A DNA stretch of 64,000 nucleotides, taken from Octopus sinensis. Taxonomy: Eukaryota. The stretch spans positions 81,840,001 to 81,904,000 of the forward strand of contig NC_043003.1 of NCBI RefSeq assembly GCF_006345805.1. Direction: 5' to 3'. The notes below the pieces were generated by a model. It did not search any database. It saw only the letters and a program-made list of their open reading frames with translations, and was not told the DNA's origin. The translations under genes were made by a program, and so were the position numbers. Below are positions 1-64,000 of the stretch, one piece after another (position 1 is the first letter of the stretch; every line of letters starts with the position of its first letter).

Positions 1-1662
1 ACAATATTCCCCAATTTTTTATATTTCATTACAAATGTTGTCCTGCTCATCACCATCTACGCGGATACTGTACCTTTTTAGACACACTCTTTCCATTGGG
101 CTGCTAGTTTTTTTTATGCACCGCGTGGCATCTCTTCAGCCAGAAGCTATGAATCCCATCTGGTCCGAGGGCTTTCCAGTTAGGTACTTTACCTACCTGT
201 TCTTTCACATTACCCACACTTATGACAATATTCCTTTGTTTCTTTCCTCCTTGTAATTCTGTCTTGATAGTTCCTATCCACATTGCATCCCTTTTATGCA
301 CCCCATTGTTTCCCCATAATCAGCACCAGAACGCCTTGCCTTGATTTGCATCAGTAGCAACATTTCCTCAGTTTTCTCCTTCTAACGTTCGGAAGAATTG
401 CTTCAGGTCATTTTTGAAGTCTTTTCTCCGCGAACTTCTTATTTCTTTTCACAAATCTTCAGATCTTCTGGCTTTTTTTAATGATCCTCTGTTTTAACGG
501 CTCTATTGCTGCATCAGACCCGTTCTTCCGTATTTTATATTTTTTCTCGAATCTTTCTCGGTCGGACTTTTTCCCATTTTTCCAGTTTCCTCTTAACCAT
601 TGCTCAATTTTTCCGAGATCATGCCTTGCCCGAATTTTTTCTCTTTCAATGCGCGGTTTCCACCATGGTTCTTTTGCTTCACCATTTTGTGCTTTCTTAA
701 GTTGTAATTTCTCCTCGACAAGTAGTTCGGAGAAGATTCGTTGTTTGTGTTATGTACTCTGTCTGGATGTATGGTATGATAGTATTTAACTTTTGTGATA
801 CTTTATCATACTCCTATTTACCCTTTTCATATTCATGGGGATCTTGTCTTCTGGAGCATTCAAGTCGGTGAGTCGTCTTTGAATTTCAAGCAATTCATTA
901 TCTAGTTGGTTCACTTCCCTTGCAAGTCCACCTACCACAGTATCAGGGTTCACTGTGTAACGTTCTTGTTCCTCATCCTTAACAGCCCAATCACCATTTC
1001 CCTGTTTCTCCTGTATACTCTTCTTCCTACTTTCAGTTCCCACCTTTCTCAAATCCGACCATCCTTTGTAGCCCATCCGCAGGGGCTCTCAGACACTCAC
1101 TAATCCGAGATGTTTCTACACCAGTAAAGTATACCTTCCTCCTAATTACTCTCACTTGGTTCCTTACTTTATTTTCTGACATTGGACTCATGTACTTTTC
1201 CATCCAAAATTTCAAGTTGCGTCGGCCTCCTCCGCGATTTCATTCCAGCTTTGCCCTTTCATGATATTCAATGAGTGTATCGTACTCTTCCTTCGTCCAT
1301 TTAGGTCTGTTCCTGCGCACAATGTGTTTCGTGATCTGTTGTGACATAACGACCTTCCGATATCAGATCACTGCCCCTGATGCGGGCGGTTTCGGATGTG
1401 CCGGGCAGGAAATCTTCTCCATGATCCGCTAGAGATTCATTGTTGCCGTTAATTATTTCCTTGTATTGCATCATGATTTCATGAGTCGTTCGTGGAGTTC
1501 CCACGAGATTTGTTATTGAAATCCCACCTCTCTCTTCTTCTCATTATTTCTTAATACACGTGCACATGTATGTACATACACATATACATAAATAACGTGC
1601 TTGCATTGTGTCGCCTCCATAAGCACAGTGATGATCATTACCACCATCGTTCTACCTAAAGC

Positions 1663-1664
<2 letters not shown>
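1..1664 (-). mobile_element. R4/Dong-clade non-LTR retrotransposon, 5' part (decayed; runs off the window start)
   Basis: Minus-strand fragments KWTKEEYDTLIEYHER, WMEKYMSPMSENKVRNQVRVIRRKVYFTGVETSRI and KVPNWKALGPDGIHSFWLKR resemble the R4/Dong N-terminal region and the pre-RT WKAPGPDG motif. Frameshifts and stops are present. Confidence 0.8.
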
Positions 1665-1708
<44 letters not shown>

Positions 1709-1730
1709 GTTATCATTATTATTATTATTA

Positions 1731-1770
<40 letters not shown>

Positions 1771-1792
1771 GTTGTTGTTGTTGTTGTTGTTG
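1665..1792. repeat. (TTA)n/(TTG)n microsatellite between two R4/Dong pieces
   Basis: Read directly from the sequence. Confidence 0.97.
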
Positions 1793-2561
1793 CTATTATC
1801 TATGGCTTCCTTTCATTATAACTTACTTTAAGCTGCCTTAGTACCCGGCATCCTCCGGAGGCCAAGATTAGCAAGTGTACTTTTGCTTTGCTATGCATGT
1901 TAAAATTAACACATTGATTCCATTTTTGAGGGAGAGTGTTTTCCGTAGTATATGGGATGTACGCATCAAGGTTATCTTTTGTAATTCAGGGAGATTGGAA
2001 CTACCAGATAGTTGCTCAATATACTTCTCAGCTCCCTTCTTTATCATTCCAAATGCATCAATCACTACTAGTATTATCGTAATACTAAACTTCCACATTT
2101 TTATAATTTTAATTTACAGATATTTATAGTGAGAAAGCTTTTCGTATTCCTTTAAAACATTTTGTTCTTGTGGGACAGATATATCTATTAACAGACGGCT
2201 TCCTCTGTTGTAGTCCTTGATCAAAATGTCTGGTCGATTGAAGTCAATTTTTCTGTCTGTTTGTATTGGGAAGTTCCAAAGGATGGTGACGCCCTCACCA
2301 ATTACTACATCCTCTGGATGGTGCCTGTTCCACTTATTACGGGATTTAATATTGTATCATTTACAAGCATTCCAGTGGATGTACTGCCTTAGTCTATCAT
2401 GTCTTATGAGGCACTCCATTTCAACGAGGACTGGGGAGCCAGAAACAACACGATCAATTGTCTCTGTAAATTTTCCGCAAATATTGCACGGAGTGTCTGA
2501 TCCATCTTTAAGGGCGTTTGCTTAGTAGTTTCTGGTAGGTAAGCTCTAACTTTGTGCTGCA
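1793..2561 (-). mobile_element. R4/Dong-clade LINE, 5'-truncated 3' end (zinc knuckle, restriction-like endonuclease, 3' UTR)
   Basis: Minus strand reads RHDRLRQYIHWNACK, TILWNFPIQTDRKIDFNRPDILIKD, LLIDISVP, EYEKLSHYKYL and MWKFSITIILVVIDAFGMIKKGAEKYIEQL...LQKITLMRTSHILRKTL, the usual RLE C-terminus. Confidence 0.88.
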
Positions 2562-2624
<63 letters not shown>

Positions 2625-2640
2625 GTTGTTGTTGTTGTTG

Positions 2641-2690
<50 letters not shown>

Positions 2691-2702
2691 GTTGTTGTTG
2701 TT
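2562..2702. repeat. (TTA)n/(TTG)n microsatellite
   Basis: Read directly from the sequence. Confidence 0.97.
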
Positions 2703-2889
2703 AAGGTAACGGGCTGGCAGAACCGATAGCACGGTGGGTAAAACGTTTACCGGCATTTCGTCCGTCCTTACATTCTGAGTTAAAATGCCGCTGAGGTCGA
2801 CTTTGCCTTTCATCCATTGATGGTCGATAAATAAAGTACCAGTTGAGTACTGAAGGTCGATGTAATCGGCTTAACCTCCTCCCCAAAAA
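2703..2889 (+). mobile_element. tRNA-derived SINE, family A
   Basis: Head GGCTGGCAGAA...GCATTTCGTC and body GAGGTCGACTTTGCCTTTCATCC...GGTCGATAAATAAAGTACCAGTT, shared with more than 10 other copies in the window. Confidence 0.85.
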
Positions 2890-3636
2890 GTAGTAGTATT
2901 TGTTATTGTAACTGTAGCAGCAGCAATAGGAGTAATTGTAGTAACAGCAGTAACAGTAGTAATAGTAGTATTTGCTGTTGTTGTCGTAGTATTCATTGTA
3001 GTTGTGATCAGTACTGTTACTACTGCACTGTGTTGAATTTATTCGGTTGTTTCTTCAGATCATGTGCTATGAGAGTATTTGTCCAAACTAATTAATTGAG
3101 ATTAATTTGCAATCGAGTTTAGATAAATTTTCCTCACTTGAGAGCGAAGCAAGAATAATTGTTCTTCTTGGGAATTCTCCCTTTCCGTTTCGTTCTATTT
3201 TCATTCCCAAAATTTCATTAATCAATTCCTGATCAAACTAAACGTGTTATGTATGTTTCCATTAGACAGACTTTTTGTAGTAAGAGCACAGGTGTAACCG
3301 CAACATAGTGGTATATATTTGACAGGCACTTATAAAATGAAACTAATAACGGTGAACATACGAGTTGTAATGCTGTACACGATAAAGATCTGTGACCTAC
3401 ACGATTCCACAACTCTAAACGAAGAGTTGTAAATATTTGTAAACAACCGATGATCTGATTAATGCACTTATATATTCAGTTTAAGGTTAAAAGATGGGAA
3501 ATGTTGAGCTACAACAAGCGTTTTCCTAATAGGGTATGCTGAAGAGATCATGTTCGCATGAAAATATAATTGCATTAAAATAGCGTCTCCTGTTGACCAT
3601 CTATTTCCGCTCCGTTTAACTCTCTGGCCACTTATA

Positions 3637-4829
3637 TCAGGTCATCCCATAAGTTCTGTCCGATCTTACCTGTTTTAAAACTGAATGAAATCTTATAGTA
3701 TTTTAGAATGTCTAATGGAATTAAACATTATTTTTATGCATTTCTGTACATTTAAACTAATTAAAAATTATTTTGAAGAATAATAGAATTAAATTTCTTT
3801 GATTAAAACCCTTTCTAACATGAAAGTATCCAAAGAGCATTTAAAGCACATAATGCTTTACGAGTACAAAAAAGGAAACTGCAGCCGAAGCGACTCGAAA
3901 CATACCCTCAGTTTATGGGAAAGAATGCTTGAATGAAAGAACTTGCTGAAGATGGTTTGCAAAATTGAAAAGTGGAGATTTCAGTCTTGAGGCATTACTT
4001 GAAGAAAATCCTGCATTATCAGTTGACGAATTGGCAATAAAGCTTAGTTCAAACCATACAACTGTGAATCGTCTTCAACAACTTGGAAAGTTTCCTAAAC
4101 TTGGAAAATGGGTGCCTCATGAATTGTCCGAAAGCAACCGCAAATCCCAAGTTGACATCTGCTCATCTCTCTATTCTCGCGGACGAAAAATGGATCCTCT
4201 ATTGAAATGTTAAACGAAGTAATTAGTGGCTTGGTAAAAGGGAAAAAGCTTAACCACACCCGAGAAGGGAAATTCATGGGGGAAAAGGTTATCCTCTGTA
4301 TCTAGTGGGATTGCAAAGGGCCAATTCACTTTGAATTGTTACCACTTAATGCAACAATCAATGCTCAAGTCTACTGTCAGCAATTAGAGCGTTTGAATCA
4401 AGCTTTGAAAAAAAAAGACCCGCTTTAGTGAATCGAAAAGGAGTGATGTTTCATCAGAACAATGCGCAGCCCCACACTGCAATGATCACATTACAGAAGA
4501 TCGAAGACTTCGATTAGGAAAAAAATCCTCATCCACCTTATTGCCCCGACGTTGCTCCTTCAGACTACTATTTGTTTCGTAGTTTACAGAATCATTTGGG
4601 GGACATAACTTTCGCAAACCAGGAGGAGGTCGAAACTGACACTTCAGAGTTCTTCGCTTAGAAACCAGATGAGTTTTACATTGATGGGATTAAAAAGCCC
4701 GTAAAAAGATGGAAGGAAGTCATAGATAATCAAGGAAAGTACATTCATGATTAAATTTCAAATAAATATAATATTTGATCACTTGTTTTCTTCGTTCAAA
4801 ATTCGGACAGAATTTATGTGATGACCTGA
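3637..4829 (+). mobile_element. mariner (DD34D-type) DNA transposon with both TIRs
   Basis: 27-nt TIRs TCAGGTCATCCCATAAGTTCTGTCCGA (3637-3663) and its reverse complement at 4803-4829 with 2 mismatches. TA duplications at 3635-3636 and 4830-4831. Confidence 0.95.
3820..4754 (+). pseudogene. mariner transposase pseudogene
   Basis: Motifs WVPHEL, DEKWILY, FHQNNAQPH (second Asp changed to Asn) and HPPYCPDVAPSDYYLF. Stops, frameshifts and two internal deletions (after SGDFSLE and before DEKW). Confidence 0.93.
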
Positions 4830-5084
4830 TATGTGCTTACTCTCCATTAATTTTTTGTCAGTTGTGAAAACCACCGACACTTGAAATAATTGTAAATCCC
4901 ATTGAATGAATGCAGTTTTCTTTCCTAAGTATTTCACATCCGTGTCAACTTTCGCATATATCCATATATTTTAGATTCTCTGTAACTTGTATAATATTTC
5001 TAGTATATATAAGTTTAAACAATGAAGCGTGTGTTTTGAGTTTTATAAGAGTTCGCAAGTTAAAAGATAGAAGTGTTTGGCTTA

Positions 5085-5368
5085 GTTAGATTTATCTCCC
5101 AATTGCAAGGTCATGAACTCCATTCCCGTTGACCCGTTATATCCTTTATTTCACGTTGCTCCAGTCCACCGGCAAATATGAGTTGTACTTGTAATTCAAA
5201 GACCCAACCTTATCACATTCTGCGTGATGCTGAACCCTCCTGAGAATTAAGTTAAGTGTACGCGTGTATGTGGGGTGCTCAACCACTTTCATATTAATTG
5301 TGCAAGCAGGTTATCCTGCTGATCAGATCATTCGAAACAATCGTCGCCTTAACTGACAGAGTGCCAGT
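5085..5368 (+). mobile_element. tRNA-derived SINE, family C (degenerate head)
   Basis: Eroded A/B-box head followed by TTTATTTCACGTTGCTCCAGTCCAC...GTGCTCAACCACTT...GACAGAGTGCCAG. Family identity is from recall, not from a search. Confidence 0.65.
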
Positions 5369-5924
5369 AAGAGATAGATATAAGCAGTTGAACTACTGCT
5401 GATTCAATAGACCTGCTTTATGACACAACACTATTTAGACTGCTGGCCATTTTCCTACACGTTAGACCAGAACACGCAATCATATTTAATCATATTTAAT
5501 TTCGTATAATGCTTGCATGGATAACGTGTCGCAGAGAATGCATAGTCGATTTATTTGAACCCGATTATATATCATCTCTCAAAGAATGCATCCGATAATT
5601 AGGCATCTACCACTACAACATATTAAAGCATTGGTACCGATTAAAGCATAGCCTAATTTGTTCAACAAGGCCTCCGCATGGGGGTACACCAGAATAAAAT
5701 AGGAATCAAAGGGGTTCATAGGTAAAAAAATAGTTGAGAAACCCTGATGAAAGTGTAAGATTTATTTTTCCCTCAGACAGAGGGTCAATTTATCCAATGC
5801 TTATTTGTTTCCGTTATTGGCAGCATGTTTTGGTGAACGACATCGAAAAACACTATGATAGATTTCCTAGCCCCCAGAAACAACTGTTGCTTATATACAT
5901 ATGCATGCATTTTATTCATATAAA

Positions 5925-6014
5925 CACACACACACACATATACACATATATAAATCGTGTATCTATATCTCTCTCTACACACACACACATATATATATAT
6001 AAATACACACACAC

Positions 6015-6049
<35 letters not shown>

Positions 6050-6110
6050 CATACATACACATAACACATAAATACACACACACACACAAACACACACATA
6101 TATATATATC
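5925..6110. repeat. (CA)n/(TA)n compound microsatellite
   Basis: Read directly; it explains ORFs 5734..6219 and 5785..6099. Confidence 0.95.
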
Positions 6111-6362
6111 TTTAATCCCTTTTCCTATTTTTACTTGTTTCAGTCATTTGACATGTGGCATTAAGATGGTGTTCTGTGGCTATTTAATTGTTTTAACTCT
6201 TATTTCTAGGAACGCTTAGTACTCTCTATCACTTTAGTGACGTCTATAATTTCGCATTTTGGTAGTTAAATTTTTAAAAGCCAACCATATCATTTGTATG
6301 TATATATATATGTGTGTGTGTGTGTGTGAATATATGTGTGTTTGTGTGTGTGTGTGTGTATA

Positions 6363-7194
6363 CAGGTTGTGACAGGTAAATTGTCACCATGTAATATTCT
6401 TTATTTTGCGCATGCTCATTGCTTGCTTTGGATTTAGTCAACTACATAGTAAGTAGGGTCAGCTGGGCGCCATCTGTGAGAAAAACAGCACCATGACAAA
6501 GTTCAATGTGTCAATAATTTGGAAACGACATGTACTGCTTGGCATTTCCGCTGAAAGCTCCAATACGAACAATTCATGGTGTTTGCGTGTCAATCTGAAG
6601 GCAGTGCATGTATTGAGAGTTTTAAAAATCAGACATCAAGTCATGGTGTTTGGAGTGATCACTGGTGATGGCAACGTTATGCATCCACATGGCCTTAGAC
6701 TCAACACGGAAGCCTACATCAAGTGACTGGAAGAGGTAGTGCTGCCATGGGTCAATAAGGTGAAAGACCTTGTATCTGGCAACAGGACGCAGCGTCATAC
6801 CACACAGGTCTAGGGAACCTAGTGATAGCTCTCTTATAATTTCTGCGACCACATCACCGCTAACATCTGGCCACATAACTCCCCACACTGCAAACCCCCT
6901 TGATTATCATGTGTAGGTCGCAGTTGAGTGAGAGACCAACAAAACTCCTTGTAACACCATAGATGAACTGAATACAAGGATTATGGTAGCTTTCACCAAC
7001 TTAAACAGGGAGGCCGTGCAGAAGAGTTGCAGGATTTTCCGAAAGTTGTCTGGAGTCCGTGGTTGAAGCTAATGGAGATTTTATTGAATGTTATTTTTTA
7101 TTTAATTTTGGTATTTATATATTTATTAAAATGAGATGTAATTGTTATTTTCGTTTGTGCGTAATTTAGGCAGCAGTTCATTCACCGCACCCTG
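6363..7194 (+). mobile_element. Tc1/mariner DD37D (maT-like) transposon, internally deleted
   Basis: Fragments VMVFGVITGDG, WQQD, IWPHNSPHCKPLDYHV and VVEANGDFIE. There are 112 nt (37 codons +1) between the last two Asp codons. Ends TA-CAGGTTG (6361) and CACCCTG-TA (7196), with eroded TIRs. Confidence 0.8.
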
Positions 7195-7291
7195 TATATA
7201 GATACATACGTACGTACATACATACATACGTACGTACGTACATACATACATACAAACATACATACACACACACACACATAAAATAATATCA

Positions 7292-7945
7292 ATTTAAAGG
7301 TCACAGTTTTTTCAACATATAAAACTATCAGTAACGCCTTAATACATGTATTGTGACCTTTAAATAAATAATTATTGTTTCTCACCAAAAGGTGTACTTT
7401 TTTTGTTGAATTTTCTATCACGGATCTGTACGTTGTATACCTCCTAACGTTGGCTTTTCACTGAAAATTCATAACTGCCATATGGTTGGCGTGATTGCTT
7501 TGTTAATTTGAGTGACTCTAAATATTCAACCAAGTTATAGATATTTATACCATATGGATTACTCCACTAAGAATATAGCTACACCACCAAATAAACTATA
7601 TCACGGGATACAAGACCTCGTGAAATGGATGCGATGGACAGTTTTATTTTTTTGATTTCAGATAATCGTCTTCATATAGAGAACGTTATGATTTAAAGAC
7701 ACGTAAATACCCTCCTATTGTTAAAGCTTTATATTTTTTTAAATTTTAGTTTCTGGTTTCGTTTTCCATTGTTTACTGTCTACGTTCTCTATATGCTGCC
7801 TGAAGAATATGTATGAGATTTTTCAAAATATGAAACTATTTGTAGCGCTTTAATACATGTATTGTGACCTTTAAATAAATAATAACTAATCTTTATCTCT
7901 CACCAGGTGGAGTACTTTGTTAGTTGAATTTTCTATCACTGATCA
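7292..7945 (+). mobile_element. Penelope/retrozyme-like element: two direct repeats 511 nt apart, the 3' copy carrying a hammerhead
   Basis: 34-nt identical core at 7339-7372 and 7850-7883 within ~120-nt repeats. A 14-nt inverted fragment at 7292-7305 matches 7352-7365. Hammerhead core in the second repeat. Confidence 0.55.
7797..7847 (+). ncRNA. type I hammerhead ribozyme candidate HH1
   Basis: UGC-CUGAAGA(7800-7806)-AUAU...AUAU-GAAA(7832-7835)-C-UAUUU-GUA|GCG. Stems I and III are short. Confidence 0.5.
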
Positions 7946-7957
7946 GTTCATATATAT

Positions 7958-8077
7958 ATACGACGGGCCTCCTTCAGTTTCTGTGTACAAAATCCACACA
8001 AAAGCCCTTCGCAGGCCCGAGGCTATAGTAGAAGACGCTGGAACTAGAAGTCACGCACAGGACTGAACCTGGAATGT
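7958..8077 (-). mobile_element. SINE family B, partial
   Basis: TATACGACGGG...GGCCCGAGGCTATAGTAGAAGAC...GGACTGAACCTGGAA matches copies at 24940 and 49727. Confidence 0.8.
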
Positions 8078-8082
8078 ATAGT

Positions 8083-8223
8083 AATAAACTTGCTTCCCAA
8101 CCACGTGGTTCCGGATTCACTCCCACTACGCGGCACCTTGGGACAGTGTCTTATACTATATAGCCTCGGCCGGCCAAATCCTTTGAGTATATTTGGTAGG
8201 TAGAAACTGAAAGAAGCCCGTCG

Positions 8224-8254
<31 letters not shown>

Positions 8255-8482
8255 ATGTGTGTGTGTGTATGTGTGTGCGCGCGTGTTTGTGTCTGTGTTT
8301 GTACCCCCACTATCGCTTGACAAGCAATGTTGTGTTTACGTCTCCGTCAATTGGAAGTTCGACAAAAGGCCGATAGAATAAATACTAGGCTTAAAAACAA
8401 TAAGTCGTAAAGTTGATTTGTTCGACTAAAGGTGGTGCTCCAGCATGGCCGCAGTCAAAATTATTAAAACAAGTAAAAGAAT
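8083..8482 (+). mobile_element. SINE family B with internal (TA)n(TG)n
   Basis: tRNA-like head remnant, central TTTGGTAG...AAACTGAAAGAAGCCCGTCG and tail GGTGCTCCAGCATGGCCGCAGTCA...AAACAAGTAAAAGA. Confidence 0.88.
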
Positions 8483-8576
8483 ATTGAACGTATCCTAAAT
8501 ATTGAATTTTACATCAGATAATACGTGTACTACGCAAAGTATATTTTCATATACTTTACAACTCTTATTTCAAAGC

Positions 8577-8605
<29 letters not shown>

Positions 8606-8608
<3 letters not shown>

Positions 8609-8836
8609 TTCTTTACTACCCACAAGGGGCTAAACACAGCCGGGACAAAGAAGGACAGACAAACGGATTAAGTCGATTATATCGACCCCAGTGTGTAACT
8701 GGTACTTAATTTATCGACCCCGAAAGGATGAAAGGCAAAGTCGACCTCGGCGGAATTTGAACTCGGAACGTGACGACAGACGAAATACAGCAACGCATTT
8801 TGCCCAGCGTGCTAACGTTTCTGCCAGCTCGCCGCC
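8606..8836 (-). mobile_element. SINE family A, full length
   Basis: Runs from GGCGGCGAGCTGGCAGAAACGTTAGCACG to GTAGTAAAGAAATA on the minus strand. Confidence 0.92.
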
Positions 8837-8838
8837 CT

Positions 8839-8926
<88 letters not shown>

Positions 8927-9440
8927 TAGATGTGTGTATATATATGTATGTGTATATACGTACGTGCGCGCACACTCACGCGCACGCACGCACACACGCA
9001 TCTGTATTCATAGCGTACTGTAGTAATATAAAAAAAAAATTGGAAATATAGCACTTGTAAGATATCTTGCATTCTCTTACAGCTGCTAATTATATTGCAT
9101 TGATTATATGTGGCCCATAATTTAATTTAGCATTTATTTAAAATGTACGCTGGTAGAAGTGAAAATATATTCTGTAACTCAATCTTGCTTTGAAAATGTG
9201 CTATATTACCACATGCCGTACAAAGGCTTGTTGAACGAGGTATATGTTACCCTCTTTCTGTTTTCTTTCCGCTCTGCCACTTTCTTTCTCTCTTTCGCAT
9301 ACATATTCACTCGTTTTACAATTTTCAATTGAGGCCATAACTCTGATGTTGAAAGACGTATATCTGGAGTATACTGAGACTTATTTTTGAAAAATAATGA
9401 AGACCACTTTAAAAACCAAATAACTTGTAATAAATATATA

Positions 9441-9842
9441 TATTTCTCTTCTACCCCCAGAGGGGACAAACAAGGACAGACAAAGGGATTAAGTCGATTA
9501 CATCGATCTTTGTGAGAAACTGGTACTTTATTTATCGACCTCGAAAGGATGAAAGGCTAAGTCGACCTCGGCGGAATTTGAACTGAGAACGTAACGACAG
9601 ACGAAATGCCTATTTCTTTACTACTCACAGGGGGCTAAACACAGAGAGGACAAACAAGGACAGGGAAACGGATTAGGTCGATTATATCAACCGCAGTGCG
9701 TAACTGGTACTTGATTTATCGAGCCCGAAATGATGAAAGGCAAAGTCGACCTCGGCGGAATTTGAACTCAGAACGTAACGACAGACGAAATACCGCTAAG
9801 CATTTCGACCGGCGCGTAACGTTTCTGCCAGCTCGCCGCCTT
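9441..9842 (-). mobile_element. SINE family A head-to-tail dimer
   Basis: Full copy 9842->9611 joined directly to a 5'-truncated copy 9610->9441. Confidence 0.9.
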
Positions 9843-12800
9843 AACAACTTTCCAATATAGTAAACAGAGGCGACATATGTCTACAAACTTTTACCTACTT
9901 TGCATACCTTTAACATAAAATGTTTCTAGTTATCAAGCCATATAAGTTATATTCAAATTATACGCAATAAAATTATGAAATGAATACCTATCAAAATAAC
10001 TGGTATCAGATCTATCAAGCATACATTACGTATACTAACGTACAACTCCAAATAACTTGTAATAAATATATGCATGTAAATATTGAAGGAGTTTTGATTT
10101 TAAAGTATTGAAACATTAGAACTGGAACACGTTATTCGGTTACATTAAATTATAATGAAAGAATGATTTTTCACAATTGACTGAAGAATCTTTTCCAACA
10201 ATCAAATCGAATAATTTAATCGTCAATCAGTGGAATATTTTCATTGATAATTGCAGTTTCCAAGATTGAAAATAATGGATCCACACAACCATAATAATTT
10301 CCACGCTCTACACACCTTCAAATGATTATGAAGTTCATATTTGTGAAAATTCAACAATGTAGCTGCAAATGTATATCTTAGATAAGCTTAAAAGGCATTC
10401 CGACAAAAACTTGAATTTTATATTTTACAATATGAAACATGCTATTTCATTAATTATGTCTAGAAATATGTGTTCGATCTTATATTAACTATACAATAGG
10501 AACTCTCATGCATAATGTTGTGTCAGAAAAATTTTAGTTAAAGAGTTTTCTTTGAAATTAGTACACAAAACTCCCAGTGAGAGTGTTTCGAACATAACGA
10601 GAATCAAAGCAGATTCTTTGTAAACGGACACTCAATCAAGTATTTTTTGGAAAAATATAGACGACGCAAAAGATAGTGGATTTTCTTCTTTCTTTAAAAT
10701 GCATGTTTGAGCCATATCAGATCTACTCAGCAAATCATAATTTACTCATTTTCCAAGACTTAGTGATCTGTGTAACTATAAACAGAACACATGATTTAAC
10801 TTTAATTATAAACACCACGAGTATATCCAAGGGAAATTTCCTCAAATGACCGTTCATTTTAATAATCAAACATCTCAGATAAGTAATCTCACAAATCGAA
10901 CATTGATTCGTGCTATCACTAAATAAATGATTCTAATGCAAAAACACCACTGTAAGAGGAACTGTATTTTGGTAATAAAATACAAACTCTAAAGAACTTC
11001 ATAATCACATGTGTAATATACAGAACATTCTCGATGATTACAAATTGTCTTTCAATAAATATATTTAGATTTAAAAGAAAAAGTAAAATCAAGCATTATT
11101 AGCAACGTAAAATGTTAACACGCCCATAAGAAAAATTATGAAAGAAAATATAAACCAGTTGGCCGTGGGCAACACCCATAAAACCAGCTCAAAATTTCCA
11201 ATCAAGTGAAATAAATAAAATAACAAATCACATCAATAAATACAGCAATTTTCAACTGACGATTAAGGTCACGTGAAATGCAAGTTGCTAGAACGGAACT
11301 CAGTTTTAATAAGCCATACATTCCGCAATGAATACTTGTTGTCATTTCCTGTGTTTTTCATAAAATTTGGACATTTGAATGCAATAAACTCTATACACAT
11401 GTCCACACAATCACATACATATGCACCCACGCATATTCCATTCATATGTATATATACAAATATATATGTATACATCTACTTACCCATTAATTTGTTAGTT
11501 CCTCTCTTTATATATATATATATGTGTGCGCGTGTGTATGTGTGTGTGTGCGTGCGTGCGTGTGTATAAAAAGAAAATATCCGCTTATCTTAACAGTTTT
11601 TCAAGCCAATGACATGGAGGAATGGTGTTCCGCTCCATTTTGGTTAAAACATAGAAGGAAATACATTCTTACACATATACATACATATATGCATACATAC
11701 ATATATACGTACGTACGCACATCTCTACAAACATGCATACATACATACTCACAGACATGCACTGACTGACTGACTAACATGCCAAATACTAATCTTGTTC
11801 ACACAAGGTGGCGTTCAAGTTTCCTAAATAGGCTGCGGTGACGATCTTCTAATGAAGCATACGTCCTAGATTTGCATTATTTATAGGTTGTTTGTGCACG
11901 CTCAATAGATATTTTCCATAAAATTGGTTTTTGTTAATGAATATTATTTACATAATATTATATCTTTGTTTTGAATTCCCGTTTTGTATAGTAAATCTCT
12001 AAATTCCTAAATTTCTTATATATGGTTGTAGCATCAAGGGACAACACATTTTATAATTAGTTCTTGCCTATAAATCCATGCAAACTGTCGGATCTATTTT
12101 TGTTGCTGTTCCAGAATTCGCCCGACAACATAAATGTCTCTTGTCAATGTAATAAGAACGAAAGTAAATTGTTTGTATTGAGTCGGAAAGTACATTGACA
12201 TGTGACGATAAAATTACGGCCAACTCATCTATAATCAAATACTTAAATTATTAATTAATCATAAAACTGAGGCAAACTACAACCAATGCATTCTGCAAGT
12301 GCGCTGCATTATTGGCACCCACGTCCATATAATATACTTTCCAGGAGATGCAGTTTCTGCACCGAAGAATCCCAGTCTATATTGTGGACTACTGTGAAGT
12401 TCATTAATAGAATTTCTGACTCTCAAGAGGCTTGAAGGATTATAAATGCAATTTTGCACAATGAAGTAGGGATGAATTTAAGCAATTGTTAACTAAATTA
12501 ATAAGTATAATTTACTTTAAGGTATGGATAAAATAAATTTAACTCTAGCCTTGCCATTTTTATAAACACTAAGAAAATATTTAATTCGCTGTGTGAGCGT
12601 ATGTGCACCAAACCATGCTTGTATTATATCTTCATGGATGTTTGTACAAGCGAGTATACGTGAGCCATACAATCTAAGAGAGGACGTTTATACAGCTAAA
12701 TCTGTTAACGATAATATTTAATACTTTTTCGCTGTATCATGTATTCGTTTGTTTTCGGAACTGTTATCTTTTATTGATTTTCTTTAAAAATTAAGCTGTA

Positions 12801-13061
12801 TCACATTATTTGCTGATTTTTTAATACGAAAAAAAAAAACACAAGAATAATCTTGCAGAACTGTTCTTATTTTTACGTGATAATCACCTGAAGATGATCT
12901 ATTGGCAAAAAACTAATTCCAAAATGTGTTTTCAATTGATGCTACAACCAGATATAAGGAATTTCGAAATTTAGAGATTTACAATACAAAATGAGAATTC
13001 AAAACAACAAAAGTTATAATATTATGCAAATAATATTTATTAACAAAAACAACTTTATGGA

Positions 13062-13169
13062 AATCACCTGAAGAGACACAACTACACAGATGGATACTCC
13101 TAAACCAGTTGCTAAGCATCCCACCCGAAAGGGATCGATGCTAGACTGGTTGAAACAATTGTAGTGATT
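13062..13169 (+). ncRNA. type I hammerhead ribozyme candidate HH2 with expanded stem II
   Basis: AAUCAC-CUGAAGA(13068-13074)...AACCAGU/ACUGGUU-GAAA(13152-13155)-C-AAUU-GUA|GUGAUU. Perfect 6-bp stem I, palindromic stem III, AATAAA at 13170-13175. Confidence 0.65.
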
Positions 13170-13295
13170 AATAAACATTCTCGTATCTTTCATCTTCCGT
13201 CTCTCTCATTCATCAAATACCTAACAAACACGGTGAAAGTGAATGTGCTTTACCGGTAAGCCACCTGGTGTATACCATAAGATTTATCCGCCAAT

Positions 13296-13328
<33 letters not shown>

Positions 13329-14451
13329 ATGTATACACTTCTTACTTACCTCCATATTGCGAAAAGATGCAGTATAATCAAAGGAGGGGCATATCTGTAT
13401 CAGTTGCGTGCAAAAGCACGTTTTTCGCTTGGATGGATGATAATAATTGCGCATTTTAATTTTATCGCCTCACTGATATACAACGAGGGGAAAAATATAT
13501 CGAAGTAATTGTATTAATTTTAAAAAAGATTATCTTTGAATCCATTTTCTCTCTCTCTCTTTCTCTCGCTGTGTAATGTTATAATAAAAACCGAAAATCT
13601 TGTTAAATGCTTCTACCCAGATTTTCCTGGTTCAAATGATAATTTCGCCATTTTTCATGTTCAGAAAAAGAATATTTATCAGTTGTCTTTTGAGCAGTTT
13701 ATTTTAAGCAAGAAACGCTGGTAAGTAGACAAGAATAAAAACAGAAGGGAGATAATCAACTTTACACTTATTCGATGCAAGCTGATGTAAACAGAATGTT
13801 AATGGTCCACTAAGTTTCCTGTGGTCTACTTCTTAATCCGGACAAGATGTATTTCTTAAAATGTGGATATAATGAAAAATCTTTTTGTTTCAAATTTATG
13901 TATCCCTTGGAGGTCCTCAAGAGATATAATTTTTCAGCAGAATATACTGATTACTTTTGAAACCAGCGCCTTTGGTTTAAATATATTCTGCTAAAAAGAC
14001 ATTTAATAAAGGTCTTGATTTTGGCTTGGAAAACGGCGAAAGAAATTAATATTTCGACCGGGAAACTCTGGATAGCTGTATTTAACAGGATTTGTCGTTT
14101 TATATTATAATACTATCTTTACTCTCTTAGTTAATCGAGTGTTTTTCTATTTGTGGAAGCCTTAATACATGAGATATTTATATGTACACAAACATAGGCA
14201 GAGACACACAGACTCGTATAGTACTAGATATAGAATATGAGGACAAATACACAATGCAAAAGAGAGTGCAAGATTTTATTTATCCAGTTGAGTTTTGCGT
14301 TATTCATTAGGTGTCTTGTTTACACTATCGTTCAGATGACAGTTTTATGCCGTCTGAAGAAGCTTGTAAACGCAAAATTTGGAAACCTCATACGAGTTTA
14401 TGTACTTATGAGTTTGCAATTCAATATTCATAGAAAATTGTCAAAGGAGAT

Positions 14452-14915
14452 GAAAATATTCTTTTCAACTCATCCGGAAAGGATAAAAGTCAAAGTCGAC
14501 TCAGAACGTAGCGGCAGACGAAATACCTATTTCTTTACTACCCACAGGGGCTAAACACAGAGAGGACAAACAAGGACAGACAAACGGATTATGTCGATTA
14601 TATCGACCCCAGCGCGTAACTGGTACTTATTTAATCGATACCGAAAGGATGAAAGACAAAGTCGACCTCGGCGGAATTTGAACTCAGAACGTAGCGACAG
14701 ACGAAATATTGCTAGGCATTTCGGCCGGTGTGCTGACGTCTCTGCCAGGTCGCCACCTGAGGCGTATAAAAATATTCTTTTCTACTCTAGGCACAAGGCC
14801 CGAAATTTGTGGGGAGAGTGTCAGTCGATTAGCTCGACCTCAGTACACAACTGGTACTTAATTTATCGACCCCGAAAGGATAAAGGGCAAAGTCCACCTC
14901 GGCGGAATTTGAACT
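14452..14915 (-). mobile_element. cluster of SINE family A copies (dimer plus second subfamily)
   Basis: Full copy ~14758->14528, truncated copy joined at 14527, and a partial copy with a different tail at 14770-14915. Confidence 0.85.
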
Positions 14916-15157
14916 TAGGAGTATGAAAATATTGTAACATTTGTGTACTTGTGAAGCTATACATACTATTTGTCATACTTTCTCTTGTATATTATGTTTA
15001 AAGAGCAAATAAACAATTGAAAGTTAGTTTTTAAACACTTCACTTCTATTGATTTTACCCTCATTACATTCTGTCGAAAATCTTACCACCTGAATAACGT
15101 ACAAGTGTTCGTTTTGCCTATTTAAAGATAAATAACGATGTAGTTAAAGACAGCCAC

Positions 15158-15158
<1 letters not shown>

Positions 15159-15250
<92 letters not shown>
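15159..15250. repeat. (TA)n microsatellite
   Basis: Read directly from the sequence. Confidence 0.97.
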
Positions 15251-15252
<2 letters not shown>

Positions 15253-15280
15253 GAATGTTTGGAGGTGTTGTACAGATATT

Positions 15281-15541
15281 ATATATTAGAAGAAATAAGG
15301 TACTAAGAAATCTGGATGATTTTAAATTTACAGATTTTTATTGATATGTTACATGTTTTTATATATCATGTATCAGCACTTGCATCTACTCTAGTAGAAT
15401 CTCCAGATTCTCAAAATCTCGAGATTCTACTAGAGTAGATGCAAGCGCTAATATATGATTTATAAAAACATGTGACATATTAATAAAAATCTAAATGTAA
15501 ACCATCCAGATTTCTGAGTATCTTATTTCTTCTAATATATA
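15281..15541. repeat. ~120-bp inverted repeat (fold-back element)
   Basis: Left arm 15281-15403 and right arm 15421-15541 are mostly complementary, with a 17-nt spacer. Confidence 0.9.
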
Positions 15542-17965
15542 TATATATATTTATATACAGAGAAAGAGAAATCAGAGGGAGATACATACATGCATACATG
15601 TATCTATATGTATATACGTATATATATATATGTATGTGTGTGTATGTATGTGTGTATGTATAAAGCTACAAATGATTCAGTTAAAAAAAAAAACCTTGTA
15701 GAACGCTATGCAATGCAAAGCTCATCGAATGTTATTGGCTAGCGGGTGTAATCAAACAGTGGAAATGCTGCTGCTACTAAATATACATAAGGAGCACCAT
15801 AGTATCTGTTCAACTAATATAAATTCGTTTCCCATTATATCTCTCTCTTGCACTCTCTATCACACACTCTCTCTCACTCTCTATCAAACACTCTCTCTCA
15901 CTCTCAATATCTCGATATACATATGTATGATGTATGTTCGTGTGTCGGTTATCTAAGAGCCATTAGGACATCAAAGAAAACACTTGACTAGCGTATTGCC
16001 TACTGGTAAACAACACCATAGAGTTGCTTAACCATAGCATTTTATCATCTTTCTTACTATTACATTTTGGCAAAAATAGAAGACACGCCTACTATCAGCA
16101 CTGTAATACTTTTGTAATACTGCAGCATTGTAAAAAACGAAATGGGTGTAAAAGTTCGATGTGCATTTTGTGGATATCATTTATTGTTGAAACACAATGC
16201 TGGTTTCACTAATTTCTGCTATCATAATGCGTACTAAGTGTGTAGATCCTCTATCCTAAATTCTCGAACTTTTAAACGGGTGGCAGCGAATATAAATATT
16301 GGTTTCCTTTTAAATGTATTAATGTATAAAATTGTGAGTTGCATCATCTTAAGAAAAATCCATTACGGAGACGGCTAATAAGATATACACTTTTTTTCTT
16401 TATTTCGTTTCCCTACTTTATTTCAGCTGTAAGCTCGACTTGGTCGTTTCGTTATCGTTTTTAAATGTGTCATTTATTAGGGTTTTAGGCCAGCTTGTCC
16501 GGGAATAATTTTTCATTGTTGCGTTTAGTTCTAAGATGAATATAAAGAACGTACACGTTTATTTTTGTTATGTTAATGAAATTACTGTATATTTTTAATG
16601 CTGGTTGCGAGTTCAAACTCGATTATTGAATTCATATAGAACATGCAATTACACAATATAATCTAATTGACGTATTACCGTTAAGCATATACTCGCATAA
16701 TATTATCAAATATTGTTAACTTCATGGATTTATTTATCTAACTTCATAGATTTATTTTCGTATGATAACGATGAAGTACATTTCTACACATATTAAAATT
16801 ACTTCCATTTAATTCATAACATTTTTGAAACTTCAGGATATTATATTGATTATCTATGCTGTAGAAACGCAATTTTTTCTACTGTCATTTATGGTTTTAA
16901 GTTATTCTCTTTAAGAACGACTTCTACGCTGTGATATATATCTTCTGAAGTATATATATTTTAAGAGTGCCAATATAAAATTATTTTCTTATAAAATACA
17001 GCAAAGAAATAAAAGCGAAAATGAACTTACATTGGATCTTTGCACTTTTAATTAACGGAATTTTAAGATGCAAGCTAAATTGAATTGCTGTAAAAGCATT
17101 CAAAAATATCTTTTTTCTATGTTTTATATGGATCAATACAAAACTTTCGTGCGGTAGACCCGAGACAGAAGATATTAATAAATCTTTTACTATAAATCAT
17201 AGAAAATCAATCAAAATATCTAATATTGATAATGGACAAAATATATTGATGCAATGTTAATTGCGTCACATTTAATAAATAAGTGAAAATAAAAGGTATA
17301 TACAGGTATTAACTGGGATAAATTGTTATTAAATCTTCTGATCTTATGGTATAACGTTGTATAACAGGTATTAACATAACTGGAGAAACTGCGATCAAGT
17401 AAGATATACATCCGGAAGATACAGATATAACACACCGTCAATGTGGACAAAATGTGAATTGCAATCTGATAACATATAGAAAGTAAATAGCATTATTAGC
17501 CCTTATCAAGAAGGGTTTACATACTTATTGAACAAAATAAGCACTATCGTAATCTTCCAACTTATTTAGGACTTAATCGTCCAAGGAATCTTGTCTAATA
17601 TTATATCATATTTGAGAATATACCTGGTTTATCAATAAATTGAACTAATACGCAGAGACACTAAAACCATACACATAAGGATTAAAACTCTATTTTCTTC
17701 ATCCCACAACTGTATGTATATTCACTGTTCGAATTGTGATGCAGGCTGAAATGTATTATACAGTGGTGATAATGCAATTATGCATGAGGCATATTCGCAC
17801 CCGTAAGAAAACTATTCACTGTTTTTCTCATTGCCGATACCGTGTTAACACGTATTCTATTTATGAATGTAAATGGCTGTTTCTGATTGAAGTGAATTTT
17901 TCTCAGAAAAATGATGTTGAATTAAAAATTTACGGCACAAATGTTCAGCGAACAAAAATTTATTA

Positions 17966-19040
17966 TTAGTACCTTGTCCCATAGTCATTATTTTCAATTA
18001 CGGCCTTACAACGGCGGGACATGGTGTTCAAATAAATGAGTACAAATATCACTTGGAATCTTTTGCTATATTTCTTTAAAAAAATATACAACTCGGACAA
18101 ATTTGTTGATTTTTCAGCATGAACTCTTTTAGAAACATAATTCCATCAATTTTCTATTTTATCCAAATCCGGGCTCTGCAGAGGCCACTCGATAAGCACT
18201 ATATTATTGTGCTCAAAATATTGCAAAACTTTCCTAGCCTTATGAACGGGGCAATTGTCCTGCTGGAGAATAGATCCCGATCGTATTTGATTATTTAAAT
18301 ATGGTAGCACATTTTCATTTACTAATTGCAGATAGCCAACACGGTTCAGTCTGCCATTAACCTTAACAAATGGACCAACACCTAAGCTGCTGAACGCGGC
18401 CTACATCATTACCCCACCTCCCACTTGCGCTGTTTCCTTGAGGCAGTTAGGATGCAACTTTTCAGTTGGACGGCGTCTAACATAAGTCTTTCTGTCTGAT
18501 CCAAAGATGCATAAATGGGATTCACCTTTCCAAAGAACTTTAGACCAGTCTTCGGACGTCCATTTAATATGTCTTTTAACTTGATCCGTTTCCAACGATT
18601 CGGCTCAGAAATTATCCGCTTCTTTCGAAACATTCGGCCAAACAGTCCAAATACTTTTCGGCTGTTTCTGACAGTTTGTGGTGTAAAGCTGATATCAGTT
18701 TTATCAGATAATTGCTTGCAAATGTCCACTGCAGTTAGCATTCGGTTACCTTCAGAGAACCTATGAATTCGCCGATCCATATGTACTGTTGTTTTATTCG
18801 GAGTGCCTGTTCTTTACTGATCTTTGTATTGGCTGTTTTGCTGCATCCTATTTGCTTGCTAATGTTCATGAAGGACACATTTTGTTGCTATAGTAACTGG
18901 GCTGATATTATAACACTTTCCCATAGCGAATTAATGTGTAACAATGCTTTATTACTAAACAAAATAACTACGACTAACCATATGTCCACACATTTGGTTT
19001 ATTAATTTCCATGATCTTAAACTTATTTTGCCCACGATTT
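17966..19040 (-). mobile_element. Tc1 (DD34E) transposon relic
   Basis: Minus strand KWTSEDWSKVLWKGES, YVRRRPTEKLHPNCL, GGGVM and QQD-34 residues-E (QQDNCPVHKAR...EWPLQSPDLDKIEN), ending GTRY*. Likely start ATG at 18924. TIRs not resolved. Confidence 0.92.
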
Positions 19041-19268
19041 CTAAACATTTGTGCATTAAAACAATTCGAATTGTAGAAAAATATATCAAGTGAGTATCAT
19101 TCGAAAGAGAAGAAATTCTATATAAACTATAAAAATTAAAATAATTATATACAATTTTGTTAAAAAATTATTCACGTAGGAATAGAAGGGTCATCATCGG
19201 TCTTAAACTTATCTTCGCGTGAGTATAAATATTGAACATAATATAAATTATCATGCATACACACACGC

Positions 19269-19312
<44 letters not shown>

Positions 19313-19315
<3 letters not shown>

Positions 19316-19538
19316 GGAGTAAACACATAAATGTGAAACAAGGTGGAAAAAAGAGTACTCAAATACCAGTGGTAGAGTAATATGCTTTATTTAAAGCAGC
19401 AGAAAATTCAACAAAATCTGTTACTCTGAGTTTCTCGTTGCCGTTCATCAGACAGTTCTAGCAAAAACTGTCTGATGAACGGCAACGAGAAACTCAGAGT
19501 AACAGATTTTGTTGAATTTTCTGCTGCTTTAAATAAAG
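19313..19538. mobile_element. (TA)n-embedded fold-back element with a perfect 73-bp inverted repeat (Penelope pseudo-LTR-like)
   Basis: 19385-19457 is the exact reverse complement of 19466-19538, with an 8-nt spacer and (TA)n on both sides. Confidence 0.7.
19463..19510 (+). ncRNA. type I minimal hammerhead candidate HH3 (mirror copy on - strand at 19413-19460)
   Basis: AAAAACUGU-CUGAUGA(19472-19478)-ACG GCAA CGA-GAAA(19489-19492)-CU CAG AG-UA|ACAGAUUUU. Stem I is 4+4 bp; stem II closes with an A-A mismatch. Confidence 0.6.
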
Positions 19539-19799
19539 TATATATATATATATATATACATCAATGCACACGTTCACACGTATATGTATATGTGTGTGTG
19601 TAATAAATATATACACATATATATTTGTACAAAGTCAATAGACATGTTTTTCATATAAAAAATTTAATGTACATTTAAGTACAAAGAGGCAAGCCTTAAC
19701 AGGTTGCCGAACATACTAGAAAGAACAGTGAAAAAGTACAAACCACAGTTAAGTGCAATTTCGAAGAGAATGAAAAGTAAAAACATTTACCTTGTTTTG

Positions 19800-19873
19800 C
19801 AGCCGGACCTCAGGTTTCGAACTTTAATAATCAAATAAAATGATTTGCAAGGCGAAGTTCTCATCAGCAGATA
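19800..19873 (-). ncRNA. type I hammerhead ribozyme candidate HH4
   Basis: UAUCUG-CUGAUGA-GAACUU...AAGUUC-GAAA-CC UGA GG-UC|CGGCUG. All core nucleotides canonical, 6-bp G-C-closed stem II, GUC triplet, 5 of 6 pairs in stem I. Confidence 0.72.
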
Positions 19874-20587
19874 TATATATATATATAGATAGATACATAC
19901 ATACATTCCTACATATAGATATAGATATGTTTGTATTGTGTATGTATATATAAATATATATGTAAGTTTATATATATGTATAAACATATATATGCAAGTG
20001 CTTGTGTATGCATGTAATCTCATACACCAAAGCATTCAAACATTAATTGAGGAAGACCATTGAATGCAGAATTTTAAACCTATTTTTATAAGGAAAAGAT
20101 TAGCAATGATTTCGAAGATTTACTGAAGATTTGATTTTCATATATTTATGTACTTCTGTATCTAATCTAAATAATTAACCTTATGATGTATCCGCATTCT
20201 GTATATAGCCGTATGGTGACAAAAGTATGTATGTTTGTGGGTATGTGTGTGTTGATTTGTATGTGTTTCTATTCTGCCTATTAAATTAATGCTATTCAAA
20301 TCATAGATGGTAGTAATTTTGGAGCGTCTTGAAAATATAATTAAACTAAAATTAATAAATGTCTGTAAATGGGTACTGACTCCAATATTGATAAATGTTA
20401 TATTCAACTGAAGATTAGTTTTAAATAAACAAAACAGTATTTTCCTTCATTTTTCTGTTCTCGTTTATCTATTTAAATGTATGAATTTAAAATCATTTTA
20501 CTTTAGGTTCTCATTTTGCGAAAATATATCCATACAATTTAGTAATACGCCAATAAAAATTAATTGCTAATTTGTTTACTAATATTG

Positions 20588-20798
20588 GTTTCAAATTTTG
20601 ACTCAAGGATAGCAATTTCAGGCATGGGTCAAGTCGATTAGATCGACCTCAGTGCTAAACTCAAACTTATTTTCTTATCTCCAAAAGGGCGAAAGGCAAA
20701 GTCGACTACGGTGGCATTTATGCTCAGAACACAATGTCGGACGAAATGCCGCCAGGCATCCTTTCCGGCGCGCAAACGATTCTACCATCTCACTTCCT
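20588..20798 (-). mobile_element. SINE family A (diverged) with 20-bp target-site duplication
   Basis: TAATTTGTTTACTAATATTG occurs at 20568-20587 and 20799-20818. Confidence 0.85.
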
Positions 20799-22557
20799 TA
20801 ATTTGTTTACTAATATTGCAAAATTAATGTTGTAAACATATGGCATATCTAAGAAATATGATGACATTTGTCGGCCCTAGGCTGTAGCAAATCTAAATTA
20901 TATTATTTCGTAAAGAAAATTTTTTTAATATCATTGCAGTAAAACAGTTATTTATATGTAACTGCATAACTGAAGAAAAATATTTTTCCGATAATGATGG
21001 CTAAATTATATCCATAGAAATGGCTATAGATAATTAATTTTCATTTATAAAATAAAAAGAAAATCATACATATTTATTCATTCTCTTCATTAGTTTGATA
21101 AATGATGTCAAATATTCACCTTTCAAGATCAATGTATCAATCAGTGAGTGATTAGCCCCATTGGTGTTTTAGGAAAAATAATTGTGGTGTTAGTGAATTG
21201 AAATGATATAATGGGCTGACGAACTAGGACTGTATACTCAATTTGCTATTAAATTACTTCCACAATATGTGTTTATGAATAATTACATTTTACAGACAAC
21301 CCATCACCTACATTTTATAATGATGAAACTTCTTAAGATTAGTATTATTTTTAATATAATATAAAATAATATGAAACAATTATTATAAGGTATACTGCGT
21401 CAGATTCCGTCATGACGTTCAATTTTAAAAGTTATATATTCTATAGTTTTACTTTTTTATTTTACATCTACACTATCCTAGGCTTATATGTCAATGAATG
21501 CTTTGAGTCTACACGGTATTCTCTTTGTATACCGGACTTCCTCGGTAATATATTTATCGTCTACAGTATCCATAACTTTGAGTCGTTATCGTGTGGAAGA
21601 CAGTAAACACGTTTCGATTAATATTGTCTTAATCATCACGTTATTTTATTAGAAAATTATTGATTACTTTGGTTGAGTGTAGTGAATTTTGAATACATTC
21701 AAAAATTTCTTGTATGGGCACGATTTCTTGTTGCAATATTTTCCGTATGATACATGGGTTCTGTATACGTTTCTTTTTAAAACCATAGTTAAAGAACTTA
21801 TTTTTACAGAAATCGTGTCTGTTGTTAATCTCCACATTCCGGTCTATCTTTTATCTGATTTCATAGATGGTTAAATACGCTCTTCCTTTTAGAAATTCAT
21901 TATGCTTTAATTGCTTCTGAAACTTTGGTTAGAATGTTCTAAGACACTAGCAACTTGTAGATTTGGCTTCATCATGTGCAAGGGACTTTGAATATCCAAA
22001 TGTGTAATGACATCATTCATTTAGACTGCTTCTATCATATATTTATATCACTTCTTTTATATCAGTATTTCACGAGGCTACCAGAATGAGCAATATATGG
22101 AAACTTGAAATCTGTAATACTTGCATTTGATTATCGTCCGCTTAGACTTGGCGTTCATAGTCAGCGCACCGAATTCTTTCTCTCCAATGTCCATATATAC
22201 TCGTTACGCTAAATGTATTCTCTTTCATTACATGCATTTTGTAGTCATTTTGCTACCAAAGGAGTTGAAGACGGTAAGCACCCATGCTTAATTTTATGGC
22301 TACCTTGGCTGTTGGGAGTATGGGATTAAGTTGCCTTTAGATCATATACCTGGTCCAAATGCTTCTAAAGAGGGAACTCCATTTCCATTTAAAATCTTCA
22401 ACGGGACTGTGTTAAACCGGCTTATTAATCACGACTAACAACGATTCCCCGAACAGACTTCCGTAGTTTTCATCTCGTAAATTTCAATATTTGTTTGGGA
22501 GGCAGATTGTATAGTGCAGCATATTGACCAGTATCAATATACATGTAAATATATACA

Positions 22558-22581
22558 TACATGCATATATATATATATGTA

Positions 22582-22676
<95 letters not shown>

Positions 22677-22731
22677 GTATGTATATATGTATATATATAT
22701 AGAGAGAGAGAGAGCGAGAGAGAGAGAGAGA
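22558..22731. repeat. (TA)n/(TATG)n/(GA)n compound microsatellite
   Basis: Read directly; it explains the ORF cluster at 22484-22806. Confidence 0.97.
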
Positions 22732-22845
22732 GAGGATCTTGATTATAACACTGTGGAAACAAGGTTCCTTTCCAGATTTCAAATCCATATTCCTTTACTT
22801 ATATAGATAGATAGAAAGATACATACATATATGTATATGTGTGTG

Positions 22846-22883
<38 letters not shown>

Positions 22884-24361
22884 CATATATAAATGTGTTT
22901 GTATGCTTGTGTCTGTATGCGTGTGTATGTGTTTGTATGTGCGTATAAAGGAAATAAGAATTTTTTCTCAAGCAGTACTGCAATGCATGTTGTCAGTTTA
23001 TATTATGTGTCAAGATGTACTTGCTAATACTCCAGTATTTCTGATGATGGTGTTGTAAAATAAGTTTGTATGTATTCATAGAGTATCGGAAATTACTAGG
23101 CTTAGAAATTAAAGCTGTACATTGCATTTTCATGGACATTTCCATTCATGTTATGGTCTACATTGAGCTAAAACTACATTTTCTGATACGAGTACACCAC
23201 TTGAGAATACTAGACACTATAATATGCATTGCCTACGTTGGTGTTACACTCGTTAAATATTCACTCTTACTGGAGGAAATTTAAATTTCTCTAATGTAAC
23301 GGTACGAACACAACGAACGTTAATTAGGGAATGGCGATACAATTTCTTTTCATTGCATAAAACAACATTATGCAGGCAGTGAGACAATAACATTCTAAAG
23401 ATGTGCTAAATATGAAATATTTTCGATTATTGATAATTCATTCATAGGTGCAATTCTGTTCTCGTTCAGATTTAACGAAATAAGACTACTTGCTAATATC
23501 TGCACGTCTATAAAATTAATAGTGATCCTTTTCAGGTTAACACTGAACAAGATTAAACCTAACAAGATTGAGACTTTAATTAGATTTGTTTCATTCAATT
23601 CTCGAAGTTCGCATAATATTTCTGTCCTTATAAGTTAAGAAGAATTATGAAACAAAAATTGAATTTGGCATGAGCGTCAAAAACTTGAAAATAGATAAAA
23701 AGTTGAAAGAAAGACGCTCTCGAAGTAATGATTTGAAATGATAGAATTGACATAATGGATATCAAATATTAAACTTTATCTATCAATACTATTTAATGGA
23801 ACAAGAAACGCTGTCAAAATATGATTGTAATGGAATTTTCATGTGAAGAAAATGAATGTCGCATGTATGTCCGAAGAGTATTGATTTGAATGTTCTAAAA
23901 TGTAGATTGCTGAATATTATGTCCATGTTCATCTGAGTACGCTAGCGTGAGAAATTGTACATATTTATATGAATAAATCAGTATTTAGTGAGAACTACAT
24001 ACATGCAGACATATACATTTGTGTGTGTGTGCGTGCATGTGTGTGCGAGCGTGTGCCTCTCTGTGTGTGTGTATGTGTAAGGTGATCTATTAAGGATTGA
24101 GGTATAATCAAAGTGAAAGACGCCACAGTAAATGGCTAGACAGAATGACCGCATCAAACAGTTAAGCAATCCATTATCATAGCACGAAATGCATCGCTGA
24201 AGGGAAGCTCAGTAATCCGTAACTCCAATGATATCGAAAGCTGAATGGAACCATAAGTGTTGCAGATGAATGTGTTATCTACTACTGCTACAATTGTTTC
24301 AGTAAGAGCCTTTTTACTGTTGTGAAGGTTGCGCAGTCGGCTATACAATATTCATAAAATC

Positions 24362-24575
24362 CAAAAGCGGCGAGCTGGCAGAAACGTTAGTACTCCAGGC
24401 CAAATACTTAGCTGTATTTCGTCCGTCTTTACATTCTGATTTCAAATTCCCCCGAGGTGGGACTTTGCCTTTCATTCTTTCGGGGTCGATAAATTAAGTA
24501 ACTGTTGCGTACTGGGGCCGATCTAATCAACTGGCATTTAGAATTCTCCCTTGTGCTTAGAGTAGTAAAGAATAT
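24362..24575 (+). mobile_element. SINE family A
   Basis: GCGGCGAGCTGGCAGAAACGTTAG head to GAGTAGTAAAGAATATT tail, flanked by AATATTCA(T/A)AAAATC near-duplications. Confidence 0.88.
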
Positions 24576-24939
24576 TCAAAAAATCTATAAAATTCTGTAA
24601 TACATTTCACAACTCTCAATTCATTAGGCTTTTCAAATATACAAATGAGTAGTGACATGATGATGAATCAACAGTTTATCAACAAGTGTAATTTCGAATA
24701 AGAATGACAACTTTTAAGAAATGTAAAAGGGTTGGGACTACAATCAGTCAGTGACGAAGGGTTGATAGTAGAATGAAGTTGTAAGTCATAGAATAGTTAA
24801 AAGAATATCTATTTTAATATGCCATTAACTTCGCGGCATCACTTATAGAACCTGCTTCACATAGATCAGCAGAGTGCAAGAATCGAGTATGACATTTGAC
24901 TTATCAAAAACCTTATTGACTATCGTTGCTGACATTCTT

Positions 24940-25340
24940 TCACTCTTTTACTTGTTTCAGTCATCTGACTGTGGCCATGCTGGAGCACCGCCTTTAGTCC
25001 AGAAAATCGACCTCATGACTTATTCTTTGTAAGCCTAGTACTTAATCTATCGGTCTCTTTTTCCGAACCGCTAAGTTACGGGCACGTAAACACAGCAGCA
25101 TCGGTTGTCAAGTGATTTTGGGTGGACAAACACAAACATATAAATACACACACACACATATATATACATATAATACATATATACGACGGGCTTCTTTCAG
25201 TTTCCGTCTACCAAATCCACTCACAAGGCTTTGGCCGGCCCGATGCTATAGTAGAAGATACTTGCCCAAGTTGCCACACAGTGGGACTGAACCCGGAACC
25301 ATGTGGTTGGTAAGCAAGCTACTTACCACACAGCCACTCC
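24940..25340 (-). mobile_element. SINE family B, full length
   Basis: Runs from TTTTACTTGTTTCAGTCA...GCTGGAGCACCGCC to TTACCACACAGCCAC on the plus strand. Confidence 0.92.
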
Positions 25341-28300
25341 TGACATTGTTCGCAAAACAAATTATTTACAGTGTTGCTTGTTCAGTACGCCAAAGTAAGG
25401 AAATACTTGATAGACTCCAGTATTATTTCTTTATTTACTTAATTCCGCATTATTTCATTGCCCCGATTAATTATTGCAAACTTGATAGAATAATATCATT
25501 ACTTGCAGTAGGTAGAGTAATCAGGAAAAATAACATGAGAAAAAATAAAACGCCGAGAACGGGGAAGGTCATTGCGAAATTTCAGAGGAGAGGCCGGGCA
25601 AGAGAAGGATACGAAATAAGAAGATACTGAAGATAACTGACACGTAGAGATAGTCATAACACCGTACCGAAAATCATAAACTACAACCACCTACATACAA
25701 ACAGAATAAGATCAATCTTATTGAAAATGTGAACAACAAAGTGGACGGAAAAACGCCACTGGCATACACAAACAAATGAATGTCTATACTAGAATATTAA
25801 AAGTAGTTTATGCAATAGTTTGGGTCAAGATAATTCAAATAAATTTTAGTTAAATATCCAAAATTTAGAGAGATCAGTTAAATAGTGGTTATGAAGTTAC
25901 AAATTGAAAGGTTAAAATTAAGAGAAAAGTTTGAACAAAACCGAGATCCTCAATAGAAACTGAAAAGCCATGAATCCCAATGATCCTGTTAAACAAATAA
26001 ATTAAAATCATTATTGGATCAGATCATTACAATAATAGTTAAAAAGTATGGTAAGTATCGAGAAAATATTAAGAGAATTTATGAGAATTCTCTTAACACT
26101 GCTCAAAAATGTATAAAAGAAATTATTGTCGTAACGAATCATAAAGAATGAGAATGGCCCTAATAAGGAATGTTGAAGCAAATATCATGACGATACTGTA
26201 TTAGTTCTGAATTACACTGAATAAAACTATTAAACTACATTAGAATATCAAAATAATCGGTATTTGTCGTTAGAACTAAGAGTATGCCAAAAACCTTAAA
26301 TATGATCACTTATTAGTATTAAAATATTAAAATATGCTAAGCTACCTAAACAAAATCTATGACTCTTATTACTTGTAATTAAGATCCATATGGTAGTGAT
26401 AGAGATTCTTATCTTGTACTGGGATAAGACTTTATATAATCGGTTTACAGTATAAGAAAGTTCTTTGAATAGAATGTGGATATTTGATCCTTAAGTCATC
26501 AACTGTATTAATGACATCACCTTGCATCTCAAGATTTTCAACAATTCCAAACAGGAAAGATTGCATTCATATTTGTGACTAACATAAGGCTTAACATGTC
26601 TAGCAATGTTCCACATTAGAGAAAAAATCAGAATCGATATTTTTGTTTTAAATCTTCGCAGAGTGCTATGATGGTTTTTCGCTGTGTCGCTTTATGTGGA
26701 GATGATTATATCTTCTTGATTTAAAAATGGTAAATGTGGAACCTACGTAAGTGAAAGGATGTAGATTACATTTATATACAATGTAACCAGGCATTTATTT
26801 ACTAGCATGCATGCAAACTTTTTCTTAGAGTTACGTAATCCGCTTAATATGGAGATTAGAATACTGTTGGTTACATAATTCCCATTTATATGCGGTACAC
26901 AATTATACTCGGCTGAGTTGTTATGTGCGCTAGCCACTTCATTGATAGTAACATTGCTATAACTCATACTCCTGTTATTATAAATACCCCTCGGTCTTCC
27001 AAAATGATTACATTCGTTGTTATTATTACTAGTTTCATAGGTGTTGTTATTTTTTGCTTGGGCGCAAGTTTTTATATTAGTATACATTGTACTCTAATGC
27101 ATTGCTTTATTTATGTAAGATCCGATGTCTGATTAATGAGAATCTACATCAACACGAGTAAAGTACTGATATTTCATTGTCGTCAACATCTAGCTTTTAT
27201 TCATGAAAGAGTAATTAATATCGAAAAAGCTGCTCGCATTTAACACGGACCATCTTACTGGTTCCGTATTGCAGTGCAAGATGTTAAATTATACAATTAT
27301 GAAATATTTATCAATATTTCACCGTAATTACACTGGGAATCCTGCTCTGTTATTCTGATTATCATTTAATAAATTATCATTATAAAGTGGGCAATATTGC
27401 GAATAGATTTAGTTGAATCTGAAGTGGTTTTTTCTAAAAACATTTCCTTGATCTTATAATTGTTTGTGATGTGTTGTGATGTGACTTTGTTGTAAGGTCA
27501 AAAGTTCTTTTACATATATTTTGTTTTATGCTATTGTTTCGTTGCTCCTCACACTTAGGAAGCTAATGTTATCAGTTAGCCCGTTTTGTCTAATATAATA
27601 TTAGGGTGTTCGGTGAAGCTGCATCGGTCTGAGGATATATAAAATATTTTCGCTATCTGAGCAACTTGGACAAAAAATTCTCAAAGAAACGGATATTTTT
27701 CCGACTCGGATTTTTGCATTGGATTAAACTAAAACTATCATGCATCGGCACAGCGTGAAAAGTCACTGTCGTTTATTTATATTAACAAGTGTAGCACTTA
27801 AAAGAGATCAATAAAATGCTAGGTACTTAATGTGCCGCATTCATTAAATCGGATCATTAAATTTGGACTAATATAAATGTAGAGTAGAGAATGCCGATTC
27901 ATATATGTTACATTATATTATAAGCGTGTATTTTCTTATCACCGATATATTAATTTTAATATGGAAACAATTTAATTAAACAAAGAATTGCTGATATTTA
28001 TGATAATTGCAAAAATTATAATGTTTAAAACGTCTATATTTGGTAAAGGCTTATATTTGATTGGTGGGAGAGCAGGAACTCAGTTTATATACTGTTTATT
28101 GTGTATGTGTGTATACACACGTTTATTAGCTAAGCAAGTGTATGATATTTACGTTTGAATAGATCTAATAGAATGTCCGTGTTGAATGGCCATAATGTCT
28201 AAGATAGTTGCCATCCATGTGCCTCTTAAATGTTATGAAGAACAAGTGTAGTCAAGCGTAGCGATGTTAGTAATGTGCATTGAACTCATAACATGGGCCA

Positions 28301-29959
28301 CCTTTTGTACGCTTGTCTGATTGATTGCTTTATCGCACATTGCAATTCTCTGAATATCTCGTTATTGACAAGATTGCTTTATTGCAGTAGTATTGCAGAC
28401 ACTTTAAGTACATCGATTCTCGTCTTGAAACAGACGCTATTAAGATATTGTAATAAGTTAAAGACTAGGTTCACAATAAGCCAACTCTAGTAGTTTTATT
28501 ATTTTACATTTCATTTGATATACATGTAGTACTGAAAATAGTAAAATGGAGAGTAATTAACAATGCACCATCTTCCATTTCTTAAATACATTTTTATCGT
28601 GTGAGCATAGCTCAGACATCTAAACCATATCAAGGAAGCAAAAGACTTAACCGTGTTATTGTTTATAGTAGATTTACTTTTGGGATCTATTAAACAATGG
28701 AAATCCCTTAAAGATTTAGTATTAGTTGGTTACTTAATAATATCTTAATATCGTATTTGAGGAAAATGTTGATATATTATTAAATTTTGCCTACTTTTCC
28801 TTTGCGAAAACCTAAATGGAAAATATGCACAGACAAATAGTTAATGAGGGTACATCAAATTAAATTTTTCCTTGCTCTCTCCCATTTAAAAAAGAAAATG
28901 CTCTTGATATATGAAGAAAGTTATAATAATGAAATTCCATGTAATATCCTCACACGACCTGGCTTATCTATACTACAGCTAAGTTTACTTTCAAAAGAAA
29001 CATCGCAATCCTAAATGCATCCTTGAAGATAAAGTATACAAGAAATCTATGATATCCAACTGTTATGGTAAAATATACAAAGTAAAAAATAAATGATTTA
29101 TCACTCAGTATTGATATATTCTTAAGCCATAGTAACTTAAATATAGGTAAACGCATATCCTTAGATATTCAAAGCAGTGTATTGCAAATATATTCAAATA
29201 ACCTATCACATATGTGTATAAACGACAGTTTCGAACATTAAATTTAAAAACATATTCTCATATTCAGAACAAAATAATCACCGAAGTTTTAAGATGATCA
29301 ACAAAAGGACATCAACATTGGGCTTTTGATTTCCTTTATAAAGAATTGAATAAATCCTAAAATTTTGAACGAACCGAAACTTTTTGCAATATCTGTGACA
29401 TTCATAATATTGCACTTAATTTCAATCAACATATATCAGCAGAATAATTATTCTCATAACTAATTAAGATAGTGTGTATACTCACCAATTTAAAGTAGCA
29501 GGAATGTGCACATATTTGTGTATATATATATTGTATGGATCTATGTGCATATATATACGCATAAAACGTACATACGAAGAGACACACATACATAACACAC
29601 ATAGGCATATTTGTATGCATGTATGTATGTATATATGTATATATATATACATATATGTGTATATATATATACATATATGTGTGTGTGGGGGGGTGCGTGA
29701 GCGTGTGTATGCATGAATGCAGGTAGGTATCTATGTATGTAAGTATGTAAAATTACCGAGAGATAATTAATTTGAGCAATTGAAGACTTGATAAATCGAA
29801 GATCGCCTGATACAATAAATAAAAAGAACCATACAGTTATTAATAAAAGCGTAATTATCCTGCTAATGACTTCTTCACTTCTCCAAGTTTTCCTTCATGA
29901 TGATTGGCATGAAAATGATGATGTTTACGATGATGAAAATTATTATCATTATTATCCTT

Positions 29960-29977
29960 ATTTTTATTATTATTATT

Positions 29978-30064
<87 letters not shown>

Positions 30065-30076
30065 AAGAAGAAGAAG
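29960..30076. repeat. (TAT)n(AAT)n(AAG)n microsatellite
   Basis: Read directly from the sequence. Confidence 0.95.
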
Positions 30077-30949
30077 GAGGAGGGGGATGGATCTTTGAGC
30101 TAATGGAAATCTATATCTTATCACCAGTGCTGATAGGATTTATGAAATATATCATGCATAAATAGAGAACAAATATGGTATTAAACTCCAATTAAGGTGT
30201 ACAGTAAAATGATTACGATGACTTTTCAATGCCGTTTACTTACGCTATTTTTCTTCCGTCTCGTTCTTACACTATTAAATATATGGTGTAGCTACAAGAT
30301 CGAAAGGAGTATGACTGGAAAATGTCATATCACTACGAAGGAAGCTGTTTAATTACAGTCGTATCTGAACCTATATTCCTATATTTCTTTCGTAAATCAA
30401 ACAGACAAAAACTTCGGGTATTAACAATGTTTCTCAGATAATGAATCGATAGAAAATATTTTTTTGTGTTACTAAAATGTTATCAACATATTTGTGTAGA
30501 TGAAGTCATTCCTTGAAAATGCTAAGTATAATTAAATGTGGAAAACGTTTGTGATTACATTTGAAGCTATATCCATGCATACGTATCTACTTTGCATGCA
30601 TACATGCGCGCGCATATACGTATATAATGAAACAGATCCCCGACGCTAAGTATCCAGTGGTTAGAACAATTAAATTAGCATTGATTATGTGCTTAATGAT
30701 TTTAACTATAATATGAGCCAAGGTTGGGCAGCTTAAGTACTCCTAAGATATATGTGATGATATTCTGCACAGTTTGCATGCACTCAAAATCTCAGTCAAG
30801 ATTTGTATCAGCCAGCATGTAAATAACTCTGGCGCAAGATGCTACTCCGTAGAACGAAATCTGCCCTGTGTTTCAGGAGCGAAATTCTTAATTTTCTGGC
30901 CATGAGCGCGTATACTTACATCCATACATGCATTCATACATGCATACAG

Positions 30950-31353
30950 AAAACATTGAAAGTAATGGGTTCGATAAATATTGGTGGAACTTAAACTTGA
31001 AACACCCTCCAAGTTAAAGCACAACACAGCAGATATTGTTTGGGATCACAAAGAAAACAATAGGCTCTATTGTTGAAATCAGCTGCCCATGGGGTTAGAA
31101 AAATACACAAGAAAGAAGACATCTATGGACCATTGATAAAGAGTTTGCAAATTCAGTACCAACGATAAACTTGCCGTTTCATGCTTGTTATTATTATAGT
31201 AATAGGATACACATACCAACCTCTGTGGAGCAAAGTATGGCTGAAATTGTGAGCTTGGGGAAAAAACAAGAACCGTTTATTCATACGCTAAAAATGGTCA
31301 TGATATCGGCGACTATAAAAATCTGCAAGGCCTTCTTAGGATTTAAAGAATGA
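30950..31353 (+). mobile_element. 3' fragment of an RLE-type non-LTR retrotransposon (CRE/NeSL/R4-like endonuclease domain)
   Basis: Frameshifted DKYWWNL, KLKHNTADIVWD, IVEISCPWG, KEDIYGPLIKSLQIQY and ISATIKICKAFLGF resemble the PD...E..CP...K...Y RLE C-terminus. Confidence 0.72.
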
Positions 31354-34300
31354 TGGTTAAAACAAGATGCTTTCCCTCACAACCGTGTTACCAGTATGTG
31401 GCTATCCAAAATTTTCCCTAAAGTAAGCCGAGCAAGAGATCATACACACACACTCACACACAGACACACACACACACAAACACAAAAATATATATCTTAT
31501 GTGAAACAGAAGCAGTATTACATTAACACAGCCACATGCGTGTCATACTTAATGCAAAAACATCACAAAAAGCCAAATGGATTGCGGTATTTGTCTGGTG
31601 CTATTATCTCTTATAGTCGTATTGAACTTACTAACACAAATATATCAGTTTCAGATAAAAGGAAATGTCTATCAGGGGTGGTGGCAATACTAGATACTCA
31701 TTTCTGCCTTTTTGGTACTTAACTATCTATATATATTTATACACACACTACAAATTATATGTCGGTTATGCCCGTATTCCATGTGGGAATTATTTAAGTA
31801 TATATATTTCTGTTACGCGATTTATTCCATATTCTGCGATATTAGATACTAAATTGGAAAATATTCCTTCTTTCTTTTTGCTGTTAAGATATTCGCGATT
31901 CTGTCAGCCCCGCAACATTGATGTCAGCGGTTTTTCGGTTTTCGCATGTTATATATACATATTAAATGGATTTCAAATATAACTTTGTCCTACACCCTTC
32001 TCTTCGGCCATATAACTTCTTCAGTCTTCTGATTCATTATTATTACACGGTATTTTGAAGCATGTAAGAAAACTGTATATCTATTCGAGAAGCATTATAT
32101 TATCGTATTAGATAATTCTATTAGAGATCCTCGTTCAATTTAAATTACGGAAATGTATAATTAATGTGTGGTTTACTATGCATTTGTGAAAAGCTCAAGT
32201 TCAATTATTTTTAATTAGCTACTTAAGTTACTACTATATTTTGCAGTCAAATTAATGTGAGTTGATTAACTGGTGTAACTGGAAATATCATGTACATATC
32301 TACTCCTATTATTATAAGCTAACGGGAGACATCGTTTACATTTTTAAGAATTACAACGTTGTGTTAATAATTTACATAATGGAGACATTAATTACCGCCT
32401 ACGTATTTCCTTTTTGCTCTGATATCATCGATCATTTCTATGCTTGATAGTACTTGCATACGGATTTTATTTTTGCATCACCTGTCCTTACAGGTCTGCA
32501 AACTGTGTGCAGTGTAGCTACATGTTCTGATTTGTGAGTAATTTGTGAGGTTTTTTATGAACAAATACATCATGGTCGGTCAGCCGATCCTCTACATACA
32601 ACACAGAGACGAACATTTTAGCATGAGAGATGACACGAGAGAGATTGAGAGAGAGAATTTTTATTGCGAGATCTTGCTTTAAATAACAATGCTGTTCTCT
32701 CTTATATTACATGACTTCCATATATTTCAAGAGCTAGGTCATAAAAAATATGGTGGATACAACATACTGTTTTCTAAAAAATTCTACGTCTTCAGACTTT
32801 TAAAAATTCAGATAAGTTGGTTTTGTTGTAGTTGAGGTTTAAGACAGCGCTCATTGAGAATACCCATAAATAAGCATTTTCCAACCGTGATCATCCATTA
32901 TTTATATGTCTGATTTTATTCTATGATAGTAATTTGTGATTTGAATGAGGCTCGGTTGTTATGTCTTGTACATCGAATCACCACAGGAGAGCTTCTTTGT
33001 TCATATGTTTACTAATTAGTTCAACAATTATGAGGTAAAGGAAATTTAAAATTCCTTATGCTGTAGAATAATACAAAGTGTTAATTCCAGAACTAGACAA
33101 GTAGATTCAATGCCATTGTTGATCATTGTTTTAATTACTATTTTAATTCCAGTTATTAAAGTATGTGAGGCATATTTCATTAAAAATAAAAATCGACAAT
33201 ATAAATGAAATCTTTTGAGCTATCCAAACAAAGTGGTTATTATACTTACGATGAGGAGAAAAGCAACAACAGAAGTAGAGTTTCGACAGCAAGATTATAT
33301 AATACCATTTCTTGAACTGTAACATGAAACAGTCAAAACAATCATCTGAAAAATAGTCACATCTCTATCAAATAATCTCAAAATATTTGCAGCAATGGAA
33401 AAGAAGGGAAAAAATGGAAAAATGAACTTATAACGATATATAGCTGGTTATTTCTGGTGATATGAGGTATCTTGTTCTGAAGGATCTTACATCGAATATT
33501 AATTAAATCGCATTTAAAGTATTAATGAATCTTATATAGTGTATTAATTATATTTGAAAATAAAGAGAAATATATTCTGAACCATTTCATGATATAGTTT
33601 ACAGGTTGTTGATAGCTCTGGCTAAATACGCTCTCTAAATTGCCAGATTGTTTCTGTATATTTGAAATGTATGTCATGATTCATAAGCACAAAGGCATCG
33701 CTTTACATTATTAATTCAGGTACATAATTTGAGTGGTCATAATTGTTACGACTTTTTGTATAAATAATAAATAAGATATACCCCAAAAGTATACAATAAC
33801 CGCAACTGCGCTATCCGAATTCCGACCCGAACAGCATTAATTATTTTCAAAACACAGCTACTTTCAGTTAATATCTCTGTGTATTACATTTTATATTTGC
33901 CTTCTTATACAACTTAAAAAATAAATATATCAGTCGCTGTTCAATTCTCATTTCATTACTATGGAACCCAAAATTCCTTTTCTAATGAAATTAAATATAT
34001 TTACGTGTAATGAATGTATCAAAGTATTTTATTACTTTTTTACTAAACAATAACCCTTCCTTATTTTTTAAAATTTTCATCGAGAATCTAAATGATTTTA
34101 CCTCTCGTATTTAATCTCATAAAATCCTATATAGCTCATATCAATCTTCAATAACTCCTCTTTTAATAACTTTAAAATGAATATATATAGAAGAAAATAT
34201 TTCACTTTAACAACGGTCTTATTAATTTCAATTTATATTAGATATTTTAAAACGAATACATGGATAGGTTCTTCACTGTATCTAAGTTATACGATCGGCA

Positions 34301-35332
34301 TGTATATTTGTTAATATGTTACATTCACGTATAATTCGAGAGACAATTACTATCAAATATGGGCATGCATTATATACACACGTCTAAATGCATATATACA
34401 TGCACACATGCGCACCAATCACGCACAGAAATACAGAGCTACACACACACACATATAGCTCTCAGTTATGTTCCAGGTTACAGCTGACTATATCGATTTG
34501 TGTTAACTTTTATAGGAGTTGTTACTTACACTGTAAACTCGAGGCAAGACGTTTGAAAGACCCTGAACGAAGTTGCACATAAATTATGGCCTGTTACATA
34601 TGCAACTGCCCTTTCTCTGTGCAGTGGAAATACGTGTAGGTCGTCGTAACCCCAAAAGACGTTATATGGCATTGTGAAGTAAAAGGAAATAAATATTGAG
34701 GATATGACAGTCTCCATACACTCTATCGTTATAATTATTGCTTATATATATATATATATATATATATACGTAAATGTCGAATCTCAAGGATATATGCTCA
34801 ACACAGCATTGATGGATATTGTGTATTAAGGTCACCATTGTTTACATATTAAGAAAAAAAATCTTATCATCTCAACAATTTCTCAAACCGTTCACATGAA
34901 GGAATTGTGTTTGCTTCCATTTTGGATGAAGACACAAATTCATGTCAATCTGCACAATGCTTCCTAAAGAAAACAATAAATCAAGGGTAGTTACACTTGG
35001 CTGGCACATTTTGTCTGGTTTTCCCCCTTGGTTTTGACTTTTGGGAAAACAGTCATGCTGTATGGTAAATTTGTTTGCATGATATTATATTATATCCTGA
35101 GTATATGTGATGTTCGTATGTTTATATGCTGAGGTAGTTCGTCATGGGTGGTGAATGTTTCTTCTATGTGTGGAGTTCTTGTGTTCTATATATTCAATTT
35201 TCACGTTCAGGGAAAGAAAGTATCTCTGAGCGGGTAGCAGTGTAGGTGGTGGTTACTCTTTGATTTGTCTAAGTGTAAACTATTGCTTGTGTGTGTATGT
35301 TTGTATGTATATATACACGCACACACACACAC

Positions 35333-35365
<33 letters not shown>

Positions 35366-37606
35366 TATTATATAAGGTGTGCATTATTTTTTAATTATTA
35401 AATTTTGTTGTGTGAAACAAAACGCCACGAACCGTTAGTACAGATGTTTCGTTACAGTGGGTATTTTTGTTTCTTTTGTTTCTGAGTTTTTCAAACACAT
35501 TTGCTTTAGGTTAAACCGTATAGAGTATGTTGTTTGTAGTAGTGGTGCTGACTATATCCAGTCAAGTTTCGAATTTAGAATTCATATAAAATCTCCTTTT
35601 AAGTTTCGTACGTGATATATTTAATTCTTTTTCTTTTGAAAAATTAAAGAGTTGATTTCAAGTTTTCAATTTTCCATTTACACAAATGTCTAGTAGTACA
35701 TGGATCATCTTTAGGATAAGAATCTTTAACTTGATGTTTGCGAACATTCACTCGACTGGCAAAATGCCACCTTGTTTCTCCGATGTAGTTCTCATTACAT
35801 TGTTGGTGTGTGATGCTTTAGATGGGAGTTTCTGTTAATCACTTCATGCAGTTACTATTAATTTTTTCCCATTCTTGAATCTTTTTTCGTTCCTTATTCC
35901 TTGTTCAATTTCTTTTTAACATAAGAAAGGAAATGATCAACTACGAAAGGCAAAGTATACTTTATAAGAATTCGAAATCCGAAACCAAACTGAAAATCGT
36001 CAACACCCTTACTAAAACCAACTTTTATCCGCATCAACTTGTAACACGAGTTTAAAAAGGTGAACAACGAAAGCGATTACACATAACACAGACAATGCGA
36101 AGCATTTTTCCCAAAGCTTCTTGGTACTGTATTTTTTAAAACAAATGGGATTTTTAAGAAAATATCTTTATAAATATTGTGATTTTATGAAGTATATTTT
36201 ACCAAAAAAATATTGTGTGTGTGTCTGATATTATTTCAAAACAAGTCTTGATATTATTTCAAAACCAGCCTGTACAAACTTGCAAGTGCATTCACACAAG
36301 AAAAGGTTATAGCTATACATTTGTCTAAGAGGTCAGTGTTAAAGTAATTGTAGTTTTAAAATACCTACAGGCACTTGAACCTATTATTTACTGCGTATTA
36401 ATAAATATTGAGACAACTGCTCAATTCTATATTAGATTTAACGCAAGTTCTTTGAAAGCAAAATATATTCACATTATAAAGCATTTCTAAAACCAACTGA
36501 AAATTTCCAGTATTAGTTTCTCCAGACTCTAATGGATTATTAGATATGAAGAGATGAAGTAAAAAAAAAAGTTAATGGAAATTCGCTTGTTTCGATAGAC
36601 GACACAACCAATGAAAGAGTCGTTCTCGTTGTGCTCATCCGTTCCAAACAGTGATACATCTCAGATATCTTCCTTCCTTAAACATAAATTCTGAATAAAC
36701 CACTATAGTATCTTTAATATTTGAAACTATTTATAAGATAATGAAGTATACAAGCTGCATATTAATGCCCACCTTTTCCCTGCGGCAACAGAAAATATTC
36801 TTATTTCATTAACTATTATACGGATGACATGAAATATGCAGTGTTCTATCTATCAGGTGGTCCAAAAATAATTACGGTGTTCAACCGTAAATTTTAAATT
36901 GATATATTTGTGTTCAAGATAAATAGTATTAATCTAAAACATATCAACTAGGCTTTACATATTTCTATCCACAAAACAGAATTAATATAATCGGGTACTG
37001 TAGAAGTCTATAGTCCAAGAACCATTGAATTCTTCGAAGAAGTTTTGAACAGCTGCTTATTTGTGGAAAAACATTTACAGAATGACATGAAGTTTTTTTG
37101 AGAAAGTAGAAATCGACTTGAGAGTATTCCCGCTTGTAAATTCAATGTTTCGAGCTGATTTGGGTCAATTTCTGCTAGACATTTGTCATATTCAGAAATT
37201 ACTCCCTTCGTACGACAAACGCTGACCGTAAACGTTGGACTTTTTCTATATATTTGATTTCTTGGCAAAAGATTATTCGCGCGTATGAGTAATGAAGGTG
37301 AGTATCCTCTACGCCAGGCTGGGTTATGACAATCATGGTTTACTTTGAAGATCAACCGATTGACTTCAGTCGGTCGAGCATATGGTGCCAGACGAATGAA
37401 TATAATTACATACCATACAGCTTACTATGGACATTTCTGGTAGTTTGAATACACACATACTAACACACACACGCTCGCATGCGCACACACTTAGTGAATC
37501 AGTTGTGGGGTTCGTTATAATCTAGGTATTTTAATGTTCAGTAGTAGTGAGAGAGTCAAGTTCCACATGCACGTATACATATCAATTATAGCATATATAT
37601 ATATAA

Positions 37607-37661
<55 letters not shown>

Positions 37662-38629
37662 AATACACACACCACGCACGCGTGGGCACGCATAGGTTCA
37701 GGATCCAACTCAAGTTATAGATCCAATACAGAGATGGTTCCAGGAACAGCGTTTATATAATATAAGAGCAAAAATGGAATTTCAGTAACGTTTTTTAATA
37801 AATGACTATATCAAGTACATCGGTTACATCGAGAAAAAACTCCTCTTTTATCAGGAGAGTTTAGGTAGGAGAAGATTTCGAGAGACTCGCTTTGCTGGAT
37901 TTCGTCACTCTCCCAGGAACTGCACACTTGTACTTCAGTTAATTCTATCAATTTAAATTCCAGTTTTGCAGTATGGGCAGTACGCTCCTTCTTCACATCC
38001 ATATTTATTATCATTACTGTTACGTGCTATATCGATTTTCTATGCACTACTGGCATGCATCAGTGATGTAACAGTCACGTTATAAACTCTTATCTTTTAA
38101 ATTAGAGAATCGCTTTTAAACAATAGAGTGTATACTCACATACCAGGTTTGTTAACTAATTACAATTGCCATTGGATCTCTTTGCAATGTGTACGTTCTT
38201 TAATGGCCTCGGATAATTAAGTACTATATTTATCACACGAAATCCGAAGTCTATGGTCTTAGCTATATTTATTTACAGAGGTTTCGTGTTGTGATTATTA
38301 CTTTACTAAATCGACTATTACACTGATGGGAGGTTTTCCTCAATTTTAGGAACTTCGTTCAATGAATCTATAACAAAGCTAAGATTTCGCCCAGAATGAC
38401 TGATGTTTGTGTGGTGTTAGTATACAATCCACTTTTCCGAAAGCATTTGCGATATTTTGCTTTTCGGAAGATATCTTCCATAATTTCCCTCCATTCCACC
38501 TTCTTCTTCTAAGACATTAAATGCACTCATCCACACTCTGTGAAAAAAAGGAAAAGAAATTTTCTAAAGATAACATTAGTTGAAATGCCTTCCATAATTC
38601 AAAATTAACTTAACGATCATTATTTAACG

Positions 38630-38683
<54 letters not shown>

Positions 38684-38760
38684 AACTGCTGCTGCTGCTG
38701 GTGCTGGTGCTGCTGCTGTTGCTGTTGCTGCTAATGCTGCTACTACTGCTGCTACTACAA
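38630..38760. repeat. (CTA)n/(CTG)n microsatellite
   Basis: Read directly from the sequence. Confidence 0.95.
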
Positions 38761-39370
38761 ACAAAAGTTGAACGATATTTGAGTGTATTACTTAATCATA
38801 TACGATTTAGAAGGAAAACGGTCAGCTAAATGTAAATTGATGAAATGCTTTGTGGTTGAGAATACTTTTACACATCATTTAAATGCTGCTTTGGAAACCA
38901 CTCTGGTTTCAGTTAGATATGCAGTGATTGGCTGGTATTCCAGTAAGCTACAATTGTTCAGTGATTGGTCTTCTGTTTATGCGCAAAATGACTATATCTG
39001 ATGTCACGCATACACATATATAATAATGCGATATCACATATGACTGATAGTTATTGCTCGGAATCTCAAAGCTATGAATCTCAAAGAATGCTAAATTAAT
39101 AAATAGTCTCAAACCAGATAGTTTCTTTCAGTACTTCTGTGTCCATTTCTTTAAATATAATGTTTGGATTATATTTCTTCTAAAAATAACCATTAAGCAA
39201 TGCTTAAAACTATAACTTGTTCGATTCGGAGTGATAGTTTAAATGGGGGTTAAAACTTAGTATTTGTATGTAAGTATATATTACTATATTATATTTATGA
39301 TTATATACAGGAATTACGGTGACTTTCTTCTTTCGCTTCTCTTATATTCGGACGTAGTCTATCTACCTAT

Positions 39371-39591
39371 TTCTTTACTACCCACAAGGGGCTAAACACA
39401 GAGAGGACAAACAAGGACAGACAAGCGGATTAAGTCGATTATATTGACCCCATTGCGTAACTGGTACTTAATTTATCGATCCCGAAAGGATGAAAGGCAA
39501 AGTCGACCTCGGCGGAATTTGAACTCAGAACGTAACGGCAGACGAAATACGGCTACGCATTTCACCCGGCGTGCTAACGTTTCTGCCAGCT
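39371..39591 (-). mobile_element. SINE family A, young copy with 18-bp target-site duplication
   Basis: CGTAGTCTATCTACCTAT occurs at 39353-39370 and 39592-39609. Confidence 0.93.
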
Positions 39592-40080
39592 CGTAGTCTA
39601 TCTACCTATCCATCCCTCCATCCATCCATTTATCTATCTAGCTTTTCATCTCTCTCTCATACAGACACAACAGCATAAATCAAAGGAGATTATAAACATA
39701 AATATATGTATAAGAATCCATGTAGGTTACAACGTTTCTATATGAGCGATTTGCGATGAATTTAGTGGTGAGTCACCTAATGACCTAATGAGAATATGAT
39801 TCCTACTAAGAGAAGACATATACGGTTTTCTCTCTCGACATTTATCTCCGTCGTTCTCCGTGAGGTAACAATATAGAAAGAATGCTCATACATTCTTATA
39901 TTTTTAAATACGCATTGAGGTTTATATTTAAATGTGTGTCTACATATATATGAATGTACATAATTAATAATATCAGGGTAATGAAGATTTTAGAAATTCT
40001 TACTACCAGTGGTCTAGCGTATAGAAAAATAGTCAATAGACAATATATTATTCATATAAAATACAGTGTACATTCAAACA

Positions 40081-40152
40081 CATTAAGAGGTTTCCATCAT
40101 TGGAATCCCTTAAGCTAGAAGAAAGGATTTCTATGATGGAATCCTCTTAATG
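40081..40152. other. 72-nt imperfect hairpin (31-bp stem, 10-nt loop), pre-miRNA-like or MITE relic
   Basis: 40081-40111 pairs with 40122-40152, with 3 mismatches and 1 G-U. Confidence 0.45.
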
Positions 40153-40154
40153 CC

Positions 40155-40203
40155 TTTAAATGTACACTGTATTTTATATATGAATGTATTTATGTATGTA
40201 TAT

Positions 40204-40261
<58 letters not shown>

Positions 40262-40410
40262 GTGTGTGTGTGTGTGTGCGTGCGTGTATATATATATACA
40301 TATATATGTGTATAAATGTATGTATATATGCATATATGTATGTATAATATATGTATATATATGCATATGTATGTATACATATATATATATATATATACAT
40401 GTATGTATAT
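40155..40410. repeat. (TA)n/(TG)n compound microsatellite
   Basis: Read directly from the sequence. Confidence 0.95.
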
Positions 40411-40734
40411 CTGTAAATAGCAATAATATTTTGCAAGCTTAAAGCTAATAGGCGCTCACCGTGTATTGACTAAAGAAAATATTCTAATATTGGGACATAA
40501 AATTGTGTGAATTAAGTCGTAATTTTATAAGGAATTAAAAGCAGCCGATGATTTATAGCAACCTACCAAATTATGACTACTCAAGTAAAAAAATTCAATA
40601 TCTCTATAAAAAGTTATGATAGTTTTGTTGCATGTATATTTCATAGTGACAGTAAGAGTTTTATATTTAAATTCGTATTCAATGTCTAATATGATTTTTT
40701 TAGAAATAATCGGAAACTAACTGTCCAAGATCAG

Positions 40735-41146
40735 CAGTTAGTCGTGAGGAAACCAATTGATTACATCAGTTCAAGTATACAACTGGTAGTTATTTTGCCG
40801 AACTCACAATTAATAATGGCAAAGTCGATGTGGATGGAATTTCAACTTCGACCGTAAAGCCCGAATAAATGCGACTAAACATATTGTCTGGCGTACCAAG
40901 TATTCTTTCAGCTCCTCGCAGCCTTATACTAGTAATATTATTAATATTAATAATCATAATTCATGATGATGATGATGAGGAGGAGGAGGAAGGGGGGAAT
41001 TAAAAATCCTTTCTACTAAACACATAGGACCTGGACATTTAGAGGAGAGGGCTAGTCGATTACATTAACTCCAGTGCTTAACTGGTATTTTATATCATCG
41101 ACCCAGGAATGGTAAAAGGCAAGTCGACCTGGGCGGAATTTGAACT
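40735..41146 (-). mobile_element. two degenerate or partial SINE family A copies
   Basis: GGCAAAGTCGATGTGGATGGAATTTCAAC (~40820) and GGCAAGTCGACCTGGGCGGAATTTGAAC (~41120). Confidence 0.7.
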
Positions 41147-43149
41147 ACATACCAATATACATATGTATGTATATATGTATGTATATAGATACGTACATTG
41201 TCACATATAAATATATTTATATGTGTGTGTGTGTGTGTGCGCGTGTGTGGGTGTCTGTAACTAAATACTATTGGAAAGCATGCAGTTTCAAACTTTTTAT
41301 ATCTCGTTATATTAAAGTTATCTTTAAATCAGGAATCAGTCTTTCTAATAAACCGATCAGAATATCAAATATTTTGAAGTATAAAAAGAGAAGTGCCAAC
41401 TATCTGTAGTGATAAATATTTATTATTCTTCAAATTTTTACTTTCTCGCATTTACATTATCTTCTTCCTATATATTTTTGTGAAAGTTATCCCCATTTCC
41501 ATAAAAAAATACCACGAACTATATTTCCTGAATTGTTTACCGAAGTTTGAATATTATCATTTCCCTCCGGTAGTACAAATTAAATTTTCACTTTGATCAG
41601 CAATTTATTATTACTGAAATTGAAGAGCTCTTGCGAGTTTTGTATAATTCCTTAGATATTATATGTTAACTCAGGTGACGTGGTTTTAAGTTTTGTGTTA
41701 TATATTCTTTCATACTCATTTCGAGACGATTTGTTAAAACATAAATCCCAACAAATAAAACCTTAGATAATTAAATAAGAAATAATTTGAATGATTCATT
41801 GGTCTATACCAACATTTAGTTTTTCTATATATCATTGGGCTGATATGAGAAAAGCGCTCACTATTACAGTTATGCATACATACACACATCTCATTCTCTA
41901 TTGGCAAGAAATATTAAAATAAATCTGAATAATGTCATACATACATACATACATTTATTGAGGCGGTAAAGTTTTTCCCCACTGAATAGTGAGACTCTTT
42001 ACAAAATTATGCAAATTTCCTTTAAAACGATTGTTATTAAATGGATAGAATTAAATATTACAAGCACTCAAAACGTATCTTCCAAAACTTCTTTGCTAAA
42101 TAATGCACTCTATATACAATGTCCGGTAAGAATATTTAGAATTATGACGATGCATGATGTTACAGTTATATATAGAACTTAACAGAGCGTACACCATTCA
42201 ATACATTCACAGTTATTATGTTACAGTTGTTAGTTTAGCAGCTCAGATCTGGTTGTAGTGTACTATGTCTATGTTGCAGGAAAATTGCCTTATCATATTC
42301 ATGAGGGCAATGTGTAAGTTATTGGATATTTGGGCATATTTCTGGAACTAGATCGCAAAGACATCATAACTGGCTCTTCATCCGTTATGTCATTGTTTTT
42401 TAGGCACAGGTGAGTATCATTAGTGCAGCCTAATTGTCAAAATAATTCCAGTATTGAGGCTGATATTCTTTTCCAATTTTTTCATCGGTGAAATGATTCT
42501 AGGACTAAATTATCCATCGAGTTCATTCTGTAGGTGCTAGCCAGCGCTTTGAAGATAATTTGGTTATTTCGAGCAATTGCATTGAGGCTCTACGTTTGGC
42601 TTATGCATATCTCTATGCGAAGCGGCGATATCTGAAAATATCTAAAATTTCTGACAGAAGATTAGCTGACCGATCGCATCTTAATTCTTAATTGAATTCA
42701 TTCATAGTTTCTGGTCAGAGAATAGTTGATGAGAAATTCAAGTGTTTTCTACAGAAAGAAAATGAACACTAGTAGTTATTCATAACATTAAAAAGTGCTG
42801 TAGACATATATGGCTCATTGAAATTACCACCAAAAGGAAACTATTTGTTACGATATTTTTTAGTAACATTTACTAAATAGTCTTGTTGCGTCTCTGGAAT
42901 TTCCCCATACATAGTAAATTTCAAGCTCCATAATTATTCTGTTAACGATCATGAACACCATCAAATCAGACACACTTTAGATATAAAATGTTTAAATGTC
43001 CCATGTGATGAGGTATGACCTCGTTTGACAACATATTCATGTCTACGTTAATACTATAATATGGGTGAGCATTTACACAATTCTACGTTGAATTTAATAT
43101 CACAATGAAAGACATTGGTTAATTTCAGTATCTGTTATTATTTACTATG

Positions 43150-43800
43150 TACTGGGTGGTGAGCTGTCAAATCGATATCAATCGAATGTAATGTTTAGTG
43201 ACATTTCTTCTACTTTCACATTGCAAGTTCGAATTCCGGCGAGGTCGATATTGCCTTTTGTCCGCCCAGAGTCAGTAAAATTCTTACTTGTTGAGCATTA
43301 CCGACTTTCATCTTCTGCTTAAAATTACTGGTCTTGTTCTAAAACTTAAAAGAATTATTTATTATAAAACCAGAACAAGGATTTACCGAAATGATTCAAG
43401 AGGCATTGTGTTATTTCTTTCGGATCTAATCATATTTAACTTTAAAAGAAGTCTAATAAACTTTGCCCTTTATCATACTGTGGTGGATTTAGTTTGGCCA
43501 AACCCTCCGACCAGATATTTGGTTTCGTTATGATAGCATGCATGTAAATTGCCTACAAATTTTAGTACAAGGCCAGCACGTTCTCGGGGTGGTCCATTAC
43601 CTCGATCACGGTGCTTACAGAATTTCATGTTGGCTATTATACCAAGGATATCTGCTTTATAAGCATATTTAAGTCAGTGTGTGTTACTATTTCATCAATA
43701 CTACCACGTTATGACGGAATTTGAACTCAATCCGTAAAAACGGTAGAAATGCCGCTAGCCATTTTGGCCAGCGTGCTAACGATTCTGCTACTTCACCGTC
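43150..43800. mobile_element. degenerate SINE family A copies (+ at 43150-43320; - split at 43555-43620 and 43710-43800)
   Basis: GTTCGAATTCCGGCGAGGTCGATATTGCCTTT and GGAATTTGAACTCAATCCGTAAA...GCTAACGATTCTGC. Confidence 0.65.
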
Positions 43801-45882
43801 TTTTATGTATTAGAAACATAACTCAGTAAAATTTTAGTAGAGGATATTTATTTAATATTTTATACGGTGTAGATAGTATTAACTGTACGCTTATGAGTTA
43901 TTGTACAGATTGGACAAGTACGGTCGAATTCAGCTCCATACAAGTATAATGTTGATGACAGATTAATACCGATGCGCGTTTATATTAATCAATAAGGTCA
44001 GCTGCATTCATTGATTCCTGGAAGAGTGTCGAAAAGGTCTATCATCGTAAACATGCAGCTGGTTAAGAAAGAAAATCTAGTTGGACTGTAAGTAACTTTG
44101 TGTCCGTTAATCCAACATTAATATTCCTTATGTCAAACGTTCAGACATCTCTTGAACACAAGACCAAATTTACCAATTCGGACGAAAACTAACGTCATTT
44201 ATATTCCTACTGTCTGTTTAGTCTCCAGATTTAAACTGTGAGCTGTTAAACTTTAGCAAGACTTAATACAGTCGAAGTAATTAAATATATCAAACAGATT
44301 AATCTATCTACTAGAAAACTAAATTGATTGCGTGAACAACCAGCAATAGACACTTTCTAATATCTTCCATATTAACCGGCATGAATGTTTCCTGAAAATT
44401 TAATGAGCAAATTTTATAATACTCAAGTTTACTTTTTATAAATGAACTTTAAGCGGGAAGTATTACGTATTTTGTAATCGCATTGGCAGACATTAAATTC
44501 CATGAATTACAAAAATAAAATATACATGGCTATGATATGCGGGCAAAATAAAGTACGATATTTTAATTTTTTTTTATATATGTAAATGTCCTATTTACAA
44601 ATACACACATATACATAATTATTTAAGATATGTCTTCTACTCAGATTGTTAGACATACAGATGAAATTGCCATATCCATTTTTAAAGGTTATATAGACAT
44701 ACACACACTCATATCCTTTAGCAAATATAGTAATGGGTATCGGGTGGGATTGTGTGCTGTTACATGCACTATCCCCAAAATATTCCTGCCCATCTAAAAT
44801 GCCTACACTGTAAAGAAATTCCGGAAAAACAAACTGAGCGATGCTTTAAACGAGAAATGTGAATAGTTCCATTTATGTAATCTGGGTTACACACTTACTC
44901 GTTTGATAAAGAATGCATTTTAAAACTGAATTTTAATGTTTTAACTACGTGTCGTCATATAAAACACAATGCGTAGTGAAAATAACCGGATGGGGAAAGG
45001 ATAAAGTTTGTTAAATAGTGTGTAATCCTGTGAGGTGTTACTCTCTAATTAGATAACAGAAACTTGTCGAGACGCATAGAAATTGTAAAGATCTCAGAGG
45101 TTGGGTTTCAAAGGATAAGGCAGTTCTGCGATTTAATTATGACGAGTGATGTTTCGGCTATGAACAGCCTGAAGGTTTTTGACCGCAGATGTGGCCTAGT
45201 TTTCGTTACGCTGCTCAGCTTAAAGCCGTGTGTTGTACAGCCTTTGTTCAAGTCGTAGATGTGACTTGCTGGCTTTGTGCCTTTTATTTTATATATATTA
45301 GTGTCTTTTTTTCGGTTCACTTATGAATTAATTTCAGAGAGTTTAAAGATTCTAATAACTGTCTTACTGTACTTACAGAATTTCCTGTCAGCTAGACTAC
45401 ACTTCAAATAGAGGTTTAAGTTATAGCGTCCCGCGGTAGTGGGTGTCAACTCAGGATAAAAATATAGGGTCTTCAAGCGCATTCATCTCATCAGGTTTTC
45501 GACATACACTAGGGATATTCTAAAACGTAGGTAATTGGGCGGTGTCGGCATAATTCTTAAAAGCAACATCTCTTATGGCTAAATTACCAGCCATATGTAA
45601 TAACATGCACTTTAGCCTATTTCATTCGACTACTCGTAATAGACATGTTTTATATGACAACACTTTGCTAAAACACATTAAACACAGTAAACACTAAACA
45701 TTAATAATATTATTCAGTTAACGGATAAAGAGACATAATCTGGACTGCATGAAAGCAATTATTTTCCTTTTTTAAAGACGTTTCTCAAGATATTCTCGTT
45801 TTTCTTCCTGGAGTAGTTAATTTACTTATTGATTAATGAAATAGTTACATTAAGTTATTCTCATACAAAATAAACAATACTT

Positions 45883-45938
<56 letters not shown>

Positions 45939-46036
45939 CTCTTTGTATCTACGTGTATACATTCATGATTGTATGTATAAAGAAACATATTTATCTATCT
46001 ACACATATGAATGTGTGTATATATATGTATATATAA

Positions 46037-46092
<56 letters not shown>

Positions 46093-46208
46093 AGATTTTA
46101 CCAAAAAACAAAAGACGAAGACAGGTGGTGTACAAAACAAACATATGTATTAGTATAACGCTCAAGAATAGAAAAAGTCTTTTACGTTTCGAGCCTACGC
46201 TCTTCTAC

Positions 46209-46241
<33 letters not shown>

Positions 46242-47501
46242 ATATATATTACAGTTTCCCTGACGTACCTGTTTGCTTGAAGTATTTAAATATATAGAAA
46301 GAGTTTGTTTTGTTCAATGGAAAGCTTCACACAATATGACATTCGTATAACTTATGAATCCTTTATATTTCGGACAAAGTACTCATTCATAGAGAAAAAC
46401 AGTTAAAGAAACTTCATTGATACATCATCTGTTGCTGTAATGATAGTACCGACAGCATTAGTAAAGTTGATGAAGCAGCAGCTGCAGAAGTGGCAATCGT
46501 ATTGGTTATACTAACACTAGATGTAGCAAATACTGTAGCGACAGGCGTAGATGCAGCAGCAGTGGTAGTACTGTAGTGTCAGTATTTGTATTAGCTGTGA
46601 CCGTGACAGTATTAATAGCAATAATAGTACGAGCAATAACAGTAATAGTCAGACTATATTAAACATTAGGTTTAGCGTGATTGACTGCCGATAGGCGGGT
46701 CAGACTGCAGATGTAGAAGATTTTGCTGTGTTTGGTGCACTGTATTTATTATATAATATAGGTATGAGGGAATATATCCGTATCGCTGGTGTGTTTGTTG
46801 GATAAGCGGACATGCGGAATACAGTAGGTTGGGTTGTTTTTTTTTATCGAAAGCTGTATATTATATAGCACGTGCCGACCATCAGCAGTCATTCAATGTT
46901 AGGTCAAATGGTATTATAAGCAGAATACCACTTCTGCTTTTAACGATGTTGCTACTGCTGCTGCAATAATTATTACCGTTACCGTTTTTGAAAAATGCTG
47001 CTGTTAAAACTGCAACAGTCAGTAGTGCGACTGTAACTGCCAATACTATTCATACTAATGTTATTACTGCTGCTACAAAACTACTACCGCTATTACTGCT
47101 GTCGCTTTGACTAATTGCGGTACTACTGCCTAAACTCTCACGGTGACAGAGACGAATCAGTGAAGTCATTTTAACTAATATTTCTTTAAATATTTTTTCG
47201 TTTTGGGATTTGGTTTGCCAGATTCTTTATTTGAGTTCGTGTGTTGAAGCATATTCTGTTGTGCCTGGGGGGAGTCACTTTCTTTTTATGTCTTATAATG
47301 TAACACTCTCACCGGTAAAATTTCCACTAATTTCTTATTTTTACTTTCCTAAAATTTTCGTTGCTTCTTGCAACCTTTTCAATAGTCTTGACTTCTGCAA
47401 AAAGGTATTTTGCCCGAAATATAAGGAACTAATAAATACTACATATTTCACAATATGCAAACTTTCCATTAAACTCTCATTTCATATGCATTTGCTGTCT
47501 A

Positions 47502-47597
<96 letters not shown>

Positions 47598-48689
47598 GTA
47601 CTTATGTATGTGACACTTTGTATGTGCGCACGTGCAGCTGTGTGTGGTTTTCGTAGTGATGGTGTAAGTATTGAATATGTATGGGGTATATGTTATGTAG
47701 TAATTGAACAATATCTGATATTGAATGCATTGTGAAATATAGAGACAAGTGTTTTTAGCATCATAAAATATAACACCTATTTCACGATGATATCTACTCT
47801 GACTATGAAGGAACACAACACCAATTCTTTATTTTGTGAACGTATGGAAATGTTCTGAAAAGCATTTTCTCTTTACATAAACGATTTAATTGCATACATA
47901 TCTAGTCCACTACGTGATTTTATATTCCATACTGCATAAAGTTATTAATGATATTGTGGTTCAAACACGCTAGGTCCTAACTAAATTTGTCTCTTTGTAC
48001 TGTTCTTTTTAGTCAAACTAAATCAAACTTATCATTTTCGTCATAAAGCGTTTTTAAAAATGGTTAATTTCTTGATATTGCTCGATGCTCATATCTAAGA
48101 GTTTTAGAACTTCAAATAAGATATAAGCTGTTATTTTCTGTTCAGGTCTAAATGTATCTAAAAATCTAGCAACCAATAGGTTGCTTGATTTTTATGTACA
48201 TTTTGGAAATTAGATTTCAGTTACAAGCTTATGGTGTTAGTTTATATGTAATTATTTTTCTTGTTTCTCGTTTTTCTGTTTTAATGATGACGTTTCTAAT
48301 AGGATTTATACTTCGCCATGAGAGATATAGTTCTTAGAACATGACAGAATTCCAGAAGGATATTAGTAAACAAATTTCACTCTCACGACGTTTTCATGTT
48401 CATAGGATTAGCCAATATAGTGAGGGTGACACAAATTTGTTAACCACATAGTACAGTCTGCAGCTATCGTTTAGAAAATTTCATTTATGATATGGATTCA
48501 TCTTTGCATCTGTATGAATGGCAAAGGTGCTGCTAACTGAGAACCTTAATAAATTAACCTTTCAGTAAGCGTAATTGGTCCATTTGAACGCTTCCTATAG
48601 CAAATCAAAGTCAACCGGACCACCACTATGAACACCGTCACCATTACACAAATGCTACCACAACTAAGACCTATATTACTACTACTACT

Positions 48690-49009
48690 ATTTTTTATTT
48701 ATGCGACCTTTTTCAAGCCTAACCAGGCTCATGGACCCGGTTTCCCAGTTTCTATGGCGTATGCGCCCCCCCCCACCGCTGGACGAGACGCCAGTGTATC
48801 GCAGCGTTACTCAAGAAACAGGAAGAAAGTGTGAGAGAAATTTGGGGCGAAAGTGTAAAACAGGGGTCGCCACCACCCCCTGTTGGATCCTCGTGGTGCT
48901 TTAGGTGTTTTCGCTCAATAAACACACACAGCGCCCGGTCTGGGGATCGAAACCGCGATCCTCAGATCACGAGTCCGCTGCCCTAACCATTGGGCCATTG
49001 CGCCTCCAC
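48690..49009 (-). mobile_element. tRNA-derived SINE, family D (V-domain-like centre)
   Basis: Minus strand: A box TGGCCCAATGG, B box GGTTTCGATCCCC, central CTGCGATACACTGGCGTCTCGTCCAG, A-rich/(TAG)n tail. Flanked by ACTACTAC on both sides. Confidence 0.8.
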
Positions 49010-49726
49010 ACTACTACTACAACTATTGCTGCTGCTGCTGCTACTACTATTATTACACACACACACACACACACATATTCACATATAGAAACATTTACAC
49101 GTGGGCGCGTGCACTTACGTAAATTATTGATTGTATGCAAATATATAGAATACGTGTGCATACCTTTGAATATATTTATATACAACTTGGTTTGTAATAT
49201 TACCTAAGGTAAATTCCGTAAACTAGACATAACCGATACTTCTACTGCATGAAACAGATATTCTCCTATCAAATATATCCAATATACTCTCTAATGCATT
49301 CATGGCATTTTTTGTTCACCTTCCCAGTTTGACATAATAGCGTTTGCATTGAATATTGTGTTCTATGATTGGGCATATTCTAACGTGCAGAACATTCCGT
49401 TTTTGTGTATATTTTTCTTCCAATGTTGCTTACTTTCCATTTCTGATATTTTTCTGTTGCGTAAACGGAATATATATTAATATTTCCTTTAATGTTAAAA
49501 ATGTTTCAATCTGCTTTCCAATAAATTTCCTGTGTATTCATCTCTAATGTCGTCAAGTTCAGGTATGTTTATATAAAATCATTTAAGTAGATATCACTGA
49601 GAATATATGAACGTTAGTTTGCGCTTGCATTAAACTCGAGAATATATTTCAAGTTTGGTCACTTCTTAACAAACCCATGAATATAACTGCATAATATGCA
49701 TTGTGAGTTAGTACGTTTGTGGGTTT

Positions 49727-49947
49727 ACTCTTTACTCTTTTACTTGTTTCAGTCATTTGACTGTGGCCATGCTGGATCACCGCCTTTAGTCGAGCAACTC
49801 GACACCAGGACTTATTCTTTGTAAGCCTAGTACTTATTCTATCGGGCTCTTTTGCCGAACCGCGAAGTTACGGCGACGTAAACACATCAGCATCGGTTGT
49901 CAAGTGATGTTGGGGGTACAAACACAGACACACACACACACACACAC

Positions 49948-50015
<68 letters not shown>

Positions 50016-50200
50016 GATAGATAGATAGATAGATATACGTATATACGACGAGCTTCTTTCCGTTTCCGTCTACCAAATTCACTCACAAGTCTTTGGTCGA
50101 CCCGAGGCTATAGTAGAAGACACTTGCCCAAGTTAGCTCGCAGTGGGACTGAACCCGGAACCATGTGGCTGGTAAACAAGCTACTTACCACACAGCCACA
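49727..50200 (-). mobile_element. SINE family B, full length with expanded internal microsatellite
   Basis: Same head and tail as 24940-25340. Confidence 0.92.
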
Positions 50201-50458
50201 GGTTGTTTTGGAGGAATATATAACACGGAGTAAGGGGAATGACTGAGTGAATTAAAATATTGGTTGAGGGCAATGGAATCATGTTAAGAGGAATCGCGGG
50301 TAAATAAGAGAGAGGCTTCTGTCATGAAGAAAAAAATTAAATAGTGACTAACTTCATATAGCCTCACACACATACATTACACATGCGTATAATCGCACGC
50401 GTCTATCCGTGAGAGTGTGCTTGTGGTATGTGGTGTGCATTACATGTATGTATGTATG

Positions 50459-50507
<49 letters not shown>

Positions 50508-50531
50508 ATATACATATATATATACGCACAC

Positions 50532-50598
<67 letters not shown>

Positions 50599-51043
50599 TG
50601 GATAGATAGATAGATAGATATACGTATATACGACGAGCTTCTTTCCGTTTCCGTCTACCAAATTCACTCACAAGTCTTTGGTCGACCCGAGGCTATAGTA
50701 GAAGACACTTGCCCAAGTTAGCTCGCAGTGGGACTGAACCCGGAACCATGTGGCTGGTAAACAAGCTACTTACCACACAGCCACAGGTTGTTTTGGAGGA
50801 ATATATAACACGGAGTAAGGGGAATGACTGAGTGAATTAAAATATTGGTTGAGGGCAATGGAATCATGTTAAGAGGAATCGCGGGTAAATAAGAGAGAGG
50901 CTTCTGTCATGAAGAAAAAAATTAAATAGTGACTAACTTCATATAGCCTCACACACATACATTACACATGCGTATAATCGCACGCGTCTATCCGTGAGAG
51001 TGTGCTTGTGGTATGTGGTGTGCATTACATGTATGTATGTATG

Positions 51044-51098
<55 letters not shown>

Positions 51099-51122
51099 AT
51101 ATACATATATATATACGCACAC

Positions 51123-51165
<43 letters not shown>
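49990..51165. repeat. 585-nt tandem duplication bounded by (TA)n
   Basis: GATGG at 50012 and 50597, CCCGAGG at 50101 and 50686. The non-microsatellite parts look identical. Confidence 0.95.
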
Positions 51166-51169
<4 letters not shown>

Positions 51170-51539
51170 ACGCGCACACACACAATTACATGATGTAATG
51201 TTGCATGCATTAGCGGAAGCAGAATTATATTACTGATATGCAATAGTCCATTTCTGGAAATCGAAATTTCTTAGCAGAACACAATGAGATTTCTCCAAGG
51301 TGCATACGGCATGCATTAAATTCTATTTGATAAATAAACGATTTCTTAATCATGATCGTGGTGAAAAGTTTACTTGCTTGTTTTGTTTTTCATCCAACCG
51401 TCAGTTTCCTGTTATCTAACTCTGTAAAGAAACTGTAGACATTATTTTATATACACATCCCAGGAATATTATTCGTAAGCAAATTGGGTAGAAAGGAGGA
51501 ATAATCTATTGGTATAACATTTATATATCTTCTATCTGT

Positions 51540-51720
51540 TGTTCCAGTCTCTGGATTGCTGCTATTGTGGGGCGCCACCTTCAAGGGTTTTAGTGGAACC
51601 ATGTGTACCATAGGATTTATATATTTTGAATTCCGGTATTTATACTAAGTAAACCTACACCGGTTCTCAAGAATTTGGTGGAGATAAACACAAGCACAAT
51701 GATAAAAGCACACATACGCA
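51540..51720 (-). mobile_element. SINE family B 3' fragment (diverged)
   Basis: GGGGCGCCACCTTCAAGGGTTTTAGT...ACACCGGTTCTCAAG...GGAGATAAACAC. Confidence 0.6.
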
Positions 51721-51867
51721 TACATGCTTGTCTTATGCCAAAATTTGAAATCAATATTTATTTTTACGTTATCATTTAATTTAAAATACCTTTTATATTA
51801 TATCATTCTTTCGCATTTGATGCATATTTCTGCATTTCTCCCAAACACTGAAAAGCAAAATAATAAT

Positions 51868-51929
<62 letters not shown>

Positions 51930-53419
51930 TAAAATGACAATGAAGCAAAAACTGATTTTTAAAATATACTGAGGGAATTTCAATGCCAAAGAAAAAGGAA
52001 CCAACAGTACCGAGGTCTATAAGTCAATAATTATCTTTAGCCGTGTTATCAACAACCAGTTTATAGTTGTCACATCGACTCAATTTTGCGCCAAATTGTG
52101 TATATTTTTATGAAGTAGAAATAAGCGTAAATATATATATAAAAGAATACGCGTTCTGATGGACCCTATTTATACACACACATATAATAACACTGATTTT
52201 GTAAACATGCATACATTTTACATACAAATATATATATTATGCACAAGCAATTTCTAAATAGTATTCCTTTCATAGCTCATATGTGGTAGTGTATAAACGA
52301 GGGACAAGAGGGCATGGGAAATATGAAATTTCAGTTATTTCATCAATGGAGTTAACAGATTGAAACCTTGAATCAATTATAAACGGGATATACTATTGAA
52401 TATACGTGGGTGTTAAGAAATTAATTTTCAGCGGTAGAATAATTTAAATAGTTTTAGCATTGCGTGATGTATACAGTACTTAAATTATAAAATGTATTAA
52501 CGAAGAAAAAGTGTTATTTAATTGCTTGTTTATAATTTGATTCATTTTTAGAGAGTAAACACTAAAATGAAATGGAAATTTTAATGACTTAGAGGCTGGA
52601 GTTTCTTTTATTTACTTTTTGTTCGTGATTTGGACAACCATTAGCTTCAGATTAAAGGTCGAGGAAAAGACGCCAGTTCCAAGTTATTATCACGTGATCA
52701 AGAAAAGAATTCGATAACATCTTCATTGTATTTATCTGCAACGAAAAATCGTTTATTATTTTTTTTTTCTTTTATTCAATGTTCTTTGTATTTGAATATC
52801 ATAAAACTTTTCCAATTATGAATCTGCTGACGATTACTTTGATTACAGCTGATTACAGCTGACCTATTGGAACATCATTAACGAGTAATTTTAAAGTGTA
52901 AAAAACTAACTTCTGTATTATTGTAATAAATTTATAATAAAAGCTATTTTGCTTGAGTTTTATAGATGACGTTTACTTATTGAATACATTCATACGTAGT
53001 GTAACTCATTAGTAAAAGTGTACAAAATATATCGGAAATGCTTCAAATCTATGAACTAATATACTTGACTTTTCAATACACTCACTTGCATTTCTATTCA
53101 AAGCAATGATTTCAGAATGATATGATAGGGCTAAAATAGAAACAGATGGAATTCTGTTTAAACAGACATGAAATCATGAAATGTTTTAACTACTTTTGAA
53201 CAGTAAGAGGTAACAATTAACAAGGTATCAGTAGCAGCAGCTGTGGAATATCGCAGTATTACAACTATTTGTATTATGATTTTAATGGAGTGGAATTATC
53301 ATATTCTTCCACAAAAGCACTCGGACACTATTATAACAACACGAATAAATATGGTGATAAGTCATTAAAACAATCTATCTGCTTCTCTCTTTCATTTACC
53401 AGTGTGTCCGTCTCTGTCT

Positions 53420-53433
53420 TTCTCTCTCTCTCC

Positions 53434-53467
<34 letters not shown>

Positions 53468-53475
53468 GTATATAC

Positions 53476-53525
<50 letters not shown>

Positions 53526-53562
53526 GTATATGCATATATATATATATATATGTATATATATG

Positions 53563-53594
<32 letters not shown>

Positions 53595-53845
53595 ATATAT
53601 AATATGTATATATACATGTGCTTGTATACATATACATACACACATACATATACAAAGCCCACACATTAAAACATTGTGTAAGTACTGTGGATGACGTCAG
53701 GTAGACATAGACAGTCAATGTACTTCATCGGCTACTAGTAACACCCAATATTAGAGAACTGCTTATTCATACATACAAACACACACACACATATACATAT
53801 ATATACATATATATATACATATATATATATATATATGCATATACC

Positions 53846-53880
<35 letters not shown>

Positions 53881-53980
53881 TATATATTATATATATATAT
53901 ATACATATATATTTTTACTATACAAACACATATGCACCAACATACACACACACACACACATATATATACATATATAATTT
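53420..53980. repeat. two large (TA)n/(CA)n/(CT)n compound microsatellites
   Basis: Read directly from the sequence. Confidence 0.95.
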
Positions 53981-54540
53981 AAAACTCTTCATTTAAGGAT
54001 TTAAGGAATTTTTGCCCATGTGTTGAATTGTAATGAAAAATTTAAGATGGAAAATGCACAGAATGTACATATTCTTTCATCAAGTAAAATTATAACATAG
54101 TCAACCGGTTCCGCTTTTGCTAAGTATGCCAACGAAATTAGTGAAAGTATTATAAAGTCATGTTATCGTAAGAGATTTTTCATCCTTATTAGTAGCAGGA
54201 AAGTTCTTTTGTAAATGATTCAGCAGGTAAACAAATATAAAGGAAGGTTATTAGTGATTGCAATTATTAAAAGCAGGTGCGGTAGTTACAATTTTGGGGG
54301 CTGGGTGGGGCGGTAAATTGACTGTATTTACATTGAGAAGTCATAAATTCCTCGTGCATTTGTCTCTCTGTGGCTTTTTAGAGAGGCAATTGCATAACAA
54401 TGAATATATAATGTTTATATACATTTTTTTTATATTTACATATCACTGAAATTTCATTCCTTTCAGCCTTTTGCAGTGTCGATATCGTAATAACGACTGC
54501 AAATTTTAACGAAAGTTTATTAAAATTTTTGGTTGAATAA

Positions 54541-55407
54541 GATTTAGGAAGTTTCCATAGCAAACGTCCAAGTCTATTTGGAGGGCATTGAATTGAATAT
54601 GACAAATATTTATTCGAAATAGGAAAGACAATATTAAATCTATGCAGCAGTTATGTAATACAAAGACGAATTTGTTCCAAAGAACAGTTTTTTACCTACA
54701 AGCCTAGTTTCCTGTATATGTTGAGACACGTGGAAAATTTACCTCAAGCCATCGAAACTATATCTTTATGACATGTTGCTAACACAATTAAATCTCCCAC
54801 AATTAATTCTGATAGCAGATTTGTGGAACTATCTGTGAAACTGAGTCATTTCGAGGATGGTCCACGAATGAGCAGGGTAACGGTAAAGGTTTTAGTTATA
54901 CCAAAATGTATGAGAGCAACCATTAATGGATTCCAGGCTCTACATACTTTTGAAATGCTTATTTATACTTGAAACAAGTATTATAGAGGGTGAGAAATCG
55001 GGTTTATCATGATCCAGAATTATCCTTCAGAAACAACAATTTTAATGCCGCAGAAACTCCAGAAAAAATCTCTCGTTTCAGTCTTCAAAAGTCATGTTCT
55101 AACTACTTCGGTAGAAGCTAATCATCGATTTCCTACATGAAAAGAAGAGTTAAATGCATCTTTTAACATAGCTATTTCCAAGCTACGAGCTTGATTTACG
55201 GCTGAACGCGTTTGTTTTACAGCTGACACCATGGCTACGATATTATTTTCCAGCAACCCTGGTTCATCTACAGAAATGAATCTGGTATATGAAATACATC
55301 CGCAGGATATTTCTATCAGTAGTAGCGCTTTTGATGTTAGCCATAAGGTGGATTTCTGAAGAGATCTTACGTATTCCACAGCAGATTCTATGGTAAATTG
55401 TAATTAG
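54541..55407 (+). CDS. cryptic 288-codon frame, open only if TGA is read as sense; product unknown
   Basis: No TAA, TAG or TGG in frame. TGA at 54589, 54769, 54970, 54991, 55138, 55192 and 55357. Ends TAG 55405-55407; first ATG 54718. No recognised domain. Confidence 0.4.
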
Positions 55408-55699
55408 GTGCCTAAAAACTAGAGACTTTCATCCCTAAAACGTCTATTACAAAGGCCAGTCATGGAAAGTATGTGAAGCTACAGCAGCTATGAGTACCGA
55501 GTTGTAAATTTTTAAGGCACAGTCGATGTCCTGTACTGCTGACTACAAATAAGGATGAATTAAATGCAATATTAAGATGAAAATCAGCCTACGAGCGAAC
55601 TAATATAAAGATAGGCTTTTATTCACCAAACATTTTTCTGAAAAACGATCAATTGCGAAATGTTAAGATACGACTGTTTTTATTATACCATGAGCGTAG

Positions 55700-58381
55700 T
55701 AGTGCACAGGGCCTCTCGGCTCAGCTTCCTCAGTCCTGGAGAGGAATTAAGGAATTTGTATGTCCTGAGAGTTTCGAGGAGAAAACGCTGCTGAATTTGC
55801 CGCAAGATACAGATCCGAGATTTATTCAGTCGGAAAGGTTTTGAACATTATACTGAACAACATTCTGAAGGGCTACGCCACCAGCAAGATAAGACCATAG
55901 CGAAAGTGGTATACCCGGTATACCAAGATACCGTTTGTGTGAATTAAAGCAAAACCAACAAACAGATCAGCCCTAGCGGGAGGTAGCATTATTGAGGAGA
56001 GAGCCAAGTGGTTTTAAACTAACATATGGAGTTACGAAGAAACATGATCTAGCTTTGCAAAGCAGAGTCACTACGGATAAAAAGCAGAGAGAGAAGGGGA
56101 GGTGTTGGAAGGTCTTTTCTAAAAATCCCTTCCAGTTCCCCGGTGACCTTCTCGGAAAGCCGAAAATTAATATGCTCAAAAGGGTAGATAGCAGAATAGT
56201 TGTAGAGTATGTCGACCCCAGAGGGAGCATTCCATGAGGTGACTCACTTTCCTTAACCATTGCTGAAATCCTACACCTCCTTCGATATGGTAAGCTTCGC
56301 TTTCACATAAAGATATGCTTTCATTCAATAACGATTCTGAGGTGAGTGCAGTGGAGGTGAAATCCTTGGGAATGTCTGCTCCATAACCATTTATCAACAT
56401 GTATAGCATTTACAAAAATGTCCCACTAATATTAAGGAACGTAGCAAAACGTTTACGTTTGATCAGGAAAAGCGAAAAGGCACCGGACACTCGCTGAGAA
56501 GTGTTTTGTCCCCAGTAAACAAGTAAACTCATCAGGACATGATCAGTTTCGTGAGATCTCTCAACGTAAAGATGAAGATTTTTTTAGGCCATCATTGCCA
56601 AAAACTAACGTTACATGTCTTGACCAACGAGAAAAGCAACAGAAAGTATCCAGAAAGAAGAAATTCCAAGCTGCTTTGGATGTTTCAGCAGCGATCCGCC
56701 ATATCATTATGGACGCAAGAAAGAATAACAACTTACTCCCCATTGTTTGGTTAGATCTTGCCAAGGAGTACCCAAGCGTGCCTCACCAGAGAATCCAAAG
56801 TACATTGGAATTCTATCAATTAACTACATGTGTAGTCAGACTTATTAGCCCCGTCACAGATTGACTGAGGTTCAATGTAGGAAATTTCACTAATATGAGT
56901 CATCAATTGGAAATAAGCGTACGGCTGAGTGCATAATTTCTGTTCTGTGGTGCTGTTTGTGTCGGCCATGGTCTCACTGCTAGAGGTAGGAAGGTGACAG
57001 TTGAGTTGTCTCGAAACTGACAGAAACACAAGAAATCCAGTTTGCAAGGAGTAACGATTATGACATCATCAATCGAAGGAATACAACAGATATTGAGTTC
57101 GCTGGAAAAGACGTCAACCCAGCGAAATCTTCGAGCTTCAATATACTTAAAAGAAAGCCTGCTGTTAGGGGAAAGTTACTATCATACCACTAAAGATATA
57201 AACGATACTGAATACACAAAACATTTCAAGGCAACAGGTTAAGGATAGTTGATAAAAGCCAGCTCCTTATATTGTTCGAAGTATGATGCTTTCAGTATAG
57301 TAGTGGCCATCATTGCTTTACAACGTTTTGCTTTACCACTTAGATAGAAAGAAAGGAAATGCGGTGCAGTATGTTCATGTGAATGTCAGCTCAGTCAATC
57401 TGTAAAGCAAGACCTCTGAGCTCCGTGAACCAATTTCCACAAAGCCACAAAGGCAACAGCAATCATTTCCAGATTGCTTCTGCTTGAGGATGTGGAAGTC
57501 AGATACACCCAGACCATATAGTTTGGCAGAAAATGGAAACCCCATGAGGCTGTGAAGGAAGGAGAGACATGCTGAAATCACCAGAATGCTGATGTAGTCT
57601 GGCAAGGACGACTAGGACTTGGTAATTACAACACCAAGAAGAGGGCAATACGAATAACAAGATTAAGTGAGAGCTTGTAGTGCAAAAGATCTGTGATGCA
57701 GCCGAGGAGGATCACTGAGTGGAGGCAGTAGCGCTTTCCCACCATACTCAATAGATGTAGTGGGATCAGACAACTGATTACTCCCTGTATTGGAAGAAAC
57801 TCTAGAGCACTGAAGAGGGAAGATTGTTCTCTTCTTCGTGCTATTACATAACTCTTGCCCACACCAAACAACCTTAAAACATCGGGTGAAACAAAAGACC
57901 CGTCCTAAAAGCAGTGCGGAGTAATACGTCGCACACTGAACCCCGTTTTGAACGAATGCCCTAGGGCACTAATAGAAGGCCGATAGGAGAGTAACCATAT
58001 CAAGTTTCTTTCAGAAATTGCCCAGTCGGCTTATAGGATGAAGTCTAATAAACATTAGCTAACATCATGAAATGTTATTGAATTCTTAAAGGAGGACGAC
58101 AAGGCTCACAAGGCGAAATCAATTGTAGGGTCCTGTTTTCTGTTTTGCGTTCAACTTCAGACTAGGGGAGGCAAGTGCACCTGACGGTCAAACTAGTCTC
58201 CTCAGCGGAGATAGTGGTAACACCATTGCGACTAGACATTCCTGTACTCTAGGAATGCAAAAAAACAAACATCTTTGTCTATCGAACTCACAGGGCCCTG
58301 GGAGGTCAAACTCGATATTTCCCACCAGGTAAATAAATCAAAATATCAGGACTACTGCTGCTGTTGCTGCTGCTGCTGCTG

Positions 58382-58432
<51 letters not shown>

Positions 58433-58800
58433 TTAAGCACACACACAAGCATACATTCACACATACAAACATTTACATGTGGCTTCATTATACAAACATT
58501 TGCGTGGCTTCATTATCAAAGGATGGGATGTGACCTCACTCCCTATTGAAGTCGACTGCTGCTGCTCTCTATCTAGATCAGTGTGCTATTTCATGCGGAA
58601 GATTGGTCCGGAACCCAGATACCGAAGACAGCCATTAATGAAATAGGAGACTGGATCAATATGGCTATGATTGACAGGATTTCACAAGCAGAACCATTAA
58701 GTAGGTAAAGACTGCTAGCTCAATCCTCGCTGCATTACCCAGGCAAAGCGTACAGGTTAACGGGAGAAACTCTTGTAACCTGCTGACGATACGGAAGTGT
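55700..58800 (+). mobile_element. HERO-like (R2 superfamily, RLE) non-LTR retrotransposon, decayed
   Basis: KVFSKNPFQF...LLGKP; RT IVWLDLAKEYPSVPHQRI; LLPTPNNLKTSG...CPRALIEGR; IELTGPWE...SKYQ; KGWDVTSLPIEVDC; GSIWL. Many stops and frameshifts. Boundaries approximate. Confidence 0.82.
58333..58432. repeat. (CTG)n(CTA)n microsatellite inside the HERO endonuclease domain
   Basis: Read directly from the sequence. Confidence 0.95.
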
Positions 58801-59759
58801 TTCCTGCATTGCAATAGATTTAGAAGATCTTTCAAAACCTGTCAGTAGCTCCTGCAATTTCTGCTTGGAGAAAAGCATCTCTAATGTTTATTCCACCAAT
58901 TAAACACATTCTTTTGAGAGAACACTCAGTTGCAAACTTTTAAGACAACACAACCATTATTATTGTTATTCTAATAGCAAGAAATTGTCAGTTTCTATTT
59001 CACATTATTGTTACAAACTTTCATTGTCTATGATATATATTGCTGTGATAATCGGAGATCCTAATTTTTTTTTCACCTAAATCAAGCTGAATCTCAAGTT
59101 CATTTTTTGTTGACAATCCTTAGAGCGATTTTCACATTTTAAAGTTTCCGACACTGGTGAATATTTGCGTAGTCACATATAGTTTGCTAAAATCCATAGT
59201 ATACTGCTACATTTAGATGGCAAACTATCCAGTGGATTATTATTTTTTTTTTTTTTTTGATCATGAGTTCAATCCTAGTCTGAGCACAATGTACATAAAT
59301 ATGGTACGGAATGACCTAATAATTCAACAGAGATTAAACTGCCTGAATAATATTTTGCTGATTAGAAATAAATTTAAAACTTGAGAATGTTCTTTCAAGT
59401 TTTATCTTTGTTCGGTTCATAAATTACACAATTACACGTAATTAATAGATTATCGAAAGTTATAGATTATGAATAAATATTTTAGTTGTTTCAATAAAGA
59501 TCAGTTATAGAGGTTTTCTATAATAGATATTCTGTCACCCGTTTTAACTTTGTTTCTAAACGGTCTTGCTGGGTTCCTTGTTCCCGAAAAAATATATACA
59601 CAATAAGAAGTACGGGAGTAGATACCCTCCCCACACAACTTTGGGATCAGATATTTTTTAAAACGAGACGTTCTTATAGATGAGAAGGTATTAATTAAAA
59701 ATTAGTGTGATTATTCTAATTCAACTTATAGATACTGATGTTCAAAATTTGGCACACTT

Positions 59760-59940
59760 CAACTCATAGATATTGAGTCTCAAAGTTTGGCACAATTTCG
59801 GCGGGAGTGTTAAGTCCATTGCATCAACCTCAGCACTCATCTTGTAGTTATTTCATCGACCGTGAAAGGATGAAAGGCAAAATCGATATCGGCAGAATTT
59901 GAACGCTGAACGTAAAAATGGACGAAATTCCGCTGTGCTC
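59760..59940 (-). mobile_element. SINE family A, diverged
   Basis: GAAAGGATGAAAGGCAAAATCGATATCGGCAGAATTTGAAC...GGACGAAAT. Confidence 0.78.
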
Positions 59941-62856
59941 GACTTATTCAGTTCATAAATATTAACGTTTTGTCACCAATGTTTCCGCTAACATTAGCAA
60001 TACGTTTTCGCAATGGCACAAGTGAATATATTTCGGTTTTATATCTTGAGTGAGAGAAATGTATAATTATAACTATTAGTTAAATATTCGCAGATGATTT
60101 AATATTATTTAAGAATTAATTATGTTTCAATCCCTGAAGGTGTACATTTGGGAATTACAGTAACCTTAGTGAATTTATACTCAGCACACCAATGGAATAC
60201 ATGCTGCAATAGAAGAACGGTTGAAGAAAAAATGTATATCTCACATTCAGTTTTGTTTTAACCCAGAACCTACCTGGTATTCACGCGAAGTTTTTAATAT
60301 CTATTACCTTTCTTATTATCAATGTAATTACACATCTTAAAATACATGGACTCGAGACTGAAATTTATACAACGTTGATGTTTAATTTTTAAATATATTG
60401 AAAATTTAACAAGCCAGGGTACATACATATTGGAAAATTTTGTTTATATGGCATTTATATAACAGCCTTGATGAATCTATGTCAATAGGTCGTTTTGCCG
60501 TTGTGAAAGTTACGACAATGCAGCTGGAATTATGCCCAATCATGTACACGAATTACGAACTTAAGAATTCATATAACACAAGAATGAGTTGAGGAATAAT
60601 TTAATATATATCTGAAGAAAATATTCTTAGTATTTAATAATAGTCTTTGAACATGAAGGGATGCTCTTCGATAATTTCAAATTATCACGTCTGGCTTTGG
60701 AAAGTCAGTTGCCGATGTGTACGTAAAATAATGTAGTGTGAAAAGTCACTATCGTATTTACACCCGTTTTAAAAAGTACACTGCGAGAAGAATGACAGAG
60801 AGATCTATTCAAATATAATTGCACTTGATGTTTACCAGATTAGAGTATTTTGTGCTCCCTTTGAGCTGCAAAGTAAATAGATGATCAGCCATTTACGTAT
60901 ATTTCACAGGAGTGAATAGACTGGATTATTAGACGGGTTAGCAACGTGAATAATATGCGTTACCCAATATTCCCTTAATATACATTTAAAAGCTGTTCTA
61001 TAGCTTTTGTGTGCATTAGTTTGCATAAACCTGTATATAATATATAAGGAAAATGACAGCTATATATGTATGTGACATTCGTTATAGTCTTTAATGCAAT
61101 TTATGGAAGTTTTGTATGTGACGTGAAGAACAATTTCAGAGATTAAACAATGTAGCATGTATATATATATTTAGGAAGTCAACGAATATATTTTCTTGAA
61201 TTCTTTTGTTCTGTCGAGAACTTGACTTCGTCAGTAACACTTATAGTATGGGTTCAGTCCTTTTCATATAAGTGTTGTTCGATAATCGAAATGCTAATTT
61301 AAAAATATTGTAAATATGGGATCACGTTGTTTATTCTCTTTGGAAAGTTGATTTCCATTTGCACTCGTCAAAAGCACAGCAGTAACATTTACACTACGCT
61401 TTGTAGACGTTAATTGACACATTGAGGTGCATATAGATATAGTAGTATTTTTGTTATTCATTATCTTTTTGATTTTCTAGTTCTTTTTCGCTGCAAATAT
61501 TAGTTTCTTAGCACAAATGTACATATCAATCAAACTTCTTTACACGATGTTTGTGTTTAGATATTTGGTATGATATGAGCAGACCAATTTGAAATATTAA
61601 ACGATATTAATAACCTTTCGTGCCTACACTCTTCTACAGAAAGGTACACAGAAAAAAAGGAGAGAAACAAGGAGAGAAAAAATGTATTTAGTGGCTACCG
61701 ATCTATCATAGCGACTGCCGGGCAGCGCTTATATATATATATATATTTATATATGCGCTTATCCATAGAATATGTAACTGAATGTAAAATTCAAAAATAT
61801 ATTGTGTCCAATAAATCTGTGTCTGTAGGATTTTAGACTTGGCACTAAATTAGTAGACCAACCATTCCAATTTGTGATGGCTGTTACCGAATATTTTTAA
61901 ATGTTCGTTACCACCGTTTTTATTGACACTATATACAGATGATTCTAAAATATTTTTGAATTGATTAATATCATTCTATGCTGGTAGGAACAGCAGAAAT
62001 TGTAGGAAAATATCTGTACGAAGAAAATTTCAAGGTCATGACCAGATCAATGACATTATATAAAATAAATCATACTATAACAACTTAAACAGTTCTCTTT
62101 AGCCAGCAGGAAGCAAGTGGGATGCAAATAAATATTTAAGCCAGATCGTTGCAAAAATATGATACACTCATGGGGAATTAAATTAAAACCCATTTTGAAA
62201 ATCCGATTAGAGACCTTTAGCTTCTCTAACACCAGTAACAGATTTTACATAAACAGAAAGTAACACATATTACTGAAAATCCGTTTTCCCAATAAGAGGT
62301 CAAGAATTGCAATGCAGGAATGGCAAATAGCATGATTTGGCAAAACAAAGGTCCATTGATTTCGTTTCAACACGCTGTCAGTACGCAGAATAGTGTTTTA
62401 ATTCCAATCAATTTGAAAATTGGAGAACCGTTTCCATCGAATGTGCGGAAGATTACGAATGTCGTTATAACTTCATATATAATGCTATGCATATGGATGT
62501 GCTAATGAGATTTCTATTGATTTTCTTAAATTGTCTTCTCTTAGCCCAAGTTTTGTTTAGGGAACGACAACATGGTATTATGTGCGTTCATGTATCTGTG
62601 CGTCTGTGTATGTTGTTATAACAAAGTCAACTAAATAAGGAAATCTTGAAGTCATTTAATACGTTCGTTTCGGGTTTGCATAATAGGTAATACGAAAAGT
62701 ATATATTACGTAAAACTTTTTGACTTTTAACATTTCAAAATATGGTTTGACTACTTAACTTATACGTCTCAATGCCAGTAGAAACTAGCCGTTATATACT
62801 CACCTTATGCGGATATTCTGACAATGATTCTGAGTCACTTATTACAGTGACACCAT

Positions 62857-62899
62857 GTGTGTGTATGTGTATATATGTATATGTATATGTGTAAATATG

Positions 62900-62953
<54 letters not shown>

Positions 62954-63003
62954 TGTGTGTGTTGTGCGCGCGCGCGTGTGTGTGTGTGAGTGTGTGTGTG
63001 TAT
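62857..63003. repeat. (TG)n/(TA)n microsatellite
   Basis: Read directly from the sequence. Confidence 0.95.
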
Positions 63004-63419
63004 AAACACTATTTTGGAACTATCCACTTTTCTGATTTTAAACATATGCAACGATTGTGAGTGTACTCCCGTATTAAAGTGTTGTTTTTCACCATCTCTT
63101 CTTCTGGATCCAACAAATTCATAGTCAAAGCCGTTTACGCTTGAATTATCTTGTCTTGTGACAGGAATGCATGAATACATAGACTAATGCTTACCAATAT
63201 ATGCATTATATTTCTCTTTGGCTATACACTCTCCTATCTTCAGGAAGCGTTGATTGGAGAAAGCTGCTATTCTAATCACAAATAATTCAATGAATAGATA
63301 TAAGACACGTAGGAAACCTTTGTTAAATTTATTTGCAATAACTCCGCCAATTTCTTTTCATTTACGCAAAAGTAGTAATCATAAATTATTGACACCAATA
63401 ATTCTAGTTAGTAATATGT

Positions 63420-63427
63420 ACATATAA

Positions 63428-63495
<68 letters not shown>

Positions 63496-63650
63496 ATATA
63501 TATACATATATATGCATATATATATGCATATATATATACACACATATATATAATACATTTATATATTTATACGTATATATATATACAGTTACACACATAC
63601 ACACACATAAATATATATATATATATTTATATATATTACTATATTTATCG
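63420..63650. repeat. (CA)n/(TA)n microsatellite
   Basis: Read directly from the sequence. Confidence 0.95.
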
Positions 63651-63737
63651 TGCATTACATCGACACAGCCAGTGCGACCCCGAAAACCTGGTATCGCCAA
63701 TTGGCATGATTAGTCTATAGCCGGTATGATAGAATAT

Positions 63738-63882
63738 GTCGACTTTGCCTTTCTTCCTTTCGGGGTCGATTAAATAAGTACCAGTTACGCACTGGTGTCG
63801 ATATAATCGACTTAATCCATTTGTCTGTCCTTGTTTGTCCTCTCTGTGTTTATCCCCTTGTGGGTAGTAAAGAAATAGGTAT
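63738..63882 (+). mobile_element. SINE family A, 5'-truncated
   Basis: GTCGACTTTGCCTTTC to GTAGTAAAGAAATAGGTAT. Confidence 0.9.
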
Positions 63883-64000
63883 ATTAGAATAGGAGTTTTT
63901 ATATGAATATCCAAAAACGTTTGCCGTAAACGAACATAAATTATATTCATATACACATATACATATATACAATTATAGCTGTGTTTGTAAGTGTGTGTAT

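What the first reader, a model, noticed from the sequence alone, without database searches (positions are those of the whole stretch)
54412..55407. Hidden 288-codon frame where TGA appears to replace TGG
Seen (hand-parsed): 54541-55404 has 0 TAA/TAG, 0 TGG and 7 TGA, while the other two plus frames hold roughly 27 TAA/TAG and 10 TGG over the same span. A further 42 open codons precede one TAA at 54538. TGA contexts look Trp-like (IYT*NKYYRG*EIG, FPT*KEEL, LRA*FT, VDF*RDL). G content falls from codon position 1 to 3 (about 23/17/15%) and GC3 is about 29%, as in coding DNA. The product is not a hydrophobic animal mitochondrial protein, and I found no SECIS or UCA-tRNA nearby. Possible explanations: a gene from a UGA=Trp source (Mollicute, organelle plasmid or virus), read-through or A-to-I repair (UGA->UGI, a poor ADAR context), multi-Sec decoding, or a pseudogene with CGA/TGG->TGA hits (four CGA remain intact). 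Caveat: TGA is at about background frequency, and my rough window-wide chance estimate is of order 1%.
Basis: partly seen in the sequence, partly recalled or inferred. Interest (0 to 1): 0.76.

Follow-up and report, generated by a model that had tools for sequence, protein, structure and literature searches.

The report
Unconserved stop-poor frame between old retroelements
This 288-codon stretch really has TGA as its only stop and no TGG, but it matches no known protein, is frameshifted in a close relative and drifts without selection, so it is not a working recoded gene and is likely a chance pattern, with a smaller chance that it is a dead fragment of foreign DNA that read TGA as tryptophan.

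Summary
It is real single-copy chromosomal DNA, shared with related genomes about 2% apart. It is not a functioning recoded gene: three runs from three studies of a related organism lack 4 bases inside it (frameshift), and 6 of 22 listed substitutions are synonymous against 5.5 expected without selection. No SECIS, tRNA, family, homologue or fold was found. Length alone is ordinary here: 3 other TGA-rich runs of 288+ codons in 664 kb. The frame is more gene-like than such controls (low GC3 plus protein-like composition: 0 of 251), yet the full pattern is still expected roughly 0.15-0.75 times per genome by chance. It lies in 1.35 kb of unique DNA between two old, truncated retroelement copies and is not part of either. 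Verdict: chance in neutral DNA 0.62; recently inserted dead gene from a TGA=Trp source (Mollicute or mitochondrial-code element) 0.28; functional recoding 0.03 or less.

The parts
54541..55407 (+). 288-codon frame free of TAA/TAG, with 7 TGA and 0 TGG, closed by TAG at 55405-55407; no start codon context identified; neutral drift
54412..54540 (+). 42 further open codons in the same phase, ended by TAA at 54538; no significant coding signal on their own (z 0.86 and -0.72)
54350..55694 (.). about 1.35 kb of single-copy sequence that holds the frame, bounded sharply by two truncated repeats
54786..54789 (+). 4 bases absent from runs X5, X7, X9 (organism B, three studies): the frame is shifted there; X8 does not cover the site
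   Evidence: table 4
55398..55399 (+). site where X5, X7, X8 and X9 carry 21 extra bases that include an in-frame TAG (read by eye from the table)
   Evidence: table 4
54008..54349 (-). fragment of an old dispersed repeat (43 other matches at 67-80% identity); other copies run on past this point; their translation looks like a Penelope-type GIY-YIG end (motif recalled, Pfam did not call it)
55695..58900 (+). decayed, 5'-truncated non-LTR retroelement, standard code (TGG present); 59-72% identical to other copies; weak match to a Pfam RVT_1 ORF; RLE-type label recalled
55416..55889 (+). second TAA/TAG-free run (158 codons, other phase) running from the unique DNA into the retroelement; its unique 93 codons show no coding signal (z 0.0 and -0.62)

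Best explanation
The frame lies in single-copy nuclear DNA that changes without detectable selection and is frameshifted in a close relative, and its lack of TAA, TAG and TGG is most likely a chance pattern rather than a gene. Mechanism: in 36% GC sequence with fewer TA dinucleotides than expected, TAA/TAG-free runs of this length arise by the thousand in a 2.7-Gb genome; TGA occurs at its background rate; an occasional run also lacks TGG and has a low GC3, and a scan that looks for odd codon patterns picks that one out. Shown: counts, single copy, neutral substitution pattern, frameshift in relatives, frequency of long runs. Inferred: that the extra gene-like bias is the tail of the chance distribution.
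For: Neutral divergence: 6 synonymous of 22 listed substitutions, 5.5 +/- 2.0 expected; positions 1/2/3 hit 8/7/7 times; the other five frames give 6-8; omega 0.2 is rejected at P 0.0009, omega 0.3 at 0.014. Frameshift in 3 of 3 runs that cover the site. No homologue in 1.84 billion representatives apart from one repeat-protein hit at E 2.5e-4 summed over 7 stretches, none in three length classes of the 5.8-billion set, none in phages, plasmids, prokaryote genomes or metagenomes. Real-genome control: 3 other complex TGA-dense runs of 288+ codons in 664 kb, extrapolating to 5,600-7,500 per genome; shuffles give about 1,500 (18 of 500 windows). Given such a run, 3 of 30,000 simulations match it on composition, GC3 and TGG=0 together: 0.15-0.75 expected per genome. 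The rest of the unique segment shows no coding signal. Both flanking elements are old and truncated on the side facing the segment, as expected if they inserted into older DNA; a neutral frame survives 10% divergence with P about 0.002.
Against: The frame is more gene-like than real controls: codon position by base chi-square P 0.009, GC3 deficit P 0.007; 1 of 251 control runs is as protein-like, 7 of 251 as low in GC3, 0 of 251 both, and 0 of 22 controls of 200+ codons lack TGG. The joint estimate rests on 3 simulated hits, on statistics chosen after seeing the data, on an exponential tail fit that includes GC-richer runs, and on recalled average amino-acid frequencies. Neutral drift and a frameshift do not separate chance from a dead fossil. 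Truncated flanks also fit a later insertion with deletion. The selection test cannot exclude weak constraint (omega 0.5: P 0.16).
Confidence: 0.62

Rival explanations
1. Dead fossil of a foreign gene read with TGA=Trp (gut Mollicute or its phage/plasmid, or an element translated in mitochondria). About 1.35 kb would have been pasted into the germ-line chromosome at a break, shortly before the sampled lineages split, and has drifted neutrally since; the nuclear ribosome stops at the first TGA, so no protein is made.
For: Coding-like codon bias beyond controls; 7 TGA to 0 TGG and 42 to 16 A- over G-ending twofold codons; all seven TGA are unchanged in run X7, whose differences are all listed (tables 3 and 8); sharp borders with two truncated repeats; single copy. 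Mycoplasma made up 97.5% of the gut community of the common octopus in PMC9082898 (passages read). About half of mitoviruses decode UGA as Trp and some match invertebrate mitochondrial codon usage, PMC10308907 (passages read).
Against: No homologue anywhere; no mitovirus RdRp match in the frame; composition is unlike typical Mollicute proteins (Lys 6%, Ser 11%, His 3.5%; comparison recalled); flanking unique DNA is not gene-like; no target-site repeat or significant terminal inverted repeat; the age must fall in a narrow window (older than the ~2% split, younger than about 5% divergence).
Confidence: 0.28
2. Ordinary standard-code pseudogene or transposon ORF whose codons decayed to TGA (CGA by CpG deamination, TGG by G-to-A change), or the antisense shadow of a decayed gene in the minus frame that shares third positions.
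For: Decayed retroelement ORFs of this genome do give long TAA/TAG-free, TGA-bearing runs. The minus frame sharing third positions has only 6 TAA/TAG and the same GC3 dip.
Against: Seven point-mutation stops, all TGA, with no frameshift is improbable; CpG o/e 0.77 and four CGA intact; GG o/e 0.84 and mixed bases after TGA, so no hypermutation signature; 0 of 20 fetched copies of the neighbouring element match the frame below E 0.8; the minus frame has 10 stops and no Pfam match below E 0.08 in the three open minus-strand stretches scanned.
Confidence: 0.07
3. Functional nuclear gene whose seven UGA are decoded as Sec, read through, or edited A-to-I to UGI.
For: TGA sites are shared with relatives; widespread A-to-I recoding in coleoid cephalopods (recalled).
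Against: Frameshift in relatives and neutral substitution pattern; no SECIS or tRNA; folding not beyond shuffles (z -1.04, 20 shuffles); A after a 5' G is a poor ADAR site (recalled); no start context; AlphaFold pLDDT 35 (uninformative without an alignment).
Confidence: 0.02
4. Assembly contamination by a TGA=Trp organism.
For: None beyond the codon pattern.
Against: It lies inside a 117.5-Mb contig; one 4,145-base contig of run X5 spans 54252-55800 across both borders; 12 runs of 6 studies hold part of it.
Confidence: 0.01

Closest known systems
Chance or 'spurious' open frames in AT-rich animal intergenic DNA
   Same: Single copy, no homologue, neutral substitutions, broken in a sister lineage, TGA at background rate.
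   Different: Codon-position bias and lack of TGG are at the far tail of controls.
Mollicute-to-animal horizontal insertions (genetic code 4)
   Same: TGA-for-TGG pattern, low GC3, a plausible donor in the gut (PMC9082898, passages).
   Different: No Mollicute homologue in prokaryote genome or protein collections; no neighbouring gene-like DNA.
Endogenized mitovirus or other mitochondrial-code viral fragments
   Same: UGA as Trp, 36% GC (PMC10308907, passages, for the code).
   Different: No RdRp domain or motif; no structural match (low-confidence model); 0 papers for the four-term search on animal nuclear mitovirus copies.
Multi-UGA selenoproteins (selenoprotein P type)
   Same: Several in-frame UGA.
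   Different: No SECIS, no family match, not conserved.

Membership tests
Selenoprotein gene | SECIS element downstream of the frame | tested here: not met
   Rfam scan of 52000-60000 at E<=1: 20 matches, all microsatellite-driven miRNA models, none SECIS; SECISearch not run; a distant 3' exon is not excluded
Selenoprotein gene | Homologues with Cys/Sec at UGA positions, frame conserved | tested here: not met
   Pfam with TGA=Cys: 0 families; frameshift in 3 of 3 covering runs
A-to-I stop repair or read-through gene | Purifying selection across the UGA codons | tested here: not met
   6 of 22 synonymous, 5.5 expected neutral
A-to-I stop repair or read-through gene | RNA shows G at the A of UGA | not testable with these tools
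   No RNA holder listed
NUMT | Homology to animal mitochondrial genes | tested here: not met
   Pfam under codes 4 and 5: 0 families; the mitochondrial genome itself was not compared
Mollicute-derived insertion | Homologue in a Mollicute genome, phage or plasmid | tested here: not met
   pattern scans find only close relatives; host-specific uncultured species may be missing
Mollicute-derived insertion | TGA used in place of TGG in a coding-biased frame | tested here: inconclusive
   7:0 and GC3 deficit, but 0.15-0.75 such frames expected per genome by chance
Mollicute-derived insertion | Empty site in an outgroup | not testable with these tools
   All laid relatives carry the stretch; no outgroup genome held
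Mitovirus-derived endogenous element | Mitovirus RdRp domain (PF05919) | tested here: not met
   No Pfam match in the frame; genome-wide search 0 candidates but its control also rang nowhere, so uninformative
ORF of the neighbouring non-LTR element | Other copies carry a related 5' region | tested here: not met
   0 of 20 fetched copies match P0001 below E 0.8; six copies start matching at 55700-55706 and several share a different upstream region
CpG-decayed pseudogene | CpG depletion and mixed lesions | tested here: not met
   CpG o/e 0.77, four CGA left, no TAA/TAG or frameshift in this genome

The most novel reading that the evidence does not exclude
The 1.35-kb segment is a recent germ-line insertion of a gene with no known relative from a TGA=Trp donor, such as a host-specific gut Mycoplasma, its phage, or an unknown virus or plasmid of cephalopod mitochondria, preserved as a fossil in the nuclear genome: a record of a donor that no database holds.
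Probability: 0.28. Interest if true: 0.55.

Novelty: not a real feature. Interest (0 to 1): 0.2.

Why it matters
On the best reading it does not: it shows that long TAA/TAG-free frames with TGA at background rate are common in this genome and should be judged against real-genome controls. If the fossil reading held, it would be evidence of DNA transfer from a code-4 symbiont or mitochondrial element into a cephalopod germ line and would point to an unsampled donor; it would still be a dead fragment, not a new decoding mechanism.

Tried and rejected
Homology: Pfam, PHROGs, NCBIfam 0 families for the TGA=W protein; PDB best E 0.013; own genome 1 match of 43 candidates scored. The single representative hit P0002 is a tandem-repeat protein (helicase-associated type, label recalled); best pairwise segment 12 of 37 identical, driven by two Trp; rejected as a summed-repeat artefact. 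The viral-contig scan reported 1 candidate passing its local threshold but 0 loci; unresolved, and one exact 8-residue match is about what chance gives (30 and 35 candidates in the larger collections all failed). AlphaFold from one sequence pLDDT 35 and Foldseek 0 matches at E<=0.001: uninformative. No language-model look-alike search was obtained for this protein. Expression: no RNA holder listed; this is not evidence either way. Only 4 of the 12 holding runs were laid, so variation among the closest samples was not seen. Idea that the frame is the neighbouring element's 5' ORF: rejected. Idea of a DNA transposon with terminal inverted repeats (54179-54195 / 55543-55559): rejected, 20 of 500 shuffles score as well. 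G-to-A hypermutation: rejected. Earlier findings: three look-ups, nothing. Literature: searches gave no paper on such a locus in their listings; only PMC10308907 and PMC9082898 were read, as passages; supplements not opened.

Full report
Observation. The counts hold: 54541-55404 has 288 codons, 0 TAA, 0 TAG, 7 TGA, 0 TGG and 4 CGA; the other + frames have 28 TAA/TAG and 10 TGG; G falls 23/17/15% over codon positions and GC3 is 29%. Forty-two open codons precede a TAA at 54538. The window lies in a 117.5-Mb contig of a 2.72-Gb assembly, G000.

Real DNA, single copy. DNA and protein searches of G000 return only this place (both searches score only best candidates). Twelve runs from six studies hold part of it. 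I laid four: one contig of X5 spans 54252-55800 with 29 differences (1.9%) and crosses both borders of the unique segment, which excludes contamination.

No selection. One search lists 40 of 64 difference rows; 22 fall in the frame. For X7 and X9 the listed rows account for every difference on the contigs covering most of the frame (16+7 and 14; tables 3 and 8), and none touches a TGA, so all seven TGA are shared with X7. Six of the 22 are synonymous, 5.5 +/- 2.0 are expected without selection, and codon positions are hit 8/7/7. Omega 0.2 is rejected (P 0.0009); omega 0.5 is not (P 0.16). X5, X7 and X9 (organism B, three studies) lack 4 bases at 54786, a frameshift; X8 (organism D) has no cover there. 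All four carry 21 extra bases near the 3' end. Which state is ancestral at 54786 could not be polarized. This removes read-through, editing and multi-Sec as working mechanisms; there is also no SECIS or tRNA and no unusual RNA folding.

No relatives. Under TGA=W: no family in Pfam, PHROGs or NCBIfam; no hit among 281, 1,226 and 16 candidates in three length classes; one hit among 1.84 billion representatives, a repeat protein whose E 2.5e-4 is summed over seven stretches; none in phages, plasmids, prokaryote genomes or metagenomes; one candidate but no locus in viral contigs (unresolved). Pfam is also empty under codes 5, 10, 25 and TGA=R. The single-sequence model is poor (pLDDT 35) and its fold search is uninformative.

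Chance. Shuffled windows reach 288 codons in 5 of 400 and 18 of 500 trials. Real DNA is more permissive: in 664 kb (40 scattered 10-kb stretches, 200 kb of flank, the window) 26 runs are longer, most of them transposon ORFs or simple repeats; after dropping low-complexity and TGA-poor runs, 3 others of 288+ remain, and the tail extrapolates to 5,600-7,500 per genome. Given such a run, TGA=7 is average and TGG=0 has P 0.048. Against chance: codon-position bias P 0.009; of 251 real TGA-dense control runs of 120+ codons, 1 is as protein-like, 7 as low in GC3, 0 both, 28 lack TGG, and 0 of the 22 that reach 200 codons lack TGG (the protein-likeness score uses recalled average frequencies). Jointly, 3 of 30,000 simulated runs match all three features. 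Chance is therefore sufficient but not proven.

Surroundings. Left, 54008-54349 is a fragment of an old repeat (43 other matches) whose other copies continue past 54349; their translation recalls a Penelope-type GIY-YIG end on the minus strand (recalled, Pfam did not call it). Right, from about 55695, is a decayed non-LTR retroelement: other copies are 59-72% identical with many non-triplet gaps, and it matches weakly (E 1.7e-4) a nearby ORF that Pfam calls RVT_1. Six copies begin to match at 55700-55706 and several share a different upstream region; none of 20 fetched copies matches the frame. Both elements are thus cut on the side that faces the 1.35-kb unique segment. A neutral frame would stay free of TAA/TAG and frameshifts with P 0.30 at 2% divergence, 0.05 at 5% and 0.002 at 10%, so it cannot be a gene fossil as old as these elements; capture at the element's 5' end by template jumping is unlikely for that reason (inferred). 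Either the segment is old ordinary DNA and the frame is chance, or it was inserted recently. No target-site repeat or significant terminal inverted repeat was found, and the rest of the segment is not gene-like.

Mechanism and odds. Most likely (0.62) neutral DNA whose stop pattern is a statistical tail. Second (0.28) a recently inserted, untranslated fragment from a TGA=Trp donor; donors exist in principle (Mycoplasma 97.5% of the common-octopus gut community, PMC9082898, passages; UGA=Trp in about half of mitoviruses, PMC10308907, passages), but every membership test needing homology failed. Standard-code pseudogene 0.07, functional recoding 0.02, contamination 0.01.

Novelty. On the best reading there is no feature. 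Six literature searches listed no paper on such a locus; the library omits most subscription journals. Three look-ups of earlier findings returned nothing.

Noticed in passing
window 55695-58900 (+): Old, heavily decayed non-LTR retroelement family; all copies found are 59-72% identical; several other copies keep an upstream region with a zinc-finger-like motif (by eye) that this copy lacks.
   Followed up: partly
window 54008-54349 (-); L016, L017, L019, L020: Abundant old repeat whose longer copies translate to a Penelope-like GIY-YIG end (recalled motif; not called by Pfam).
   Followed up: partly
L078:1736-4039 (+), about 12 kb right of the window: 768-codon stop-free ORF with Pfam RVT_1 (E 2.7e-30): a young non-LTR element.
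   Followed up: partly
L043:3422-6412 (-): 997-codon TAA/TAG-free run; its first ~670 codons read as an LTR-retrotransposon pol (by eye), the rest carries 9 TGA. Shows how transposons produce long TGA-only runs in this genome.
   Followed up: no
window 55133-55158 and 55543-55568: 26-base direct repeat (77%) that gives similar peptides in the two TAA/TAG-free phases; probably chance, significance not tested.
   Followed up: no
window 46970-47653 (+), 31099-31719 (+), 34774-35391 (+), 25046-25633 (+): Next-longest TAA/TAG-free runs of the window (228, 207, 206, 196 codons), all with TGG; 25046-25627 is a 194-codon stop-free frame.
   Followed up: no
Viral-contig scan: One candidate passed the local tblastn threshold but no locus was returned; identity unknown.
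   Followed up: no
window 12975-14015 (+): 347-codon run free of TAG/TGA with 16 TAA: a mirror-type pattern, showing that long runs under other stop sets also occur in this window.
   Followed up: no
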